Positions 1 through 64,000 of a stretch of DNA of 64,000 bases are shown one piece after another. The DNA is from Candidatus Pelethousia sp. (GTDB lineage: Bacteria; Bacillota; Clostridia; Christensenellales; CAG-138): positions 17,622-81,621 of the forward strand of contig JAYFPE010000005.1 in NCBI GenBank assembly GCA_034928145.1. Reading direction: 5' to 3'. The notes beneath the pieces were generated by a model, which ran no database searches, was not told the origin of the DNA, and was given only the letters and a program-made list of their open reading frames with translations. The position numbers and the translations under genes are program-made. How positions within the stretch are numbered: position 1 is the first letter of the stretch; each line of letters begins with the position of its first letter.

Positions 1-135
1 AACATATCCATACAGCTCTTGACACAAGGCGTTATCCAACGATGGCTGCATCGGTGCACCGCCTATAATCAAAATTGCTAAGGCCAAAGAGATAAGCACA
101 AAAGCAGTGACCGGCTTCCATACCCGTATTCGCAT
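1..135 (-). CDS. 5' part of a gene for a signal/TM-anchored protein; continues past the left edge
   Basis: A minus-strand ATG at 135 opens MRIRVWKPVTAFVLISLALAILIIGGAPMQPSLDN... and the frame stays open to position 1. The N-terminus is hydrophobic. Confidence 0.35.
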   Translation of the reverse strand, partial: MRIRVWKPVTAFVLISLALAILIIGGAPMQPSLDNALCQELYGYV

Positions 136-155
136 TTTTTTCGCCACAGGTTGCA

Positions 156-1634
156 TCATTTATTTCCCCTTTCTGCTACAGGCACTACGGCTGATATAAG
201 CAAGACAATAGAAAACAGAAAGATTGCGTCTCCCATCCATATGGACAAAATCGGAAAGACCGAGGATATAAACAAATACTTCTGGCAAGCACACCAGATC
301 AGAATTCCAAACAGAATAGATGCTGCACCAACTCGAAGCAATCTGAAACTGGTTCGCTTTTGCTGATAAAAAATCAGGACCAGACTCAATACCATCAGTA
401 GGCTTGCTGAGATTAGCATCCCGATCACGGCGCAGAGTCCGTAATGTCCCCAGATAATCCTTCCCATGCCAACGGACGGAAACGCTCGCCACTGCGCCCA
501 ATCACTTAAAACATATGCAATGAAAGGCCAGCTTCGTTGGCTGTTTGTAAGGATTACAATGGCATCGCCTGTTTCCGGAACAGTCTGGAAATGCGTCATG
601 ATGCCGTTGCCCTGGCCGCCGTGAGAAACTGAGAGCGCACCGTTTGGCAGCTTTTCGATATAGTGACCAAATCCATACGCCTCAAATATCAAACCGTAAA
701 TGCCGATTTTATGGCTTTGTGGAGCATACAGCAGCTTGATGCTTTCGCCACTTAACACAGAGTTTTCTTTCATCCCCACCGCCGCAAAGCGGGCAATATC
801 GTGAGCTGTGGCAAACAGACCACCCGAAGCCTTTGAGGGATAGAGATAGACCGGCACCGGCCTCCCGTCGAGGTTATAACCCGTTGGAGGATAAGGCGTC
901 GCCGTTGTGTCTATGTCAAAGGCTGCACTTTCCATGCCCAGAGGGAGAAAAATCTCCGTGCGGATATATTCCGAAAAGCTTTGCTCCGTGACATCCTCGA
1001 TTAATATTTCCAATAAATTATAACCTGTGTTGGAGTAGGAAAATCCCGTCCCCGCCTCGTGCGCCAGCGCCGCTTCCCCGGTCATCACATCCCGGTTAGA
1101 GGGCATTGTCTCGCCGGGGGAGTAGACATTGGTGAAATCGCCTAATGGCATCCCCGCAGTGTGGCTTAAAAGCTGCCGTGTTGTAATCTTTTCTGTCGGA
1201 TAGTCCGACTGCGGAAATCTCCAGCTTTTCAGGTACTGCGACACCGGAGCATCCAAGTCGATCAAGCCCTTTTCCACAAGTCGCATAACGCCCCAAGCTG
1301 TAACGGATTTTGTAATGGATTGAACGCTCATAGGAGTATTGACCGTCAGTTCTCTGCCGCTCGCCACATCTGCATATCCATAGGCCTCAGTCCATACGAC
1401 TTCATCGTCCTTCACAAGCCCGATGTTGCAGCCCGGAATTCCATACTGCTTCATCAGATCAGGAATGCGCTCGTCCATATGTGCCTTAAATTCATCAAGC
1501 GGCGCATCGGCGCTCATATTCCTCTTGATTTGCAGACTGTCGGAAAACAGCATGACGAGCAAGCTAATCAGTATGGATATAAGGATAAACCATATCCACA
1601 TCCTATAACCTCCGAGTATTTTTTCTCTTTTCAT
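156..1634 (-). CDS. Serine hydrolase, class C beta-lactamase / PBP-related, with C-terminal TM segments
   Basis: SxxK motif (SITKS) and YxN motif (YSNTGYN) in the translation. N-terminal TM helix and a hydrophobic C-terminal third. Confidence 0.8.
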   Translation of the reverse strand: MKREKILGGYRMWIWFILISILISLLVMLFSDSLQIKRNMSADAPLDEFKAHMDERIPDLMKQYGIPGCNIGLVKDDEVVWTEAYGYADVASGRELTVNTPMSVQSITKSVTAWGVMRLVEKGLIDLDAPVSQYLKSWRFPQSDYPTEKITTRQLLSHTAGMPLGDFTNVYSPGETMPSNRDVMTGEAALAHEAGTGFSYSNTGYNLLEILIEDVTEQSFSEYIRTEIFLPLGMESAAFDIDTTATPYPPTGYNLDGRPVPVYLYPSKASGGLFATAHDIARFAAVGMKENSVLSGESIKLLYAPQSHKIGIYGLIFEAYGFGHYIEKLPNGALSVSHGGQGNGIMTHFQTVPETGDAIVILTNSQRSWPFIAYVLSDWAQWRAFPSVGMGRIIWGHYGLCAVIGMLISASLLMVLSLVLIFYQQKRTSFRLLRVGAASILFGILIWCACQKYLFISSVFPILSIWMGDAIFLFSIVLLISAVVPVAERGNK

Positions 1635-1655
1635 AACTACACCTCATCATTTCAC

Positions 1656-2438
1656 TCACCGCACGGTACGCACATTCCACTCCAAATGTCTGAGCCTCAA
1701 CAGGGTGCGGGCCGTCATAAAAACGATGAGCAGCACTGTCACAGCTATCGGGATAAGTAACGATAGAGTAACCGAGGGCATAAGTTTTTGCGCTTCAACC
1801 AACAATCCGGAAGGCGTCCATCTCTGAACATTAAGCAAGGAAGAAATGAAGTGTATTCCGAATGCGGTTGCCAGCGTCAAAAACCCAGCGGGAATCGGCT
1901 TTCTTAGTAAAACACCCCACATAATCAGGCAGGAGAGTAAAAACAGCACATAAATCCCCTGTAGCAGCCCGCCATATAAAATAGGCATAACGCCGATTTC
2001 AAAGCCAAAGAGAAGCCCGGAATAACCGTAATCGGCAAGTAGCGCGATGGTGAGAATCAACACCATTAGGACACCGAAAACCAGCAATTTCGCACCAACC
2101 ATCTGTCTATAGCGTTTGTCGGCACATAAGGGCAGTACCCATGTGTTATCCCTAATCTCAGACGCCGTAAGTCCGCATAACGTAAATGCAATGATGATGG
2201 TTCCGATTTGCGACACATCATCCATATAGTTGCGAATACAGTCAAGCTGTGTCATATCGGTCAGGCCGCTGATACCCTGCGTCGTTTCCCCGCCAAGCTG
2301 ACCGGATAGAACCATCGGAAGCACCACCTTGAGCATCACGGGCGCAAGCAAAGCTAAAAATAGAAAGCTTGCAAATAGAATCAAAACTCGACCACTTCTT
2401 ATGGCGTATCGCAGTTCCTTGATAATCTCGGTCCTCAT
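1656..2438 (-). CDS. ABC-2 type transporter permease
   Basis: Polytopic membrane protein with about six hydrophobic spans, immediately downstream of the ABC ATPase gene with an 8-nt gap. Confidence 0.65.
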   Translation of the reverse strand: MRTEIIKELRYAIRSGRVLILFASFLFLALLAPVMLKVVLPMVLSGQLGGETTQGISGLTDMTQLDCIRNYMDDVSQIGTIIIAFTLCGLTASEIRDNTWVLPLCADKRYRQMVGAKLLVFGVLMVLILTIALLADYGYSGLLFGFEIGVMPILYGGLLQGIYVLFLLSCLIMWGVLLRKPIPAGFLTLATAFGIHFISSLLNVQRWTPSGLLVEAQKLMPSVTLSLLIPIAVTVLLIVFMTARTLLRLRHLEWNVRTVR

Positions 2439-2445
2439 TTCGCTT

Positions 2446-3333
2446 TCACCCCCGCAAAAACAAATCCTCTAATCGCGTCTTGCGCAGGGAAAAGGATTTT
2501 ATCACGATTTCATGATCTGCCAAGAACCTCATCACTGATACGGAAACCGTATTGTCCGCCACTTTGATAGTTAAGGATTTTTCAGATTTTGTTAAGGACA
2601 CTACGCCTGTAAGTCGCTCCAATGCGTCCAATATATTCGATTCGACTGAATGAACAGGAGTGACGTCAAAAATCGGCTGTGTGTTCTCTTTTTGAAGCTG
2701 CGCAAGTGGTTTTTCAAACATCATCTGCCCGGCGTCTACCATGCCGACCGTGTCGCAGACACGCTCCACATCGTCTAAAATATGCGTGGAAAACAGAATG
2801 GTTTTACCCATGCTCTTCAATTCCTTAATAAGGCGCAGCACCTCGCTTCTTCCCTCCGGATCAAGCGCGGAGGACGGCTCGTCAAGAATAAGCAAAGCTG
2901 GCTCGCGTATTAATGCGGCACCGATGCCAAGCCGCTGTTTCATGCCTCGCGAAAAACCGCCAACGCGGCGGTGGCTCGCATCGGCAAGCCCAACCCACTC
3001 CAGCATTTCGACGATACGCCTACGATTTATACCGTCTCCAAGATATTCAAGCATCTCATATGCGGTCATCCATGGATAAAATCTTGGATCTTCAGGAAGA
3101 TATCCGACTTGCACGTCTCCTGGATGCTTTATTTCCGCAATATTTCTTCCATTTACGGTGCATTCACCCTTTGTTGGATGAGATAGTCCGGCAAGTATGT
3201 TCAACGCTGTTGATTTACCGGCTCCATTATGTCCGATAAAGCCATATATTTCGCCTTTTTTGACGTGCATATCCACGTTCTTGAGGGCATGAAAATCTTT
3301 GAACTCCTTTTGAAGTCCCTTTACAGTTATCAT
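2446..3333 (-). CDS. ABC transporter ATP-binding protein
   Basis: Walker A GHNGAGKST, signature FSRGMKQRL and Walker B LLILDEPSS. The start is moved to the MITVKGL ATG at 3333, which follows an AGGA SD. Confidence 0.9.
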   Translation of the reverse strand: MITVKGLQKEFKDFHALKNVDMHVKKGEIYGFIGHNGAGKSTALNILAGLSHPTKGECTVNGRNIAEIKHPGDVQVGYLPEDPRFYPWMTAYEMLEYLGDGINRRRIVEMLEWVGLADASHRRVGGFSRGMKQRLGIGAALIREPALLILDEPSSALDPEGRSEVLRLIKELKSMGKTILFSTHILDDVERVCDTVGMVDAGQMMFEKPLAQLQKENTQPIFDVTPVHSVESNILDALERLTGVVSLTKSEKSLTIKVADNTVSVSVMRFLADHEIVIKSFSLRKTRLEDLFLRG

Positions 3334-3438
3334 CAATATTCCTTCTTTCTGCCGATGGTCAGGAAGGTGGTGGAAGAAAGCAGATGACAAACAGGCAAAT
3401 GACAATCCATCACCTTTGATGTTGTTCTGTTTTATTTG

Positions 3439-3900
3439 TCATCTCTCTCCATCCTGGTTTTCAATCTCTACAATGACATTCCGCTTATCTTCGTCGATAT
3501 AATACTGAAACTTAATAATCTTGCCCGTGTTAGGTTGCATATCTCCGAATTTATCCTTAAGCTCTTCAGACAACATAAATACTTTCGTTGCTTTTTCTTC
3601 AGGAACACCCGAAATAGCTATCTCTATAAAGCTACTGTCGATTTGTCCCTGATAAGTTCCTGTATCAATTTTAAGGTCTCTTTCTAATTCATTTCCGCTC
3701 TCGGCCTTGTCTGACAGCGTATCAACCGGCGATGCATGCTCGCCTTTATTTTGAGGCGGCTGCATCTCTTCCCGTTGTTTTACCGCATCACTTGAATTAT
3801 CCTCGATGTTTGAGTGCAAGAAAAAGCTGCTTTGTCCAATAATCAAAATTATGAAAATCACCAAAAAGATAAAGGAAAAAATCAAAATAATTTTTTTCAT
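3439..3900 (-). CDS. Hypothetical N-terminally anchored extracytoplasmic protein
   Basis: MKKIILIFSFIFLVIFIILIIG signal/anchor sequence. A GGAGGTG SD lies 5 nt upstream of the ATG at 3900. Confidence 0.5.
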   Translation of the reverse strand: MKKIILIFSFIFLVIFIILIIGQSSFFLHSNIEDNSSDAVKQREEMQPPQNKGEHASPVDTLSDKAESGNELERDLKIDTGTYQGQIDSSFIEIAISGVPEEKATKVFMLSEELKDKFGDMQPNTGKIIKFQYYIDEDKRNVIVEIENQDGER

Positions 3901-4009
3901 ACAGCACCTCCACAGTTTAAATAATCTTAACAATCAAATTTTTCACATACATATCCGGCCTCTTTAATGCTTGGAATCCTCCATCTTTTTACATGCCATT
4001 TTACCGTAA

Positions 4010-4222
4010 TCATTTGAATTCCTTCTTTCTTCCTACCAAAAGGAATAAAACCGGACCAATCACGTTGGCAAAAAGACAGATAAAAAACCATGCCCATATA
4101 TTCAGGTTTTGTACGCCCTCCCTAAAAATTTTGATGCTGCAGTACACTGCGAGACTGATCTGAAGGAGAATAAGCGGAGAGAGGATCAGGAGCATATCCT
4201 TCGTAAGTGCAAACTCGTTCAT
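4010..4222 (-). CDS. Small two-TM protein, PLDc_N (YxlE-like) family
   Basis: WAWFFICLFANVIGPVLFLLVGRKK is the typical PLDc_N second-helix motif. A GGAGGTG SD lies upstream. Confidence 0.6.
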   Translation of the reverse strand: MNEFALTKDMLLILSPLILLQISLAVYCSIKIFREGVQNLNIWAWFFICLFANVIGPVLFLLVGRKKEFK

Positions 4223-4251
4223 AACGTTACACCTCCTGTTTGATTAATGGA

Positions 4252-4431
4252 TTATTTGTCTCGCGGTTTTTTATTTGTAGAAACCGCTCCGAGAACTACG
4301 CCCACACCGGCTCCAATGCACAGCCACAGAACTATGTTCTGAAGAAGAGCCCCAAGCACAATGCCGACAGCAGCACACAAGCCTATAGCTGTCCCCATAT
4401 TCCAATAATCTGACATTTTTCGTTTTTTCAT
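4252..4431 (-). CDS. 59-aa glycine-zipper small membrane protein (below the ORF-track cutoff)
   Basis: Hand translation gives MKKRKMSDYWNMGTAIGLCAAVGIVLGALLQNIVLWLCIGAGVGVVLGAVSTNKKPRDK. An AAGGAGG SD lies 7 nt upstream of the ATG at 4431. Confidence 0.45.
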   Translation of the reverse strand: MKKRKMSDYWNMGTAIGLCAAVGIVLGALLQNIVLWLCIGAGVGVVLGAVSTNKKPRDK

Positions 4432-4450
4432 TCGATTCGACCTCCTTTGA

Positions 4451-4717
4451 TTACTTTATGTTAAAATAGTTGTTTCCCCTGATTACTTTTCTGGCTTCAC
4501 AGCATGTTTGCTTCTTTTTACGCTGCGCTTCGCGTGCCTCAGTAGCATAGAAACTTGGGTGTGCGTATTCCTGCGATAGATGTCGCACAAATTTAACTAT
4601 TTTCTTGAAGATACTCTTTATCAGCGTCATTTTGATACCTTTCTCGAACACGGTTTCTGGTTTTTCCATGTTCATTATAGAAGATAAGGCGGTCATATGA
4701 TAAGTTACCGGAGTCAT
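4451..4717 (-). CDS. Doubtful small basic ORF
   Basis: An open frame only, with no convincing SD at any of its ATGs. It lies after the terminator of the regulator operon. Confidence 0.2.
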   Translation of the reverse strand: MTPVTYHMTALSSIMNMEKPETVFEKGIKMTLIKSIFKKIVKFVRHLSQEYAHPSFYATEAREAQRKKKQTCCEARKVIRGNNYFNIK

Positions 4718-4730
4718 GTGTCGGGTAATA

Positions 4731-4755
4731 AAAAAACGGAAGCCGCAGCTCCCGC
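4731..4755 (-). terminator. Rho-independent terminator after the response regulator gene
   Basis: On the minus strand, CGGGAGC-UGC-GGCUUCCG forms a 7-bp stem with one G-U pair, followed by UUUUUUU. Confidence 0.55.
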
Positions 4756-4772
4756 TCTTAAAAGCATAATTT

Positions 4773-5408
4773 TTAGAATCCCAATTGTTTGAAGTGCAAT
4801 ATGGCGTTTGCTCGGTCAGTGATTCCGGCTTTGCTGTAGATTTGACTGATATAGTTCTTAACCGTACCGACGGTCAAAAAGAGCGTCTGAGCGATTTCCT
4901 GATTGCTTTTCCCCTGCATCAGCAAACGAATGATATCCTGTTCACGTTGCGTAAAGTCCGAAACCGATGTTTCCGGTTTGCCTTGTTTGCCGATATGCTT
5001 TGTGATTTTGGCGGCAATATTCCCCGGCAAAATCACACTTCCTCGCACGGTGTCACGGACGGCTTCGGCCAGCTTTACCCCGCTGATGTCCTTTAAAAGA
5101 TACCCCGAAGCACCGTGAGTGATGGCCCCGAGAATGGATTCATCGTCATCAAATGTAGTTAATACTAAAACCGCTGTTTCAGGAAAATCCTGCTTGATTA
5201 GGCGCGTTGCTTCCACGCCACCCATTTCCGGCATTCGAATATCCATGAGAACCACCTGCGGATGGTGGACTTTCGTTTGTTTGTAAGCCTCCATGCCGTT
5301 TTTTGCTTCCGCAACTACCTGAATGTCGGGATTAGTTTCAAGTAACGCGCGTAGCCCATCTCGGATAATTGTCTGATCGTCCGCCAACAGAATGGTAATT
5401 TGATTCAT
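4773..5408 (-). CDS. NarL/LuxR-family response regulator
   Basis: REC domain (ILLADDQ...VVLMDIRMP) plus a C-terminal LuxR HTH (SNQEIAQTLFLTVGTVKNYISQIYSK). Confidence 0.9.
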   Translation of the reverse strand: MNQITILLADDQTIIRDGLRALLETNPDIQVVAEAKNGMEAYKQTKVHHPQVVLMDIRMPEMGGVEATRLIKQDFPETAVLVLTTFDDDESILGAITHGASGYLLKDISGVKLAEAVRDTVRGSVILPGNIAAKITKHIGKQGKPETSVSDFTQREQDIIRLLMQGKSNQEIAQTLFLTVGTVKNYISQIYSKAGITDRANAILHFKQLGF

Positions 5409-6793
5409 TGCACATCCTCCTTTCTTTGCACGGCGGGGATAATGAGGCTAACAGTAAACCCCTCTCCCGGCGCGTTTTCTATTTCCAGTGTCCCGCCTAC
5501 GCTTTGCACACGCTCCCGCATGATGGATAGTCCGGAGCCGAACTTTATGTCATTCGTTCCACTACCGTTGTCTGAAAAAGCCAGTCGTAGCTGTCCTTTA
5601 TACTCACCAATCAAGATGTCCACATGCGTTGCCTGCCCATGTCTGATTGCGTTGGTTGTACATTCCTTTACCGCTGAGAGCAGTATGCCAGCTTGAAGCG
5701 GGGGCAGGGTAATTTCTGATTCCATAACAAGATGAATATCAAGCCCAGTGTCAAAACGGATTTCCTGAAAAAGCTGTTCAAGGATGGTGACAAAATCGGT
5801 TTCATTTCCCGCCCTAACTACTTTAACAGAAGCGCGAAGCTCCGAAAGCCCTCGCCGTACTTGCTCTTTGCCTTGATGTAGCTTTTGTGCCACTTGCGAC
5901 TCTGATACAAGTCCCTCTGCCGCTTCTAATGTCAGGACGGCTGCAGTCAGTGTATGGCCGACCGTATCGTGCATTTCGGCGGCAATGCGGTTTCTCTCCT
6001 CCACGACTGCTAAGCCCTTAAGCTTCTCGGATTGCTCTTTCACCGTACGGAGAGCCGATTCCAACTTAACACTTGTAATCATTTGCTTTTTCAATGTATA
6101 AAAAGCGATCAAGGCAAGTAGAACCACAATCGTGTTGACGAAAAAATAGCGGACAAGATCAGCCAGTTCAGCGCTTTCGGATAAAAGTATTGTTCTTGTC
6201 GTACTGCCCAAAAGATAAGCACCCAGCGCGCCGATCCCATAGATCTTTGCACGGGGGAGCGATGCGTGGTTGATTGCGCTGAACCCCGCAATGATGGAAA
6301 GAAATAAGTTATCCCCCGAAATATCCAGATATTGAATTGGAATGCACAAAACAAGCTGCAGCATCGGCAAAAGGGGTTCGGATATAAGGCGTTTTTTCTC
6401 TGGGAGCAAATTATATAGTAGCATTATGAGAAAAGAGATTGATAGCAGCCAAATCAAAGGGACGTACGTCGGAGTTCCGACATTCTCCGCAAGCATATGC
6501 AGACCCATCACTTGATAAGCAATCAGCAGCAGGAAAAAGATGCCTTTGTTTGTGAGGTGGTTCGCCCTTTCCACTTCGGCAGTGGTGGTGTCCTTTGGTG
6601 GTGTCTTTTCAGCGCGGAGTAGATGGAAGGCAATGGCGGCCAATCCGAAAATGGCGATAGACAAGATATATAAGGCACGATGGAACGGCTTTCGATTATC
6701 TTCTCTCACGCCCTCCACAATGCAGAGGATCTGCATTAATAGCTGAAGCAATACCCCCGGAAGCAGAAACGGCCAAATTTCTTTAATCTGCAT
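5405..6793 (-). CDS. HisKA_3-type sensor histidine kinase with a polytopic N-terminal sensor
   Basis: H-box EERNRIAAEMHDTVGHTLT and HATPase region (NAIRHG...DNGSG). Its stop overlaps the regulator gene start. Confidence 0.85.
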   Translation of the reverse strand: MQIKEIWPFLLPGVLLQLLMQILCIVEGVREDNRKPFHRALYILSIAIFGLAAIAFHLLRAEKTPPKDTTTAEVERANHLTNKGIFFLLLIAYQVMGLHMLAENVGTPTYVPLIWLLSISFLIMLLYNLLPEKKRLISEPLLPMLQLVLCIPIQYLDISGDNLFLSIIAGFSAINHASLPRAKIYGIGALGAYLLGSTTRTILLSESAELADLVRYFFVNTIVVLLALIAFYTLKKQMITSVKLESALRTVKEQSEKLKGLAVVEERNRIAAEMHDTVGHTLTAAVLTLEAAEGLVSESQVAQKLHQGKEQVRRGLSELRASVKVVRAGNETDFVTILEQLFQEIRFDTGLDIHLVMESEITLPPLQAGILLSAVKECTTNAIRHGQATHVDILIGEYKGQLRLAFSDNGSGTNDIKFGSGLSIMRERVQSVGGTLEIENAPGEGFTVSLIIPAVQRKEDVQ

Positions 6794-6820
6794 ATGGCTG
6801 TGTCCCCCCGCCGTCTTTTT

Positions 6821-7069
6821 TCACGATTCGGTTTCCTCCTCGTAGATAAAAATGTCCTCAATGGGTAGGTCAAAATATCGAGCGAGTTTAAAGGCTAAAA
6901 GTATCGACGGATTGTACCGCCCATTTTCAAGTGAGCCGATGGTTTGGCGGGAAACACACAGTGCGTCCGCCAATTGCTCCTGTCGGATACCTCTGGACTG
7001 TCTGAGTTCTTCCAGTCTGTTTTTCAAATCATTGAGCTCCTTTAAGTGTTTGGAAAGCGTACTTTCCAT
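6821..7069 (-). CDS. XRE-family (YozG-like) small HTH regulator
   Basis: LSRQTIGSLENGRYNPSILLAFKLARYFDLPIEDIF is a classic XRE HTH. It is the first gene of the regulator operon. Confidence 0.85.
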   Translation of the reverse strand: MESTLSKHLKELNDLKNRLEELRQSRGIRQEQLADALCVSRQTIGSLENGRYNPSILLAFKLARYFDLPIEDIFIYEEETES

Positions 7070-7072
7070 TGC

Positions 7073-7101
7073 AGTATATGCAAATCAAACAATAATGTCA
7101 A
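7073..7101 (-). promoter_or_regulatory. Sigma-A-like promoter abutting the XRE start codon
   Basis: On the minus strand: TTGACA (7101-7096), a 17-nt spacer, TATACT (7078-7073), then GCA and the ATG. There is no SD. Confidence 0.4.
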
Positions 7102-7307
7102 GTTTGTCTTCCGGTTTTAATAAATCATCTCAACTATTTTCAATATGAGCGGACATATCTTCGTTTGAAAATACGCCCGCTCATTATGCCTGTTTTCCGT
7201 ATTCAGTTGTTTACGGTGGTTCAAATCCCTCCAGTACGCCGAAAATGGCCGATGTCATCTGTGAAATTGAGGGGTGAAAAATCGAGGGTGAAAACCCCTG
7301 AAAAGGC

Positions 7308-7339
7308 AGATGCCATGCGGCTTTGACCGCATGGCATCT
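7308..7339 (-). terminator. Terminator hairpin downstream of tRNA-Leu
   Basis: Perfect 13-bp inverted repeat AGATGCCATGCGG/CCGCATGGCATCT with a 6-nt loop. A short U tract follows on the minus strand. Confidence 0.6.
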
Positions 7340-7356
7340 ATATACACCTAAAATTT

Positions 7357-7439
7357 TGGTGCGGCTGATGGGACTTGAACCCATATGGTTTCCCGGCAGA
7401 TTTTAAGTCTGCTGTGTATGCCGATTCCACCACAGCCGC
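7357..7439 (-). tRNA. tRNA-Leu (anticodon UAA), CCA encoded
   Basis: Reverse complement is GCGGCTGTGGTGGAATCGGCATACACAGCAGACTTAAAATCTGCCGGGAAACCATATGGGTTCAAGTCCCATCAGCCGCACCA. It has a 7-bp acceptor stem, anticodon loop CTTAAAA, a long variable arm and a TTCAAGT T-loop. Confidence 0.9.
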
Positions 7440-7475
7440 TTGCCTTCATTATTATACGGGCTGTGGGTGGCTGCG

Positions 7476-8612
7476 TCAACTGCCATAATAGGCGCCGCGC
7501 AAAAGGTTTTCCGCTTCCTTGGTGGAAGGGCGGCCTGTCTTGGGAAAAACAGAATCCTGGGAGACCTGCTCCGAGAGTGCCGGCAGTTTGCTCAAAAACT
7601 CCGCTTCCTCTATGCCAAAGGCCTGCACAGAGGCGGGCAGGCCGATTTGGCCGCGTAGGGTTTCCAACCGAGCGCAGAGGGCAGGCAGCGGGTCACCCGC
7701 CAAGCCGGCCGCCGTATAGACCTGAGCCGCCATCGCCTTGGCCCCGCTCTCCCAGCGCAGGGCGCGGGGCAGGAAGATTGCCTCCGCGACGCCCGTGGGC
7801 AGGGGCTTATAGAAGGCGGCGCAGGTATTGGCTGCAAGGGCCTCGCACAGGCCCATAGGCGCATTGGCAAAGGCCAGGCCGGCCATGCATTGGGCCTCGT
7901 GCAAGCTCTCCCTCGCCCGTACATCTCCGGCAACCGCGGCATCCAGTTGGGTTAGGATATCCCGGCCGGCGCGCAGGGCCAGGGGCTGGGCAAAGCTGCC
8001 CGCGCCGCGGCTCAGAGCCTCCAACACCTGAGAAAGGGCGGCCATGCCGCCCTGGGCTAACACCGGCCCCGGGCTGACCGCGGCCAGGTCCGGATCGACA
8101 ATAGCGATATCCGGCGCGAGCACAGGATCCAACAGCAGGTGGCGCTTGCCTTGGGCAGGGTCCAACAAAAAGGCCACGCCACCCAGGGCCCCCTCCCCAC
8201 CCCCGCCCGTGGGTGCGGCTATGAAGCGTGCCAAGCCCCGCAGCTTTGGCAGCGCACCATTCTGCGCCAGAGCATCCGGCATAGTGGCCGGGCTTTCATA
8301 AAATATCCACATGGCCTTGGCTGCGGAAATGCATCCTTCACTACCTACGGCCACGATCCAATCCGGCTTGAACTCCTGCATGGCACGCGCCCCCACCTGG
8401 GCCTGGGCCGGCGTGGGTCCGCTCCGCGCACAGATAAAACTTCGCACATTTAGCCCCGCCCCTTGCAGATAGCCTTCCGCCCGCTGCATAAAGCCGCTCT
8501 CGTGGCTCATGCCATCCCCCACGATCAAGGCCCGCCGCCCTTCCAGCTTACGCAATTGCGCCAGCGAGCCCCTGCCATAATAAATATTCCTCGGTGTAAT
8601 AAACCTTGCCAT
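7476..8612 (-). CDS. Iron-containing alcohol dehydrogenase family protein with degenerate active-site motifs
   Basis: Fe-ADH fold is recognisable over the full length. The start is moved to MARFITPRNIYYG at 8612, after a GGGAGG SD. See the finding on the missing ligand residues. Confidence 0.75.
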   Translation of the reverse strand: MARFITPRNIYYGRGSLAQLRKLEGRRALIVGDGMSHESGFMQRAEGYLQGAGLNVRSFICARSGPTPAQAQVGARAMQEFKPDWIVAVGSEGCISAAKAMWIFYESPATMPDALAQNGALPKLRGLARFIAAPTGGGGEGALGGVAFLLDPAQGKRHLLLDPVLAPDIAIVDPDLAAVSPGPVLAQGGMAALSQVLEALSRGAGSFAQPLALRAGRDILTQLDAAVAGDVRARESLHEAQCMAGLAFANAPMGLCEALAANTCAAFYKPLPTGVAEAIFLPRALRWESGAKAMAAQVYTAAGLAGDPLPALCARLETLRGQIGLPASVQAFGIEEAEFLSKLPALSEQVSQDSVFPKTGRPSTKEAENLLRGAYYGS

Positions 8613-8696
8613 GCGCTTGCCTCCCATATGCTGCTGCCCCTAGTGTTGCGCAAAAAAAGAGGGCCTATCCCTCGATCTGGGATAGGCCACGGCCAT

Positions 8697-10115
8697 TTAC
8701 CAGGGCATCACAAAGCCTTCGTCCGGTACATAATCGCGCGTCTCCATCTCTTCGGCGCTAGTTAGGAAATATTTATTCGGCCTGTCGCCCGTATCCGCGA
8801 AGGTGCAATCCACATACAGCGTTTCGCCGCTGAGGCGCACCATGTTCCAGGCGTGGCCCTCCCCATCCTGATAGCCGTTTATCGTCCAGCAGGGCAGGCC
8901 AAGTTCGTTGCACAGGGCCTGGAACGCGCGGGCATAGCCCGTGCAAACCGTTTTGCCGGCAACCAACGCTCCATAGGCGCTGCGCAGGATCTGCATCTCC
9001 TGCGTAAGCGTTTTCTGCTCCGTGGCCTCGCGGATGTCGTCGTCGTATTCCGTAATCTCCATCACCCGCTCGAACACGGCCCGGTAGGCCGTTTTCGCAT
9101 CCGTGCCCTCACCCAGCCGCGCTTTGAGCGTCTGTGCCTCTGCCGCAATGGCGTTATCCAGCTCCGCCTGGGCCTCTGCTATGCGGCTGTCCTTGGCGTC
9201 GAATTCCAGCCAGAAGCGGCAGATCTGGCGGGGGCTTGGGTTTTCCAGCAACTCATACCAGATGGAATCGCCCTCACAGGCCAACGAGGCGCTGTTGACC
9301 TCGGCTGTATTAATCCAGCTGAAAAGCGTTTCCTCATCAGGCCGCATATCCTCCAGGATGAGGGTTACCTTGTCCGCCCCGGCAGCCCAGCCTTCCACCA
9401 GGGCGTCGATCATTTCCAGGCTGTTGTCTACCACCGGTATATCCGTCAGTGGGATCGTATCCGGCTCATACTCCAGGTTAATATCCAGCTCCACAAAAGT
9501 TTCGCCATCCGTACCCGAATATTCGCTCAGCACCCACTGCGCGCTGGAAACCAGATAAACATAAGCGTAATTCGTATTGAGGACGACATCCAGATCCTTC
9601 TTGAGGGTAGCGTTGAGGGCATCGAGATCCTGCCATTTATAAAGGCGCAGGGCCTGCTGCTGCTTGGCTTCCATCATATGCGTGAGCAGGGCTTCCAGCA
9701 CGCCTGCCCCATAGGCCTCCACCGCGAGGCCACCCTGCGCGTCGCGGGGCATATCCGCCAGCAGGCTCATCTTCGCCGGCGTAAGGGTGATGTGGGTGGC
9801 CACATAGCCCCGCTCCTGCGTGAAGGATACATCGTAGGCGGCAAGAAAACGGCGCAAAGGGTAACTCCCGCTCTCCCGCGCCTTCCATAGCCCATCCCGC
9901 ACCGCTTGCTCCACCGCCGCTTGGCGGCCCCGATAGTTGAGGCGCAGCTCCGTTTGCCCGCTGAGGATGGCCGCCTCCATCATTTCACAAAGGGCGCCGG
10001 GATCAAGCTCCTCTATTTTGATCCCCTGGCGCAAAAGGGCTTCCCGCGAAGGCTGGCAGCCCGATAGCGAAAACAATAGCAGCGCGCATAGAACAAGGGC
10101 CGCGATCCGTTTCAT
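8697..10115 (-). CDS. Lipoprotein with a C-terminal transglutaminase-like cysteine protease domain
   Basis: Lipobox LFSLSGC. The Cys/His/Asp core is in CTGYARAF...GEGHAWNMV...YVDCT. Confidence 0.7.
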   Translation of the reverse strand: MKRIAALVLCALLLFSLSGCQPSREALLRQGIKIEELDPGALCEMMEAAILSGQTELRLNYRGRQAAVEQAVRDGLWKARESGSYPLRRFLAAYDVSFTQERGYVATHITLTPAKMSLLADMPRDAQGGLAVEAYGAGVLEALLTHMMEAKQQQALRLYKWQDLDALNATLKKDLDVVLNTNYAYVYLVSSAQWVLSEYSGTDGETFVELDINLEYEPDTIPLTDIPVVDNSLEMIDALVEGWAAGADKVTLILEDMRPDEETLFSWINTAEVNSASLACEGDSIWYELLENPSPRQICRFWLEFDAKDSRIAEAQAELDNAIAAEAQTLKARLGEGTDAKTAYRAVFERVMEITEYDDDIREATEQKTLTQEMQILRSAYGALVAGKTVCTGYARAFQALCNELGLPCWTINGYQDGEGHAWNMVRLSGETLYVDCTFADTGDRPNKYFLTSAEEMETRDYVPDEGFVMPW

Positions 10116-10188
10116 GAAAACCTCGTACTTTCCTTTTTTAAAAAAGGGGAGAGCATCACTCCCCCCTTCGCGTTTTGCGAAAAAGCTT

Positions 10189-11631
10189 TTAGTAAGCCCG
10201 GCCGAAATACATCAGATGCTTGGCCTTTTTATCGCAGAAGATGCAGTTATCTCCATGGGCCTCCGCATCGTAATCCAGGGTATAGCAGCGGGTAGACGCG
10301 CCGGTGATGGCTTTGATCTCATCCTCACACTCCCGCTCACCGCACCAGGGCGCGCGGGCAAAGCCCGTTTTCACAGCCTCCATGAACGCGCCGAAATCCC
10401 GCACATCCCGCGTACGTTCCTCGCGGATCGCCAGCGCCTTGTTGAACATGCTCCGATGGATGTCATCCAGCAATTGCTTGATGGTATCCGCCAAGCCCTC
10501 CAGCGAAACGAAGAGCTTTTCGTGGGTATCCCGCCGCACCAGCACGGCCTGGCCCTTTTCGATATCCTTGGGCCCGAGCTCAACGCGCACGGGCACGCCC
10601 TTCATTTCCCATTGGTTGAACTTCCAGCCCGCGCTCTGCTCGCTGTCATCCAGCTTCATGCGGATGCCCGCGGCCTTGAGGCTGCGGAAGACTTCGTCGG
10701 CCTTATCCATCACGCCCTCCTTGTGGGTTGCGATGGGCACGATCACGGCCTGATAAGGCGCGATGCGGGGAGGTAGCACCAAGCCGCGGTCATCGCCGTG
10801 CACCATGATCACGCCGCCGATCATGCGGGTGGAGGTGCCCCAACTGGTGGTGTGGCAGTATTCCTGGCGGCCTTCTTTGCTTAGGTACATAATTTCGTAG
10901 CTCTTGGCAAAATTCTGCGCCATGTTGTGCGAGGTGCCCATTTGCAGTGCTTTGCCATCCTGCATCATGGCCTCCATGGTATAGGTGGCATACGCGCCGG
11001 CGAACTTTTCCTTTTCGCTCTTGCGGCCCGTGAGCACGGGGATAGCCAGCACGTTCTCGGCAAAGTCCTTATAGACGCCCAGCATGCGCATGGTCTCCTC
11101 CTGGGCCTCATCGAAGGTGGCGTGAGCCGTGTGGCCCTCCTGCCAGAGGAACTCTGCCGTGCGCAGGAAGGGACGGGTGCTCTTTTCCCAGCGCATCACG
11201 TTGCACCACTGATTCATCAGCATGGGCAGATCGCGGTAGGACTGGATCCACTTAGCGTACATGGTGCCGATAATGGTTTCGCTGGTGGGGCGGATGGCCA
11301 GGCGCTCCGTGAGGGTTTCGGTGCCGCCCTGTGTAACCCAGGCCACCTCCGGCGCGAAGCCTTCGACATGTTCGGCCTCCCGCATAAGCATGCTCTCGGG
11401 AATCAGCAGGGGGAAATAGGCGTTCACATGCCCCGTATCCTTAAAGCGCTGGTCCATCTGCGCCTGCATCAGCTCCCAGATGGCGTAGCCATAGGGCTTG
11501 ATGACCATGCAGCCTCGGACTTCGCTGTAATCCGACATATCGGTTTTAATAACCACATCGGTATACCATTGGGCGAAATCCTCGCTGCGACTGGCGATGT
11601 GCTGTACGAATTCCTCGTTGTTCTTTGCCAT
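10189..11631 (-). CDS. proS: Proline--tRNA ligase (archaeal/eukaryote-like type, about 480 aa)
   Basis: N-terminus is FAQWYTDVVIKTDMSDYSEVRGCMVIKPYGYAIWE. Class II motifs and a C-terminal zinc-type tail (CIFCDKKAKHLMYFGRAY) are present. Confidence 0.93.
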   Translation of the reverse strand: MAKNNEEFVQHIASRSEDFAQWYTDVVIKTDMSDYSEVRGCMVIKPYGYAIWELMQAQMDQRFKDTGHVNAYFPLLIPESMLMREAEHVEGFAPEVAWVTQGGTETLTERLAIRPTSETIIGTMYAKWIQSYRDLPMLMNQWCNVMRWEKSTRPFLRTAEFLWQEGHTAHATFDEAQEETMRMLGVYKDFAENVLAIPVLTGRKSEKEKFAGAYATYTMEAMMQDGKALQMGTSHNMAQNFAKSYEIMYLSKEGRQEYCHTTSWGTSTRMIGGVIMVHGDDRGLVLPPRIAPYQAVIVPIATHKEGVMDKADEVFRSLKAAGIRMKLDDSEQSAGWKFNQWEMKGVPVRVELGPKDIEKGQAVLVRRDTHEKLFVSLEGLADTIKQLLDDIHRSMFNKALAIREERTRDVRDFGAFMEAVKTGFARAPWCGERECEDEIKAITGASTRCYTLDYDAEAHGDNCIFCDKKAKHLMYFGRAY

Positions 11632-11702
11632 GCTCCGTTTCGTTCCTCCAAGCTAAATAAATGCAATATCAAAAAACACTATAGCATCCGGCCAGGGCCT
11701 TG

Positions 11703-12707
11703 TCAAATGCCCCGGAGGATGTCGTCGATGATGTCGTCCAGGCCGCCGGGCACGCTCATAGCGGGCGCAGCCGCGGACTCCACGGGCGCGGCGGAAAGGA
11801 TATCGCTCACGGAATACACCCGCTCCTCTGCGGGCGCTTTTGCAGGCGCGGGCCCATCCAGCGCGCTGACCAATTCCACCAAGAGCGCGTCCGCATCCAA
11901 CTCGGATTCCATACGGACCACCGGTGCGGCGTCGATCTGCGGCTCAGGCTGGGGACCCGCCTGGGAATTCGGTTCCGGTTCCGGTTCCGGCTTCGGCTCC
12001 GGCTCGCATAGGGGCGCTTCCTCGGACTCTTCGCCGGGGAGCGAGCGGCCCTGCAAGGCATAGATATTCTGCATCAGCGCCTGGGGGGAGTTATAATCCT
12101 CCGGCAGCGCCACCGCCTCCACCTTGGCCGTACCCGCGCTGGAATTGCCGATATCCAGCACAAAGGAGCCAAAGGCCGCGGCCTGCTGCCGGGCCTCTTC
12201 CGCAGCCTGGCGCAGGCGCTCCTTTAGGCCGGCCGCCTTTTGCTCGGCCTCTGCCACATAGGCATCCGCCTGGGCTATGCGCTGGGCCGCCTTCTGTTCC
12301 GCCTCTTGGCGGGTCTGCGCCGCCTGCTCCTGTGCTTCGGCGCGCAACTGGGCCGCTTGGCTTTCCGCCTGGGCCCGGATCTGCCCGGCCTCCTGCCTGG
12401 CCGCCTGGATGGTCTCCTCGGCTTCCCTTTGGGCCGCGTCCCGCTCCGAATAAGCGTTGCCCACGACCTGGGTCTTGTAGGCGTCCGCCTCTTCGCGGAT
12501 GCGGGCTGCGGCGCGCTGGGCTTCCGTTAGGGCGTTGATGATGGCCTCGCCCCGGGAGCGGTAGTCTGTTACCTCAGCCTGCAACTGAGCCTCCCTGCCC
12601 ATGAGCTCCTCTACCCGCTTCGTCAGAACGGCAATCTCCGCCTCACGCTGGGCAACGGCGTTCTCCCGCTGCGCCAGCATTGCCTGCAATTCTTTCTTCC
12701 CTGCCAT
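11703..12707 (-). CDS. Ala/Glu/Gln-rich coiled-coil protein with a (PE)n tract
   Basis: Long heptad-like AEAQ/REAE repeats, then the PEPKPEPEPEPEPN tract. No family assigned. Confidence 0.5.
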   Translation of the reverse strand: MAGKKELQAMLAQRENAVAQREAEIAVLTKRVEELMGREAQLQAEVTDYRSRGEAIINALTEAQRAAARIREEADAYKTQVVGNAYSERDAAQREAEETIQAARQEAGQIRAQAESQAAQLRAEAQEQAAQTRQEAEQKAAQRIAQADAYVAEAEQKAAGLKERLRQAAEEARQQAAAFGSFVLDIGNSSAGTAKVEAVALPEDYNSPQALMQNIYALQGRSLPGEESEEAPLCEPEPKPEPEPEPNSQAGPQPEPQIDAAPVVRMESELDADALLVELVSALDGPAPAKAPAEERVYSVSDILSAAPVESAAAPAMSVPGGLDDIIDDILRGI

Positions 12708-12769
12708 AAATGCAATTTCCTTCCCCTGAATTCTATATGATGGATGTGGATATTGTTCCTTGCCTTCGC

Positions 12770-13828
12770 TTATATATCCAGCCGCTGTTGCTGCGAATCC
12801 GCCGGGGCGGCCTCCGCCGGGGCGGCCTCCGCCGGGGGCGGTGCGTAACCCATATGCGCATAGCCCGCGGGCAGCACGATGCGGCCCCTGGGCGTGCGGG
12901 CGATCAGCCCTAACTGCAAAAGGTACGGCTCGTAAACATCCTCGATGGTGGTGGCATCCTCGCCGGTGGCGGCGGCGATGGTATCAAGGCCTACAGGTCT
13001 GCCGCCGAATTTCTCGATCATGGTGAGCAGCATGCGTCTATCCACCTTGTCGAGCCCCAGCTCATCGATGGCCAGCATCTCAAGGCCCGCCCGGGCGGAC
13101 GAAAGGTCGATGCTGCCGTTGCCGCGCACCTGGGCATAATCCCGTACCCTCTTCAAAAGCCGGTTGACGATGCGGGGCGTGCCTCGGGATCGGCCCGCGA
13201 TCTCCAGCGCAGCCTCCCTATCGATTTCGATATGCAGAATGTCCGCGCTGCGGCGGATGATCTCTTGCAAATCCTCCGGGGCGTAAAGCTCTAGCTGTTC
13301 CTTGATGCCGAAGCGATCCCGCAAGGGTGAAGTGAGCAAACCCATGCGGGTGGTGGCCCCGATCAGGGTGAAGCGGGGCAGATCCAGCCGGATGGAATGG
13401 GCGCTGGGGCCTTTGCCGATGATGATATCCAGCGCGTAATCCTCCATCGCCGGATAGAGCACTTCCTCCACGCTGGCGTTGAGGCGGTGAATTTCGTCGA
13501 TGAAGAGGATATCCCCGGGCGCGAGGTTGGTCAAAATGGCTGCCAAATCGCCCGCGTGGCTGATGGCGGGGCCGCTGGTGACCCGCAGGCTCCCGCCCAT
13601 CTCATTGGCCACGATGGCGGCCAGGGTGGTTTTACCCAAGCCCGGCGGGCCGTAAAAGAGGGCGTGATCCAGCGACTCGGCCCTGTGCTTGGCGGCCTCG
13701 ATATAGATGCGCATGTGTTCCTTCACATGGTGCTGGCCGATATACTCGTTTAAAAAGCGGGGTCTGAGGCTATATTCGGTTTGTTCATCCTCCAACATCA
13801 TGGAGGAGGTGATGAGCCGTTCGTCCAT
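12770..13828 (-). CDS. ruvB: Holliday junction branch migration ATPase RuvB
   Basis: Walker [16 protein letters not shown], and a RuvB C-terminal winged helix. An extra Pro/Ala-rich tail is present. Confidence 0.95.
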
Positions 13829-13844
13829 CCCGTTCTCCTATTCC

Positions 13845-14429
13845 CTATTTGGCGGCCAGGCTTCGAAGCGCCGCCGTGATCATATCCTCGACCCGCTCAC
13901 ACGCCGGCGCGGCAGCCACGGCCCGCCCAGCTACCACGCCGTCGTAGCCTAGGGCCACCAGGGCGGCCGTGGCTTCTGCCCGCATATCGAGCGAAACGCC
14001 GCCGCCAAGAGCGCCGGCCGCGCCCATATCCGCCGAAACCTTTTCTTTCAGCTCCAAAAGCAGGCGGGCGGCCGTCTTTTTACCCATACCGGGCACCCGG
14101 CTCAAAGCGGCGTCATTCTCCGTAAGGATGGCAGCCGCAATATCGGATACGCTTAAATGGCTCAGCACGGCCAGGGCCAGCTTGGGGCCCACCCGGGTCA
14201 CGCCGATCAGCCGGCGGAACATGGCCCGCTCCTGCGTGGATGCAAAGCCATAAAGGGATACCGCATCCTGCGCCAGGTGAAAATGCACGTACAGCTTAGC
14301 CATTGCCCCGGTTTGGAGGGCCTTTAGCGTAGCGGTGGAGCATTGCAGCTCGTAGCCTACGCCGCCAGCCTCAACTACGGCCCGATCCGGCGCGAGCTCT
14401 TCCACAATGCCGCGAATATGTGCAAACAT
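13845..14429 (-). CDS. ruvA: Holliday junction DNA-binding protein RuvA
   Basis: MFAHIRGIV...GVGYEL N-terminus, HhH motifs (GVTRVGPKLAL, VPGMGKKTAARL), and synteny with ruvB and ruvC. Confidence 0.9.
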   Translation of the reverse strand: MFAHIRGIVEELAPDRAVVEAGGVGYELQCSTATLKALQTGAMAKLYVHFHLAQDAVSLYGFASTQERAMFRRLIGVTRVGPKLALAVLSHLSVSDIAAAILTENDAALSRVPGMGKKTAARLLLELKEKVSADMGAAGALGGGVSLDMRAEATAALVALGYDGVVAGRAVAAAPACERVEDMITAALRSLAAK

Positions 14430-14451
14430 GATCTATCTCCTCAATCGTGTG

Positions 14452-14952
14452 CTAGCGGATACGGAATTCCTCCGCTGCCGGGCCAGAGGTATTGGCATGG
14501 CAGATGGCCGCGCCCAGGGCATCCGCCGCGTCGTCCGGCTTGGGCAGTTCCTTCAGGCAGAGCAGAAGGCGCACCATTTGTTGGATCTGCCGCTTATCCG
14601 CATGTCCGTTGCCGCACACGGCCAGTTTGATCTGCATAGGGGTATATTCATACAGCGGCAGGCCCGCTTGCTGGGCCGCAAGAAGAGCCACGCCCCGCCC
14701 GGCGCCCACCTGCAGGGCCGTGGTCACGTTGCGGTAGAAGAAAAGCTCTTCAAAGGCTACCTGCTCCGGCTTATAGAGGCCAATGAGCTGGCGCACCCCC
14801 AGGTATAGCTTATCCAGCCGCTGGGGAAAAGGCTCGTCCGCAGCCGTTTCGATCACGCCATAGTCCACGGGTCTGGGCCGCCGGCCCAGCCTGGATTCCA
14901 GCACGCCGTAGCCCAAAATGGCATAGCCCGGATCAATGCCCAAAATGATCAA
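14452..14952 (-). CDS. ruvC: Crossover junction endodeoxyribonuclease RuvC
   Basis: MIILGIDPGYAILGYGV N-terminus with the catalytic Asp, and DAADALGAAICH near the C-terminus. Confidence 0.9.
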   Translation of the reverse strand: MIILGIDPGYAILGYGVLESRLGRRPRPVDYGVIETAADEPFPQRLDKLYLGVRQLIGLYKPEQVAFEELFFYRNVTTALQVGAGRGVALLAAQQAGLPLYEYTPMQIKLAVCGNGHADKRQIQQMVRLLLCLKELPKPDDAADALGAAICHANTSGPAAEEFRIR

Positions 14953-15079
14953 TGCTCCACCTCATATTTATACTTATTTTATTGTACCATGGGAATTTAT
15001 GTTTCACAACCCGATTTGCGCTGCTTCAAGCAGAAAAGGAGCGCTTCCTGCGGGCGCTCCTGCTGTTCCATATCTCCCT

Positions 15080-15691
15080 TTATCCCTCGATGCCCTCCAA
15101 GTAAATGTTGATGTCCTCCAGGCTATCGAAGGGCAGACCCTCGGCGCATTCCGCAGCCGCATCGGCGGGCAGATCTACATCCAGGGTCAGCAACACCTCC
15201 ACGGCTAGCTTTTCATTCGTTTTGCGCACGGTGAGGATTTCGTTTTCCAGCCAAAGCACATAATGCTCGGGACAGAAGCTGTCCGATGTGAGGCGCAGGG
15301 TCACCGCCTCGGGGCTGAAAGCTTCCACCGCTTCCGCCCCGTAGGCTTCCTCCAGCTCCAGCCTGGTCTTGCCGATAACGGGCTGCGCGTCCGTCAGCTC
15401 TACGATGTGGCCGCAGGCCATTTGGTAGCGCCAGGTTACAACCGCATCCGGCGATACGGTTTTACTGTCCCTTTTGGCCACCTCCGCTGCGCCTGCGGGC
15501 TGCTCCGCAGCCTCTATTGGATCGGTCTGCGTAGCCTCCGGGGGCAGAGCGGCCTCCGTCGGGGATTCTATGTTCACCCGTTCCCTGCTTCCAAAGCTGT
15601 AGCCTCCGGCCGCGCCCAGCAGCAACATGGCGCAGCAGAGCATCAGCGCCGTGGAGGCGCGCAAAACGCCAGAGGGATACAATCCGTTCAT
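15080..15691 (-). CDS. N-terminally anchored hypothetical protein (possibly BofC-like C-terminal domain)
   Basis: A single TM helix followed by a soluble domain. The BofC-like assignment is only an impression. Confidence 0.4.
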   Translation of the reverse strand: MNGLYPSGVLRASTALMLCCAMLLLGAAGGYSFGSRERVNIESPTEAALPPEATQTDPIEAAEQPAGAAEVAKRDSKTVSPDAVVTWRYQMACGHIVELTDAQPVIGKTRLELEEAYGAEAVEAFSPEAVTLRLTSDSFCPEHYVLWLENEILTVRKTNEKLAVEVLLTLDVDLPADAAAECAEGLPFDSLEDINIYLEGIEG

Positions 15692-15884
15692 AAACCAAAA
15701 CCTCCTTGGGGTTTTGGTTTATTATTCCCATAGACAGTACATAACCATACCAGAATGTGTTTTTTGCCTTACGAGCGGCCCAGGCCAGCGCATAGGCGCC
15801 TCTTTTTTAATCCGATTTATTGCGCCCTGGAACGAACAGCGGCGCACAATGCCATGCGCCGCTATGCTTGCCGCTTACCGTCTA

Positions 15885-17306
15885 TCAATCGATGATATCC
15901 GCATACTTGCCGCCCAGTATCTCCGTACCCACCAGGTTTAGGTCGGCAATGGTGAGGGTAATATCCATCTCCTTGCCATCGCGCCAGATATGGAAGTCAA
16001 TCGTATCGCCCACCTGCAAGCCGGCCACATAATCCACCAGGTCGCTGTGCTCACCAGGTATGACGCCATTGTAGGAGAGGATGATATCATTCACGCGCAG
16101 GTCCGCCTGATGGGCCGGGCCGTTGCGGGTCACGGTATAGACCAGTACGCCCTCGGGGATATCGTATTCTTCGGCGTAATAGGCATCGATGGTTACCACA
16201 GAAATGCCGATGCCGGGCCGCACCACGTGCCCTGTGGTGATCAACTCCTCCACCACCTTCATGGCGTCGTCGATGGGGATAGCGTAGCCGATGCCCTCGG
16301 CGTTGACCATGTTGCCATAGTCATCATAGCCGGCATAAAGGGTTTTTGCGCTGGTAATGCCGATCACCCTGCCCTGCATATCAAGCAGGGGGCCGCCGCT
16401 GGAGCCGGGGTTGATGGCCGCATCCGTTTGCAAATAGCTGTTGATACGGCCATCCACATTTGTTTCGCGGCTTGTGGCGCTGATGATGCCGAAGGTGGCC
16501 GTATCCGCCAGCTTCTCACCCGTAGGGTTGCCGATGGCCACGGCGAAATCGCCCACCCGCACATCGGCGCTCGTGCCGAGGGCCAGGGATGTGAGTGAAT
16601 CCGCAGATTCGATCTTAAGCACGGCCACATCAAGGCGCGTATCCGCGCCCACCATCTCGGCCTGGAGCTCATCCCCGTCGGTAAATTTCACCATCACGCG
16701 GGAAGCATCCTCCACCACGTGGGCATTGGTAATGATATACCCCTCGCTGGAAACAATAAATCCGCTGCCATAGCTGCCCAAAAAGTCCTCGTCGCCGCTT
16801 TCGGACGCGTAATAGATATCCAGGCCCACCACGCCCTCGCTCGAATGCTCCACAATATCGGGCAGGGGGTTGACCGCGTTGCCGAGCGCCGGCGCTTGCC
16901 CGTCAAAGACTGGCAAAGGCCTCGAAACATATTCGGGCGGCTCGACCTGCTCGGGCTTAGTCGATTCGGGCGCCGGTTGCGGCTCCTCCGTGCTGGGGCC
17001 GAAGCCGCGCTTCCATTCCCAATCCCATTCCCAAATATCCTCGGGGGCGTGCTCCACGCCCTCGCGAATCAGGGCGGATATACCGCTGGCGCCCAGGGAT
17101 ACCAGCCCCGTAATCAGCGAGCCCAGCGCCAGGCCCACCAGCAGGCAGACCGCGCCCACAGCCACATAGCCGCCTATGTTGCCACGCTTTTGCCCTGACT
17201 GCTCCGCGCTAAAGCGGGGGCGCGCATTGGGATAAGAAGCGGGCGCTTGCTCCTCGTTTGACGGATTTTGCTGTTGTTCAGGCTGATAGGTGTTGTTTTC
17301 TTCCAT
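15885..17306 (-). CDS. HtrA/DegP-family serine protease with PDZ domain
   Basis: Trypsin-like triad context (ITNAHVV ... TDAAINPGSSGGPLLD) and a C-terminal PDZ domain. Confidence 0.9.
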   Translation of the reverse strand: MEENNTYQPEQQQNPSNEEQAPASYPNARPRFSAEQSGQKRGNIGGYVAVGAVCLLVGLALGSLITGLVSLGASGISALIREGVEHAPEDIWEWDWEWKRGFGPSTEEPQPAPESTKPEQVEPPEYVSRPLPVFDGQAPALGNAVNPLPDIVEHSSEGVVGLDIYYASESGDEDFLGSYGSGFIVSSEGYIITNAHVVEDASRVMVKFTDGDELQAEMVGADTRLDVAVLKIESADSLTSLALGTSADVRVGDFAVAIGNPTGEKLADTATFGIISATSRETNVDGRINSYLQTDAAINPGSSGGPLLDMQGRVIGITSAKTLYAGYDDYGNMVNAEGIGYAIPIDDAMKVVEELITTGHVVRPGIGISVVTIDAYYAEEYDIPEGVLVYTVTRNGPAHQADLRVNDIILSYNGVIPGEHSDLVDYVAGLQVGDTIDFHIWRDGKEMDITLTIADLNLVGTEILGGKYADIID

Positions 17307-17335
17307 ATAGATTCCTTTCCACGAATCGCTTCGCG

Positions 17336-18811
17336 CTATGCGCGCCGCTGCGAGAGTTTGGGCTGCGGCTGGGGCCGCTCGGCCCGTTTTAGGGTAAAAA
17401 TGAAGGCCGTGCCGCTGCCCAGTTCGCTCTCAACTGTTATATCCTGCCCGTGGGCGGCGATGATGCGCTTGACGATGGAAAGCCCTAGGCCGGTACCGCT
17501 TTGCGCATGGGGGGTATGCGCCTTTTCGGCTTTGTAGAACCGATCGAACACATAGGGAATATCCTCCGCCGCCATGCCCTTGCCGCTATCCGCTACGCGG
17601 ATGGTGGCAAGCCGCTTATCCGCAGCCGTAGAGATGACCAGCCGACCTCCCTCGGGGGTAAATTTAATGGCGTTGTCGATGAGGTTTCGCAACACCTGGG
17701 CGATCTGGTCTGCGTCCGCTTCAACATAGCAGTAATTTTCGGAAAAATCAAGGGCTATTTCGATATGCGCAGAGTCGATGCGGGCCTCGAAGGTCAATAG
17801 GGTGCGGGCGATGAGCTCGTTAATATCGAAAGCGCTCAAATTTAGCGTGTACTGGCCGGATTCGATGCGGGCAAGATCCAACAGGTCGTTAACCATGCCG
17901 GTCATGCGCCGGTTCTCGTCGATGACGATCGCAAGGTATTTGGGGCTTTCCTCCGGGGGGATGGTGCCATCCTGTATGGCCTCCAAAAAGCCGCGCATGG
18001 AGGTGAGCGGCGAGCGCAGCTCGTGCGAAACATTGGCCACGAAGCTGCGGCGGGATTGCTCCAATGAATTGAGCTCATTGGCCATCAGGTTAAAGCTTTT
18101 GCCCAGCTGGGCTACTTCATCCTGCCCTTTGGCGCGCAGGCGCAGGTCGAACTCGCCTTTGGAAAAGCGCAGCACCGTGGCGTTCATATCGATGATGGGC
18201 CGGGTGATGCGGCCCGTGGTATAGCTTACCGCTAAAAAGGCCACCAACACCGCAATGCAGGAATAGAGCAGCACATCCATCCATACCTGGCGCACGGAAG
18301 CATTGATGCGGCTCATATCCGTGTGTAAAAAAAGGGCAGCGATCATCTTTTCGCCATTGGCGATGGGAGCTATAAGGGTCATCACCGGGATATCCACCCG
18401 ATCCTGGAGCATATCGGTTGCGATGCGGCCGGCGTCCGTCCCGCCAAGCAGGGCGAGCGCCTGTTCTTCCACATCCATATCCTGGCTGCCCTTCCATTTT
18501 TCCTGCGAGCCTTCATCCACAAAGGCCCGTTTTCCGTATTTGGCATCGGCAAAGCGCAGCACGATCATGGCGTCGTATTTGCGCGCGATGGTCAGGAGCT
18601 CTTTTTCCGCCAGGGGCCGCTTGTCGTCATCCATATAGCGGTTGACCACCGTATCGGCGATCTCCTCTGCCTCGCGCCGGAGTTCGCTCTCCTTTTCCCC
18701 CATATATTGCTGCTGGAACATGCTGCCCACCGTAACGCCCAAGAGGATCATCAGCCCCAGCGTTACGGAAAGGTAGGTGACCAGCATGCGGGAAAAGAGG
18801 GTTTTGAACAT
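17336..18811 (-). CDS. Sensor histidine kinase (HAMP-HisKA-HATPase)
   Basis: H-box FVANVSHELRSPLTSM; N, G1 and G2 boxes (NLIDNAIKF, DSGKGM, GTGLGLSIV). Confidence 0.9.
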   Translation of the reverse strand: MFKTLFSRMLVTYLSVTLGLMILLGVTVGSMFQQQYMGEKESELRREAEEIADTVVNRYMDDDKRPLAEKELLTIARKYDAMIVLRFADAKYGKRAFVDEGSQEKWKGSQDMDVEEQALALLGGTDAGRIATDMLQDRVDIPVMTLIAPIANGEKMIAALFLHTDMSRINASVRQVWMDVLLYSCIAVLVAFLAVSYTTGRITRPIIDMNATVLRFSKGEFDLRLRAKGQDEVAQLGKSFNLMANELNSLEQSRRSFVANVSHELRSPLTSMRGFLEAIQDGTIPPEESPKYLAIVIDENRRMTGMVNDLLDLARIESGQYTLNLSAFDINELIARTLLTFEARIDSAHIEIALDFSENYCYVEADADQIAQVLRNLIDNAIKFTPEGGRLVISTAADKRLATIRVADSGKGMAAEDIPYVFDRFYKAEKAHTPHAQSGTGLGLSIVKRIIAAHGQDITVESELGSGTAFIFTLKRAERPQPQPKLSQRRA

Positions 18812-19492
18812 CTATTTTTTAGCCTCGAATTTATAGCCCACGCCCCACACGGTTTTGAGCTGCCAAGCCTCCCGCTCGCCCAGCTTTTCGCGGATGCGCT
18901 TGACGTGCACATCCACCGTGCGGGAATCGCCAAAGAAATCGAAGCCCCATACCTGCTCCAAAAGCTGCTCGCGGGTAAATACCTTGCCCTCGCGCGAAGC
19001 CAGGAAGAACAGCAGCTCAATCTCCTTGGGCGGCATTTCGATCTGCTTGCCATCCATAATCACGGCGTAATTATCGAGGGAAATGGACAGGCCCTCGAAT
19101 TCCACGCTCTTTTCGTTTTCAGGCTGGCTGCTGCGCCGGAGCACCGCCTTAACCCGGGCCAAAAGTTCCTTCGCGTCAAAAGGCTTGACGATATAGTCAT
19201 CCGCGCCAAGATCCAGGCCCTGGATGCGGTCAAGCGTATCCCCCTTGGCGGTGAGCATAATCACGGGCACGTCGCTTTCCGCCCGCATCTTGCCCAATAC
19301 CTCCCAGCCGTCCAGGCCGGGCAGCATCACATCCAGCACCACCAGCGCGGGCTGCACCTTGCGGAAAAGCGGCAGGGCCTCATCCCCCCGCTCACCGCAG
19401 GTCACCTCATAGCCCGCCTTGCGCAGGTACATTTCGATGATGGCCAGGATATTCCGGTCGTCGTCGATAACCAGAATGGAATTCTTCTCCAT
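18812..19492 (-). CDS. OmpR/PhoB-family response regulator
   Basis: REC domain (ILVIDDD...LDVMLPGLDG) plus a winged helix (VWGFDFFGDSRTVDVHVKRIREKL). Confidence 0.93.
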   Translation of the reverse strand: MEKNSILVIDDDRNILAIIEMYLRKAGYEVTCGERGDEALPLFRKVQPALVVLDVMLPGLDGWEVLGKMRAESDVPVIMLTAKGDTLDRIQGLDLGADDYIVKPFDAKELLARVKAVLRRSSQPENEKSVEFEGLSISLDNYAVIMDGKQIEMPPKEIELLFFLASREGKVFTREQLLEQVWGFDFFGDSRTVDVHVKRIREKLGEREAWQLKTVWGVGYKFEAKK

Positions 19493-19504
19493 AGAAATTC
19501 CCCC

Positions 19505-19957
19505 CTATTCTGCTTCTTCTTCGGTCGAAAGGGCGATGCCGTAGCGCTTAAGCAGCGCGGCTGTCACGCCCATCCCCGGCCTATGTCGGCCCGAAAAGCT
19601 GCCGTCGTAGATGGTTCCAGCGCCGCAGGAAGGGCTTCGGGCCTTCAGCACGGCCCCTGTGATCCCGGCCCCCTGGCAAAGGCGCAGAGCTTCCTGCGCG
19701 CCCTTGATGAAGGCCGCCGTTACATCCCGGCCCGCTTGATCGACCACTTTGGCGCGGCCATCGAGCACGTCCTCCCCGTCGCCGCCCTGGATCTCGCAGG
19801 GCAGGCGGGGCGTGGGCAGGCCGCCCAGGCATTCGGGGCAGATGGCGAGCACATCCCCGGCCTTGACCCGCGCGATCACGGCTGCATCCGCTTTGGCTTC
19901 GCCGTTATAGCGGCAACGCTCCCCCATCAGGCAGGCGGACACGGCTAGTTTTGTCAT
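19505..19957 (-). CDS. DUF523 (YbbK-like) family protein
   Basis: SACLMGERCRYNG motif. The start is moved to MTKLAVS at 19957. Confidence 0.7.
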   Translation of the reverse strand: MTKLAVSACLMGERCRYNGEAKADAAVIARVKAGDVLAICPECLGGLPTPRLPCEIQGGDGEDVLDGRAKVVDQAGRDVTAAFIKGAQEALRLCQGAGITGAVLKARSPSCGAGTIYDGSFSGRHRPGMGVTAALLKRYGIALSTEEEAE

Positions 19958-20009
19958 AATGATACCATCCTTCCCCACCGCTTGTATGAACTGGGTGTAA
20001 ATTTCTCCG

Positions 20010-22361
20010 TTATTTTTGGAAACTAACCACGGTCACGCCCGCGTCGCCCTCACCGTAAGCGCCCATGCGAAAGCTCTTGACCCGCTTATCCCGCCGAAGG
20101 AAATCCTGAACGCCGGCCCGCAGCGCGCCCGTGCCCTTTCCATGGATGATGCTGATCTCCGTAAGGCCGCTCAAAATGCAGTTGTCAATATATCGGTCTA
20201 CCGTGAGCAGGGCTTCATCCACCAGCATGCCGCGCACATCCAGCTCCATGCCGGCCTGGCGATCCGCTTCCAGCCGGATCTTGCCCACGCCCTTCTTGGG
20301 CTCCTCATCCTCTAAAAGGCGCAAGTCGCTCAGCTTGGCGCTCAGCTTCATGATGCCCGCCTGCACCTGCACCTCGCCCTTGGCGTCCGCAGGCGCAAGC
20401 ACCGTGGCCTTTTGATCCAGCGAAAGGATGCGCACCGTATCCCCGGGCCGCACGGTCTTGGGAGCCGTACCGTAGGCGGGCTTCTTTTTGGCCAAAGGCT
20501 CGGCCAGCCCACCCTCCTTGGCCCTGAGGGCATCTCGCGAACGCTGGATGACCCGGTCTGCCGCGCGCTGATCCGCGCCCGGAATAGCCCGGATATCCGC
20601 GATCAGCTTTTCCATTTCCGCCCTGGTATCCGCCACCAGCTTGCGGGAATCCTCCTTCGCTTTGGCGCGCAGCTTTTCCCGCTCCGCCTCCATGCGCGCG
20701 CGCTGCTCCTCCACCTGCTCACGGAGCTTGTCCAGCTCCTGCCGGGCCTCTACCGCCAGGCGGCGTTCCTCCTCCGCCCTGCGATGCCGGGCCTCCGCGC
20801 CGGAGATAATATCCTCGAATTTCACATCTTCATTTTTCAGGTAGCCCCGCGCCTTCTCGATCAGGCCCTCGCCCATGCCCAGGCGGCGCGAGATCTCAAA
20901 GGCGTTGGATTTGCCCGGTATGCCGATGAACAGCCGGTAGGTGGGGCAGAGCCTGTCCACATCGAATTCCATAGAGGCGTTCTCCATGCCGGGCCGGGTG
21001 AGGGCAAAGGCCTTGATCTCGCTATAGTGCGTGGTGGCCACAGTGCGGCAGCCCCGGCCGTGCAACTCCTCGAGAATGCTCATGGCGAGCGCCGCGCCCT
21101 CGATGGGGTCGGTACCCGCGCCCAACTCATCCAGCAGCACCAGCGAGCCTGCGCCGGCCCGCTCCAAAATGGCAACGATATTGGTCATGTGGCTGGAGAA
21201 GGTGGAAAGGCTCTGCTCGATGCTTTGCTCGTCGCCGATATCCGCATACACAGCCTCGAACACGGGCAGGCGGCTGCCAACTTGCGCAGGGATAAAAAGG
21301 CCGCTCTGGGCCATCAGCACGAAAAGGCCCACGGTCTTGAGGGTCACCGTTTTGCCGCCCGTGTTGGGGCCGGTGATGATGAGGGTCTGAAAATCCTGCC
21401 CCAGCCAGATATCGATAGGCACCACTTGATCGGCAGGGATTAGAGGATGCCGGCCCCGTATGATGCGGGTATAGCCGCTTTCATCAAGCTCCGGCCGCGC
21501 GGCCTCCATCTCCCGCGCGAGGCGCGCCTTGGCAAAGGCCAGGTCTACGCTGCCCAGCACGCTAAGGCCCTCGAGCATATCCGCCGCGTAGGGGGCACAA
21601 AGGGCCGTGAGCTCCGCGAGGATGCGCTCAATCTCCTCCTCTTCCTCGCCCAGCAGCTTTTTGTATTCATTGCCCAGCTCCACCACAGCCGTGGGTTCGA
21701 TGAAGAGCGTGGCCCCGCTGCCGGATTGATCGTGGATCAGGCCGGGCACGTTCTGCCTGTATTCCTGCTTCACGGGCAACACAAAACGGCCGTTGCGAAT
21801 GGTTACCAGCGGCTCCTGCAAGTATTTCTGAAATGTGGTGGAGCGGATCATGTTACCCAACCGCTCGCGCACCCGATCGTTCGTGAGCCGCATGCTGCGG
21901 CGGATGCGGGCTAGGGCCGGGGACGCGCCGTCGGATATCTCATCTTCGCCGACGATGCAGCGGCCGATCTCCTCCTCCACGCTGCGGTGGGCGGCCAGCC
22001 ATTCGGAAAGATTCCGCAAACGTGGGCAATCCTCCGCCGCACTGAGCGCCTCCTTGCAAAGGCGGATGGCCCGAAGAACCCGCGCCAGGCCCAAAAGCTC
22101 CGTGGGCGAAAGATAAAGCGCCGCGTGGATGCGTTTGAGGCAGGCGCGCATATCCGGGAAATCCTCCACAGGCGTATGGCCCGTGCGCAAATACAAGCTT
22201 TCCGCCTCAGCCGTGAGGGCCAGGGCGGCGGCAACTTCCTCGCGCGCAAAGGAGGGAGTCAGCGCCTCGGCCAGCTCCCGGCCGGCAAAGCACTGGGCCT
22301 TCTGCGCCAGCTGCGCGCGTATTTTATCGTATTCCAGGGTTTTTAATACTTTATCCAGCAT
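20010..22361 (-). CDS. mutS2: Endonuclease MutS2
   Basis: MutS ATPase core (ITGPNTGGKT, LLDELGAGTDP) and a C-terminal Smr domain (LDVRGM...IIHGKGTGALR). Confidence 0.93.
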   Translation of the reverse strand: MLDKVLKTLEYDKIRAQLAQKAQCFAGRELAEALTPSFAREEVAAALALTAEAESLYLRTGHTPVEDFPDMRACLKRIHAALYLSPTELLGLARVLRAIRLCKEALSAAEDCPRLRNLSEWLAAHRSVEEEIGRCIVGEDEISDGASPALARIRRSMRLTNDRVRERLGNMIRSTTFQKYLQEPLVTIRNGRFVLPVKQEYRQNVPGLIHDQSGSGATLFIEPTAVVELGNEYKKLLGEEEEEIERILAELTALCAPYAADMLEGLSVLGSVDLAFAKARLAREMEAARPELDESGYTRIIRGRHPLIPADQVVPIDIWLGQDFQTLIITGPNTGGKTVTLKTVGLFVLMAQSGLFIPAQVGSRLPVFEAVYADIGDEQSIEQSLSTFSSHMTNIVAILERAGAGSLVLLDELGAGTDPIEGAALAMSILEELHGRGCRTVATTHYSEIKAFALTRPGMENASMEFDVDRLCPTYRLFIGIPGKSNAFEISRRLGMGEGLIEKARGYLKNEDVKFEDIISGAEARHRRAEEERRLAVEARQELDKLREQVEEQRARMEAEREKLRAKAKEDSRKLVADTRAEMEKLIADIRAIPGADQRAADRVIQRSRDALRAKEGGLAEPLAKKKPAYGTAPKTVRPGDTVRILSLDQKATVLAPADAKGEVQVQAGIMKLSAKLSDLRLLEDEEPKKGVGKIRLEADRQAGMELDVRGMLVDEALLTVDRYIDNCILSGLTEISIIHGKGTGALRAGVQDFLRRDKRVKSFRMGAYGEGDAGVTVVSFQK

Positions 22362-22383
22362 GGTCGTATCCTTGCTTTTGCTT

Positions 22384-24471
22384 TTATTCCACGGCCCGGC
22401 TCCAATGGCCGCGGGTGGCGTTTACGGGCGGCTCCACAGCCTCGCCCGTGAGGGCCGCTTTGGCCCGCGCGACCAGGCGAGATACTTCGCCGGGCGCTTC
22501 CTCATAAAAGGCCAGCTGCACAAGGCCGGGCCGCGGCAGTTGCGCGAGGTAATCCGTTATATCCGTAGGCAGGCAGTTCAGCAGGCGCACCAAGCAGCCG
22601 TCCGCCCCTTTCATAGGCGAAAGGGGGAAGCGCCGCCCGGCCTCATCTTCAAGATAATCGCCCGCGCCCAAGCAGCCGCCGCAGCCCCCCGCCTCCTTGC
22701 GTGGGCAATGGAAAAGCTGCATCAGCTGCGCCCTGCCATAGGCCGAAATTCCGGCGGCGCAATCTACTGCCAGTATATCACGCATTTGCGCCTTTGTCAG
22801 TTCCACAGATAGCACCACCTTTGCGAATCCCATCGATTTTAGGCTGCGCACGCTTTCGGCGTTGAAGGCGTTGAGTTGGGTGCCCGCGACGCGCAGGCCA
22901 AGGCCCTCGGTCATCAGCACTTGGCCGATATTCACCGCCACGGCTCCATCGACAAGGCCGCTATGCAGCAAGCCCTCCAGGCGCGCCGTTTCCTTGCCCT
23001 GCGGGGCTGCGGCAGGCAGCGCAAGGAGCAGCCGGGAAGGCCCTCGCAGGTTTTGCAGGGCAGTTAGCGCGGCTTCCGCCTCCAAAGAGGCTTCCAGCGC
23101 CACCATATCCGCCCCGGCCGACGCGGCGGCACGGGCCTGGGCCTCATTGCGCACCAAGGCCAGGATTTGCGCAGGCTCGTTTCGCGGCGTGGGCGCAGGC
23201 TCCCCGGCGGGCCGAATATCCGGCGCGACACGCCGCAGGCGCAGGGTTTTGAGCAAAGCCTCGCAGGCCCGGCGGCGCAGCTCGTTGAGGCTGCGCACGG
23301 CCAGGTAGGCATCCTCATCGATCTCCCCCGTGCAGGAAGCGGCGGTGAAGGGCGTATCCCCGAGCTTTCTTAGCTGCTCCAAATAACGCGCCGCGCTCCG
23401 GGGCTTCTCCGCCCGTTCGGGCACAGGGCCTTCCACGGAGGCGGATGCGCGGCCCACCGCCGTAACTTCCAACCGGGCGGGGTCGCCCAACCGCAAGGTC
23501 AGGTGCAACGAGATGGGCTGGCGGCGGTTCTCGCCGGCATAGCTTTGGGCCAGCTCCCGCAAAAGGGAGGATGCTGGGGCCGCTTCGGCCACGCAGCCCG
23601 TAATGGCGTGGTCGCCATAGAAATAGCCCGTTTTGCCCCCGCCCCGGTCGAACAGGGCCAGCAGGCGTTGCTTATGCGCGGCTAGTTCCTTTGCGTTTGC
23701 GCCATCCAGAGCGGCGCGATAGGCGGCGGTGACGGCGGCCACGTATTCCGGCCGCTTCATGCGGCCTTCCAGCTTTAGCCAGGAGACGCCGGCGGATGCG
23801 AGATCATCCAAATGCTCCAGCATGCAAAGGTCGGAAAGGCTTAGGACATAATCATCGGGGCCGGGCTTGCCGCTTAGGCCCATGCGCTTGCGGCAGGGCT
23901 GGGCGCAGGTGCCCCGGTTGCCGCTCCGCTCTCCGGCCATGGAGGAAAGGAGGCAGGCCCCGGAAAAGCTCATGCACAGCGCGCCGTGGGCAAAGGCTTC
24001 GAGGGGGATATCCACGGCCGCATGGATGGCGCGGATGCCTTCAAGGCTCACCTCGCGGGCCAACACGGCGCATTTGAGGCCCATCTCCCGCGTCAGCCTG
24101 GCCCCCGGGATATCGCATACGCCCAGCTGGGTGCTGGCATGGAGGTTGAAATCCGGCAATTCCCGCTGCAAAAGGCGGATCAGGCCCAAGTCCTGCACGA
24201 TCAGCGCATCTGCCCCCGCTTCATAAAGGAAGCGGGCGTAGGCCAAAGCCGCGGGCAGCTCCCGGTCTGTGAGCAGGGTGTTCATGGTGATAAAAGAACG
24301 CGCGCCATAGAGGCGGCAGGCGTCCAAAGCCTCCATCATGGCGTCTTCATCAAAATTGGCCGCGCCCCGGCGGGCATTGAAGGCGGCCCCGCCGAAATAG
24401 ACCCCATCCGCCCCGTTTTGCAGGGCTGCGCGTAGGCTCTCGGGGCTGCCCGCGGGCGATAAAAGCAACAT
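22384..24471 (-). CDS. Peptidase U32 family protein (long form)
   Basis: N-terminal LLSPAGSPESLRAALQNGADGVYFGG and the U32 Cys-rich signature (GNRGTCAQPCR). Confidence 0.85.
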   Translation of the reverse strand: MLLLSPAGSPESLRAALQNGADGVYFGGAAFNARRGAANFDEDAMMEALDACRLYGARSFITMNTLLTDRELPAALAYARFLYEAGADALIVQDLGLIRLLQRELPDFNLHASTQLGVCDIPGARLTREMGLKCAVLAREVSLEGIRAIHAAVDIPLEAFAHGALCMSFSGACLLSSMAGERSGNRGTCAQPCRKRMGLSGKPGPDDYVLSLSDLCMLEHLDDLASAGVSWLKLEGRMKRPEYVAAVTAAYRAALDGANAKELAAHKQRLLALFDRGGGKTGYFYGDHAITGCVAEAAPASSLLRELAQSYAGENRRQPISLHLTLRLGDPARLEVTAVGRASASVEGPVPERAEKPRSAARYLEQLRKLGDTPFTAASCTGEIDEDAYLAVRSLNELRRRACEALLKTLRLRRVAPDIRPAGEPAPTPRNEPAQILALVRNEAQARAAASAGADMVALEASLEAEAALTALQNLRGPSRLLLALPAAAPQGKETARLEGLLHSGLVDGAVAVNIGQVLMTEGLGLRVAGTQLNAFNAESVRSLKSMGFAKVVLSVELTKAQMRDILAVDCAAGISAYGRAQLMQLFHCPRKEAGGCGGCLGAGDYLEDEAGRRFPLSPMKGADGCLVRLLNCLPTDITDYLAQLPRPGLVQLAFYEEAPGEVSRLVARAKAALTGEAVEPPVNATRGHWSRAVE

Positions 24472-24546
24472 AACTCTTTTCTCCTCCGTTTCGGGACAAA
24501 AACGCGGCCGGGAAGCATCCCGGGCCGCACAGCATCCGCCATCAGC

Positions 24547-24861
24547 TCATTTGGTAGGCAGCGCTTTCCCGCTCTCGAAGGGGCGCTTGACGGGCGCGCT
24601 CTGGCGGGGCATCTCCCGAAGCTCGGAAATGCGGGAATCCAGCGCGTCGTAATCCTCCCGTAGCTTATGCAGCTCGTCGGATAGATTCAGCGCCGCCAGG
24701 AGGACGCAATTGCCCGAACTCAGGTTGGGATAGGCCCGCTGCACCTCTTCGATCTTTTCGTTGACATACTTGGCGATCTTGCGGACGTATACCTCGCTCT
24801 CCTCAGCAGCCAAACGGAAATCCTGCCCGCCGATCTGTACGGTGACGTGCGTTTTATCCAT
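24547..24861 (-). CDS. zapA: Cell division protein ZapA
   Basis: VTVQIGGQDFRL...ALNLSDEL pattern in a small coiled-coil protein. The start is moved to MDKTHV. Confidence 0.8.
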   Translation of the reverse strand: MDKTHVTVQIGGQDFRLAAEESEVYVRKIAKYVNEKIEEVQRAYPNLSSGNCVLLAALNLSDELHKLREDYDALDSRISELREMPRQSAPVKRPFESGKALPTK

Positions 24862-24967
24862 AGTATTTTCTTCCCCCAAGCCATCCTACACAAAATATAT
24901 GGTATATGTATTTTCCTTATTATACAATAACTGGTGGATACTTGCAAGTATCGACATATAATTTGCT

Positions 24968-25624
24968 TTATTTATCGCGCCTTGCCGCCGAGGCGCAGAG
25001 CAAAGATCCCGCCGCCTCATTTGGGGTGACATAGCAGGCGAAAGCAATGTCCCCCGCCTTCTCTTCCCGGGAGGCGCCCGTTTGGGCCGTTTCCTCGAGC
25101 AGGGCGCAAAAGCGGGCAATATCGGCGGCCGTGCAGGAGCCTGTGGGGTCTAATGCGGCGCAAAGGCCGGGCAAGGCTTCCTGCCGCCAAGCCTGGCCGG
25201 CGGCGTAAGCTTCCAGCCGCGCCTGGTAAACATCCGCTTCGATGGGCGTGGCGTTCTTAGGCAAAGTTTCCGGGGCCGGTTCATCGGGCAGGCGCAATAG
25301 GAAAGCGGAGACCCCGCCTTCCCTAAAGGAAAGCGTCAGATAGGCATCCGCCATATCCTCGCGTGCAAGCTTGTATTCCGCAGAGCCCGGCAGCCTGCCC
25401 TCCTGCGGCTCCGGCTGAGCCGAGAGACCGAAAGCGATGGCGTTTTCCACAAAAGCATCCTCGGAGGGGTAGCTGTAATAAAGGGGCGTGGGCGTAGGTT
25501 CGGCCTGTGCCTCTGCCGGGACCGCGCGCAGGGATTGCGCCAGATACAGGCCCACGCAGCAGGCGATCATCGCCCCGGTAAAGAGCAGGTAACCCCGGCC
25601 CTGGTCGCGCTTCGCCTTTGCCAT
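24968..25624 (-). CDS. Hypothetical N-terminally anchored protein
   Basis: One TM helix after a basic N-terminus. The codon-position G+C pattern is consistent with coding. No family recognised. Confidence 0.45.
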   Translation of the reverse strand: MAKAKRDQGRGYLLFTGAMIACCVGLYLAQSLRAVPAEAQAEPTPTPLYYSYPSEDAFVENAIAFGLSAQPEPQEGRLPGSAEYKLAREDMADAYLTLSFREGGVSAFLLRLPDEPAPETLPKNATPIEADVYQARLEAYAAGQAWRQEALPGLCAALDPTGSCTAADIARFCALLEETAQTGASREEKAGDIAFACYVTPNEAAGSLLCASAARRDK

Positions 25625-25627
25625 GGC

Positions 25628-26617
25628 TCATTCCCCCCAGATCTTTTGCAGAAAAACCTCGATATCCTCGCCCCCCGGCCTGCCCGCCTTTTGCAGGGCC
25701 GCGCGGAAATACGCCGGCACCGGGGCCGCGAAAGCCATATCCTGCCCCGTGCGCGGGTGGCGGAGAACCAGCCGGGAAGCATGCAAGGCCTGGCCTTCGA
25801 GGCCCAGCTTGGGCTTCGAAGGGCCGTATACCGCATCCCCGGCCACCGGGTGGCCCAGGCTCGCCATGTGCACCCGAATCTGGTGGGTGCGGCCCGTCTC
25901 CAGCCTGGCTTCGATTAACGTGAACTTCCCATAGCGCTCCAGCACCCGCCAATGGGTTCGGGCGCTGCGGCCTTCCCCATCAATGGCCATGCGCTTGCGG
26001 TCGGTGCGGCTGCGGGCGATGGCCGCGTCCACCGTGCCCGCATCCTCGCGGAAATTGCCCTCCACGATGGCGATATACGTGCGCCGGACCGCATGGGCCT
26101 TGAGCTGCTCCGAAAGGGAATTGTGCGCCAGGTCGTTTTTGGCCACCACGAGCAGGCCGCTGGTCAGCTTATCGATGCGGTGCACGATGCCGGGCCGGGC
26201 CGCCCCGCCGATGCCGGAAAGCCCCTCCAAATGGAAGAGCAGGGCGTTGACCAGCGTGCCATCCGGATTGCCGGCCGCCGGATGCACCACCATGCCCTGG
26301 GGCTTATCGATCACGGCGATATCCGCATCCTCATACACGATCGAGAGGGGGATATCCTGGGGTTTGGCCTCCAATTCGCGCACTTCCGGCGGCAGGAAGG
26401 AAACGAGGTCGCCCGCACGCAGCTTATCGCCGGCTTTGGCGGCCTGCCCGTTGATGGCGGCACGGCCGGCGGCAATGGCCCGCTGCGCCTGTGAGCGGGT
26501 AAGACCAAAAACGCGGGCGCAGAATACATCCACCCGTTCCCCGGCGCTATCCGCCCGGGCTTCCAGCGCCGCTTCGGGGTATTCATATTCGCCTTCGTAT
26601 TCGAAATCGGAAATCAT
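25628..26617 (-). CDS. rluD: RluA-family 23S rRNA pseudouridine synthase (RluD-like)
   Basis: S4 domain followed by the HRIDKLTSGLLVVAK catalytic-Asp motif and GRTHQIRVH. Confidence 0.9.
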   Translation of the reverse strand: MISDFEYEGEYEYPEAALEARADSAGERVDVFCARVFGLTRSQAQRAIAAGRAAINGQAAKAGDKLRAGDLVSFLPPEVRELEAKPQDIPLSIVYEDADIAVIDKPQGMVVHPAAGNPDGTLVNALLFHLEGLSGIGGAARPGIVHRIDKLTSGLLVVAKNDLAHNSLSEQLKAHAVRRTYIAIVEGNFREDAGTVDAAIARSRTDRKRMAIDGEGRSARTHWRVLERYGKFTLIEARLETGRTHQIRVHMASLGHPVAGDAVYGPSKPKLGLEGQALHASRLVLRHPRTGQDMAFAAPVPAYFRAALQKAGRPGGEDIEVFLQKIWGE

Positions 26618-27141
26618 TCCACAGGCCCGGCCCCGCTCTCCTTAGGGGACGCGTTCTCACCCTTGGGCGGGTCCGCCATATACCGTTTGCCCTTGAGGAA
26701 CAGCAGATCCATGAAAAGCAGCACGCAGCCCACGCTCACGGCGCTGTCGGCCACATTGAAAATGGCGAAGTTTATAATCACGGCGGAAAACATATCCCGC
26801 ACATAGCCCAGGAGCAGGCGGTCGATAAAATTGCCCAGCGCACCCCCCAGAATGAGGGCCAGCGTCACCCGCATCAGAAGGTGCATTTTGCCCCGCTCCT
26901 TATGGAGAAACCAGATCATGATCCCGCAGGCGATCACGGTGGTGATGATAAAGAACCAGCGGGCGTTTTGCAGCATGCCAAAGGCAGCGCCGCGGTTTTC
27001 CGTATACGTGAGGTGGAAAACCCCGGGCCAGAGGGCATACGTATTGGCGGGCAGGGTGGTGAGCAGGTTCGCGGCCAGCAGCTTGGTGACCTGATCCAGC
27101 GCCACCACGGCCGCGGCGATGATGATAACGAGCATGTACAT
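26614..27141 (-). CDS. lspA: Lipoprotein signal peptidase II
   Basis: NRGAAFG and FNVADS motifs, four TM segments, and a 4-nt overlap with rluD. Confidence 0.9.
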   Translation of the reverse strand: MYMLVIIIAAAVVALDQVTKLLAANLLTTLPANTYALWPGVFHLTYTENRGAAFGMLQNARWFFIITTVIACGIMIWFLHKERGKMHLLMRVTLALILGGALGNFIDRLLLGYVRDMFSAVIINFAIFNVADSAVSVGCVLLFMDLLFLKGKRYMADPPKGENASPKESGAGPVE

Positions 27142-27189
27142 TCTCCTACTAATCTTTCCGTTCCAGTATAGCCAAAGGTTGCCTTGCGG

Positions 27190-28815
27190 TCAATCCTGGC
27201 GCTGGTTGATATACCATTTATCCGCCGAATACATGATATCCGGCTCGCGCGCCTCGCTCACGCCCTTGATCTCCGCCGAATAGACAATGCTGTTGAGGCG
27301 GAAGTAAAGCACGATGAAGGGCAGCTCTTCGGCGAATTTCACCTGAAATGCCGCGGCCGCCTCGCGGTAGGCGGTTTCATCCTTAGCCGCGAGGATATCC
27401 TTGGCCATGGCCGTAAGCGCCGGCACGGAATAGTTTCCGTAGTGGGCCGTGCCCGCCGGATCCATCACCGCTGTGAGGTCGCCATCGCGGCCAAGATTGA
27501 CGCCGATGAGGCAAAGGTCGTATGACCCGGCGCTAAGCTTTTGCATATATTCGCTATCGCTCTGCCCTAAGGCATGGGGTGCCGTGGTAAGCTCCACCTC
27601 CATGCCCAGCTCCATCAGCTGCGAGGCGATGAGGTTGGCAGCCTCCTTGCGGGTGGTCTCTATGGATTCATTCACCAACAGGCGTACGCTAAAGCCCTGG
27701 CCGTTGCGCATGAGCAGGCCGCTCTCTACATCCTGCTCCCAGCCCGCCTCAGCCAAAAGCTCGCGGGCCTTCGCGAGGTTATAGTCGTATACCTTGCTTC
27801 GGCTTTCGTAGATCCAGCTATCCGGCGCGACCGGCACATCGCAGGGCTGTGCGCGGTTCATGTAAATATTGGCGATGATCTTGCCGCGATCCAGTGCATA
27901 GGAAAGGGCCTTGCGCACATTGGCGTCCCGAAGGGGCGCGTTGTTGCTGTTAATCAGCAGCAGCTCCGCCGTTTGGGTCATCACATCGAGCACGGTGGTG
28001 GATTCGCTGCGGTAGCGGCCCACGCCCGTATTGGAGCTGGGCACCATATCCAGCTGACCGGCCTGGTAGGAGGCCAGGGCCGTTTCGTTGCTGTCGCGCT
28101 CTACAAAGACGATGGCGTCGAGATAGGGCCGCTGTTTCCACCAATTCCCGTTGGCAATCAGGCGCGCCTCTTGCCCAGTCCAGCTTTCCAGCAGGAAGGG
28201 GCCCGTGCCCACGGGCTGGGCGGCGGCCTGGCCTCCCTGCATCACGGGGAAGGTGAGGGCATAGAGCGAGGCATAGCCGGCCTGGGCCATAGTCACCTCC
28301 AGCGTGCGGTCATCCACCGCCCGCATGGATTCGATCTTGTTCGCCTGGTAGGCATAATAGGAATCCGCTCCCAACTCCTTCAAGCGCGTGAAGGTAGCCG
28401 TTACGTCATAGGCTGTGAAATCGGCGCCGCTATGCCACTTGACGCCGCTGCGCAGGGTAAAGGTCCATACCTTGGCGGCTTCGTCGCTAGTCCAGCTTTC
28501 CGCCAGCTCCGCCGTGAGCTTGCCCGTGGTGCTGATGCTGATGAGGCCCTCGTAGATCAGCGAAAAGAGCGAGAGCATCTCCTCGGTATTCACGCGCAGG
28601 GGGTCGGTGATATCGGCGTTGATGGGCATGGGCAGCCGTATTTCGCCCCCTGTGAGGGGCGCGGGGTCGGGCGAAGGGGTGGTGAGCAGGGCCGCTTCCT
28701 CCTTCTCCACCGTTTGTGCCGAGCAGGCGCAAAGCAGGCAGAGAAGCAGCGCCAGAAAGGACGCGGCGGCTCGCCTAACCAAGCTCGTCCGGGTATAGCT
28801 TTTTGTATTTTTCAT
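27190..28815 (-). CDS. ABC transporter substrate-binding lipoprotein, peptide/nickel family 5
   Basis: Lipobox LLCACS and family-5 architecture over about 540 aa. The start is moved to MKNTKSY at 28815. Confidence 0.85.
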   Translation of the reverse strand: MKNTKSYTRTSLVRRAAASFLALLLCLLCACSAQTVEKEEAALLTTPSPDPAPLTGGEIRLPMPINADITDPLRVNTEEMLSLFSLIYEGLISISTTGKLTAELAESWTSDEAAKVWTFTLRSGVKWHSGADFTAYDVTATFTRLKELGADSYYAYQANKIESMRAVDDRTLEVTMAQAGYASLYALTFPVMQGGQAAAQPVGTGPFLLESWTGQEARLIANGNWWKQRPYLDAIVFVERDSNETALASYQAGQLDMVPSSNTGVGRYRSESTTVLDVMTQTAELLLINSNNAPLRDANVRKALSYALDRGKIIANIYMNRAQPCDVPVAPDSWIYESRSKVYDYNLAKARELLAEAGWEQDVESGLLMRNGQGFSVRLLVNESIETTRKEAANLIASQLMELGMEVELTTAPHALGQSDSEYMQKLSAGSYDLCLIGVNLGRDGDLTAVMDPAGTAHYGNYSVPALTAMAKDILAAKDETAYREAAAAFQVKFAEELPFIVLYFRLNSIVYSAEIKGVSEAREPDIMYSADKWYINQRQD

Positions 28816-29341
28816 AGGCTTGTTCCACTCTTTCCACATAGCTGTCGGTCTCCGCGAAGGGAATCTCCGTCAGCAGGCCATCCTGGCTGTAGGTTTCGTC
28901 CTCCAGCCACTTTTGAAGGTTGCCGGGTCCGGCGTTATAGGCGGCCAGTGCGTGGCTGCGCACGCCGCCAAACCGATCCAGCAGGTAGCGCAGGTACCAG
29001 CAGCCAAGGCGGATATTCAGGGCCGGATCCGTGAGCATGGGCTCCGTAAAATCAGCGAGGCTCAGCTTGGCGGCGATCCAGCCGCCCGTATCCGGCATGA
29101 TCTGCATCAATCCCACCGCGCCTTTGGCGGAAACCACCGCAGGCCGGTTGCCGCTTTCGCAATGGATGACCGCCGCCACCAAATAGGGATCGAGACTGAA
29201 CTCCGCGCTCGAAGCCATGATCTCGCCTGGGTAATCCAGGCGGTATTTTCGTTTTTCCATATATTCGTTGAGCCAGAAGGCGCACAACACCAGGGCCAGC
29301 AAGATTACGGCCACCAAAAGCGCCTTAGCGAGCTTATTCAT
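28775..29341 (-). CDS. Lytic transglycosylase (SLT domain) protein
   Basis: ESGNRPAVVSAKGAVGLMQIMP and AYNAGPGN motifs after an N-terminal anchor. Confidence 0.8.
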   Translation of the reverse strand: MNKLAKALLVAVILLALVLCAFWLNEYMEKRKYRLDYPGEIMASSAEFSLDPYLVAAVIHCESGNRPAVVSAKGAVGLMQIMPDTGGWIAAKLSLADFTEPMLTDPALNIRLGCWYLRYLLDRFGGVRSHALAAYNAGPGNLQKWLEDETYSQDGLLTEIPFAETDSYVERVEQAYEKYKKLYPDELG

Positions 29342-29940
29342 CGCGTTCCTTTCCTTAGGCGCGCATAGGCGGCCTCCGTTTGGGCGAAAAGCGTCTCTAT
29401 CGAGCCGCCGTTCTCTAAAATCACATCCGCCAGCGCCCGCTTTTCTTCTTCGGGCATCTGCGTGGCCATCCGCGCTTGGGCAGCCTCGCGGCTGAGCCCG
29501 TCACGCGCCATGGCCCGGTTAAGCCGCGCTTCCACGGGAGCCGTAACCAGCCACACCTCATCGCATAGATCCTGCCATCTTGCTTCAAGCAGAAGCGCCG
29601 CATCCAACACGGCTGCTTGCGCGCCCTCGGCGCGAGCCTTGGCCAGCTCCGCTTCCAACAACGCGCGGATGCGGGGGTGCGTTATGGCGTTGAGATCGGC
29701 CAAGGCCGCCACATCGCCAAAGGCAATGGCCGAGAGGGCAGGCCGATCCAGCGTGCCGTCGGGCCGCAAAATACCCGGGCCAAAACGCTCGGTCAAGGCC
29801 CGCAGGCCCGCCGTGCCGGGCAGAACCACCTGCCGGGCCGCCTGGTCCGCATCAGCCACATAGGCCCCGAGCTTAGCCAAATGCCGCGCTACGGTGGATT
29901 TGCCCGCGGCCATGGAGCCGGTAAGGCCGATCACGGGCAT
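29338..29940 (-). CDS. coaE: Dephospho-CoA kinase
   Basis: MPVIGLTGSMAAGKST P-loop. This ATG is 1 nt after the polA stop codon; the longer track ORF is an upstream extension inside polA. Confidence 0.85.
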   Translation of the reverse strand: MPVIGLTGSMAAGKSTVARHLAKLGAYVADADQAARQVVLPGTAGLRALTERFGPGILRPDGTLDRPALSAIAFGDVAALADLNAITHPRIRALLEAELAKARAEGAQAAVLDAALLLEARWQDLCDEVWLVTAPVEARLNRAMARDGLSREAAQARMATQMPEEEKRALADVILENGGSIETLFAQTEAAYARLRKGTR

Positions 29941-29941
29941 G

Positions 29942-32506
29942 CTACTTCGTGTCATACCAGCTATGCCCCTCCCGCACCTCCGCAACCAAGGGAACGGAAA
30001 GCGCCATCGAGCCCTCCATGCAGGTGCAGAGCAGGCGTTTAACCGGCTCGACTTCATCAAGGGGCGTATCCAAAATGAGTTCGTCGTGTATCTGCAAAAT
30101 CAGCTTGGCCTTGAGCCCCTGCTCGGAGAGGGCCTGCTGCACCCGCACCATGGCCAGCTTGATGATATCCGCGGCCGTGCCCTGGATAGGCATGTTCATG
30201 GCCACCCGCTCGCCAAAGCTGCGGGTGTTGAAATTGGTGGAGTTGAGCTCCGGCAATTCCCGCCTGCGGCCCATCAAGGTGGAAGCATAGCCCTTGGCCT
30301 TGCCTTCCTCTACGCATCTATCCAAATAGGCCTTCACGCCAGGATAACGCCGGAAATAGCCGGCGATGTAATCCCCCGCTTCCTTGCGGGAAACGCCGGT
30401 GTTGCGGGCCAGGCCGAACTCGCTGATGCCGTAAACGATGCCGAAATTCACCGCCTTAGCCGCACTGCGCTGGGCAGGCGTGAGGCTTTCGGGCGCAATG
30501 CCGAACACCTCCGAGGCGGTGATGGCGTGAATATCCGCGCCGCTTCGGAAAGCTTCCACCATGGCTTTATCCCCGCTCATATGGGCGAGAAGGCGCAGCT
30601 CGATCTGGGAATAGTCCGCACCCACCAGCACATTGCCCGGACTGGCCACAAAGGCCCGGCGGATCTCCCGCCCCAGCTCCGTGCGTATGGGAATGTTTTG
30701 CAAATTGGGCTCTGTGCTGGATATGCGGCCCGTGGCGGCCACGTTTTGGTTGAAGCTGGTATGCACCCGGCCATCCGGCCGCATCAGGCCCAGCAAACCG
30801 TCCAAAAAGGTGCTTTTGAGCTTGGATAAAAAGCGGTATTCCATAACCAGGGGCACGATGGGGTGCTTGTCTTCCAGGGCTTCCAACACGGCCGCGTCCG
30901 TGGAATAGCCGGTCTTGGTCTTTTTTTGAGCCGGCAGGCCCAGCCTTTCAAAGAGAACCGCGCCCAGCTGCTTGGGGGAAAGGATGTTGAACGTCTCCCC
31001 GGCCAGCTCGTAAATGCATTCCTCGGCCCGCCTGATGCGCTCGCCAAAGTCGGCGCTCAAATGCTTGAGAACCTCGGCGTCCATACGGAAGCCCTCGCGC
31101 TCCATATCATACAACACCCACACGAGGGGCAGCTCCACGGTTTCATAGAGGCTCCAAAGCCCCTTCTCTTCCATTTCCGCCTGCATTACCACGCAGAGCG
31201 ACCAAAGGGCCGCGGCGCCCGGCTCCATCCCGCGTTCCGCGCAAAGGGTTTTGAGCGAATCCGCCGGGTGGATGGCGTGCAGCAGGTAATCCTGGATCAT
31301 GGCGTCCCACTTAAGGCCGGCCAGGCGCACGCCATAAGCATCCAGCGCATGTTGCAGGGTCTTCGCGTCGAACACAGCCTTTTCTAGGGCCGCGTCCTCA
31401 AGAATGGGTTTAAGCAACGCCAGAACCCGCGCGGGATCCAGCCCAGGGGTCAGCAGGGTGCCGCCCGCGAGAGAGACCTCGCATTGCGCGGCCCCATCTA
31501 TGGCCAACGCCAGGCCCTCGCCCGCTACGATGGCCAGGCGTTTGGCCTTTTTCATCTCTTCACACAGGGCCGCTATGCCCGCTTCATCCTTGATGCGGCG
31601 CGTTTCGCGCGCCGGTGCGGTTGTGGCGGCAGCGGCAGGCGCTTCCCCGCCATGGTCTGCCACGCGGCCCGCCAGCGAGCGCAGCTCCAGCTTATGCAAA
31701 AGGGGCAGCGCACCCCGCAGGGTGGCCGGGCGGAAAACCCAGTCTTCAAGGTTTGCCCCTATGGGAACCTGCGTATCGATCAGACCCAGCTTGTAGCTAA
31801 GCCGGGCGGAATCCCCGCCGCCTTCCAGCTTGGCCTTTAATGCGCCTTTTTCCTCAGCCGCGCGGGTCAGGGCATTCTCCATGGTGCCGTATTTTTCGAG
31901 CAATTTAAGGGCCGTCTTTTCCCCCACGCCGGGTATGCCGGGAATGTTATCCGATCCGTCGCCCATCAAGCCCTTCAAATCGGGCATACGCTCGGGCGTA
32001 AGGCCGTAGGTTTCCAGCAAAACCGCCTCGTCGTATTCCACGGTCTCGGAAATGCCCTTCTTCGTCATCAATACGTGGGTGCGGGGGGTGATGAGCTGCA
32101 AAGCATCCCGGTCACCCGTGACCAGGAGCGCTTCCACCCCGGCCCGCTCCGCCATGCGGGAGGCCGTGCCCAGGATATCGTCCGCCTCGAAGCGCTCGCA
32201 TTCGCATACGGCGATGCCCATAGCCGTGAGCACCTCCTTGAGCAGGGGGAACTGGGGCCTCAAATCCTCCGGCGTAGCCCTGCGGCCCGCCTTATATTCT
32301 TCATAGAATTCATGGCGGAAGGTGGGGCCGTGCATATCGAAGGCCACCAGCAGGTAGGCGGGCTTCCGCTCCACGAGCTTTAGCAGCATGCTCAAAAAGC
32401 CGTAGATAGCCCCTGTAGGGGTGCCGTCCTTGGCAGCCATAGAAGGCAGGGCATAATAGGCCCGGTGCATAAGGCTGTTGCCATCGATGGCGATTAGCTG
32501 TTCCAA
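29942..32506 (-). CDS. polA: DNA polymerase I
   Basis: 5' nuclease domain (IDGNSLMHRAYYA), then Pol A motifs A (LVGADYSQIELR), B (RSAAKAVNFGIVYG) and C (LQIHDEL). Confidence 0.95.
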   Translation of the reverse strand: MEQLIAIDGNSLMHRAYYALPSMAAKDGTPTGAIYGFLSMLLKLVERKPAYLLVAFDMHGPTFRHEFYEEYKAGRRATPEDLRPQFPLLKEVLTAMGIAVCECERFEADDILGTASRMAERAGVEALLVTGDRDALQLITPRTHVLMTKKGISETVEYDEAVLLETYGLTPERMPDLKGLMGDGSDNIPGIPGVGEKTALKLLEKYGTMENALTRAAEEKGALKAKLEGGGDSARLSYKLGLIDTQVPIGANLEDWVFRPATLRGALPLLHKLELRSLAGRVADHGGEAPAAAATTAPARETRRIKDEAGIAALCEEMKKAKRLAIVAGEGLALAIDGAAQCEVSLAGGTLLTPGLDPARVLALLKPILEDAALEKAVFDAKTLQHALDAYGVRLAGLKWDAMIQDYLLHAIHPADSLKTLCAERGMEPGAAALWSLCVVMQAEMEEKGLWSLYETVELPLVWVLYDMEREGFRMDAEVLKHLSADFGERIRRAEECIYELAGETFNILSPKQLGAVLFERLGLPAQKKTKTGYSTDAAVLEALEDKHPIVPLVMEYRFLSKLKSTFLDGLLGLMRPDGRVHTSFNQNVAATGRISSTEPNLQNIPIRTELGREIRRAFVASPGNVLVGADYSQIELRLLAHMSGDKAMVEAFRSGADIHAITASEVFGIAPESLTPAQRSAAKAVNFGIVYGISEFGLARNTGVSRKEAGDYIAGYFRRYPGVKAYLDRCVEEGKAKGYASTLMGRRRELPELNSTNFNTRSFGERVAMNMPIQGTAADIIKLAMVRVQQALSEQGLKAKLILQIHDELILDTPLDEVEPVKRLLCTCMEGSMALSVPLVAEVREGHSWYDTK

Positions 32507-32615
32507 AGCGCGTACCTCATTGTTCGCATATTGTTCTTCTTATTAAATCACACGAACCGTTAAATTGCAATTTAACGGTCCGTAAACGATTTGCGGCAAG
32601 CTGCCGAGATTTAGC

Positions 32616-33251
32616 TTATTGCGCCGCCGGCTCCGGCGCGGCAATCTGCGCCGGCTCTTCGCCCGCAGGAGGCTGCGCGGGCGGCATACCCTCATCCTTA
32701 TTGCGGCTGAAGAAGACGAAGAAAGGCTGCGTCACATTCACCACGATGGAAAGCACCAGATAAAGCGTAGCATTCTTCGGGGTGCAGGATTTATACACCT
32801 TATACAGGGCGATATAGTAGAACACCGCGTAAACGATAGACGTGGCCAGCAATAGGAAATACAACACTAAAAAGCCGGCGATAAAGGGCGCAAAGGCCCA
32901 ATCGTCATACATCAGCTCCGGCGTGAAGCCCCTGACGAGGGCCACGATAAACAGCGCAAGATAGCATATGGATACGACGGACGTGCCGATATCCAGCCCC
33001 AGGAGCAGGCCGCGCTGGCGCTTGGTTTTTCCCTCGGCCAGATAAACATATTGATCCGCCAAGCTACCCACGATCCACGACTGGCCGCCGATGGGCAGCC
33101 AGGCAAGGCCCGGATGGGGAATACCCCGGCGCTTGGACATGGCATAAAAGCCGAGAGAAGAAAGGACGTAAAAGCCAATGCCCAGAAGCAGCATAAAGCC
33201 CATGACGATCCCATAGATCATCCAGAACATGGTAAGGAAAGAACTGCTCAA
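32616..33251 (-). CDS. Hypothetical polytopic membrane protein
   Basis: Four to five hydrophobic spans and a Pro/Ala-rich C-terminal tail. Confidence 0.5.
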   Translation of the reverse strand: MSSSFLTMFWMIYGIVMGFMLLLGIGFYVLSSLGFYAMSKRRGIPHPGLAWLPIGGQSWIVGSLADQYVYLAEGKTKRQRGLLLGLDIGTSVVSICYLALFIVALVRGFTPELMYDDWAFAPFIAGFLVLYFLLLATSIVYAVFYYIALYKVYKSCTPKNATLYLVLSIVVNVTQPFFVFFSRNKDEGMPPAQPPAGEEPAQIAAPEPAAQ

Positions 33252-33300
33252 ATTAATATCCTCCTAAATATATAGATCACAAGATTGTCACGGCAAGGCG

Positions 33301-34614
33301 CTAGGCCCGGATCACATCGTGCACCATGGGCGCGCGGGCAGGCTGCTCCGCCGAGAGGCGCACGGCTCCCCGCAGCAGGGCCGCGGTTTCCTCCAGGCGG
33401 GTCTCGTCGTTCACATAAAGGGTGGCCAGCGGCTCATCCTTGGCTACATAATCCCCTTGGCGTTTATGCATCACCAGGCCCACGGCCGGGTCGATGCTGT
33501 CCGTCTTCTTGGCACGGCCCGCACCAAGGATCTGCGCCGCCGAGCCGATGCGGTTGGCCTCCATAGCCTCGATATAGCCTGCTTGCGCCAGAAATACGGG
33601 CACTTGCCGCCTGGTTTTGCACAGGGCGTCCATATCGTCCAAACAGCCGGGCGCTGCGCCCAGGGCGACGAGCATAGCCTCAAGTTTTTTGAGGCCCGCG
33701 CCGCTTACAAGCGCCTCACGCAGCTTGGCCCCGGCCTCCTGCTCATTGGCGGCCAATCCGCCCAATATCAGCATATGGGAAGCGAGCAGCATGCAGACCT
33801 CATACAGCGGGTCTGTTTCGAGGATCTTGCCGCGAAGCAGCTCCACGGCCTCCCGCACCTCCAGCGCATTACCCACAGCCAAGCCCAGAGGCTGATCCAT
33901 ATCCGTAATCACGGCTACGGTTTTGCGGCCCACATGCGCGCCGATGTGCACCATGGTTCTGGCCAGTTCCCGGGCCTCGCTTAGGGTCTGCATGAAAGCG
34001 CCGCTGCCCATCTTCACATCCAGCACGATGGCGTCCGTGCCTGCGGCGAGCTTTTTGCTCATCACGCTGGAGGCGATGAGGGGAATGCTCTCTACCGTGC
34101 CCGTCACATCCCTAAGGGCGTACATTGCCTTATCCGCGGGCACCAAATCGCCGGTTTGGCCAATCACGCACAGGCCGATCTGCCGCACGATACGCTTGAA
34201 GGAACCGATATCCACATGGATCGACACGCCGGGAATGGACTCAAGCTTATCCAGCGTGCCCCCCGTATGGCCCAAGCCCCGGCCGCTCATCTTGGCCACG
34301 GTGCCGCCACAGGCGGCCACCAAAGGCGCGATCACCAAGGTGGTCGTATCTCCCACCCCGCCGGTGGAGTGCTTATCGAGCTTGACGCCGGGCAAATCAG
34401 AAAGATCCACCACCTCGCCCGAATGCCACATGGCCTCGGTGAGGTAGGCAGTTTCCGCTTCGCCCATGCCCTGAAAGCAAACGGCCATCATCCAGGCGGA
34501 TATCTGGTAATCGGGGATAGTCTTATCCACCAGGCCTTTCATTATATAAGCCAGTTCCTCTTTGGTGTGCGCCCCGCCGGCGCGTTTTTTCAGTATCAAA
34601 TCTACCATGCGCAT
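33301..34614 (-). CDS. pdp: Pyrimidine-nucleoside (thymidine) phosphorylase
   Basis: MVDLILKKR...DKHSTGGVGD...SGRGLGHTGGTLDKLES motifs. The start is moved to 34614, after a GGAGGG SD. Confidence 0.92.
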   Translation of the reverse strand: MRMVDLILKKRAGGAHTKEELAYIMKGLVDKTIPDYQISAWMMAVCFQGMGEAETAYLTEAMWHSGEVVDLSDLPGVKLDKHSTGGVGDTTTLVIAPLVAACGGTVAKMSGRGLGHTGGTLDKLESIPGVSIHVDIGSFKRIVRQIGLCVIGQTGDLVPADKAMYALRDVTGTVESIPLIASSVMSKKLAAGTDAIVLDVKMGSGAFMQTLSEARELARTMVHIGAHVGRKTVAVITDMDQPLGLAVGNALEVREAVELLRGKILETDPLYEVCMLLASHMLILGGLAANEQEAGAKLREALVSGAGLKKLEAMLVALGAAPGCLDDMDALCKTRRQVPVFLAQAGYIEAMEANRIGSAAQILGAGRAKKTDSIDPAVGLVMHKRQGDYVAKDEPLATLYVNDETRLEETAALLRGAVRLSAEQPARAPMVHDVIRA

Positions 34615-34776
34615 AGCCAATCCCTCCAACTTTGCGATATGCAGCGCGAAATGCGCCGCAACCCGGCGCATCCGCAGAGGATTCACTGAATATTATTTTA
34701 ACATATTCCCCGGCCGCTTTCAACACACAGCACCCGCCCCCGTATGGCCGCGCGCGCAGCGGGGAACACTTTTATC

Positions 34777-34992
34777 ATGACGGATTGGGAAAAATTGACG
34801 GCAGACCTGGTAGACGCGCTTGAGCAAAGCCGCATTCGCGAACTGGCGCAGGTGCTCACCAATACCCGCCGCCTGCTTTGGAACAGCTTCATATCGGGCG
34901 TCTTCCGGGGCCTGGGCACGGCCCTGGGTTTTTCCGTGCTGGGCGCTTTGGCGCTGCTGCTCTTGGGAAAAATCTTCGGCGTTTCTTTTTGA
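34777..34992 (+). CDS. Small membrane protein (DUF5665-like)
   Basis: MTDWEKL...FISGVFRGLGTALGFSVLGALALLLLGKIFG, divergent from pdp. Confidence 0.5.
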   Translation: MTDWEKLTADLVDALEQSRIRELAQVLTNTRRLLWNSFISGVFRGLGTALGFSVLGALALLLLGKIFGVSF

Positions 34993-35029
34993 CGCGCCCG
35001 CTCCTGCGCCTGCTGATAAAAATCCCCTC

Positions 35030-35058
35030 TTGCCAAAATTCCTCCCATGCTTTATAAT
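35030..35058 (+). promoter_or_regulatory. Sigma-A promoter for tRNA-Val
   Basis: TTGCCA (35030-35035), a 17-nt spacer and TATAAT (35053-35058). The tRNA starts 12 nt downstream. Confidence 0.6.
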
Positions 35059-35069
35059 CATATGCGTTC

Positions 35070-35147
35070 GGGGATGTAGTCTCAGCCGGTTAGAGCGCTT
35101 CGCTCACATCGAAGAGGTCGGGGGTTCGAGTCCCTCCATCCCCACCA
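35070..35147 (+). tRNA. tRNA-Val (anticodon CAC), CCA encoded; one extra U in the D-stem
   Basis: GGGGATG/CATCCCC acceptor stem, CTTCG-CTCACAT-CGAAG anticodon arm, AGGTC variable region and a TTCGAGT T-loop. The D-arm reads G-U-CUC...GAGC, which is one nt longer than the canonical GCUC/GAGC. Confidence 0.75.
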
Positions 35148-35579
35148 CCCATATGCTAAGCCCACACCATAAATAATTTGGAGTGGGCTTTGATATTTTA
35201 TAGAGTAGTTGGCTTCCCAGCCTATGTTCTTTCATCAACTGCATGCTGATTTTGCTTATCGGTCTGTCTGCTTGCCGACTAATTTGGCTTGATCTTCTTA
35301 AGCGGTATTTTATGATCGCAGCCTCCATATTCGATATTTTGTATATGATTATGGAATGAATTCAAAGGGGCAAGAAGATCATAGCCTTTGTCAAACGCTA
35401 GGGATGGAAATAAATTCGCAACACTTTTAAAGAGCCATTACCTAGCCATTCATTCGCTTTATCTACTTTTATTTTTATTATTCCAAAACATGCACGGAAA
35501 ATATGATGTGCAACCGCCACATTTCATGTTGTATAATGAATTGTATCATTTGAGCAAATCTCTTTCATTCGGAGGTCGT

Positions 35580-36626
35580 ATGCTTCTTCATTCCACCACC
35601 TTCGAGGAGCGCGCTGAGTTTTTGTACCGCAACGTATTGGACATACCCGCAGGCCTTACCGCGGAGTGCATCGTGCATCCCGACGCCGAGGTCATATTTG
35701 ACGGGCTTTTGCATTTCAGGCATTTCCTTCTCGAACTGTTCGCGAGCACCGCAGTGTTTCGCGTGGAAGACGACCTCGAAAGCTACCATAGGCTTTGGAA
35801 CAGCGTGCTCTTCCTCAACGTCGCATTTGCGCACGGGGAGTTTTCGCGCGAGGGCGAGCGGGCATATCTAAGCATCAGCAAGGCACTTATTAAACGGCAT
35901 TTCAAAAAGCCCGCCGCTTTCTTCATTTTGGCGCTGTCAGGCTTCGGTTTCTATTTCGAGTATTTGAAGTGCGGACAATATGTGGACGATTACAAGAAAT
36001 GCGACGTGCTGTGCATCTGCAACGAGAACTCGTCGGGCATCATCTCGGCGCTTTCCTATCTGGCCCGACGCATGCCTCAAGTGGACACGCGCAAGGATTA
36101 CGCCATGCCCACAGAGCTTTTTTTGAAGGCAGATTACGCCTCATTTCTTGCGGGAACCAGTCCGAAGCGGCAGGATATCGACCCTCTGCGCGCGGATATC
36201 CGCGCTACGGCGGGCGTGCTTTCCTCCGTTTGGGAGAGGCTTGCGTCTTCTCTTTCTGAGCGGGGGCTTACCGCCGCGTGCAATTTTTGGACGTACTGCA
36301 CGCCACACTGGATCGTGCATTTCAAAAAGAAGAGCAAAACCATTTGCATATTCACTTTGGCGGCGGATATCGTAGAGTTCGAGATGGCGCTGCCCTATGA
36401 TGGGGGCCGTGCGGTGGCGGCGCTCAAGCCCTTATTGAGCGAGGCGGCGCAAGGAGGTCTTGAGGCGCTCGGCTGCATCAAATGCGGTCGCTGTGACGGC
36501 AGCGCCGTGACCATGGCGGACGGACTTTCGCTTTGCCCGCACGAAACTTGGGCGCGGCGGATAAACTTTAAGCTCACCTCCAATGCGGATGCCCAATCCA
36601 CGCTCATGCTTCTCGACGCACTGTAA
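35580..36626 (+). CDS. Hypothetical 348-aa cytoplasmic protein with a C-terminal Cys cluster
   Basis: A GGAGG SD lies 5 nt before the ATG at 35580, so the track ORF start at 35388 is probably too early. The protein ends in CIKCGRCDG...LCPHE. No family recognised with confidence. Confidence 0.55.
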   Translation: MLLHSTTFEERAEFLYRNVLDIPAGLTAECIVHPDAEVIFDGLLHFRHFLLELFASTAVFRVEDDLESYHRLWNSVLFLNVAFAHGEFSREGERAYLSISKALIKRHFKKPAAFFILALSGFGFYFEYLKCGQYVDDYKKCDVLCICNENSSGIISALSYLARRMPQVDTRKDYAMPTELFLKADYASFLAGTSPKRQDIDPLRADIRATAGVLSSVWERLASSLSERGLTAACNFWTYCTPHWIVHFKKKSKTICIFTLAADIVEFEMALPYDGGRAVAALKPLLSEAAQGGLEALGCIKCGRCDGSAVTMADGLSLCPHETWARRINFKLTSNADAQSTLMLLDAL

Positions 36627-37052
36627 GCGACAGTCGAAGTCCGAACTCCCATGTCCCGGTTTGTTTCCCCGTCCTTAATGCCGGAAGTGCTCCGCGCGAA
36701 AATCTATTCCTAACGGGAAACCTGTGACCGAACGGTTTTCAAAAAAGAATAGAGCACAGCGGCATCTATATTGACCTAACTTCTCAAAAAAGGGCGCTTT
36801 GCGAAAGTAAAGTGCCTTTCCTTTTGAGCCTCTCACACTTAATTAAACATAGCATTTGCCATATCGGCGCGGGTTTGCCGCAGGGTACGCCGGCGGGGGG
36901 GAAAACGGTAATAATACCACGGTCTAGCTCGGATGAAGGAGGCCCGGGCGTAATAGCAAAATGCCCGATTTGCGGCCCTGAACGCCAGCCTAAAAAAGGC
37001 CCGAATGCATTCATAGGGGCCTTTTTGCGCAAACTATGGCCGGAGGTGACTT

Positions 37053-37232
37053 ATGATGGAAGCGAAATACAAAAGCATGCACGCCCTGCTCCGGCAAGAC
37101 CCGTTGGCCAAGAAGTACTTTGATTCTTTGCCGGATTATGTGCGTGAGCAGATCAGCACCAGGGCGGATAGCGTCAACAGCTATTCAGGCCTAAGGGACT
37201 ATGCGGAAAACCTACTGCGCGGGGATGATTGA
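37053..37232 (+). CDS. 59-aa hypothetical protein (below the ORF-track cutoff)
   Basis: GGAGGTG SD, then ATG; the translation is MMEAKYKSMHALLRQDPLAKKYFDSLPDYVREQISTRADSVNSYSGLRDYAENLLRGDD. The stop lies inside a strong terminator. Confidence 0.45.
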   Translation: MMEAKYKSMHALLRQDPLAKKYFDSLPDYVREQISTRADSVNSYSGLRDYAENLLRGDD

Positions 37233-37245
37233 TCCCCGCGTTTTT
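37218..37245 (+). terminator. Rho-independent terminator
   Basis: Perfect 9-bp stem CGCGGGGAT/ATCCCCGCG with a 5-nt loop, followed by TTTTT. Confidence 0.7.
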
Positions 37246-37357
37246 CTATATTAAATAGGGCTGCTTTCGCGAGAAAGCGCCCACAAACGGCAAAAAGTAT
37301 AGTATGATGGATACGTGAGCCTGCCGCTTTATACACAATGCTTTGGAGGTGCAAATC

Positions 37358-37645
37358 ATGGACTTCATACAAGAAACCGGCCGGATATACGGCCAAAACA
37401 GCGCTGGCGAAACTGTCGCCGAAATCACCTTTCCCCTGGTAAACCCCAACACGGCGGATATCGACCACACCTTTGTGGATCCTTCCCTGCGCGGGCAGGG
37501 TGTGGCCGGACAGCTGATGGAGGCGGCTGTGGGTCAAATCCGCAGCCGGGGCCTGCAAACCCGGACAAGCTGCCCTTACGCGGCCAAATGGTTTGCCGCC
37601 CATCCGGAGCAGGCCGATCTGCTGGCGCAGGATACGCGCAGCTAG
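37358..37645 (+). CDS. Small GNAT-like N-acetyltransferase (YjdJ type)
   Basis: DHTFVDPSLRGQGVAGQLMEAAV...CPYAAKWF. The start is moved to MDFIQE, after a GGAGGTG SD. Confidence 0.75.
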   Translation: MDFIQETGRIYGQNSAGETVAEITFPLVNPNTADIDHTFVDPSLRGQGVAGQLMEAAVGQIRSRGLQTRTSCPYAAKWFAAHPEQADLLAQDTRS

Positions 37646-37660
37646 GCGCGCCTTCGTAAG

Positions 37661-37702
37661 CAAAAGGCCCCGCGTGCCTCCAAGGAAGGGCGCGGGGCCT
37701 TT
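37661..37702. terminator. Bidirectional terminator between convergent genes
   Basis: AAAAGGCCCCGCG ... CGCGGGGCCTTTT inverted repeat with A and T runs on both sides. Confidence 0.65.
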
Positions 37703-37717
37703 TATATTTGCCAGTCC

Positions 37718-38584
37718 TCAGCCTTGCGGCGCGAAATAGGCCAGGGCCACCGCGCCGGGGCCGGCATGGGTGCCGATGGTGCTGCCGATGCTGCAGATAG
37801 GCAGGCGTTCCGCCCGGCCCTCCCACAGCTCCCTGCTGTCGTTGATGTACTTTTGCAGCATGGTATCGTCAAGGCCGGAATAGGCCAGCATGAAGGGGCG
37901 CGAAAAATCGATGCCGCCGCTCTTTTGCACCATCTCCCGCAGCAGGTTGTTGCCCTGCTTGGAGCCCCGCGCCTTTCCGATGAGGCGAATCTCTCCCTCC
38001 TCCACGGACACGACCGGCTTGATGGACAATAAACCCCCGGCAAAGGCCGTGGCTGCGGAGATACGGCCCCCTTTTTTCAAATATTCCAGCGTATCCAATA
38101 GTGCGATTACGCGGATTTCCCGCTTGGCTTTTTCCAGCTTTTCCACAATAGCGGCTGCCCCTAAGCCCTGATCAGCCAGCTGCAGGCCGTAGCGGATCAA
38201 CACCTGCTCGCCGATGCAGGCGCTGTCGCTATCCACGGTGAAGACGCGGCCCGGGAATTCCTTGGCCGCAATCTGCGCGCTTTGAGCCGTGCCGGAGAGC
38301 TTCTCCGAAATGGTAACGCCGATAGGCGTATCCCCGGCCTCGATGATGCGGCGGAAGGCCGCCTCAAAATCCACAGGCGGCACCTGGCTGGTCTTAGGCA
38401 ATTCGTCGCTCTCGATCAACTTTTCGTAAAATTCCCTATGGCTGATATCCAGCACATCCCTGTAGGATGTTTCTCCAAAGTTAATATGCAGGGGCAGAAG
38501 GGTAACATCCCGCTCCAACGCCTCATCATAGGGGAAATCCGCAGTGGAACAGATCACAAACTTAACGGCCATATTCTTCCTCAC
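37718..38584 (-). CDS. DegV-family fatty-acid-binding protein
   Basis: Full-length DegV pattern (VICSTADFP...TSQVPP...HAGPGAVALAYF). Confidence 0.9.
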   Translation of the reverse strand: MRKNMAVKFVICSTADFPYDEALERDVTLLPLHINFGETSYRDVLDISHREFYEKLIESDELPKTSQVPPVDFEAAFRRIIEAGDTPIGVTISEKLSGTAQSAQIAAKEFPGRVFTVDSDSACIGEQVLIRYGLQLADQGLGAAAIVEKLEKAKREIRVIALLDTLEYLKKGGRISAATAFAGGLLSIKPVVSVEEGEIRLIGKARGSKQGNNLLREMVQKSGGIDFSRPFMLAYSGLDDTMLQKYINDSRELWEGRAERLPICSIGSTIGTHAGPGAVALAYFAPQG

Positions 38585-38610
38585 TTTAATTTAATTTAGA
38601 TATAGATGAT

Positions 38611-39060
38611 TCAGTCGTTTTCACCCGGTAGGCTTTGCAGGTTTTGCGAGATCAGCGAAAGCGAGGCGTACAGGATTTCGCGCTGATTGTCGGTCAGCCC
38701 CTCGCCGCCCTGCCCGACAATGCTTTCCGCCCGCTGCCGGATGAAGCGGGCCGCCGCCTGCCCCTTTTCCGTAAGCAAAAGCTTGGCGCGGTACTTCCCA
38801 CTGCCCGCCGGCGCTTCGCGGCGCACATAGCCCTGCGTCTCAAGCTCGGCCAGCGTGCGGGAGATAGCCGCCTTATCTTCCTCGCAAAGAATGGTCAACT
38901 GCGCACAAGTCAGTCCATCGGGATGGCGGCCCAGGTTGTACAGGCACATCGTATGGTTACCCCGCAGACCCTGCTCCGTCATCTCCAGGCCCTTGATTCT
39001 TTGTATGCTTTTATAAATCTGCGTGATCAGCCCCACAAAGGCCTCAAACCGTTCCTCCAT
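38611..39060 (-). CDS. MarR-family transcriptional regulator
   Basis: Winged-HTH region (LTCAQLTILCEEDKAAISRTLAELETQGYVRRE). The start is moved to MEERFEAF, after a GGAGGG SD. Confidence 0.85.
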   Translation of the reverse strand: MEERFEAFVGLITQIYKSIQRIKGLEMTEQGLRGNHTMCLYNLGRHPDGLTCAQLTILCEEDKAAISRTLAELETQGYVRREAPAGSGKYRAKLLLTEKGQAAARFIRQRAESIVGQGGEGLTDNQREILYASLSLISQNLQSLPGEND

Positions 39061-39201
39061 GCGTCCCTCCTTCCCCGCCCGCCGGGCGGCGCTTGTGTAA
39101 TTATAGGGTCTAAATGTTGATTTGTCAACAATCTTATGCAGCCAGGCAAGCAAAAGCCCCGAAGCCTTAACTCCGGGGATTGCGTTTGGGATAGGGCGGG
39201 C

Positions 39202-39549
39202 TTAGCCTTCCATCACACCCTTGATGATTAAGCGGTGGGTGGCGACACGGATGGGCGTGCAGGTAACCAGGGTGATCTGTGCATCCTCCGTTTTGTCGAG
39301 CACCCAAACATCCTCCGGCTCCACCACCAGGATCTCGGAAACCTTGTAGGTGTAGATTTTATCATCCCGCTCGACGATCAGTGAATCGCCGGCTTCCAAT
39401 TCACCCAGCCGGTTAAAAAACTGGCCGAAGGCATAGCTGCGATGGCCGGAGAGGGCAAAGTTGCCCGCCTCGCCCGGCATGGCCGTATCCTTGAAATGAC
39501 CCACCGCATAACGAAGCACGGAATCGTTGGTGCCCTCAGCCACAACCAC
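39202..39549 (-). pseudogene. Sortase catalytic-domain fragment lacking the N-terminal anchor and first beta strands
   Basis: His (LSGHRSY), TLxTC Cys (ITLVTCTP) and Arg (THRLIIKG) are present. Only 115 codons are open, starting at GTG 48 nt after the hcp stop, and there is no TM segment. Confidence 0.5.
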
Positions 39550-39596
39550 GTCGAGCCGGCCCGCGCAAAGCGGGCCGGCTACAAGGCGAGGGAGGT

Positions 39597-41156
39597 TTAT
39601 TTGAGCAGGTCTTCGAGGTCCTTCTCAGGCGTGGTGATGGGTGCAATGCCATAGTTCTCCACCAGGAAGGAGAGAACATTGGGAGACACGAAGGCGGGCA
39701 GGGTGGGCCCGAGGCGGATATTCTTCACGCCGAGGTAAAGCAGCGTCAGCAGGATGCAGACCGCCTTTTGTTCATACCAGGAGAGCACCATGGAAAGGGG
39801 CAGCTCGTTCACGCCGCAGTCAAAGGCTTTGGCCAGGGCCAAGGCCACCTGAATGGCGCTGTAGGCATCGTTGCATTGGCCCATATCGAGCAGGCGCGGC
39901 AGACCGCCGATCGTGCCCAGATCCAGGTCGTTGAAGCGGTATTTGCCGCAGGCTACGGTAAGCACCAGGGTGTCGGCCGGGGTCTGCTCCACAAACCGGG
40001 TATAATAATTGCGGCCGGGCTTGGCGCCATCGCAGCCGCCCACCAGGAAGAAGTGGCGGATCGCGCCTGTCTTGACCGCGGCGATTACCTGATCCGCCAC
40101 GCCTAGGACCGCATCGTGCCCAAAGCCGGTGGTAACCTCCTTGCCGCCGTTGATTCCGGTGAAACCTGTATCCGCAGCATAGCCGCCAAGGGCGAGCGCC
40201 TTCTCGACCACGGGCGTGAAATCCCGCGCCTCGTCGATGTGGATAAGGCCGGGAAAGGCCACTACGCCGGTGGTAAAGACCCGATCCGCATAGCTCTCTT
40301 TGGGCGGCATAAGGCAATTGGTGGTAAAGAGCACAGCGCCGGGGATATTGGCGAATTCCTTTTGCTGGTTTTGCCAGGCCGTGCCAAAGTTGCCCTTGAG
40401 GTGGGGATAGGCCTTCAGTTTGGGATAAGCGTGAGCGGGTAGCATTTCGCCGTGGGTATAAATATTGATGCCCTTATCCTTGGTCTGCTCGAGCAGCAGC
40501 TTCAAATCGAGCAGGTCATGCCCGCTGATTACGATGAAAGGCCCCTTCTCCACGGTGAGCGGTACGGCAGTGGGCACGGGCGCGCCGTAGGATTCGGTAT
40601 TAGCCTGGTCGAGCAGGGCCATGCATTTCAGGTTGACCTCACCCACCTTAAGCACCAGGGGCAGCAGCTCCGCCATGCCCCAATCTTCGCCAATGGCGCG
40701 CAGGGCCTCATAGAAGAAGGCATTCACAGCCTCATCCGTATAGCCCAGCACTAGGGCATGTTCGGCGTAGGCGGCCATGCCGCGCAGGCCAAAGAGGATC
40801 AGGGATTTGAGGGAGCGCACATCCTCGTCACCCTCCCATAGCAGGTTCAGATCGTAATTCGCGCCAGCACCCAATGCCTGTCTTTCGCGCTCGATCACCT
40901 CGATATGCCGCGCCAGCGCCTCGTCGTCGAAGCTGACGTTGGTTATGGTCATGAAGAGGCCCTCGATCACAGCCTTGTGGGTGGAAGCGGTGGGTTGGGC
41001 GTTCTTGGCAGCCCGCGCCAGGCCGATCATCGCGCCGGTAAGCTTATCCTGCATGCCGGCTGTTGCGGATCTTTTGCCGCAGACCCCCGCTTTTCCCTGG
41101 CAGCCCACCTGGCCCGCCGTCTGTTCGCATTGAAAACAGAACATCTCCTTCGTCAT
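39597..41156 (-). CDS. hcp: Hydroxylamine reductase / hybrid-cluster protein
   Basis: N-terminal MFCFQCEQT...C cubane motif and a full-length Hcp pattern. Confidence 0.93.
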   Translation of the reverse strand: MTKEMFCFQCEQTAGQVGCQGKAGVCGKRSATAGMQDKLTGAMIGLARAAKNAQPTASTHKAVIEGLFMTITNVSFDDEALARHIEVIERERQALGAGANYDLNLLWEGDEDVRSLKSLILFGLRGMAAYAEHALVLGYTDEAVNAFFYEALRAIGEDWGMAELLPLVLKVGEVNLKCMALLDQANTESYGAPVPTAVPLTVEKGPFIVISGHDLLDLKLLLEQTKDKGINIYTHGEMLPAHAYPKLKAYPHLKGNFGTAWQNQQKEFANIPGAVLFTTNCLMPPKESYADRVFTTGVVAFPGLIHIDEARDFTPVVEKALALGGYAADTGFTGINGGKEVTTGFGHDAVLGVADQVIAAVKTGAIRHFFLVGGCDGAKPGRNYYTRFVEQTPADTLVLTVACGKYRFNDLDLGTIGGLPRLLDMGQCNDAYSAIQVALALAKAFDCGVNELPLSMVLSWYEQKAVCILLTLLYLGVKNIRLGPTLPAFVSPNVLSFLVENYGIAPITTPEKDLEDLLK

Positions 41157-41184
41157 GGCTTTCCTCCTAAATTTATTATTTTGC

Positions 41185-41886
41185 TTAATCCAGAATTCGT
41201 CCGTCCGTGGAGATGGTGACCACCTGCCAGGGGATGAATTTTCCGCTTGCCTGCAGGGCTTGCTTGGCAGCGGCCTCCAGGCCGCCGCAGCAGGGTACCT
41301 CCATGCGCGCGATGGTCAGGCTCTTGATCTCGTTTTGGCGGATAATCTCAGTAAGCTTCTCGGCATAATCCACGGCATCCAGCTTGGGGCAGCCGATGAG
41401 GGTGGTGTGATTACGGATGAAGCGGTTATGGAAATCGCCATAGGCAAAGGCCGTGCAATCCGCGGCGATGAGCAGGTTCGCGCCGTTGAAGTAGGGCGCG
41501 CGCACCGGCGCCAGCTTAATTTGCACCGGCCATTGGGAGAGCTGGCTCTCCGCTACCGCCGCGCCTTGGGCGGGTGCGACCGCGCGCTCGATGGCCTTGG
41601 CGCGGGTCCCGGGGCAGCCGCAGGGCACGGCACCGCCGGCCTTTGCTTTGGCGGCCTGGTTCGCCTTTACGGCGGCCTCGTCATAAGCGGCGGCCTCCCG
41701 CTCCACAAAGGAGATCGCGTTTACCGGGCAGGCAGGTAGGCAGTCGCCCAAACCGTCGCAATAATCATCGCGCATCAGCTTGGCTTTGCCGTTTACCATC
41801 GCAATGGCCCCTTCGTGGCAGGCAGCCGCACAAGCGCCGCAGCCATTGCATTTTTCTCCATCTATCTCAATAATCCTTCTTAACAC
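41185..41886 (-). CDS. 4Fe-4S dicluster domain protein co-transcribed with hcp
   Basis: CNGCGACAAAC and CDGLGDCLPAC ferredoxin motifs, with a 28-nt gap to hcp. Confidence 0.75.
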   Translation of the reverse strand: MLRRIIEIDGEKCNGCGACAAACHEGAIAMVNGKAKLMRDDYCDGLGDCLPACPVNAISFVEREAAAYDEAAVKANQAAKAKAGGAVPCGCPGTRAKAIERAVAPAQGAAVAESQLSQWPVQIKLAPVRAPYFNGANLLIAADCTAFAYGDFHNRFIRNHTTLIGCPKLDAVDYAEKLTEIIRQNEIKSLTIARMEVPCCGGLEAAAKQALQASGKFIPWQVVTISTDGRILD

Positions 41887-41965
41887 AATGTCTTCCTCCT
41901 TCTTGCTTTTACGGCCTTACTATATTACAATCAAAAAAAGGAGTCCGTTGTATTTCCCACGGATC

Positions 41966-42649
41966 ATGAAAAGGATGAAAGAATATTTGGATGTCATCAT
42001 GGCCTGCGGCCTCTTTGCGGGCGTGGAGGCCGACGAGGCCGAGGCCATGCTAGGCTGCCTGGGCGCGCGCAAGCTACAATTCCGCAAGGGTGAATACATC
42101 TTTCGCGCGGGCGAGCGGGCCGAGAGCATGGGCATAGTGCTCGCGGGCAGCGCCTTTGTGGTGCATGAAAGCTTTTGGGGTGATCGGCACATCGTCACCC
42201 GGCTGCATCCCGGCCAACTCTTTGCGGAATCCTTCGCCTGCACGCCGGGGGCGGTGCTGAATGTGGGCATCGTAGCGGATGCGCCGGTTACGGCCATGCT
42301 CCTCGACGTGCGCCGCGTACTCACCACCTGCCCCAGCGGCTGCGCCTTCCACCAGCGGGTGATCCGCAATCTGCTCTCGGTTCTGGCGGGCAAAAACCTC
42401 GATTTTAACGAAAAACTAACCCATATGGGCCAGCGAACCACCCGGCAGAAAGTGCTCTCCTATCTATCGGCCGAGGCCCTGCGCCAGGGCCATGCGGCCT
42501 TTGACATCCCCTTTAGCCGCCAACAACTAGCCGATTATCTGGCGGTAGACCGCAGTGCCCTTTCCAGCGAGCTGTCCAAGCTGCAAAGAGAGGGCGTGCT
42601 CAGCTTTCACAAAAACCATTTCGAACTGCTGGAGCAAACGGATTTTTAA
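41966..42649 (+). CDS. Crp/Fnr-family regulator (HcpR-like by context)
   Basis: cNMP-binding fold plus a C-terminal HTH (SRQQLADYLAVDRSALSSELSKL), divergent from the hcp operon. An in-frame TTG at 41948, after an AAGGAG SD, is an alternative start. Confidence 0.85.
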   Translation: MKRMKEYLDVIMACGLFAGVEADEAEAMLGCLGARKLQFRKGEYIFRAGERAESMGIVLAGSAFVVHESFWGDRHIVTRLHPGQLFAESFACTPGAVLNVGIVADAPVTAMLLDVRRVLTTCPSGCAFHQRVIRNLLSVLAGKNLDFNEKLTHMGQRTTRQKVLSYLSAEALRQGHAAFDIPFSRQQLADYLAVDRSALSSELSKLQREGVLSFHKNHFELLEQTDF

Positions 42650-42683
42650 ACACAAAAAAGCGGCATAAGCCGCTTTTTTGCGT

Positions 42684-43256
42684 TCACGCCAGAATGCCCA
42701 GGTGCTCCAGCAATATATTCAAGCCGATGAGGATCAAAATCACGCCGCCGGCCACCCCGGCCTTACTGGACCACCGGGAGCCGAGCGTACGCCCGGCCCC
42801 TACGCCAACCGCGCACAAAAGGAAGGTGATGACGCCGATAACGGAGACAGCCCAAAGTACGTTCACACCCGGCAGCAGTGCAAAGGTGATGCCCACGGCC
42901 AGCGCATCGATGCTGGTGGCCAGGGCCATCATCAGCATGGGCTTCCAGCCGAAGCCCTCGTCCCCGCTCTCGCAATCCTCACCGGGGGCAAGGGCTTCGC
43001 GGATCATGTTTGCGCCGATCAGGGTGAGCAGAGCGAATACCACCCAATGATCTATGGCGATGATATAGCGATCAAAGGTCGTGCCCATCAGATAGCCCAA
43101 GAGGGGCATCAGCGCCTGAAAGCCTCCAAACCATAGCCCGGTGGAAAGCATATACCTAAGGCGCATCCGCTTTACGCTCAGCCCTTTGCAGACCGATACG
43201 GCAAAGGCGTCCATCGAAAGGCCCACTGCCAGCAGCAGCAATTCCGTAAATCCCAT
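42684..43256 (-). CDS. mntP: Manganese efflux pump MntP
   Basis: MGFTELLLLAVGLSMDAFAVS and a second SIDALAVG repeat; six TM segments. Confidence 0.9.
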   Translation of the reverse strand: MGFTELLLLAVGLSMDAFAVSVCKGLSVKRMRLRYMLSTGLWFGGFQALMPLLGYLMGTTFDRYIIAIDHWVVFALLTLIGANMIREALAPGEDCESGDEGFGWKPMLMMALATSIDALAVGITFALLPGVNVLWAVSVIGVITFLLCAVGVGAGRTLGSRWSSKAGVAGGVILILIGLNILLEHLGILA

Positions 43257-43299
43257 GATCTTCTAAATTCCCTTCCGCTTTTGTATCGTTATGATAGCA

Positions 43300-43473
43300 T
43301 ATAAAATAAAAGACCCAGTACAGCCGTCATCCGCTGCCGCCCTGCGGCTTACGGAAGTTCTATACATGAGTCTCGTTCTATTAAGATATGCCAGGCGGTT
43401 AAGCCAGCATGTTGACATATCACGCCCGTGCGCGAACTACTCCCTCACGGTATTCAGTTTTTATACCCCATAG
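43300..43473 (-). promoter_or_regulatory. yybP-ykoY (Mn2+) riboswitch in the mntP leader
   Basis: The minus strand reads CGUGAG-GGAGUAG...GUCAACAUGC...GAGA-CUCAUG. The conserved GGAGUAG, GUCAACAU and GAGAC blocks are present, and P1 is closed by CGUGAG/CUCAUG. It lies directly upstream of a Mn exporter gene. Confidence 0.7.
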
Positions 43474-43479
43474 TTTGTT

Positions 43480-43508
43480 TATCATATCATCTTTTGCATG
43501 CAATCGCA
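43480..43508 (-). promoter_or_regulatory. Promoter for the riboswitch-mntP transcript
   Basis: On the minus strand: TTGCGA, a 17-nt spacer and TATGAT. Confidence 0.5.
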
Positions 43509-43701
43509 ACTTGAAAAGAAAAAAGAAGCGCATGGCCGCGCCTGTGCGACTGAAAGCGTTGTTTTTTGTCTTTATCTACATCATTCGTAAAAATTTGCGG
43601 CTGCGCTCTGGCCTCGGGCTGGCGCCCATGTTATAATGAAAAAAGTGGGGAGCAGTTCCCCGCTTCTACTCTTCCTGCCCTTTCCCAGGAGAAGAAACGA
43701 C

Positions 43702-45426
43702 ATGAGCATCCCTATAACCGATCACTATACAGTAGCAGATCCGCCAAAGGATCCGTTACCAAGCAATCTCCCTGTCGCTATCATTGAAACCGCCTTAGAC
43801 GGGGACAGGCTTTGCTTTAAGATTCTTTGCCCGGGCCCGTTAGCCCCCTTGTTTGGCACCGAGGACCTGCAAGCGGGTCTGAATGCGGGCGATCCCCGCG
43901 GCGGGCCGCTAGCGGTTTGCAGGGAGCAGCTATGCGCGGCCTATGACGACAACGAGCCTGTGGATACGGATTTTCGCCTCATGCTCGCGAAGGGTTCCGC
44001 CTGCTGGCTCAACCTTAAAAGCAGCCGCCGGCCGGATGGCCGCCTTTTATGCGTTTTTACGGATGTGACCCGGCTCAAAACAGCGGAGCAACCGCCCTGG
44101 CTGATGAGCGGGCAGTTCCGCGGCGTAATGCGCCAAGCCGGGCTGAACATATGGGAATACGACCATATAAGCCGCAGGCTGCGCCTGATGTGCGTAGAGG
44201 ATCCCGCTTCCCCAAACCCGGGGCATTTTTTCCACCCCCGGCAGGGCGGCGACCTGATCATTGAGGATTTCCCCGCCAAGGTTGGCCTGGCGTTCGCGGG
44301 CACGGCGGAAAACGAAGAGCGCCTCCGCCTGGCTTGGTTGGAACTGCATAGCAGGCTGCCCATGCGGCCGATCCACTTTCGCTTCGAACATACGGACAAG
44401 CGTCCGCTCTGGGTGGAGATCGGCGGCGAAACCATCTGCGATGAAGCAGGCCGGCCCCTGCGGGATATGGGCTATTTTCGGGATATCTCCCTCGAAAAGG
44501 AGCGGGAGCAGGAGGAGAAGGTCAGCAAGCTGCGCCTGCAAAAGCTGGAGGAAAGCGCCCTCTACAACCTGCGCATAAACCTTACCAATGACAGCCTTGC
44601 CCTCAATGCGTCCGGCATTCAATGGCTGGGGGACACCGGCAACAAAGCGGGCCGCAGCGTTTCCCAATGCATGGAACATGTTTGCAACACCCTGGTCTTG
44701 CCCGCCTTCCAGCCGCAAATGCGCCGCTTTTTGCACCCGGGGCGGCTATTGGAGGCCTTCGAGAAGGACGAGACCAGCGGCCATATGGAATACCAACGGA
44801 TCTGCGCGGGCGTCACGCGGTGGTGCCGGCTGGAATACCACCTGGCCCGCCGGGAGGATACGGGAGATATCTGCTGCTATCTTTTCGTAATGGATATCGA
44901 GGCGCGTAAACAGCGGGAGCAACTGCTGCGCCAGCGGGCCGAGATCGACGAGCAGAGCGGCGTATTCAACCGCCAGGCCGGCCTGGAGCGGATCCGGGCG
45001 GCCTTGGCCAAAACCCTATGTGAGGGCGGCACCGGCGGCTTCATCATGTGCGACCTCGATAACTTCAAGCGCATCAACGATACTTGGGGCCATGCGGCGG
45101 GCGATGCGGTAATCACAGAGACCGGCCGCCTGCTGCTAAGCGTCTTTTGCGAGCCGTCTATCGTTTGCCGCATGGGCGGGGATGAATTCGTGGTCTATTG
45201 CCCGGGTCTTTCCCGGCAGGAGGTAGAGAATAAGGCCCAAAGCCTGCTCGTATGCGCAAGGGAGATCCGCATTGGCGGCGGCAACGCCCGTCTCTCCCTC
45301 TCAGCAGGGGTGGCAATGGTGCCCGCGCAGGGCGCGGATTTCGATACCCTTTACCCTCGGGCAGACGCCATGCTCTACCTTGTCAAGGAGCGGGGGAAGA
45401 ACGGCTACTGCTTTGCGGAGGGTTGA
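43702..45426 (+). CDS. PAS-domain diguanylate cyclase (GGDEF)
   Basis: C-terminal GGDEF domain (DLDNFKRINDTWGHAAGD ... RMGGDEFVV). The start is moved to MSIPITD, after an AGGAGA SD. Confidence 0.85.
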   Translation: MSIPITDHYTVADPPKDPLPSNLPVAIIETALDGDRLCFKILCPGPLAPLFGTEDLQAGLNAGDPRGGPLAVCREQLCAAYDDNEPVDTDFRLMLAKGSACWLNLKSSRRPDGRLLCVFTDVTRLKTAEQPPWLMSGQFRGVMRQAGLNIWEYDHISRRLRLMCVEDPASPNPGHFFHPRQGGDLIIEDFPAKVGLAFAGTAENEERLRLAWLELHSRLPMRPIHFRFEHTDKRPLWVEIGGETICDEAGRPLRDMGYFRDISLEKEREQEEKVSKLRLQKLEESALYNLRINLTNDSLALNASGIQWLGDTGNKAGRSVSQCMEHVCNTLVLPAFQPQMRRFLHPGRLLEAFEKDETSGHMEYQRICAGVTRWCRLEYHLARREDTGDICCYLFVMDIEARKQREQLLRQRAEIDEQSGVFNRQAGLERIRAALAKTLCEGGTGGFIMCDLDNFKRINDTWGHAAGDAVITETGRLLLSVFCEPSIVCRMGGDEFVVYCPGLSRQEVENKAQSLLVCAREIRIGGGNARLSLSAGVAMVPAQGADFDTLYPRADAMLYLVKERGKNGYCFAEG

Positions 45427-45457
45427 AGGCTTGGCCTTGCGGCTGTATGATAGGGGC

Positions 45458-46516
45458 ATGGATAAACATGCCCCTTTTCAATTGCCCTCCTTTTCCGGTC
45501 TGGAGCGACTGCCTGCGGCGCTTTTGCCCTGGTATGCCCAAAATGCCCGCGCCCTCCCCTGGAGGGCGGATAGGCAGCCTTATCGCGTGTGGCTCAGCGA
45601 GGTCATGCTGCAGCAGACCCGCGCCGGGGCCGTGCGCGGCTATTACCTGCGCTTTCTCGAGGCCCTGCCAACCCTCGCCAATCTGGCCGAGGTTGAGGAA
45701 GGCCGCCTTTTCAAGCTGTGGGAAGGCCTGGGCTACTATAGCCGGGTCCGCAATCTGCAAAAAGCCGCCCGCATCATCATGGCCGAGCATGGGGGCGTAT
45801 TTCCCCGGCAATATGAACAAGTGCGCGCCCTGCCTGGCATCGGTGATTATACCGCCGGAGCAATCTGTTCCATCTGCTTCGAGCTTCCCACGGCAGCCGT
45901 AGATGGCAACGTGCTGCGCTGTGTCGCCCGCCTGGAGGATATCGGCCAGGCCATGGATACGCCCCCAATGAAGCGGGCCGTGGCCGCGGCTTTAAGCGCC
46001 GTATATCCCCCCGGCAATTGCGGGGATTTTACCCAAAGCCTGATGGAGCTGGGGGCTACCGTTTGCCTGCCCGGTTCCAAGCCCCGCTGCACGGATTGCC
46101 CGGCCCAAAGCTTTTGTAAGGCCCATGCGGCCGGCCGGGCGGGTGAGCTGCCCCTTCTTACCTCCAAGCGGCCCCGCAAAGCGGAGGAGCGCACGGTGTT
46201 CCTGCTGGCGCACGAGGGCAGGCTGGCCCTTTGCCAAAGGCCGGATAAGGGGCTGCTGGCCGGGTTATGGCAGTTCCCCAATGTAAGCGGCGCATTAGGT
46301 CCGCAGGAGGCCCTGGCCCAGGCCGCGGCCTGGGGCGCAGAACCTATCGCTCCCGAGCAGGCCCTATCCCGCACACACGTATTCACTCATCTCGAATGGC
46401 AGATGACCGCCTACCGCATCCGCTGCGGCATGGCCGCCCCCGCCTTCGTTTGGGCCACCCCGGCGGAATTATCCGAAACATACGCCCTGCCCACGGCCTT
46501 CCGCCAATTCCTATAA
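45458..46516 (+). CDS. mutY: A/G-specific adenine glycosylase
   Basis: PWR...PYRVWLSEVMLQQT, HhH-GPD (LPGIGDYTAGAI), a 4-Cys cluster (C-x6-C-x2-C-x5-C) and a C-terminal NUDIX-like domain. Confidence 0.9.
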   Translation: MDKHAPFQLPSFSGLERLPAALLPWYAQNARALPWRADRQPYRVWLSEVMLQQTRAGAVRGYYLRFLEALPTLANLAEVEEGRLFKLWEGLGYYSRVRNLQKAARIIMAEHGGVFPRQYEQVRALPGIGDYTAGAICSICFELPTAAVDGNVLRCVARLEDIGQAMDTPPMKRAVAAALSAVYPPGNCGDFTQSLMELGATVCLPGSKPRCTDCPAQSFCKAHAAGRAGELPLLTSKRPRKAEERTVFLLAHEGRLALCQRPDKGLLAGLWQFPNVSGALGPQEALAQAAAWGAEPIAPEQALSRTHVFTHLEWQMTAYRIRCGMAAPAFVWATPAELSETYALPTAFRQFL

Positions 46517-46651
46517 AAAGGCCGCGCTGCTTTTCGGCAAAATCCTGCACAAAATTGTTAAAATTTATGGTTTACCTGTTCGGGAGGGTCTAAATGCAGT
46601 ATAATGTGGCTAGTCTTTTGGCTAGACTTCGATTTGCGAGGTTTTTTCGTT

Positions 46652-48079
46652 ATGGAACAGGATCAGCGCCAACCACAGGGCCAGGCCCGGATGAACAGGG
46701 CCCAACCCAATGGTCGGCATAAAAAACGCAAGAAGAAAAAAAAGATGGGCGCCGCCGCCAAAATTGTCCTCGCGGTCGTTTTGGCGCTGATTGTGTGCGC
46801 CGTAATCTGGGGCGTTAAGTTCTATCAGGATATCACCGCCCCCAGCAATCTCTTCGAGGTCATCTCCACGCCCGAGGCGGCGCCCACGCCCGAGGCCGAT
46901 AACGGTCCCACGTTTGAGCCCACCCCCTCCCCCACGCCGGATCCGGAAGCCGTTTTGAGCGGCGAGGCAGACCTCGAGTTTATGCAGAACAGGGCCAACA
47001 TTTTGGTGCTGGGTATCGATGAGAGCACGGAGCGGGAGAATTGGGGCTCCTTCCGTACGGATACAATCATGCTGGTCACCATCGATTTTGCCACCAACGA
47101 TGTGGATATCATCTCCGTGCCGCGCGACAGCTACGTTAAAATTTATACCGCCAAGGGTAGCCTGGCCAATGAGGCCGCGCCCTTTGCCAAGATCAACTCC
47201 GCCTTCTCCGCAGGCGGCGGCGCGCAGAAAGACGGCTTTGCCTACACGGCCAATACCGTTTCCAAGCTGTTGGGCGTGCCTATCGACTATTACGTAGGCT
47301 TCAACATGAACGTGGTCAAAGAGGTGGTCAATGCCATGGGCGGCGTGGATTACGACGTGGATGTGGACGTCAATATGAACGGCCGCCAGCTGTTCCCTGG
47401 CGTTCAGCATCTGGATGGCCAGGGCGTGTTGGATTATTGCCGCCAACGCAAGGGCTCGAGCGATATCGCCCGGGTAGGCCGCCAGCAAAAGATGGTGGCC
47501 GCCATCGTACAGCAGCTCAAATCCACACAGCAGATTGTCAACATCCCCAATATCTATAAGGCCGTAGAGCAGAATATCATGACGAACCTAAGCTTCAAGC
47601 AGATATCTTCCCTCTCCCTGGTGGCCCTGCGAATGGATATGGCCCAACTCGCCACCCATACGCTGGAGGGCAAAGCCTTCGACTACAGCGGCCGGGATTA
47701 TTGGGGCCTCTACTCCGCCCGGGCGGAAACGCTGATGAGCGAGGTTTTCGGCACCAAGGTCTCCGTGGACGCGGATGCGGATGTGACGAATATCACCGCC
47801 CAGATCGAGCTTAACCGCCAGCTGATCGCAGCTGAGCTCAGCGCCGCCAACAGCGCCTATTACCAGGGGCAGAGCCTGCTTAGCGGCTACGGCGCTTACC
47901 TTGACCAGAACACCAAGGATATCCTCCAATCCTACCTCAGCCTCTTGGCGGACGCCATCGACGCCGAGGATAAGGCCCTGCTGGATACCTATACGCCGCC
48001 TGTGCAGCAGCTCAACGCGCAGATCGCTTCCATGCTCGGCGGCATGAGCTACGGCTCGGATGGCATGGTCATACAGTAG
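46652..48079 (+). CDS. LytR-CpsA-Psr (LCP) family protein
   Basis: Basic N-terminus, a TM helix, then the LCP core (NILVLGIDES...RTDTIMLV...SVPRDSYV...LDYCRQR). Confidence 0.85.
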   Translation: MEQDQRQPQGQARMNRAQPNGRHKKRKKKKKMGAAAKIVLAVVLALIVCAVIWGVKFYQDITAPSNLFEVISTPEAAPTPEADNGPTFEPTPSPTPDPEAVLSGEADLEFMQNRANILVLGIDESTERENWGSFRTDTIMLVTIDFATNDVDIISVPRDSYVKIYTAKGSLANEAAPFAKINSAFSAGGGAQKDGFAYTANTVSKLLGVPIDYYVGFNMNVVKEVVNAMGGVDYDVDVDVNMNGRQLFPGVQHLDGQGVLDYCRQRKGSSDIARVGRQQKMVAAIVQQLKSTQQIVNIPNIYKAVEQNIMTNLSFKQISSLSLVALRMDMAQLATHTLEGKAFDYSGRDYWGLYSARAETLMSEVFGTKVSVDADADVTNITAQIELNRQLIAAELSAANSAYYQGQSLLSGYGAYLDQNTKDILQSYLSLLADAIDAEDKALLDTYTPPVQQLNAQIASMLGGMSYGSDGMVIQ

Positions 48080-48092
48080 CGGGAGGAGCTTC

Positions 48093-48581
48093 ATGTCCGT
48101 ACAGATCGTTCGTGAATATCTATCCGCCTTTGGTAAAGGCGATTCCATTTTGGAGTTCGATATGTCCAGCGCCACGGTAGAGCTGGCTGCCCAGGCTGTG
48201 GGCGCGGCGCCGGCCCGCATCGCCAAGACTCTCTCCTTCCAGAACCGGGCGGGGGATGGCTGCATGCTGGTGGTTATGGCCGGGGACGCCAAGGCCGACA
48301 ACCGCAAATTCAAGGATCAATTCGGCTTTAAGGCACGCATGCTGGCCCATGAGGATGCCCTCGCCTTTACGGGGCACGCCGTAGGCGGCGTATGCCCCTT
48401 TGCCCTGCCGGAAGGCGTGCCGGTTTATCTCGATGTTTCCATGCGCCGCTTCGATATCATCTACCCCGCTGCGGGCAGCGCCAACAGCGCCGTGCCCATG
48501 AGCTGCGAGGAATTGGAGCGTTGCGCCCGCGCTGCCGCCTGGGTAGACGTATGCAAGGGCTGGTGCGAAGAAGAAGCATAA
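48093..48581 (+). CDS. YbaK/EbsC-family aminoacyl-tRNA deacylase
   Basis: IAKTLSF...GGVCPF motifs. The start is moved to MSVQIVR, after a GGGAGG SD. Confidence 0.8.
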   Translation: MSVQIVREYLSAFGKGDSILEFDMSSATVELAAQAVGAAPARIAKTLSFQNRAGDGCMLVVMAGDAKADNRKFKDQFGFKARMLAHEDALAFTGHAVGGVCPFALPEGVPVYLDVSMRRFDIIYPAAGSANSAVPMSCEELERCARAAAWVDVCKGWCEEEA

Positions 48582-48619
48582 GCGGCGCCGTTTTCTCATC
48601 ATATTGACGGAGGTTTTGC

Positions 48620-48724
48620 ATGTTTTTTGCTTTGAGCGATCCTGTAAAGCTGACCCTGGGGGTCTGCGTGGCGGCTATCCTGGTGGCCCTGATCCTATAT
48701 GGTGTCCACAAGCGCAAAGTATAA
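48620..48724 (+). CDS. 34-aa single-TM micro-protein (tentative)
   Basis: A GGAGG SD lies 6 nt before the ATG. The translation is MFFALSDPVKLTLGVCVAAILVALILYGVHKRKV. Confidence 0.3.
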   Translation: MFFALSDPVKLTLGVCVAAILVALILYGVHKRKV

Positions 48725-48835
48725 CGCCCGTTTACGGTATCCATAGATTAGGCCGCTTGTAAACGGCCCGTTTCAATTACGAAAGCGCAGGCGCGCCGGA
48801 ACCTTCCGGCGCGCTTTTCCGTGCCCGCATTCTCT

Positions 48836-49354
48836 TTAGGGCAGGCTCCGCACGACCGCGGCAGAGGCCGATCCCGCGAAGGAGAAGGCTATCAAAGCCG
48901 CAATGACCAGCACGAATAGAGCTACCAGCACGCCCAAGGCGATCCAGATCGCCTTGCCCGTTTTGGCCCCTGCGGGCCGGGTCAGGGGCTGCCTATCCTG
49001 CGGCAGGGCGGCGCCGCAGTTGGCGCAAAGGGCCCAATTCGTTTCCACTGGCAAGCCGCAGGCGTCGCATTTATATTTGAGGGGGCTGCCGCATTGGGGG
49101 CAAAGGCTGTATGCGGGCTCCACCTTGGCCCCGCAGGCGGCGCATTGCAGGCCCTTGTGGCTTGCGCGCATCACCAGGTATATGATCAGGCCGATGCAGT
49201 AGGGTACCAGGGCGCTCACCAGTGCCCAAAGCCAGGGTTCCATACCCCGGGCCTTGGCGTCCTTATAGACGGCGACGCCGATAACGATCGGCACGGCCAT
49301 GAACAGCAGCAGGATGCCCCCTCCGTGTATCACAGTTAACAGCACATTGTTCAT
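48836..49354 (-). CDS. Membrane protein with double zinc-ribbon domain
   Basis: Two TM helices, then CAACG...CPQCG...CDACG...CANCG, then a C-terminal TM helix. Confidence 0.6.
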   Translation of the reverse strand: MNNVLLTVIHGGGILLLFMAVPIVIGVAVYKDAKARGMEPWLWALVSALVPYCIGLIIYLVMRASHKGLQCAACGAKVEPAYSLCPQCGSPLKYKCDACGLPVETNWALCANCGAALPQDRQPLTRPAGAKTGKAIWIALGVLVALFVLVIAALIAFSFAGSASAAVVRSLP

Positions 49355-49374
49355 TCTATCTGCCCTTCCTCTCT

Positions 49375-49689
49375 TTATCCGTTCTTACTTTCATCCAGGC
49401 GGGCCTGCCAAAGCGCTGCGCCGCCCGCCAGAAGCGACCCCCACAGACCCAGGCCCATCCCCAGGGAAGTTAAGGCCCAGCGGGAGTCTATAGCCGCGAT
49501 CAACCGCAGCAGCCAAATCCCCAGAAGGGCCAGCAGCAGCGAGAGCAGGCAGCTCAGGGCCAGCAGCCAGCGCTCCGCTCGCGCGGCACGGCGCTGGGCC
49601 AGGCGGGCCCGCAGGGCAGCCGCGCTCGCGGGGGGCGGCGTTTCCGTCTGCCATACATAAGAAGATAACCGCCGATCCAGTTCATTCAT
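49375..49689 (-). CDS. Putative anti-sigma factor (single-pass/two-TM)
   Basis: Overlaps the stop of the ECF sigma gene by 8 nt. Short cytoplasmic N-terminus followed by TM segments. Confidence 0.45.
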   Translation of the reverse strand: MNELDRRLSSYVWQTETPPPASAAALRARLAQRRAARAERWLLALSCLLSLLLALLGIWLLRLIAAIDSRWALTSLGMGLGLWGSLLAGGAALWQARLDESKNG

Positions 49690-50161
49690 CTTTTAGCGCC
49701 TCCCTTAAAAGCTCTCTTCCCCGGCTCAGCCGGGACTTCACCGTGCCCGGCCGCACACCCAGGACGCGGGCCGCGCGCTCCACGCTTTGGTCGCAGAAAT
49801 AATAGAGCAGCACAGCCTGGCGGTAAGGCTCCGGCAGCCCGTCCACAGCCTGGCGCACAAAAGCCGCTTCCTCGACCTGCGGCGGCGGGATGGCAAAAGC
49901 CTCCGGCGGGACCGCACCCTCTTCGTTCAGGCTGAGGAAGGAAAGCAGCTTTTTGCGCCTTAGGCCATCCCGGTAAAGGTTCACGCAGACGCGGGCCAGA
50001 TAGCCGCCGGGGTTTTCCAGCTTAACCAGTATGTCCTGCTTTTGCAGGGCGCGAAGCAGGGTCTCCTGGTAAAGATCCTCGGCATCGGTCCAGCCGGCGC
50101 AAAGCTTGCGGCAAAGGCCGAAAAGCCTTGGACCCTGGCTTTCGATGAGCGCGTCTAGCAT
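49682..50161 (-). CDS. ECF-type RNA polymerase sigma factor
   Basis: Region 2 (AEDLYQETLLRAL) and region 4 (SVERAARVLGVRPGTVKSRLSRGRELL). The start is moved to MLDALIE. Confidence 0.85.
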   Translation of the reverse strand: MLDALIESQGPRLFGLCRKLCAGWTDAEDLYQETLLRALQKQDILVKLENPGGYLARVCVNLYRDGLRRKKLLSFLSLNEEGAVPPEAFAIPPPQVEEAAFVRQAVDGLPEPYRQAVLLYYFCDQSVERAARVLGVRPGTVKSRLSRGRELLREALKDE

Positions 50162-50327
50162 GCCGCTTCCTCTCTTTCCTTTTCTGCCCTTCACCTATTA
50201 TAACGCATAGGGCCGCCAAACGGTTCCCACGGGCGCGCCACAAAACAATCTCCTTTTCGCGGAATCACCAGCGGCCCTTTCGGCAATGCTAAGAGGGTAA
50301 TGATCATTTCGATGGGGGATGGATGCA

Positions 50328-51101
50328 ATGGCGCTCAACAAGGTAGAGATTTGCGGGCTAGATACGGCGAAGCTGCCCATGATGACACAAAAGCGGAGCC
50401 GTGAGCTTCTGATAAAAATACAGGGGGGCGATACGGAAGCCCGCCAAACCTTTATTCAGGAAAACCTGCGGCTGGTGCTGAGCGTGATTCAGCGCTTCAG
50501 CGGCAGGGGCGAGCAGATGGACGACCTTTTTCAGGTGGGCTGCATCGGGCTTATCAAAGCCATCGATAATTTTGACCTCAAGCACGAGGTACGCTTTTCC
50601 ACCTATGCCGTGCCCATGATCATCGGCGAGGTGCGGCGGCATCTAAGGGACAACAATGCCCTCAGGGTATCCCGTTCCATTCGGGATACGGCTTACCGGG
50701 CCCTACAAACGCGTACCCGCTTGATGGATGAGATGGGCCGTGAGCCGCACCTGAGCGATGTGGCCAAGGCCATGGAGCTATCGGAAGAAGAGGTGGCCTT
50801 TGCCCTGGATGCGATCCAGGACCCGGTCTCCCTTTTCGAGCCCATCTACCACGATGACGGGGATGCCATCTACGTGATGGATCAAGTGAAGGATGATGGT
50901 GAGAACGACGATGATTGGCTCACCCATGTGGCCCTGGAGACCGGTATGGAAAAGCTCACCGAGCGGGAGCGGCGTATCCTGCGGCTGCGCTTCTTCCTGG
51001 GCCGCACGCAGATGGAGGTGGCCGAAGAGATCGGTATCAGCCAGGCCCAGGTATCCCGCCTCGAAAAAAGCGCGCTTAAGCATATGCGAAAATATGTATA
51101 A
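50328..51101 (+). CDS. sigG: Sporulation sigma factor SigG
   Basis: NKVEICGLDTAKLP N-terminus, NLRLVLSVIQRF, DDLFQVGCIGLIKAIDNFD and STYAVPMIIGEVRRHLRDN closely follow B. subtilis SigG as I recall it. Confidence 0.85.
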   Translation: MALNKVEICGLDTAKLPMMTQKRSRELLIKIQGGDTEARQTFIQENLRLVLSVIQRFSGRGEQMDDLFQVGCIGLIKAIDNFDLKHEVRFSTYAVPMIIGEVRRHLRDNNALRVSRSIRDTAYRALQTRTRLMDEMGREPHLSDVAKAMELSEEEVAFALDAIQDPVSLFEPIYHDDGDAIYVMDQVKDDGENDDDWLTHVALETGMEKLTERERRILRLRFFLGRTQMEVAEEIGISQAQVSRLEKSALKHMRKYV

Positions 51102-51286
51102 TTAATATTAATAAAGACAAAAAAGAGGGCCGCGCCCTCTTAGACTGTCGAAAAAGTCCATGGGGGCCGGAGGCTTTAATCGTGAGCGGCGGCGTGTACG
51201 CCGCGAGCGAAAAGCCTTGCTTGCCAAGGCTTTCTCTGCATGAAACAGCGACCGCGAGGTACGAGCAGTTGTTTCATAGAGACTCA

Positions 51287-51313
51287 AAAAAGTGGCTATG
51301 CCCCACTTTTTTG
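51287..51313. terminator. Bidirectional terminator
   Basis: AAAAAAGTGG-ctatgcc-CCACTTTTTT, with a U run on both strands. Confidence 0.7.
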
Positions 51314-51343
51314 ACACGCTGTGAAGGCCGCGCGCCCTCTTTT

Positions 51344-52048
51344 TTAGTGTTCGCTCACGCGGCGGTAGATCAGATAACCGCATAGGCTGATGGCCAGCGT
51401 GCCCCCAAACACCAAAATGGCAAACCAATATTCCTGAATGCCCAGGGCATTGCCGCCCACAGTGGAGGTGACGATAGAAGGGATGCGAGCTACGGTGCTG
51501 ATGAACAGCCAGGTGGAGAGGGGCATGTCCGTAAGACCCACGCAATAGGTGAGTACATCCTTAGGCGTGCCGGGGATGAAGAAGAGCAGGAAGGTTAGGA
51601 TATCCCGCTTTTTCGCATCCCGCAGGAAACGCAGGGAAAGGATGCGCTCCCGCGGGAAAAAAACCTCCACGGCCCGTATGCCCCAATTGCGCACAAAGAG
51701 GAACACGGCTAGGCTCCCCAAAAAGGTCCCGGCCAGGCAGAGGAAGGTGCCCTCCCAAAAGCCGAAGGCATAGCCTGCGGCAATCTCCAGCGGCTCCCCC
51801 GGGATGAAAGCGATTACCACCTGGGCGAACATCATGCCTATAAAGGCTACGCGGCCCCAAAGGCCCTGGTCATCCACCCAGCGGCGGAAGGCCTCCGGGC
51901 TTTGCAAAAAGCGCAGCATGGGCACCCCCACAGCCACAAATAAAAGGACCAGCAACGCCAAAAAAGCGGCAATGGCTAAGCCGCTCCAAAACCGCTTTTG
52001 TTTTTGTGTCAATCTTCCTTCCAGCCGTTTTTCATGTTTCATACCCAT
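51344..52048 (-). CDS. TVP38/TMEM64 (DedA-related) family membrane protein
   Basis: VIAFIPGEPLEIAAGYAFG and LLFFIPGTPKDVLTY motifs. Confidence 0.85.
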   Translation of the reverse strand: MGMKHEKRLEGRLTQKQKRFWSGLAIAAFLALLVLLFVAVGVPMLRFLQSPEAFRRWVDDQGLWGRVAFIGMMFAQVVIAFIPGEPLEIAAGYAFGFWEGTFLCLAGTFLGSLAVFLFVRNWGIRAVEVFFPRERILSLRFLRDAKKRDILTFLLFFIPGTPKDVLTYCVGLTDMPLSTWLFISTVARIPSIVTSTVGGNALGIQEYWFAILVFGGTLAISLCGYLIYRRVSEH

Positions 52049-52126
52049 GTATATAGGATACCCGAAAACAGAGGCGAAACCATTATAAGCCGCTTCATTT
52101 TTCTTTATATCTTTGCTTTTTTTGCT

Positions 52127-52849
52127 TTAATTCTCATTTAAGCCCGCAATATGCCTGATTACCTCGCCGGCGCAGATGAGACCTGCCGCGCCCGGCACAA
52201 AGCTGATGCTGGCCGGGATGGCCCGGCGGCCCGGGGGCGCTGCTTCGGCGCTACGCTGCGGCACGTGTGGCTCCTCCGGGGACCAAACCACCCGCACGCC
52301 CCGTATACCCCGCCGCTTCAACTCCCGCCGCATCACCCGGGCCAGCGGGCAGACCTCGGTTTGCTCGATATCGCTTACGCGAAAGGCCGTAGGGTCAATT
52401 TTGTTGCCCGTGCCCATGCTGCTGATGACAGCCACGCCCGCCGCCTTGGCCCGCTCGATGAGCAGGAGCTTGGACGTGACGGAATCGATGGCGTCGATGA
52501 TATAATCATAAGCCGCCAGGTCGAAAGCATCCGCTGTGGCGGCCTCGTAGCGGGCTACCCGGGCTTCGACTACGGTATCCGGATCGATATCGGCAATGCG
52601 GGCCTTGGCGGCAAGGGCCTTGGGCCGGCCAATGGTGGAGCGTAGAGCGACAAGCTGCCTGTTTAAATTGGAAGGAGCGACTACGTCGTCATCCACCAGC
52701 AGCAGGCGGCCCACGCCGGCGCGGGCAAGAGCCTCCGCCGCGAAGGAGCCCACGCCCCCCAGGCCGAACACGGCCACGGCTGCTGCGCGCAGCCGGGCTA
52801 CGCCTTCCTCTCCAACAAGCATGGCCGTGCGTACATATTGCTCCTGCAT
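52127..52849 (-). CDS. tcdA: tRNA threonylcarbamoyladenosine dehydratase (ThiF/TcdA family)
   Basis: VAVFGLGGVGSFAAEALARAGVGRLLLVDDD Rossmann motif. The start is moved to MQEQYVR. Confidence 0.85.
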   Translation of the reverse strand: MQEQYVRTAMLVGEEGVARLRAAAVAVFGLGGVGSFAAEALARAGVGRLLLVDDDVVAPSNLNRQLVALRSTIGRPKALAAKARIADIDPDTVVEARVARYEAATADAFDLAAYDYIIDAIDSVTSKLLLIERAKAAGVAVISSMGTGNKIDPTAFRVSDIEQTEVCPLARVMRRELKRRGIRGVRVVWSPEEPHVPQRSAEAAPPGRRAIPASISFVPGAAGLICAGEVIRHIAGLNEN

Positions 52850-53020
52850 AAAGTCCCCTATCCTCTCAATATGGATTCGGATACAACAAAGGGCGGGATT
52901 TTCTCCCGCCCCAAGTATACCATACTGCACGAAAGGCTACAAACGGCCTTTTTCCAAATCAACGGCGCAAAGGCTGCGCCCCGAGGCCGCCGTCCGCGCA
53001 GGATCGCTGCCCGCGCAGGG

Positions 53021-53920
53021 CTAGAATTTGGCGATGACGGCGCCGCCGTAGGTGGCGTCGATGAACTGACGAACGGTCTCGCTCTGCAGGGCGGCGATGA
53101 GTGCCTTGGTGGCCTCGGTGTTCTCATTGCCTTCCTTAACGACGAGGATGTTAGCATAGGTCTCGGCGGCCACGGAATCCTTATCCTCAATGGCCAGGGC
53201 GTCGCTCACCTTCAGGTTGGCCTGGATGGCATAGTTGCCGTTGATCACGGCGACGTCCACATCCTGCAGGGCACGGGCCAACTGCGCTGCCTCGATCTCC
53301 TGAATATCCAGCTTCTTGGGGTTCTCGGCAATATCCAGCTTAGTGGCGGTGAGGCCGATGCCCTCCTTAAGCTTGATCAGGCCCTGGGCCTCGAGCAGCA
53401 ACAGCGCACGGGCTTCGTTGGTGCCGTCGTTGGGGATGGCTATGGTCGCGCCGTCGGCGAGATCCGCAAGGCTCGCGGTTTTTCCGGCATAGATGCCAAA
53501 GGGCTCATAGTGGACGGCTGCCACGGAAACCAGGTGCGTGCCGTTCTCGGCGTTGAAATCCGTAAGGTAGGGCTGGTGCTGGAAGTAGTTGGCATCCAGC
53601 TCGCCGCTCTCCAGGGCGGTGTTGGGAAGCACGTAATCGGTGAATTCCACGATCTCCAGCTCATAGCCGGCTGCGGCCAGTTCATCCTTGATAACGGCCA
53701 GGATCTCCGCATGCGGGGTGATGGAAGCGCCGACCTTGATCTTAACCAGCTCGGCGGAAGCGGCAGGCTCAGCCGCGGGCTCTGCGGGCTCGGCTGCCGG
53801 GGCAGCGGGTTCCGCAGGGGCGGCAGGTTGGGCGGCAGGTTGGGCGGCGGGTTGGGCGGCGCAGGCCGCAAGGGAGAGGGCCAGGACCAGGGCAAGGGTC
53901 AAAGTTAAGAGCTTCTTCAT
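53021..53920 (-). CDS. metQ: Methionine ABC transporter substrate-binding lipoprotein (NlpA/MetQ family)
   Basis: Lipobox LSLAAC, a Pro/Ala/Glu linker, then the MetQ core (IKVGASITPHAEIL...NYFQHQPYL). Confidence 0.9.
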   Translation of the reverse strand: MKKLLTLTLALVLALSLAACAAQPAAQPAAQPAAPAEPAAPAAEPAEPAAEPAASAELVKIKVGASITPHAEILAVIKDELAAAGYELEIVEFTDYVLPNTALESGELDANYFQHQPYLTDFNAENGTHLVSVAAVHYEPFGIYAGKTASLADLADGATIAIPNDGTNEARALLLLEAQGLIKLKEGIGLTATKLDIAENPKKLDIQEIEAAQLARALQDVDVAVINGNYAIQANLKVSDALAIEDKDSVAAETYANILVVKEGNENTEATKALIAALQSETVRQFIDATYGGAVIAKF

Positions 53921-53995
53921 GGTTAAATCCTCCTAATAAAATAATTTTTAAATGTATGCTGAACGCCTTGCGGCATTGCAGTTTATGGAGCGGAA

Positions 53996-54658
53996 TCAGC
54001 GCCTGCGCTTATCCGAAACGATGGTCAGCTTGTTTCCCGCGGCTTGGAACGCCTGCACGATGAGAACCAGGATCACCACGGCCATCCACATCATATCCGC
54101 CTGGTAGCGGTAATAGCCATAGTTGATGGCCACGGCGCCCAAGCCGCCGCCGCCCAGCGCGCCCGCCATGGCGGAGTAGCTGAGGATGGTGGTGGTGGCG
54201 ATAGTCGCCCCATTGATCAGGGAGGGCAGGCTCTCGGGCAAAAGCACCCGGGTGATAATCTGCCAGTTGGTTGCGCCCATGCTCTCTGCCGCTTCGATCA
54301 CGCCATGGTCGATCTCTTTGAGGGAGCCCTCCACCAAGCGGCCCACAAAGGGCGCGGCGGCGATGACCAGCGGCGGGATCACGGCCTTGGAGCCAATGGT
54401 AGTGCCAACCAGAAAACGGGTCAAGCCTAGAACGCATACGACGAGGATTAGGAAGGGTACGGAACGGAGCACATTTACCACAGCGCCCAAGGTCTGGTTA
54501 AAAGCAGGGCGGGGCTTGATGCCATCCTCCGCCGTGACCACCAGCAAAATGCCGATGGGAACGCCCAGGATATAGGCGATCACGGTGGAGACCAGCGTCA
54601 TGTAAAGGCTCGCCAGGGTCTCGTTGCCTAAGAGGGTCAGCATCTGCTGGTTAAACAT
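53996..54658 (-). CDS. metI: Methionine ABC transporter permease
   Basis: MetI pattern including the EAAESMGATNWQI EAA loop. Confidence 0.9.
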   Translation of the reverse strand: MFNQQMLTLLGNETLASLYMTLVSTVIAYILGVPIGILLVVTAEDGIKPRPAFNQTLGAVVNVLRSVPFLILVVCVLGLTRFLVGTTIGSKAVIPPLVIAAAPFVGRLVEGSLKEIDHGVIEAAESMGATNWQIITRVLLPESLPSLINGATIATTTILSYSAMAGALGGGGLGAVAINYGYYRYQADMMWMAVVILVLIVQAFQAAGNKLTIVSDKRRR

Positions 54659-55673
54659 GGTAAGCCTCCTCCTGGTAATTTACACCGTGCATTTCAAGGT
54701 AGCGCTTCATCTTTTCGACCACCGCGTCGTTCTCCGGCAGTTGCACCAAGGTGTAACCCACCATTTTGCCGTCGATGGTCTTGGTATCGGCAAAGAGGAT
54801 GTTCACGGGCGCGCCGCACTCAAGTACCATGCTGGTGATAACGGGGCTTGATGTCTTGGTGCCGTCGAAGATGATGCGCAGGCATCTCTCGCCCATCATC
54901 TCCTCGCCCAGGCGGCCGCTGGCGTAAAGCAGGCGCTTGGCGATCTCCGTTTGGGGCCGCATGAAGATATCCTCCACGCTGCCGATCTCGGCGATACGGC
55001 TGTTGTCGATAATGGCCACGCGGGAGCAGATCTCCTCGATCACGCTCATCTCGTGGGTGATCACCACGATGGTGATGCCCAGCTTCTGGTTGATCTCCCG
55101 CAAAAGGTCGAGGATGGAGCGCGTGGTGGTGGGGTCCAGGGCGCTGGTGGCCTCGTCACACAGGAGCACCTTGGGGTTGGCCGCCAGGGCCCTGGCGATG
55201 GCAACCCGCTGCTTTTGCCCGCCGCTGAGCTGGGCCGGATAGGCCTTTTCCTTATCCGTAAGCTCCACGATGGAGAGTAGCTCCCGCGCCCGCTTAACAG
55301 CGTCCGCCTTGGATACGCCCGCGATCTCCAGCGGGAAGCAGATGTTTTGCAGAGCCGTTTTCTGCATCAGCAGGTTAAACTGCTGGAAGATCATGCCCAT
55401 GTTGCGCCGGGCTGCCAGTAGCTCGCCCTCAGCCAGAAATTCCAGCGGCTGGCCGGCAATGACCACGCTGCCCTCGGTGGGCTTTTCCAAATAGTTCATG
55501 CAGCGCACCAGCGTGCTCTTGCCTGCGCCGGAGAGGCCGATGATGCCAAATATCTCCCCCTCGTAAATGGTCAGATCGATCCCGGAAAGGGCGGTGACCG
55601 CCGTATCCCCCGAGCCAAAGGTTTTATTCAACCCCCGGATGGTGATGATCTCGTTCCTGCTTGCCGCATTCAT
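54651..55673 (-). CDS. metN: Methionine ABC transporter ATP-binding protein with NIL domain
   Basis: GLSGAGKST, LSGGQKQRVAIARAL, LLCDEATSALD and a C-terminal NIL domain. The start is moved to MNAASRNE, after an AAGGAGG SD. Confidence 0.92.
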   Translation of the reverse strand: MNAASRNEIITIRGLNKTFGSGDTAVTALSGIDLTIYEGEIFGIIGLSGAGKSTLVRCMNYLEKPTEGSVVIAGQPLEFLAEGELLAARRNMGMIFQQFNLLMQKTALQNICFPLEIAGVSKADAVKRARELLSIVELTDKEKAYPAQLSGGQKQRVAIARALAANPKVLLCDEATSALDPTTTRSILDLLREINQKLGITIVVITHEMSVIEEICSRVAIIDNSRIAEIGSVEDIFMRPQTEIAKRLLYASGRLGEEMMGERCLRIIFDGTKTSSPVITSMVLECGAPVNILFADTKTIDGKMVGYTLVQLPENDAVVEKMKRYLEMHGVNYQEEAYHV

Positions 55674-55718
55674 GCGCCCGGTATACCTCCTTGAACCAAC
55701 TCGTATGATATCACACAT

Positions 55719-55751
55719 AAAAAGGGCCGTGAGCGTATACGCTCACGGCCC
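55719..55751 (-). terminator. Strong terminator inside the metN leader (candidate attenuator)
   Basis: On the minus strand: GGGCCGUGAGCG-UAUA-CGCUCACGGCCC (12 bp) followed by UUUUU, about 45 nt upstream of the metN ATG. Confidence 0.7.
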
Positions 55752-55770
55752 GGCTATATCCAAACTATGG

Positions 55771-55866
55771 CTATGCCAGCACCCATGGACGCACACGCTC
55801 TCCATGCCCGAAGGACATGGAGCCACACATCATCATGCCGCACATAGCCATGGCGAAATTCTTCAT
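55771..55866 (-). CDS. 31-codon Met/Cys-rich leader ORF upstream of metNIQ
   Basis: AAGGAG lies 8 nt before the ATG. The translation is MKNFAMAMCGMMMCGSMSFGHGERVRPWVLA, with 7 Met including an AUG-AUG-AUG run and 2 Cys. It lies between the promoter and the terminator. Confidence 0.5.
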   Translation of the reverse strand: MKNFAMAMCGMMMCGSMSFGHGERVRPWVLA

Positions 55867-55930
55867 AATGCTTGCTCCTTTCCTCCGTTCATAAGCGCTT
55901 AGCGCCCGCCGAAAAATCTTATTGCAATGT

Positions 55931-55959
55931 ATGATACCATGGCTGCCCTATCATGTCAA
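55931..55959 (-). promoter_or_regulatory. Sigma-A promoter of the met leader
   Basis: On the minus strand: TTGACA (55959-55954), a 17-nt spacer and TATCAT (55936-55931). Confidence 0.6.
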
Positions 55960-56000
55960 CCACAAAATATATATTTTCACTTTTGCCTATTCGGCTCTTT

Positions 56001-56153
56001 TCAGCCCTGGCCCTTATACTTGCGATAGGTAGCCATGCCGCCCCGGATATGCCGCTCCTCCTTGTTGCGCTTGAGGATCTGCCCCACGGCCAGCGCCCGG
56101 CAGGTGTCTAGCCCCGTCAGGCGCTCGGTCATATCCTTATGTAAGGTTGTCAT
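56001..56153 (-). pseudogene. spoIIID: 3' fragment of spoIIID (stage III sporulation regulator), interrupted by the mobile element
   Basis: The translation MTTLHKDMTERLTGLDTCRALAVGQILKRNKEERHIRGGMATYRKYKGQG aligns without gaps to the C-terminal half of B. subtilis SpoIIID (..STVHKDLTERLPEINPDLANEVKEILDYHKSIRHLRGGEATKLKYK..). An in-frame TAG lies at 56157-56159, and the N-terminal HTH part is absent. Confidence 0.8.
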
Positions 56154-57630
56154 TAACTAGAACGGTTTCATTCAGGCCTAAATCTCCCAGCAATCGCAGG
56201 TAAATGTCCACATTTCCGTCCTTATCCACCTCGATCTTCTGGATGATCTGCCTTAACTGGGCGTTGGTCATATCCCGTACTGATACAATATCCTCAATGG
56301 TTGAAAACGTGCGCCGAATGATGGTTTCAAGCTGGTCGCCCTTGTTGATGTTGTATTCCACCAGCTTAAGCTCGTTTTCCAGCCGCGCGATTTCTTCTTT
56401 TGACCCTCCGATTTTATCGTTTAGTTCTTGGCGGGTAATAAGGTCATCCGCATACATATCCATGTATTTTTGGCGGTTTCGGCTCAGCTTCGATAGCCTG
56501 TCCCTTAGTTCCTTTTCGTAATGCTCATTATCATGCTTGGCTTTATAAATGCGGGTGAATTCCTGTGTGACATTGCGTATCACCTTGCCTTTTTCCCGCA
56601 ATAGCTCCTTAAAATAAGCTTCTAAGGCTTCGATCAGCTCATCCTCATCCACTGTTACCGCATTGGGGCAGTTATCCGCGCCTTTGCCGTTATGGGAGGA
56701 ACAGACCCACCGCACATAGGTGTTTTTATAGGTTCGCACGGTACGGCGAAAAGACCAGCCGCACTCCTTGCATTTGATTAAGGTAGAAAACAGGTGTTTG
56801 TTGCTTTGGCGCTCTTTATTCACCTTGAACATCATTCCCCTGTTTCCCATGATCTCCTGCGCCTTATCGAATAGCTCTGGCTCGATGATACGCAAATCCG
56901 GCCGGTCGGCCACCATCCATTCCGCTTCATCCTTTTGTGCGCGCTGCCCGGTAAGGAAGTCCGTTACCTCCTGCTTTCCGTTGATGATCTTCCCCGTATA
57001 AAGCTCATTGGTCAGGATGCGGCAGGTGGCATTCTGGCTCCATTGGCAGTTTCGCTTTGTTTTGTACCCGCGCTCATTGAGCATGTTGGCGATCTTCGCG
57101 GCCCCATACCCCTCTTGGATGTACCATTGATAAATCTGCCGGATAACCGCCGCTTCCTCTTGATTGATCGCCAAGTTGAAATAATCCCCAATGGTCTTAT
57201 CGTAGCCATAGACGATATTAGGGACACGGCCCTTTTCCGCATTCATTTTCTTTCCAAACTTTACACGCTTAGAGGTATTGGCGCTTTCTTCTTGTGCCAA
57301 GGCCCCAAATATGGTCAGTACGAATTCCGAATTTCCCAATACGGTCATATTGGCCGTTAGGAACGTGGTTTCCACCCCTAGGGACTTTAGCTCCCGTATG
57401 CTCTGTAAAAAGTCCACCGTATTACGGGCAAAGCGGGAGATATCCTTCACCACCACCATATCGAAAATACCCTGCCGGGCATCCTGCATAAGCCGCAAGA
57501 ACTCCTTACGGTTCTTTATCTTCGTGCCGGATATTCCTTCGTCACGTTGTGTCAAGTAGGGACGTAAAAAAATATGAAACCTTTTTGGGGAATCTCTCTT
57601 AGCGTGTCGATTTTCTGCAAAACAAAGCAA
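56137..57630 (-). pseudogene. Large serine recombinase lacking the N-terminal catalytic-serine segment
   Basis: Homology starts at DEGISGTK (about 57540) and runs through VVVKDISRFARNT, the recombinase domain, a zinc ribbon (CKECG...C) and a coiled coil. The first roughly 30 codons (TTG start) do not resemble the YxRxSxxxQ catalytic motif. Confidence 0.75.
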
Positions 57631-57700
57631 AGAGGGCTGCCGTTCACAGGATAATGCCTGCGGACAGCTACCCCCTTTACCTTATCTTCTTGGCAGGTTT

Positions 57701-59293
57701 TTATTTCTGCCCATGTCCTTCTCCTTGGCCACGAAACGTCCAGTCGATATGAATGGACCTGTCATTGTAAACGTAGATGCAATCTACAAAATCAACTACC
57801 ATCTGCCGAGTAAGGGTATCTGCCTTCAAATATTGTAGGAGCTTTGGTTCTCCCTGTTTGGCAGCAGCAAGTTTGGCTTGCAGCTCGGCAAGCTCGGCTT
57901 CCAATCGGTTTGTCTGCCGCTCCATATCAGCCTGCTCCCGTGACAGCTTTTCACGCTGGTGCCGGTATTGCTCCCTGCTGATTTTTTCTTCTGCCATGGC
58001 ATCGTATAGTTCTGCTTTCTGTTCGGAAATTCCATTGCACGAGGATTGATAGACAGCTATTTGCTTCTGTTGCTTGGCCATGCGGTCATTGCTCCCAGCT
58101 TTTATCAAAAGGTCTTTTTCGTCCAATAAAACCTTGATGTAAATGTGGATGGCGGACAGGACAACGCCTGCGATTTCATCTTCCTTGATGTTACCTTTCA
58201 TACAGCCCAAGCCCGAGGTCTTGCTTTTTGTGTTGCAGAAAAATTGGGGAGTGGGAGTAGGTCGGCGGGACATGGCATGGCGGCAATGCCCACAGCGTAT
58301 TTTTTCGGTCAATAAATGAACACCGAACGGCACAGACTCCTTTTCTATAAACGGAGCCAAATTGTCCTGTGCCGCCTGAAATTCCTCTGTTGTCACAAGG
58401 GGTTCGTGTTTTTGTTCTACAACAATCCAGTCTGATTTATTGTTTTTCAGTGTCGTTTGATTTCCCACTTGTGGGCGGTATCGCTTGCCATAGATCACAG
58501 CGCCCAAATATCGTTCATCCCGCAGAATCCGTGTTATCATGGCATGATCCCAAAGGTCAGTACCTTCCACGCCGATCCACCATTTATGATGATGGCCCTG
58601 CTGATTTTTTATTTTGCTGGCAGTGGGTACTTTCTCCGAGTTAAACAGACGGGTAATCTCCAGTGTGGACATTCCCATTCCAGCTAACCGGAAGATACGC
58701 TGTACAATCCCGGCACTGTCCTCATCAACGACAAGCTGGTTTTTATTTTTCTTATCCTTGCGGTATCCGATGGGTGCAAAAGGGCTTAGATAATCCCCTT
58801 TGAGCGCCTTCGTTCGCTTGCCGCTTTTTACTTTCAGGGATAAGTCCTTGCTGTAATAGCCGTAAATCACGTTGCGAAAGGCAATGTCCACGCCACTGGT
58901 CTTTCCCTTCATCTTTGCACTGTCGTAGCCGTCGTTAACAGAAATAAATCGGATGCCTAAAAAGGGGAAAATCTGATCCACATAGTCGCTGACCGTGATG
59001 TAATCCCTGCCGAACCGTGAAAAGTCCTTGACAATGATGCAATCAAATTCCTTTGCCTTGGCTTTCTGTAAAAGCCTCTGCATATCAGGGCGCTGCATAT
59101 TGGTTCCCGAAAACCCGTCATCGCACAGCTCTATGATTTCACTGCCCCGAAATTCCGGGCAGCTTTCCACATAACGGCGGAGCAGCTCCCGCTGGTTAGT
59201 AACGCTGTTGCTTTCATCCTTGACCCCATCCCGGCTGTCCTCGTCCTCCACGGAAAGCCGGATATACAAAACGATAACATAGCTTTTATCCAT
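57701..59293 (-). CDS. Large serine recombinase (intact)
   Basis: VLYIRLSVEDED...SNSVTNQ catalytic motif, DDGFSGTN and IVKDFSRFGRDY. Its ATG overlaps the stop of the upstream recombinase gene. Confidence 0.9.
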   Translation of the reverse strand: MDKSYVIVLYIRLSVEDEDSRDGVKDESNSVTNQRELLRRYVESCPEFRGSEIIELCDDGFSGTNMQRPDMQRLLQKAKAKEFDCIIVKDFSRFGRDYITVSDYVDQIFPFLGIRFISVNDGYDSAKMKGKTSGVDIAFRNVIYGYYSKDLSLKVKSGKRTKALKGDYLSPFAPIGYRKDKKNKNQLVVDEDSAGIVQRIFRLAGMGMSTLEITRLFNSEKVPTASKIKNQQGHHHKWWIGVEGTDLWDHAMITRILRDERYLGAVIYGKRYRPQVGNQTTLKNNKSDWIVVEQKHEPLVTTEEFQAAQDNLAPFIEKESVPFGVHLLTEKIRCGHCRHAMSRRPTPTPQFFCNTKSKTSGLGCMKGNIKEDEIAGVVLSAIHIYIKVLLDEKDLLIKAGSNDRMAKQQKQIAVYQSSCNGISEQKAELYDAMAEEKISREQYRHQREKLSREQADMERQTNRLEAELAELQAKLAAAKQGEPKLLQYLKADTLTRQMVVDFVDCIYVYNDRSIHIDWTFRGQGEGHGQK

Positions 59294-60995
59294 TGACCGC
59301 CACCTCCATTGGGAACAACAGACACTCTTGCAGATGTCTGTATTCATCTTCAAAACGGAGATGTACCGTAACAGCGGTCTTGCTGTGGACAATCACATGA
59401 TCTACCAGTTCGAGAACCATCTTCCTTGTCAGCGCCGGTTCCTCATGGAAGGTCAGGAGCGTTCGCAACCATGGATTTTCCTCTGTTCGTGTTTCTGTGA
59501 CCGTCTGCTCCTGTGCCATAAGCTCATTCAAAAGGGCGGTCAACTCTGCCTCCTGTTCTTTATAGCGGTTTTGCGCATAAAGATAATCTCTTTCGTCCAT
59601 CAGACGGTCTAAGTAATCATCACAAAGACTTTCTCTCAGACGAGTAATCCGGTCAAGCTGCTCCTTCGTCTGATTGATATGGCGTCTGATTTTCTGCTTT
59701 TGGGAGAGAACGGCGTTCTGATTCGCCGCACTCCTGATGAGCTTTTCCATATCCAAAGCCATCATAAGCTGGGCCTGAATCACGCTGAAAACCGATTCTA
59801 AGAGGTCTGTCTCGGGTATGCTGATAAAGGAACACCGGTCGGTATCTGTGGCATGGACAGGACAAATATAGCTGTACCAAACGTGGAATTTCGGTTTTTT
59901 ATTTTTATTTTCCCGCACGTTTTTATAACGTACAAGACCCGTTTTGCAGCCACCGCAGCAGACAAGTCCTTTCAGGAGGTTTTCCGTGTTTACAACCTCT
60001 GCAAACCGGGCCTGCTTCTCGTAATACTCTCTTGTTACCTGCTCATTAAGCTGCTGTACGCTATCAAAAGTATCTTGGTCAATGATGGCCTCATGCGTGT
60101 TTTTTACAACAACCCACTGTTCTTTTGGTATTTGGGTCTGGCTCTGTCCTTTCCAAAGCGCCTCCTGTTTTCTGCCCTGTACCATATATCCCAAATAGAC
60201 CTCGTTGGACAGCATGGATTTAATGGCCGGTATTTTCCATACCGCATTGGCAAAGCGTTTGTCCTTTACCAGTCCTTTTTCAAAACGGTAACGGCTGGGG
60301 GATGGAATATCCCGCCGATTCAGTTCCCATGCGATGTTCTGATAGCTCATTCCCGAAAGCCGCCAGTGGAAAATATCACGAACAGTGGGGGCGGTATCAT
60401 CGTCCACAATCAGGCGATGCTTATCTTCCGGGTCTTTTAAGTAGCCATAAGCCGCCCATGCACCGATAAATTCGCCTCGTTCCTGCTTGCCACGCAGGAC
60501 AGGACAGATTTTTTGAGAGATGTCACGGGCATACACATCATTCACAAGATTTTTCAGGTTTATGGTAAGGCTGTCAAGGGTGGATGGATCAAGGCTGTCG
60601 TAACCATCGTTTACAGCGATGAAGCGCACTCCCATGAACGGGAATATCTTTTCCAAATATTCTCCGGCCTCAATGTAGTTTCTGCCGAAACGGGAAAGGT
60701 CTTTGACAATGACGCAATCCACATTGCCCATTCGTATATCATCCAAAAGGCGTTCAAAATCATCCCGTGCGAAGTTGACCCCTGTTTCCCCATTATCCGA
60801 GTAGACCGAATAGAGGGACAGGCTTGGGTCGCCCGCAATATAAGCACGGAGTATGGCTTCCTGATTTTCAATGGAATCACTGTTTTCACGATGTCCGTTC
60901 AGTACGGAAAGCCGCACATAGGCACCCGCTTTGTAGACCCTTCGCTTTGTTTCCTGCGGTATGGGAGCCTGTCTGAATTTACTTTTTCTTGCCAT
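59286..60995 (-). CDS. Large serine recombinase (intact)
   Basis: AYVRLSVLNG...SDSIENQ, DNGETGVN and IVKDLSRFGRNY. Its start lies 1 nt after the upstream stop. Confidence 0.9.
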   Translation of the reverse strand: MARKSKFRQAPIPQETKRRVYKAGAYVRLSVLNGHRENSDSIENQEAILRAYIAGDPSLSLYSVYSDNGETGVNFARDDFERLLDDIRMGNVDCVIVKDLSRFGRNYIEAGEYLEKIFPFMGVRFIAVNDGYDSLDPSTLDSLTINLKNLVNDVYARDISQKICPVLRGKQERGEFIGAWAAYGYLKDPEDKHRLIVDDDTAPTVRDIFHWRLSGMSYQNIAWELNRRDIPSPSRYRFEKGLVKDKRFANAVWKIPAIKSMLSNEVYLGYMVQGRKQEALWKGQSQTQIPKEQWVVVKNTHEAIIDQDTFDSVQQLNEQVTREYYEKQARFAEVVNTENLLKGLVCCGGCKTGLVRYKNVRENKNKKPKFHVWYSYICPVHATDTDRCSFISIPETDLLESVFSVIQAQLMMALDMEKLIRSAANQNAVLSQKQKIRRHINQTKEQLDRITRLRESLCDDYLDRLMDERDYLYAQNRYKEQEAELTALLNELMAQEQTVTETRTEENPWLRTLLTFHEEPALTRKMVLELVDHVIVHSKTAVTVHLRFEDEYRHLQECLLFPMEVAVNG

Positions 60996-60996
60996 G

Positions 60997-62664
60997 CTAT
61001 ACCACCTCCCTGTTGGAAGATGACTCTGGCACAATGCGTTCCACGCACTGAATCAAGGCCAGCGTATTTTCATATTCACACCGAAATTTGAAATGAATAT
61101 GAATACGCTGGTTTTCGTACACAGAAATTCGGTCAATTAGCTCAACCGCCAGCCTGCGGTTTAATGTTTCAATATCCTGGTGCTGTTTGAAGTAGGCGAT
61201 CCACTGCTGTTCCTCGGATTTCCCCTCCACAAGACGGTCGATTTCCTGATTCAGTGACAGGATGGCATCCTCGGCTTCTTTCACTTTATGGTCGTACCGC
61301 TTGCCAAATGCGATATAGTCCTCACGGGTGATGATGCCGTCTGTATAATCCTCATGGAGCTTCATCCGGTAACGCCGATATTTCTCCACCTCGGCTTGCT
61401 TGGCGTTCAGCCTTTCATCCGTCTTTTTGACCTGCCTACTGGTATAAGGTAATTTTGCAATATCGGCAAGGGTCTGTTCTATATCAAGAATGAAACGGAT
61501 ATGCTGCTGAACCGCAGCAAACACAGCCTCCGCAAGCAATTCATCACGGATACTGTGGCTTTTACATCCGCTTTTTTCCTTGCTGCCGGAACAGATATAA
61601 TAGTAATAGGGATTACTGGCGGTGGAATTATTCTTGCGAACCATGCTCCGTCCGCAATCGGCACAGTAAAGCAGTCCGGCAAGCGGAAAAAGAGTCTCCT
61701 CGCCGGGAGCCGTGCGGGTATCGGAACGCAGAATTTTTGCGGCATTCTCAAAGGTATCCCTGCTCACAATCGGCTCATGGGTGTTTTCCGTGACTGCCCA
61801 TTGCTCCTGCGGAACCGCAAACTGCTTTTTCACCTTGTAGTTGGGACTGCTGCGTTTTCCCTGTTCCAATATACCAATGTACAGAGGATTCTTGAGGATA
61901 CGCAAAACGGTAACTGCCGTCCATTGCGCTTTTGGATTTCTCTTGAATGGTGATTTATAGTTGCTGCCTATCAGCCGTTTGTACTCTAATGGAGAGGGGA
62001 TATCACGCTTGTTCGTGTATTCGGCAATCGCCTGTGCGGAATATCCATTCAAGAACAGTTTGAATATATCCTGCACCACACCGGCCGCAAACTCATCAAC
62101 CATCAGGCGGTGCTTATCCTCCGGGGCTTTCAGATAACCGAAGGCGGCAAAGGGAGCGATAAACTGCCCCTTTCTGCGCTTGATTTCAAGCTGACTACGG
62201 ATTTTAATGGAAATATCCCGGCAGTACGCATCGTTCATCAGGTTTTTGACAGGTACAATCAAATTGTCCGATGCCGTTTTCGGTTTGGCGCTGTCATAAT
62301 CATCGTTGATGGAAATGAAACGCACACCCATAAAAGGGAATATTTTTTCAATGTATTTTCCCGTTTCGATAAAATTTCTGCCAAGGCGGGAAAAGTCCTT
62401 CACAATAATACAGTTGATTTCCTTGTTTTTGACTGACTCCATCATTTCGATAAAATCAGGACGGTCAAAATTGACCCCGGTATAGCCATCGTCTATCCGC
62501 ACTTTATGCAGAGTGATTTCGGGGTGGGACTCCAAAAAGGCGGAAATTAAATCCCGCTGGTTTGCGATACTGTCGCTTTCGGATTTGTTTACATCCTCTT
62601 TATCACCGTCCTCACGGGATAGCCGGAGGTACATATCCGCATAATAAGTGGTTTTTATATTCAT
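60997..62664 (-). CDS. Large serine recombinase (intact)
   Basis: MYLRLSREDGD...SDSIANQ, DDGYTGVN and IVKDFSRLGRNF. Confidence 0.9.
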   Translation of the reverse strand: MNIKTTYYADMYLRLSREDGDKEDVNKSESDSIANQRDLISAFLESHPEITLHKVRIDDGYTGVNFDRPDFIEMMESVKNKEINCIIVKDFSRLGRNFIETGKYIEKIFPFMGVRFISINDDYDSAKPKTASDNLIVPVKNLMNDAYCRDISIKIRSQLEIKRRKGQFIAPFAAFGYLKAPEDKHRLMVDEFAAGVVQDIFKLFLNGYSAQAIAEYTNKRDIPSPLEYKRLIGSNYKSPFKRNPKAQWTAVTVLRILKNPLYIGILEQGKRSSPNYKVKKQFAVPQEQWAVTENTHEPIVSRDTFENAAKILRSDTRTAPGEETLFPLAGLLYCADCGRSMVRKNNSTASNPYYYYICSGSKEKSGCKSHSIRDELLAEAVFAAVQQHIRFILDIEQTLADIAKLPYTSRQVKKTDERLNAKQAEVEKYRRYRMKLHEDYTDGIITREDYIAFGKRYDHKVKEAEDAILSLNQEIDRLVEGKSEEQQWIAYFKQHQDIETLNRRLAVELIDRISVYENQRIHIHFKFRCEYENTLALIQCVERIVPESSSNREVV

Positions 62665-62852
62665 TCGGTGTTCTCCTAATCGTTTCTGAATTTCAGAAAA
62701 TCAATCGGGAGTTTTACCGCAAGTCCTATACCGCAGGGGGCTTACCCAAACCTCCTGCGGATTTGTGACTCAGCTTACCACAAAACTCCCTTCGCGTCCA
62801 GACAGTTTTGCCACTGTCAGACACATGACAAATATCGTTCATCATCTTTTCC

Positions 62853-63116
62853 TCACAAGGTTTGTAAATAGTGTTCCATCCGCTGTTCAAAGGTCACTCC
62901 GTTTGCGGCAAAACCCACACTGACGGCAACCTTGCCCACACGGAAGCAATAAGGGTTCCTGATTTCTCTCATAAACTCTTTTTGGCGTCCCTCTTTGGGA
63001 AGGCTCCTGTCAATTTCAATTTCTCTTATATCTACAAGCGTTGCCGGATCGACCGTCCGAACATCCACCTGACGTAATTTTTCCAAATTCATCTGTGTTA
63101 CATCAAATTTCTCCAT
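62853..63116 (-). CDS. Small conserved element-associated hypothetical protein
   Basis: 87-aa ORF upstream of the recombinase array. No function recognised. Confidence 0.45.
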   Translation of the reverse strand: MEKFDVTQMNLEKLRQVDVRTVDPATLVDIREIEIDRSLPKEGRQKEFMREIRNPYCFRVGKVAVSVGFAANGVTFEQRMEHYLQTL

Positions 63117-63190
63117 GGCCGCCCTCCTTGTTTTCTCTTATCATCTATATGAAAATTGCTGATTGTCCTATGCCCGAAAAAGGGCGCCAC

Positions 63191-64000
63191 TCATTCAAAG
63201 TAGGCGCCCGTCTTCTTGTCCGCAATAAATCGGCTCACATCAGAAATCTGGTGCGTAACAGGCATATCAGGCAAGGCCGCCAGTATGTCATTCCGATAGC
63301 GTCTGCTTGCCCGACTGTCAAGGATAGAAAAAACACAGGTATCCGTTTCTCTGCGGATTCCCCGGCCGATCCACTGGCGCAGTTTAATCAGCATACCCGG
63401 CACGATGACTTTGTTCAGATAGCCGTAGAAGTCAGGGTACAGGGTCTTTTCATATTCCAGCACCGGGTCGGGAGCCGGGAACGGCAGCCGTACTACAATG
63501 AGGGAAGATAGAATGTCCCCGGCAAGGTCAATGCCCTCCCCGGCACTGTCGCTGGCACAGAGGACACCGTTGCCGCTTTTACGAAAAGCGTCGATGGCGT
63601 CAAGACGGCCTTTCCCCATGCGAAACAGAGGAAATGAAGTGATTCGCCTGCACAGCTCGTCATATACCTGTTCCATCATGCGGTAGGAGGTAAACAGAAT
63701 CAGGGTATGCCCATGGGTCGCTTCAATCAGAGCCGCCAGCCGATTGACCACCGTCTGAAAATAGTCGCTGTCTTTGTCTGAAGGCAGCGGCATATCCTGC
63801 GGCAGATACAACAGGGCATGGTTTGGATAATCAAAGGGAGAAGCCTTGCTGGTTTCAAAGATGCGGCGTTTCTCCGCCAATGTAATTCCGCTATTTCGCT
63901 TGAAATGTGAAAAATCGCCTCCCACAGAAAGCGTACCGGAGGTCAGGATATATGGAATTTCTTCCTGCCAAATATCCTCCGACAGTAGGTAATCAAGCTG
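63191..64000 (-). CDS. DinG/Rad3-like helicase, C-terminal part (gene continues past the right edge)
   Basis: The frame stays open to position 64000 (..ILTSGTLSVGGDF..). Helicase_C_2 pattern: GEGIDLAGDILSSLIVVRLPFPAPDP and RQWIGRGIRRETD. Confidence 0.75.
   Translation of the reverse strand, partial: QLDYLLSEDIWQEEIPYILTSGTLSVGGDFSHFKRNSGITLAEKRRIFETSKASPFDYPNHALLYLPQDMPLPSDKDSDYFQTVVNRLAALIEATHGHTLILFTSYRMMEQVYDELCRRITSFPLFRMGKGRLDAIDAFRKSGNGVLCASDSAGEGIDLAGDILSSLIVVRLPFPAPDPVLEYEKTLYPDFYGYLNKVIVPGMLIKLRQWIGRGIRRETDTCVFSILDSRASRRYRNDILAALPDMPVTHQISDVSRFIADKKTGAYFE

Follow-up and report, generated by a model that had tools for sequence, protein, structure and literature searches.

How a methionine-uptake operon is controlled when its leader carries a small methionine- and cysteine-rich reading frame is the question raised by the metNIQ locus in a 64,000-nucleotide stretch of Candidatus Pelethousia sp. 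DNA (the window). Textbook control of methionine genes involves the MetJ repressor, the S-box and other SAM riboswitches, methionine T-boxes, and regulators of the MtaR/CmbR type. Rodionov and colleagues are said to have concluded in 2004 that methionine genes of Firmicutes are as a rule under S-box or T-box control. The S-box (SAM-I) and the Met T-box are terminator/antiterminator switches with an equivalent place and role in metNIQ-type leaders of Firmicutes. Leader-peptide attenuation is, to our knowledge, classical for Trp, His, Phe, Leu, Thr and Ile/Val, and not for Met. A reason sometimes offered for the lack of Met attenuators is that initiation too requires Met-tRNA. The analysis described here suggests that the metNIQ leader of this locus is likely to be a ribosome-mediated (leader-peptide) transcription attenuator of the methionine-uptake operon, tuned to Met and probably also to Cys.

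The three structural genes were assigned by their best NCBIfam matches, which are MetN (TIGR02314, 1.8e-103), MetI (NF008049, 5e-63) and the MetQ/NlpA family (3e-62); MetI just reaches the curated cut-off, and MetN and MetQ score below theirs. The leader upstream of them lies on the same strand, and its elements are listed in Table 1. A preliminary description of this DNA had claimed a near-consensus promoter (TTGACA-17-TATCAT) before metN, and this promoter is present with an extended -10 element; judging from its sequence, transcription would start close to 55924. A 5' UTR of ~58 nt precedes the leader ORF, whose good SD and seven AUG codons, three of them consecutive, were located as claimed. 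The GC-rich terminator with its U5 tail, expected about 19 nt past the stop codon and followed by the metN SD, starts at a distance of precisely 19 nt. Also present are the three CCAUG/CAUGG segments and GAGAGCG; the preliminary description of the sequence is confirmed in all its details. An SD-led ORF behind a promoter, with an intrinsic terminator between this ORF and the structural genes, is the arrangement expected of a leader-peptide attenuator. The feature exceeds chance: the leader has a folding z of -4.4 against dinucleotide shuffles, and for its 24-nt core motif the window holds a single occurrence where 0.00 would be expected.

Table 1. Features of the metNIQ leader and operon in the window; all positions are on the minus strand.
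Feature	Position	Description	Basis or remark
Promoter, sigma-70-type	55931..55959	-35 TTGACA 55959-55954; spacer 17 nt; extended -10 TGgTATCAT, TATCAT 55936-55931	11 of 12 consensus positions matched
5' UTR: small GC hairpin and SD region	55873..55912	Hairpin GGGCGCUAAGCGC	MFE folds, duplex energy
SD of leader ORF	55875..55881	AAAGGAG	8 nt before AUG
Leader ORF	55771..55866	31 codons + UAG: MKNFAMAMCGMMMCGSMSFGHGERVRPWVLA	7 Met, 2 Cys
Proposed sensor codons	55825..55836	AUG-AUG-AUG-UGU (Met11-13, Cys14)	Footprint folding
Further proposed sensor codons	55851-55849; 55845-55843; 55842-55840; 55818-55816	AUG; AUG; UGC; AUG	
Segment 1 (putative)	55813..55822	CUCCAUGUCC, 5' arm of hairpin 1:2 (anti-antiterminator)	
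Segment 2 (putative)	55783..55809	GGGCAUGGAG 55809-55800, 3' arm of hairpin 1:2; AGCGUGUGCGUCCAUGG 55799-55783, 5' strand of antiterminator	
Spacer hairpin	55752..55779	CUGGCAUAGCC...GGAUAUAGCC, includes UAG stop	Sequence differs among lineages; population variants cluster here
Intrinsic terminator (segments 3 and 4)	55719..55751	12-bp stem GGGCCGUGAGCG-UAUA-CGCUCACGGCCC 55751-55724, 10/12 bp G-C, UAUA loop; U5 55723-55719	-25.8 kcal/mol
Operon metN-metI-metQ	53021..55692	metN SD AAGGAGG 55692-55686; metN 55673-54651, start ATG at 55673; metI 54658-53996; metQ 53920-53021	

Known regulatory RNAs of such operons do not account for this leader. The absence of S-box and T-box sequence blocks stated in the preliminary description was borne out, as SAM-riboswitch and T-box models of Rfam 15 gave no match even at E<=10 in 55400-56300, and a permissive scan of the leader (E<=10) returned three chance-level matches to unrelated families only. 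At Rfam gathering scores, the whole window and 40 related loci yielded tRNAs and no SAM or T-box match. A known riboswitch or T-box was rejected because these scans gave only tRNAs and chance-level matches; covariance-model matches were lacking for the SAM riboswitches (SAM-I/S-box, SAM-II to SAM-VI, SAM/SAH) as well as for the T-box leader (RF00230). The Met/Cys leader shows no sequence similarity to Rfam leader families, and Rfam 15 contains no model for the element. S-box and T-box RNAs sense SAM or uncharged tRNA by themselves and do not need translation, whereas the proposed attenuator would.

The short ORF with a Met run that was looked for upstream of metN orthologues is kept in related and distant Clostridia. 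Ca. Pelethousia and genera close to it, with MetN proteins 79-96% identical, retain the ORF, the SD, the MMM(M)C run and the terminator; the core GMMM(M)C[GCR]SMS[FL]GHGE marks the leader ORF of this type (type A), which is kept in L001 and L003-L010. More widely, a Met/Cys-dense small ORF lies upstream of metN in 52 of 76 Clostridia loci, against 0.85 expected from shuffling, 2 on the antisense strand and 2/77 in 3 kb of downstream coding sequence. The carriers include gut Christensenellales and Oscillospirales and, with type B leaders, the cultured Herbinix hemicellulosilytica T3/55 and Mobilitalea sibirica DSM 26468. The 52 unique leader peptides contain 19.3% Met and 11.5% Cys. Such enrichment in cognate codons, with ORF and codons conserved at the same locus in relatives, is characteristic of attenuators. 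The leaders fall into at least three sequence subtypes, whose common features are only the SD, in-frame AUG/UGY codons and the terminator. TTGACA and a good -10 element stand at the equivalent place in 11/11 leaders of types A and C. In public assemblies, the leader ORFs (19-40 codons) are either uncalled or predicted as unnamed hypothetical proteins.

Searches beyond these loci added little. An exact-motif scan of metagenome contigs found 85 loci, nearly all from the same few gut species, with little extra diversity and no new downstream genes; the matches L084, L093 and L122 were set aside as chance occurrences inside long ORFs. A phmmer search with the 31-aa peptide against 1.84 billion representatives returned the peptide itself and one other, short peptides being intractable this way. 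Across ~530 kb of related loci, the leader ORF turned up at one kind of site only, immediately upstream of metN. Further Met/Cys leaders in an SD and terminator context were found neither elsewhere in the 64-kb window nor in the fetched metN loci, which gave no sign of a regulon beyond metNIQ. The tRNA genes upstream of type B leaders encode tRNA-Thr and tRNA-Pro, and neither a Met nor a Cys tRNA, and therefore reflect synteny only.

The proposed mechanism begins with transcription from the strong promoter, after which a ribosome would load on the leader ORF. With ample Met-tRNA and Cys-tRNA, the ribosome would reach the UAG codon, where it would cover or unwind the antiterminator strand formed by the 3' part of the ORF. 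With this strand blocked, the 12-bp terminator would form and most transcripts would stop before metN. Under a shortage of charged tRNA-Met or tRNA-Cys, the ribosome would stall on the AUG-AUG-AUG-UGU cluster, and its footprint would cover segment 1, so that hairpin 1:2 could not form. The freed segment 2 (GGGCAUGGAG-AGCGUGUGCGU-CCAUGG) would then pair with the emerging terminator region, the terminator would be pre-empted, and RNA polymerase would continue into metNIQ. In an untranslated leader, the 5' UTR would pair with segment 2, and termination would be the default. The analysis shows the sequence elements and their conservation, and that the competing pairings exist and are conserved; the role of Met/Cys stalling as the signal, and which way the response runs, are inferred.

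Folding of the leader provides the alternative structures that this mechanism demands. In the ribosome-free MFE fold, the 5' UTR strand and the leader ORF's 3' half form a duplex of -43.8 kcal/mol that hides both the SD and the antiterminator strand; the metN SD is unpaired in this fold. Type C leaders have an equivalent 5' UTR architecture made of other sequences (GGGAUCACACA/UGUGUGAUC..CUCCC). Hairpin 1:2 (CUCCAUGUCC-UUC-GGGCAUGGAG, -15.0 kcal/mol) is retained in all type A lineages, including L006 with its 3-nt deletion, and L012 still has a hairpin despite a different sequence. Equilibrium folding of the whole leader with the footprint as sole constraint mostly left the terminator in place, with the 5' UTR paired around the ribosome; this was judged sterically unrealistic, and it was replaced by folding only the RNA downstream of the ribosome. 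In leader numbering, the states with an A site at AUG92, AUG95, UGU98 or GGC101 (the second or third AUG of the run, the Cys codon and the next codon) have the extended antiterminator as MFE structure at -48.9 kcal/mol, and their best terminator-containing folds lie at -45.6 to -48.3 kcal/mol, a margin of just 0.6-3.3 kcal/mol. The terminator fold wins when the ribosome is further upstream (-54.7 to -59.2 kcal/mol) or at the stop codon, and stalling already at Met6 or Met8 gives the antiterminator no advantage at equilibrium. The preliminary description had considered alternative folds plausible, and the pairing of the 3' part of the ORF with the terminator region is indeed the MFE structure with the ribosome on the AUG run or Cys codon; the pairing that it had suggested between GAGAGCG and CGCUC of the terminator 3' arm belongs to the extended antiterminator. 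In thermodynamic modelling, the leader thus contains a mutually exclusive antiterminator and a ribosome-masked anti-antiterminator.

Comparison among leaders supports these pairings to different degrees. Before the 3' arm of the terminator is made, its 5' arm pairs with the 3' block of the ORF in 8/8 leaders computed (types A, C and L012). In a set of 11 leaders from these same groups, the antiterminator core helix UGUGCGU x GCGUAUA is 95.7% paired, and the whole tested antiterminator structure is 84.3% paired, compared with 20-57% when the partners are slid. Tested per sequence against shuffles, the antiterminator reaches only a modest z of -0.8 to -3.5 in type A and ~0 in type C and L012. 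The terminator has compensatory changes at four stem pairs across the 11 leaders, and RNAalifold recovered the terminator and one weak alternative helix, not the full switch. With so little variation in the type A core, antiterminator covariation is limited. In type B leaders, other sequences are predicted to follow the same switch logic. Their S3 segment pairs with the ORF start (mean -14.1 vs -5.3 shuffled) or with the 5' side of the terminator (-16.4 vs -9.1 shuffled), and these alternative pairings leave 93.4% of alignment cells paired against <=54% when slid.

Translation of the ORF could also act on the terminator through arrest by the nascent peptide, with a small molecule as the signal (e.g. 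methionine, SAM or a redox/metal cue), in the manner of TnaC and tryptophan. This is an unlikely reading; the arrest peptide would be MMMC.SMS[FL]GHGER in type A and MC.NMCGMC.MP in type B. The SMS[FL]GHGER stretch after the Met run is conserved across type A lineages, the Met/Cys positions, and not merely their abundance, align across subtypes, and the population variants in N-terminal codons are mostly synonymous. However, the third codon positions that are invariant in SMSFGHGE fall without exception into hairpin 1:2 stems, and RNA pairing therefore explains them. No peptide motif beyond the Met/Cys pattern is common to the three subtypes, the position of the stop codon varies in type B, and enrichment in cognate codons is the classical hungry-codon signature.

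It is similarly improbable that the leader is a translation-independent RNA sensor, either a new riboswitch or the target of a protein that reads repeated AUGUG units, with the ORF being incidental. Such a sensor would agree with the conserved architecture of the ribosome-free MFE fold, which is the long helix of 5' UTR and ORF, and with the type A core, which is invariant at the nucleotide level and has AUGUGY repeats at 9-nt spacing; the conserved 'MRTS' N-terminus of type B is explained by pairing of AUGAGAACAUC with GAUGUUUUCAU. In contrast, 53/53 leader ORFs have a start codon and, suitably spaced before it, a strong SD-like sequence; this includes L022 and L030, where AUG has changed to GUG. 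Internal ATGs number 304 in frame compared with 34 and 32 in the other two frames. In the alignment of 32 type B sequences, all indels within the Met/Cys part are multiples of 3, and 1- and 2-nt indels occur just past it; frame is therefore preserved only within that part. Types A, B and C have no conserved unpaired or aptamer-like core in common, and Rfam offers no match. Least probable is a functional Met/Cys-rich peptide (e.g. metal-binding, which is possible for such peptides, or oxidant-scavenging) co-expressed with the transporter behind a leaky or ordinary terminator, since this ORF, although predicted by gene callers in many assemblies, ranges in length from 19 to >40 residues with a freely varying C-terminus, occurs only directly upstream of metN, is always separated from metN by a conserved terminator, and carries a 3' block complementary to the terminator apex in all subfamilies, which a free-standing gene would not need.

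The attenuation reading of the preliminary description is supported, short of proof, with a favourable outcome in each of the computational checks that it had proposed. It speaks against attenuation that initiation on the leader should itself suffer when methionine, and with it fMet-tRNA, runs short; the classical scheme then predicts termination. The nucleotide-invariant core could reflect a ligand function at the peptide or RNA level, which is a further point against attenuation. A sensor of Met only would leave the recurrent interleaved Cys codons unexplained. The interleaved Met-Cys pattern keeps its positions across three subtypes with no obvious relationship, and it is seen again, independently, in Streptomyces. 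It is conceivable, though unlikely, that the M-C-x-x-M-C-G-M-C pattern is a nascent-chain sensor (methionine, SAM, redox/metal) or the two-signal core of a Clostridia-wide 'sulfur ribulon'. If so, the problem of Met-dependent initiation would be solved in some other manner.

As an attenuator, the leader resembles E. coli trpL, hisL, pheL, thrL, leuL and ilvL, which likewise have an SD-led short ORF with cognate codons and then an intrinsic terminator. It shares with these classical attenuators, here in silico, the four-segment logic (1:2, 2:3, 3:4) and the placement of the regulatory codons, which lie within segment 1 or shortly before it. It differs from them in that its codons are AUG interleaved with UGY, its target is a transporter and not a biosynthetic pathway, its 5' UTR and SD are predicted to pair with the ORF when untranslated, and its host is a Clostridia-class Firmicute.

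The closest described case is a leader peptide, 'metL', predicted without a functional test upstream of metNIQ in Streptomyces lividans TK24 (PMC8079986). It precedes the same operon as a small ORF with a C-M-C-x-x-M-C cluster (MSTTSDRTPATEATTTPGARCMCRRMCAF), but it is leaderless and no typical Rho-independent terminator was found for it (PMC8079986), whereas the Clostridial leaders have both an SD and a terminator. The two show no sequence relationship, and an independent origin is therefore likely. For the uORFC-8-2 motif that precedes cysS in Rhodobacterales, control by stalling at Cys codons was proposed (PMC8632094); for the polycysteine leaderless sORFs of mycobacteria, such stalling was shown to control downstream genes (bioRxiv 10.1101/834739). 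Both of these sense Cys only, whereas the Clostridial leader mixes Met with Cys. The mycobacterial sORFs are leaderless and act on translation by unmasking a ribosome-binding site; the present leader, with a strong SD in its 5' UTR and an intrinsic terminator instead of a masked ribosome-binding site, falls outside this actinobacterial leaderless-sORF class. A full-text literature search found no description of Met/Cys leader attenuation of metNIQ for Firmicutes. The remark in the preliminary description that such attenuation was not known for this operon is therefore nearly right, the exception being the metL predicted in Streptomyces. The metNIQ Met/Cys leader family across Clostridia appears to be previously undescribed.

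These leaders also matter for annotation, as their ORFs are unnamed or uncalled and the element is absent from the models of Rfam 15. If the attenuation reading is true, the cultured strains would be a tractable system for studying how hungry AUG codons are sensed alongside AUG initiation. A Clostridia-wide leader with Met/Cys codons before metNIQ would then represent a missing regulatory class for sulfur amino acids.

The metNIQ leader is probably a Met/Cys-responsive, ribosome-mediated transcription attenuator, and the interpretation to this effect in the preliminary description is supported by the sequence analysis. Its elements were read from the minus strand of 55500-56200 together with the ORF listing, and the promoter, SD, 31-codon Met-rich ORF, terminator, and metN SD described earlier were each present. 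The promoter has 11 of 12 consensus positions and is the sole promoter-like site within 1.5 kb in a promoter scan. The leader ORF contains seven AUG and two Cys codons, and the terminator stem begins 19 nt past its UAG. MetN, MetI, and MetQ/NlpA are the best NCBIfam matches of the three downstream genes. The fold of the 256-nt leader is 4.4 standard deviations better than that of dinucleotide shuffles, and the window holds a single copy of its 24-nt core (0.00 expected).

Coordinates of the metNIQ leader elements in the window and of features in related metN loci (L-numbers). Leader numbering starts at approximately the transcription start; subtracting the leader nt from 55925 gives the window coordinate.
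Feature	Position	Strand	Detail
Promoter -35, TTGACA	55959-55954	-	sequence reading
Promoter extended -10, TGgTATCAT	TATCAT at 55936-55931	-	spacer to -35, 17 nt
Leader ORF SD, AAAGGAG	55881-55875	-	sequence reading
Leader ORF, 31 codons	55866-55771	-	peptide MKNFAMAMCGMMMCGSMSFGHGERVRPWVLA; ORF listing
AUG-AUG-AUG-UGU run in leader ORF	55836-55825	-	
Segment 1, CUCCAUGUCC	leader nt 103-112		
Segment 2a, GGGCAUGGAG	leader nt 116-125		hairpin 1:2, -15.0 kcal/mol
Segment 2b, AGCGUGUGCGUCCAUGG	leader nt 126-142		
Terminator	55751-55719	-	12-bp stem (10 G-C pairs), UAUA loop, U5
Terminator 5' arm, GGGCCGUGAGCG	leader nt 174-185		
Terminator 3' arm, CGCUCACGGCCC	leader nt 190-201		terminator, -25.8 kcal/mol
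metN SD	55692-55686	-	
metN ATG	55673	-	
Type B leader, Herbinix hemicellulosilytica	L030:2705-2921		
Type B leader, Mobilitalea sibirica	L079:2466-2674		
spoIIID copies in L166	L166:1946-2149 and L166:3614-3865		

Two further features lie in this region. TGATATCAT at 55705-55713 (minus strand), right behind the U tract, copies the main promoter's extended -10 (TGgTATCAT) without a -35. It is not kept in relatives (L001 has GGATATCAT and L004 has nothing alike) and may be either coincidental or a weak internal promoter. An AUG at 55890-55892 (minus strand), about 10 nt upstream of the leader SD, is conserved in L003, L006, and L008-L010; some L004-like variants have UUG or GUG in its place. 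This AUG has no SD of its own, and in the window it opens a frame of nine codons whose UGA overlaps the leader AUG (AUUAUGA). Its importance more probably lies in being one of six self-complementary, mutually pairable (C/U)AUG units in the leader.

The preliminary description regarded alternative folds as plausible, and folding bears this out. In RNA ending before the terminator 3' arm, the 5' arm and loop always pair with segment 2b (UGUGCGU with GCGUAUA and CAUGG with CCGUG; duplex -15.1 kcal/mol), unless a ribosome occupies the stop codon. Stalling was modeled by folding solely the RNA downstream of the ribosome, the first free nt being the A-site nt + 14. When the A site is placed at AUG92, AUG95, UGU98, or GGC101, the minimum free energy fold is an extended antiterminator of -48.9 kcal/mol, in which GGGC..GAGCGUGUGCGU.CAUGG pairs with CCGUG.AGCGUAUACGCUC..GCCC. 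The best terminator-containing folds at these codons have -48.3, -46.0, -45.6, and -45.6 kcal/mol, respectively, so that the energy margins in the stalled state are small. Stalls with the A site from AUG74 to AUG89 let hairpin 1:2 form, and the terminator fold is then preferred (-54.7 to -59.2 kcal/mol); early stalls at Met6 and Met8 do not favor the antiterminator at equilibrium. The terminator also forms with the ribosome at UAG152 and in ribosome-free RNA, where the entire ORF 3' half is engaged by the 5' UTR, SD included (duplex -43.8 kcal/mol). The result stands when the footprint edge is set at 12 instead of 14 nt past the A site, the productive codons then being AUG95, UGU98, and GGC101. 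The 1:2 / 2:3 / 3:4 logic is that of trp-type attenuators, and the regulatory codons lie directly 5' of segment 1. Methionine limitation should lower initiation as well.

These pairings were compared among 11 leaders (types A and C plus L012). The whole tested structure is 84.3% paired, against 20-57% with partners slid, and four terminator pairs have changed on both sides. The antiterminator core helix, between the ORF block and the terminator apex, reaches 95.7% pairing and includes the pair types UA/UG/CG, AU/GU, and GU/GC. Its partners are UGUGCGU/GCGUAUA in the window, GUAUGC/GCAUAC in L006, GCGCUUGCG/CGUAAGCGC in L008-L010, and UAUGCGUUU/AAGCGUAUA in L046. Hairpin 1:2 survives a codon deletion in L006 and is replaced by a hairpin of different sequence in L012. 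Covariation is thin because the type A core hardly varies, and the z-score of the antiterminator duplex in individual sequences is modest, ranging from -0.8 to -3.5 in type A and lying near 0 for type C and L012. By inspection, the leader stop codon invariably lies 3-15 nt past the antiterminator block; a ribosome terminating there would therefore mask the block.

A MetN scan in which each GTDB species was represented by one genome gave 80 loci. The closest (79-96% MetN identity), from Candidatus Pelethousia, other uncultured Clostridia, Christensenellaceae, Acutalibacteraceae, and Oscillospiraceae, form type A and retain the promoter, SD, ORF core, and terminator. The core is G-M-M-M(-M)-C-[GCR]-S-M-S-[FL]-(G)-H-G-E, and codons at both the N- and C-terminal ends vary. 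In remoter loci (62-68% MetN identity) of Herbinix, Mobilitalea, Lachnospiraceae, and many Bacillota MAGs, the same position holds different Met/Cys-rich small ORFs. The peptide pattern is MRTSxxxMCxNMCGMCSMP in type B and MxxxAMxMCRMCVIMLP...GCMRF in type C, and intermediates such as L012 and L006 were found. The small AUG-run ORFs sought upstream of metN orthologs are thus present in relatives: a 12-residue window with at least three Met and at least five Met+Cys occurs in 52 of 76 metN loci with sufficient upstream sequence. The controls gave 2 for antisense, 0.85 for mononucleotide shuffles, and 2/77 for 3 kb of downstream coding sequence. The leader belongs to a broad group in Clostridia that is apparently undescribed.

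Type B is a second, larger subfamily upstream of metN among L013-L080. It has its own conserved RNA blocks, namely ACAUAUUUGC, GAUAGGUGAAUGUGRUGUUUUCAU, and the terminator CAGGAnGCUAUC...UCCUG, and its ORF start pairs with the GAUGUUUUCAU block. Type B is recognizable by an ORF-independent RNA motif, and the ORF is present in all 32 such loci with complete sequence. Its sequences point to the same principle in another form. Segment S3 (GAUAG...GUGUUUUCAU) has two possible partners in 32/32 sequences: the ORF start AUGAGAACAUC (mean -14.1; shuffles -5.3), or AUGAAAAC together with CUAUC of the terminator (mean -16.4; shuffles -9.1). Pairing in the alignment reaches 93.4% of cells, against at most 54% when slid, with one UA/UG/CG compensatory pair. 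Since type B occurs in cultured type strains, experiments are possible. A tRNA-Thr(GGU) and tRNA-Pro gene pair often lies directly upstream of the type B promoter (L014-L035, about 100-400 nt from the leader). As neither is tRNA-Met or tRNA-Cys, the pair is probably only synteny.

Evidence for translation of the leader ORF is indirect yet consistent. An SD-like sequence, AAGGAG or GGAGG in most, precedes the start by 5-10 nt in 53/53 leader ORFs, two of which start with GUG in place of AUG. The 52 unique peptides contain 19.3% Met and 11.5% Cys, and their internal ATG triplets number 304 in frame against 34 and 32 out of frame, a count partly biased by ORF choice. In a MAFFT alignment of 32 type B leaders, gaps inside the Met/Cys part are all multiples of three (3, 18, and 21 nt); 1- and 2-nt gaps begin right behind the last Met-Pro, where the stop position varies too. 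Types A, B, and C have in common solely the SD, single-frame AUG/UGY codons, and the terminator, and their comparison revealed no common unpaired core like that of a riboswitch aptamer. Gene callers have already predicted these peptides in public assemblies, unnamed every time.

The preliminary description expected SAM and T-box RNAs to be absent. Rfam 15 at a permissive E<=10 gave just three chance-level matches in 55400-56300, all to unrelated families. At gathering scores, the whole window gave two tRNAs and nothing else, and tRNAs were likewise all that turned up in 40 related metN loci. To the extent that covariance models permit, this excludes SAM riboswitches and T-box leaders. Membership tests also place the leader outside these two classes and outside the leaderless sORFs of actinobacteria, and Rfam 15 holds no model for a Met/Cys leader.

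The region upstream carries part of spoIIID. Just 5' of the leader promoter, a 50-aa ORF at 56001-56153 (minus strand) represents no more than a 46-residue C-terminal piece of SpoIIID (TIGR02844 positions 34-79 of 80). Homology to intact spoIIID of other strains ends at 56138, within ...KSTV|HKD. Four tandem ORFs of 497-582 aa follow immediately past the junction (56137-62664, minus strand), and the two scanned are both CcrB/XisF-like large serine recombinases. The 5' part of spoIIID is absent within the window. From these features, the gene looks interrupted by an integrated skin-like element of at least 7.9 kb. L166, from a strain whose leader peptide is identical, carries spoIIID intact (83 aa). 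A truncated second copy lies about 1.5 kb upstream; it has the first 37 residues in common with the intact one and departs from it at precisely that KSTV junction, which suggests a recurrent integration site inside spoIIID. The 31-aa leader peptide MNSVSMTMCAMMMCGSMSFGHGERVRAWTLA clusters with 84-aa SpoIIID proteins at 90% identity, presumably an artefact of read-through gene calls across both neighboring genes; such clusters call for caution with small proteins.

Firmicutes were long believed to lack leader peptides, His examples excepted (PMC2965389). Control by Cys-codon uORF attenuators has been proposed for a uORF upstream of Rhodobacterales cysS (PMC8632094) and shown in mycobacteria (bioRxiv 10.1101/834739). 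The preliminary description knew of no Met-codon attenuation of metNIQ, and none was found for Firmicutes in the full-text literature outside subscription journals, where an older description is possible. In S. lividans TK24, an unvalidated, leaderless 'metL' without a clear terminator is predicted upstream of metNIQ (PMC8079986). Its CMCRRMC cluster interleaves Met and Cys as the Clostridia leaders do near-universally; it is otherwise unrelated. This interleaving may reflect dual sensing of Met and Cys. Mechanistically, all features of the leader that lend themselves to in silico tests agree with the leader-peptide attenuator class. The mechanism itself is familiar to the specialist; the amino-acid specificity and clade are apparently new, and the target is a transporter. 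The Met specificity, Cys interleaving, and breadth of the family are noteworthy and directly testable.

Follow-up and report, generated by a model that had tools for sequence, protein, structure and literature searches.

A conjugative element with three serine recombinases, very probably nested at a conserved codon inside the recombinase gene of a probable spoIIID-splitting element

Intervening elements that interrupt sporulation genes include skin (sigK), SPbeta (spsM), vfbin and gin (gerE) (PMC4191935, PMC5595907, PMC5025042). In C. difficile, a conjugative transposon has been found inside skin, and it does not block skin excision (PMC3158075). Mobilisable elements are also known to land in genes of conjugative elements, with Tn6104 in traG and IMEs in maff2, SNF2 and oriT (PMC5704250, PMC3158075). 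Lastly, ICEs of Streptococcus can carry triplets of serine integrases at one end and insert in the genes mutT, traG and hsdM (Ambroset et al. 2016, PMC4701971).

The locus considered here belongs to Candidatus Pelethousia sp. and was analysed as a stretch of 64,000 nt (JAYFPE010000005.1, positions 17,622-81,621 of the forward strand; hereafter the window). It very probably contains two nested mobile elements, an inner conjugative element with a triplet of large serine recombinase (LSR) genes being lodged inside the LSR gene of an outer element that splits spoIIID. The window ends inside the inner element, and all of the features listed next lie on its minus strand. A 3' fragment of spoIIID (56013-56150) matches positions 34-80 of the 82 in the Pfam SpoIIID profile (E 1.5e-15). 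Next to it is the 5'-truncated LSR gene of the outer element (56137-57543), which retains codons 43-511 and the stop codon, and is without the catalytic Ser. Its first codon, the junction Asp codon GAC, occupies 57541-57543, and everything to the right of 57543 is inner element. This begins with the terminal arm TTTTTTTACGTCCCTACTTGACACAACGT (57544-57572), a putative recombinase-binding half-site of attR, which is contained in a spurious ORF extension with a TTG start, encoded by the element end (57544-57630; MLCFAENRHAKRDSPKRFHIFLRPYLTQR). A terminator-like stem-loop with a U-rich tract (~57619-57688) is also within the inner element, downstream of Rec3. The triplet itself consists of Rec3, the outermost LSR (57701-59293; 530 aa in public gene calls, with the longest ORF reaching 59392), Rec2 in the middle (59286-60995; 569 aa in public gene calls, ORF to 61034), and Rec1, the innermost (60997-62664; 555 aa, with DUF4368). 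Directly upstream of the triplet are a gene for a DUF6870 protein (62853-63116; Pfam DUF6870 in gene calls) and the C-terminal part of a DEAD/Helicase_C_2 helicase (63191-64000; Pfam Helicase_C_2), whose gene runs off the window. The full helicase has 753 aa in public gene calls and is present in contigs L001-L010. A composition scan gave a GC content of ~0.58-0.62 for the host flank, ~0.49-0.50 for the outer LSR gene and 0.45-0.50 for the triplet region; by composition, the elements (0.45-0.50) are foreign to their host. A search of 55500-58000 against Rfam returned no match.

The ORF that crosses the junction (56137-57630) encodes a complete Recombinase domain (PF07508, E 1.1e-24) and a complete zinc ribbon (PF13408, Zn_ribbon_recom, E 1.7e-13), and its match to Pfam Resolvase (PF00239) begins at position 38 of the 145 in the profile, at residue 29. 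The same match starts at profile position 1-3 in Rec1, Rec2 and Rec3, and at position 1 in the intact allele of the outer gene. The ORF does not encode a catalytically competent LSR, as the part of the resolvase domain that carries the YxRxS serine is absent. Used as a query, the retained part has thousands of homologues, the closest of which (P0001, 511 aa) is 98% identical from DEGISGT onward. An earlier note on this DNA had recognised the LSR blocks from DEGISGT onward, and had proposed that some 35-45 catalytic residues were replaced by unrelated sequence with a TTG start, about 150 nt from the stop codon and terminator-like hairpin of another recombinase gene. Each of these observations was upheld and could be made more precise. 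Alignment to full-length homologues, which the note had called for, maps the breakpoint directly before DEGISGT, exactly 42 N-terminal residues being missing relative to the 511-aa homologues, including the nucleophile Ser10 of YCRVS. All six of the aligned full-length homologues start MNIAAYCRVSTDK...(V/I)(R/K)(I/L)YA and then continue with DEGISGT, and in none of them is DEGISGT preceded by MLCFAENRHAKRDSPKRFHIFLRPYLTQR, so that the odd N-terminus is not one that they share. Indeed, seven other contigs contain the DNA for this pseudo-N-terminus with 100% identity, there ahead of different genes, which makes MLCFAENRHAKRDSPKRFHIFLRPYLTQR a part of the neighbouring element rather than of the recombinase. 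What the ORF has as its N-terminus is the final 87 nt of the inner element, translated in frame. From the stop codon of Rec3 (57701-57703), the distance is 71 nt to the TTG and 157 nt to GAC (57543-57541), the first codon retained, so that the inner element ends 157 nt past Rec3. The intervening hairpin (~57619-57688) has a minimum free energy of -44.9 kcal/mol (z = -6.4), with none of 200 shuffles folding as well, and is followed by a U-rich tract; it was missed by a simple terminator scan.

An intact allele of the truncated gene is found on contig L011. This contig encodes P0001, the intact 511-aa LSR, followed as in the window by the spoIIID 3' fragment, a shared intergenic region and metN, and there is no triplet upstream of the LSR. 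DNA identity between the window and L011 starts exactly at GACGAAGG, the two being alignable from GACGAAGGAATATCC on, at the codon GAC. The sequence leading up to the breakpoint is ...CGCATCTATGCG in L011 and ...TTGACACAACGT in the window. The 1,410 bases that they share are 92.7% identical; 88 codons differ only synonymously and 10 non-synonymously (pN/pS 0.036), and there are no frameshifts or stops. Thus, the window copy is an undecayed gene that has been cut at one point.

This low pN/pS, which reflects strong past purifying selection on the coding sequence, might be taken to mean that the truncated LSR is still made, being expressed from the in-frame TTG of the element end, which public gene callers use, and binding the outer att sites, without catalytic activity, as a decoy or repressor. 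However, a recent insertion explains the low pN/pS equally well, and the fusion of reading frames is automatic because the crossover falls at a fixed codon. In addition, the strong terminator-like hairpin lies just upstream, and neither a promoter-like site nor a ribosome-binding site was seen before the TTG. Such a role for the truncated protein is therefore considered very unlikely.

The outer LSR gene reads into the remains of spoIIID, which encodes a master regulator of the mother cell. The spoIIID fragment extends from about residue 35 (...TTLHKDMTERL...) to the C-terminus, and a tblastn search with B. subtilis SpoIIID as the query matched residues 35-80. The fragment overlaps the stop codon of the LSR gene, an arrangement that is found in the window, in L011 and in L081-L085. 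No 5' part of spoIIID was detected in the window, nor in 10 kb of upstream sequence in related loci, and there is no second spoIIID within the window. Another member of the 511-aa LSR family (P0012) occurs in 95 blocks of the public collection. In each of the five contexts shown, a spoIIID fragment that begins at residue 35 comes after it, here in a different host neighbourhood (UDG, MatE, guaA) and with the phage-type genes YqaJ and RecT upstream. Because these contexts share the spoIIID fragment, the outer element can be assigned to a widespread, probably spoIIID-splitting family, and the gene content of that family points to a prophage-like element that would integrate into spoIIID.

The inner element can be followed into other contigs. 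In the public collection, 40 blocks encode its exact Rec1 protein, and L001-L009 match window positions 57400-64000 at 99.4-99.95% nucleotide identity, a tenth, shorter contig matching at 98.9%. Eight of the contigs extend past Rec3, and in every one a fourth recombinase gene follows, drawn from four other LSR families. In an alignment of eight junctions, identity is complete (100%) between the end of Rec3 and ...CCCTACTTGACACAACGTGA (...TTGACACAACGTGA; ending ...TTGACACAACGT), and the terminal arm (57544-57572) is 100% conserved in L001-L009. Past GA, the junctions diverge, with a residual similarity that is just of the GAYGANGG type. The retained target begins DEGISGTKIKNRKEF in the window, DEGISGTSLARRDEF in L001-L004, DEGISGASAEKRPDF in L005 and L009, DDGYTGTNFDRPAF in L006, and DEGITGTKKEKRPEL in L008, each of the four other targets starting at D-[DE]-G-x-[ST]-G codons, which correspond to position 39 of the Resolvase profile.

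The same junction is seen in more distant relatives. A scan of viral-collection contigs with Rec1 identified five related triplets (L056-L059 and L065), whose Rec1 proteins are 46-66% identical to that of the window. Their arm has the form TTTTTTTA-N-GTCC-N4-5-TTGACA(C)-N5-6-GA, and it leads into the DDG[IYF]SG motif of five further LSR genes. Here, the retained target begins DDGISGTRFDRPGF in L056, DDGFSGSNFERPEF in L058, DDGISGTTFNRPGF in L059 and, in L057, DDGYSGTNF, a remnant of only 9 codons. In L065 the target begins DDGFSGANFQRPKF and is the first recombinase of another triplet; this contig is a case of one triplet element inside another. A walk along L065 added 7.7 kb of BREX-like cargo and met no junction. 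In total, ten distinct LSR genes are cut at the same codon, next to an identical or related element end, and integration into these ten genes is site-specific and disrupts the target. More distant triplets in the viral-collection scan have no LSR after the third gene, and one of them (L063) adjoins a gene for a subtilisin-like protease. In L055, which has a Rec1 80% identical to that of the window and an identical terminal arm, the arm is followed by non-LSR DNA. When this contig was checked as a possible attP, the sequence past the arm proved to be neither LSR-like nor symmetric, so either the specificity is not absolute or the contig shows another state.

Most of these junctions come from metagenome assemblies. 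Assembly chimeras were considered as their cause and rejected, since the DNA common to the targets is just a degenerate motif of ~17 nt, and since the same architecture is found in the window, in several independent assemblies and in a complete replicon.

The repeated breakpoint also bears on whether there are two elements at all. The four recombinase genes of the window are adjacent and co-oriented, and in some relatives the triplet is followed by a fourth, resolvase-like gene that is small and degenerate, as might be expected if all four formed a single spoIIID-splitting module whose fourth gene had lost its 5' end by deletion or decay. A single module would nevertheless have to accommodate a fourth gene that is wholly different between contigs sharing the triplet at >99% identity, and that is intact at the same host site without the triplet in L011. 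It would also have to explain why the 511-aa family stands alone beside spoIIID in five of the five contexts shown (of 95 blocks), why the same codon is the breakpoint in ten different genes, and why a supposedly decaying gene has a pN/pS of 0.036. A single element is consequently regarded as extremely improbable, and two nested elements are the preferred reading.

Under this reading, the inner element has a recognisable and mobile core. Its triplet (57701-62664) comprises three adjacent, co-oriented LSR genes, each with complete Resolvase, Recombinase and zinc ribbon domains, and Rec1-3 are all intact, with nucleophile motifs that read YIRLSVED in Rec3 and YVRLSV in Rec2. Upstream of the triplet, all copies carry DUF6870, the 753-aa helicase and a small sigma-70-like protein, and in nearly all of 41 viral-collection loci DUF6870 is followed by the LSR triplet or, where the contig stops short, by the part of it that is covered. 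Further upstream, the cargo of the copies is variable, and includes a GGDEF-EAL protein, chemoreceptors, CheW and IS elements. Part of this cargo (chemoreceptor and GGDEF-EAL) has an 80%-identical chromosomal counterpart beside mreBCD in other contigs, which suggests that it was captured from a host. One cargo-based look-up matched just the chromosomal ancestor of the cargo.

Genes for conjugation or mobilisation were seen in other copies of the element, not within the window. The copy on L053 has a NikA-like protein, a relaxase (PF03432), ParA and an HTH_36 replication-type protein, while that on L127 has a TraG/VirB4-like ATPase, a TraC-like protein and a C39-like peptidase. With these transfer genes, the inner element can be classed as conjugative, with a size of at least 25 kb. 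A MAG assigned to ‘Candidatus Pelethousia’ contains one copy, and a Christensenellaceae MAG has a related fragment. Copies from several samples, in at least five target genes, are >99.4% identical, which indicates that the element has been mobile recently. Megablast with 57400-64000 as the query had no hits among plasmids or phages. A scan of the genome collection with the cargo chemoreceptor (MCP) yielded only one MAG contig of 4.6 kb, a metagenome scan and homologue search with a 127-aa ORF returned only unrelated elements and fragments, and an MCP-anchored walk along the copies extended 19.5 kb upstream of Rec1 and met no element end.

If the outer LSR gene has been split by integration, its missing 5' fragment should lie at the far (left) end of the inner element, beyond position 64000. 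There it would be expected as ~126 nt on the minus strand, encoding MNIAAYCRVSTDK(D/S)DQLNSL.AQK.FFTEYTEK.GH.LVR.YA and ending ...TATGCGGA. The adjoining arm would approximate the reverse complement of TTTACGTCCC....CACAA, that is, ...TTGTG...GGGACGTAAA, and past it would follow what remains of the outer element and, after that, the ~34 initial codons of spoIIID. For the clade that targets the DEG motif, no left junction of any member was recovered in the collections searched. The reverse complement of the terminal arm, with up to 7 mismatches allowed, gave no match, a regular-expression search for left ends found right ends only, and an HMM of N-terminal fragments run over all loci detected no LSR 5' fragment except in Vescimonas fastidiosa. 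A degenerate left-end pattern had 120 matches in viral contigs, all of which were attributed to chance and discarded.

The V. fastidiosa relative has both halves of its target. A protein search of the plasmid collection identified a triplet with a Rec1 40% identical to that of the window on pMM35_01 of V. fastidiosa MM35 (NZ_AP023416.1). Its genes are arranged in the order DUF6870, three recombinases and a small resolvase-like gene, followed by the arm TTTTTTTAGTCCCTACTTGACACAAGAAGAT and then by ATGAGCCGATTCGGG..., which reads MSRFGRDYLQVGMY... The arm has TTTTTTTA-GTCC-...-TTGACA(C) in common with the ends in L056-L059 and L065. At this right junction, an LSR without a catalytic domain begins at MSRFGRDY..., its Recombinase, zinc ribbon and DUF4368 domains being present. 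Some 55 kb to the left, an HMM detected a lone N-terminal LSR fragment, ...ALYERLSQED...DDGYSGTNFNRPGF...KRVIVKD, which matches Resolvase profile positions 2-72. The left junction reads GTCATCGTAAAGGAT up to the breakpoint and TATTGTGCGATAATAGGACTAAA beyond it, KRVIVKD giving way to unrelated sequence. The two halves, at about 606,186 and 661,167, have the same orientation and rejoin in frame to give VIVKD-MSRFGRDY, a canonical LSR motif, with a shared 3-bp core, GAT. The arms of the element form an imperfect inverted repeat (TTTAGTCC...CACAA), and the ~55 kb between the halves encodes VirD4, VirB6, VirB4, PrgI, topoisomerase III, ArdA and a relaxase. As judged from this replicon, the relative shows directly that triplet elements can split an LSR gene conservatively, with both halves kept. 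It does so at a different conserved motif, KD followed by MSRFGR, which lies ~45 codons downstream in its own target, the difference from the DEG site being ~34 positions in the Pfam profile. When the two are matched by their distance from TTGACAC, GAC at 57543-57541 is the counterpart of the core in the window, and by analogy with the GAT core of the relative the crossover probably took place within the GA of this codon.

Taken together, these data bear out the central proposal of the earlier note, namely, that a second element with three outward-reading recombinases had inserted into the 5' end of the outer recombinase gene: the intact allele on L011 lacks the triplet, four other LSR genes have an identical element end at the same codon, five relatives behave alike, and the V. 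fastidiosa relative has both LSR halves. The following sequence of events is proposed. The outer 511-aa LSR gene would have stood at the end of the outer element, reading into the 3' part of spoIIID. An inner element of presumably tens of kilobases, with the helicase, DUF6870 and three LSR genes at its right end, would then have integrated by conservative site-specific recombination at the Asp codon of D-E-G-I-S-G, its triplet recombinases recognising the LSR-gene motif as attB. This would have parted the first 42 codons of the outer gene, together with its promoter, start and catalytic Ser, from the remainder. In the circular form, the inner element would be joined as ...CACAACGT-GA-... While the element is integrated, the outer recombinase should not be made, because its promoter and 42 codons would be tens of kilobases away, the hairpin lies upstream, and no promoter-like site was seen. 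The outer element could then not excise and spoIIID would not be rebuilt; its restoration would need the precise excision of the inner element first.

Whether this order of events can still be reversed depends on the state of both parts. The outer 5' LSR fragment could have been deleted in this genome, and damage either to that displaced fragment or to the inner element would leave spoIIID permanently split, with the host asporogenous or using another copy of the gene. The window holds no such second copy, and the 9-codon target of L057 implies that nests of this kind do decay. On the other side, Rec1-3 are intact and retain their nucleophile motifs, neither the truncated LSR nor the spoIIID fragment shows decay, and an element that is >99.4% identical across at least five targets has presumably moved recently. 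In C. difficile, moreover, skin is still excised and sporulation still takes place despite the nested conjugative transposon, in a case where the recombinase gene is uninterrupted (PMC3158075). The earlier note had offered both outcomes, an excision cascade and a permanently locked spoIIID; an irreversible nest is a live alternative, though considered less likely than not.

On balance, and with modest confidence, the triplet clade appears to use a conserved motif of the LSR catalytic domain as its att site, D-[DE]-G-x-[ST]-G in the lineage of the window and K-D-x-S-R-F-G-R in a sister lineage. Its members would then be specialised parasites that land only in resident prophages, mobilisable elements or gene-intervening elements, switch off the recombinase of the resident and tie its excision to theirs. 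The result in a spore-former would be a nest of three layers, with the inner element inside the outer element and the outer element inside spoIIID, which has to be undone in order, and sporulation in this genome may hinge on two successive excisions. If true, this would explain the frequent composite elements with ‘extra’ or ‘broken’ serine recombinases in Clostridia genomes, and a break at Resolvase profile position 39 would serve as a rule for delimiting such composites. It would also constitute a conflict between elements, in which one disarms the excision enzyme of the other, and would provide natural recombinases with a DNA recognition site that is degenerate and protein-constrained.

In comparison with known systems, the outer element resembles skin-type elements in that it would split the gene for a mother-cell sporulation regulator, has an LSR gene beside the junction, and belongs to a family with phage-like genes (YqaJ, RecT). 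Its target differs, as spoIIID is not among the interrupted genes named in the available portions of PMC5595907 and PMC4191935, and relative to the genes named there the outer element would add spoIIID to those split by intervening elements. A further difference is that the outer element has had its own recombinase gene interrupted; no sporulation-gene intervening element with an interrupted recombinase was found in the literature searched. As with Tn6104 and the IMEs mentioned above (PMC5704250, PMC3158075), a conserved gene of another mobile element is the landing site, and nested or composite structures result. However, those elements strike conjugation genes, whereas the inner element strikes the enzyme of integration and excision, and should thus block the excision of the resident and not its transfer. 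Tn7740 and its IME (PMC12271512), compared here by description, likewise involve a conjugative element with a serine recombinase inside the serine recombinase gene of another element, with which it travels. That case is described as a single historical event in one lineage, with no target motif, triplet, fixed codon or range of LSR targets reported, and the literature searched contained no triplet clade with a fixed, conserved LSR-gene codon as its regular target. The closest counterparts of the inner element are the triplet ICEs of Streptococcus (PMC4701971), which share with it three adjacent, co-oriented LSR genes at one extremity and gene-disrupting, site-specific integration, and of whose targets traG itself belongs to another mobile element; their flanking repeats are very short, at 2-8 bp. 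Unlike those ICEs, the clade described here occurs in Clostridia-type contigs, has DUF6870 and a helicase ahead of the triplet, and cuts LSR genes at a conserved motif of their catalytic domain.

The cargo of the inner conjugative element includes a gene pair encoding a chemoreceptor and a GGDEF-EAL protein (471-5688 in L002, a near-identical copy of the element). A chromosomal counterpart of this pair is present in contigs L070-L079 (10001-15188), and in many contigs it adjoins mreBCD and a penicillin-binding-protein gene. This counterpart is approximately 80% identical to the cargo pair, which suggests that the element acquired the pair from a host chromosome.

Elements with related recombinase triplets (Rec1, Rec2 and Rec3) can also abut DNA that does not encode a recombinase. 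At the junction in the close relative on contig L055 (15450-15520; Rec1 80% identical to that of the window), an identical terminal arm, TTTTTTTACGTCCCTACTTGACACAA, borders DNA that is not from a recombinase gene; beyond this come genes for a phage-type DNA polymerase and primase. Possible explanations are a secondary site, an excised or joined form, and a rearrangement. On contig L063, the corresponding junction (~7100-7364) of a more distantly related triplet element (Rec1 37% identical) has a similar arm, but the gene next to it encodes a subtilisin-like protease (...DDNGHGTHVSG), not a recombinase. Triplet elements can themselves be nested: in L065 (10001-19900) and L080, one sits in the first recombinase gene of a second, giving the order Rec1-3, Rec1' (from residue 58), Rec2', Rec3'. 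Judged by eye only, the cargo of the inner element in this nest resembles BREX-type defence genes.

Several relatives carry a small extra resolvase-like gene 3' of the third recombinase, which the window's inner element lacks. The nucleophile position reads YCRVA (serine to alanine) in L055 (14840-15310) and L056 (~11330-11790), and IYCCTV in L061 (~12640-12960); the gene is also found at the Vescimonas fastidiosa locus L129 (24950-25345). In a neighbouring stretch of this last locus (25438-27720; NZ_AP023416.1 661170-663452), spoIIID, apparently intact and in the opposite orientation, lies directly beside the split recombinase, which is TndX-like, and a gene for barstar.

In the window, the end of the spoIIID fragment is closely followed, ahead of a short open reading frame and metNIQ, by a near-consensus match to a sigma-70-type promoter (55931-55959, minus strand; TTGACA and TATCAT 17 nt apart, with an upstream TG). 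The leader of ~230 nt matched no Rfam family.

Many database versions of the outer element's 511-aa recombinase are longer (entries of 540-770 aa), including P0026 and P0078, in which the reading frame continues beyond the usual C-terminus. Some longer entries match unrelated host-type Pfam domains (DUF362, YaaC, polysaccharide synthase), and these matches hint that other members of the wider family may be fused to host DNA where they have inserted into different targets.

One 511-aa member of this recombinase family (P0012) occurs in 95 blocks of the collection; its gene precedes a spoIIID fragment beginning at residue ~35 in each of the five contexts shown. Loci with such a recombinase gene beside a spoIIID fragment (window 56013-57543; L011, where the recombinase gene is intact; and L081-L085) represent two or more distinct host neighbourhoods, and phage-type genes (YqaJ, RecT) adjoin members of the family. 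spoIIID is absent from the split sporulation genes named in the available portions of the literature on sporulation-gene intervening elements; the outer element that splits it is a member of a widespread family.
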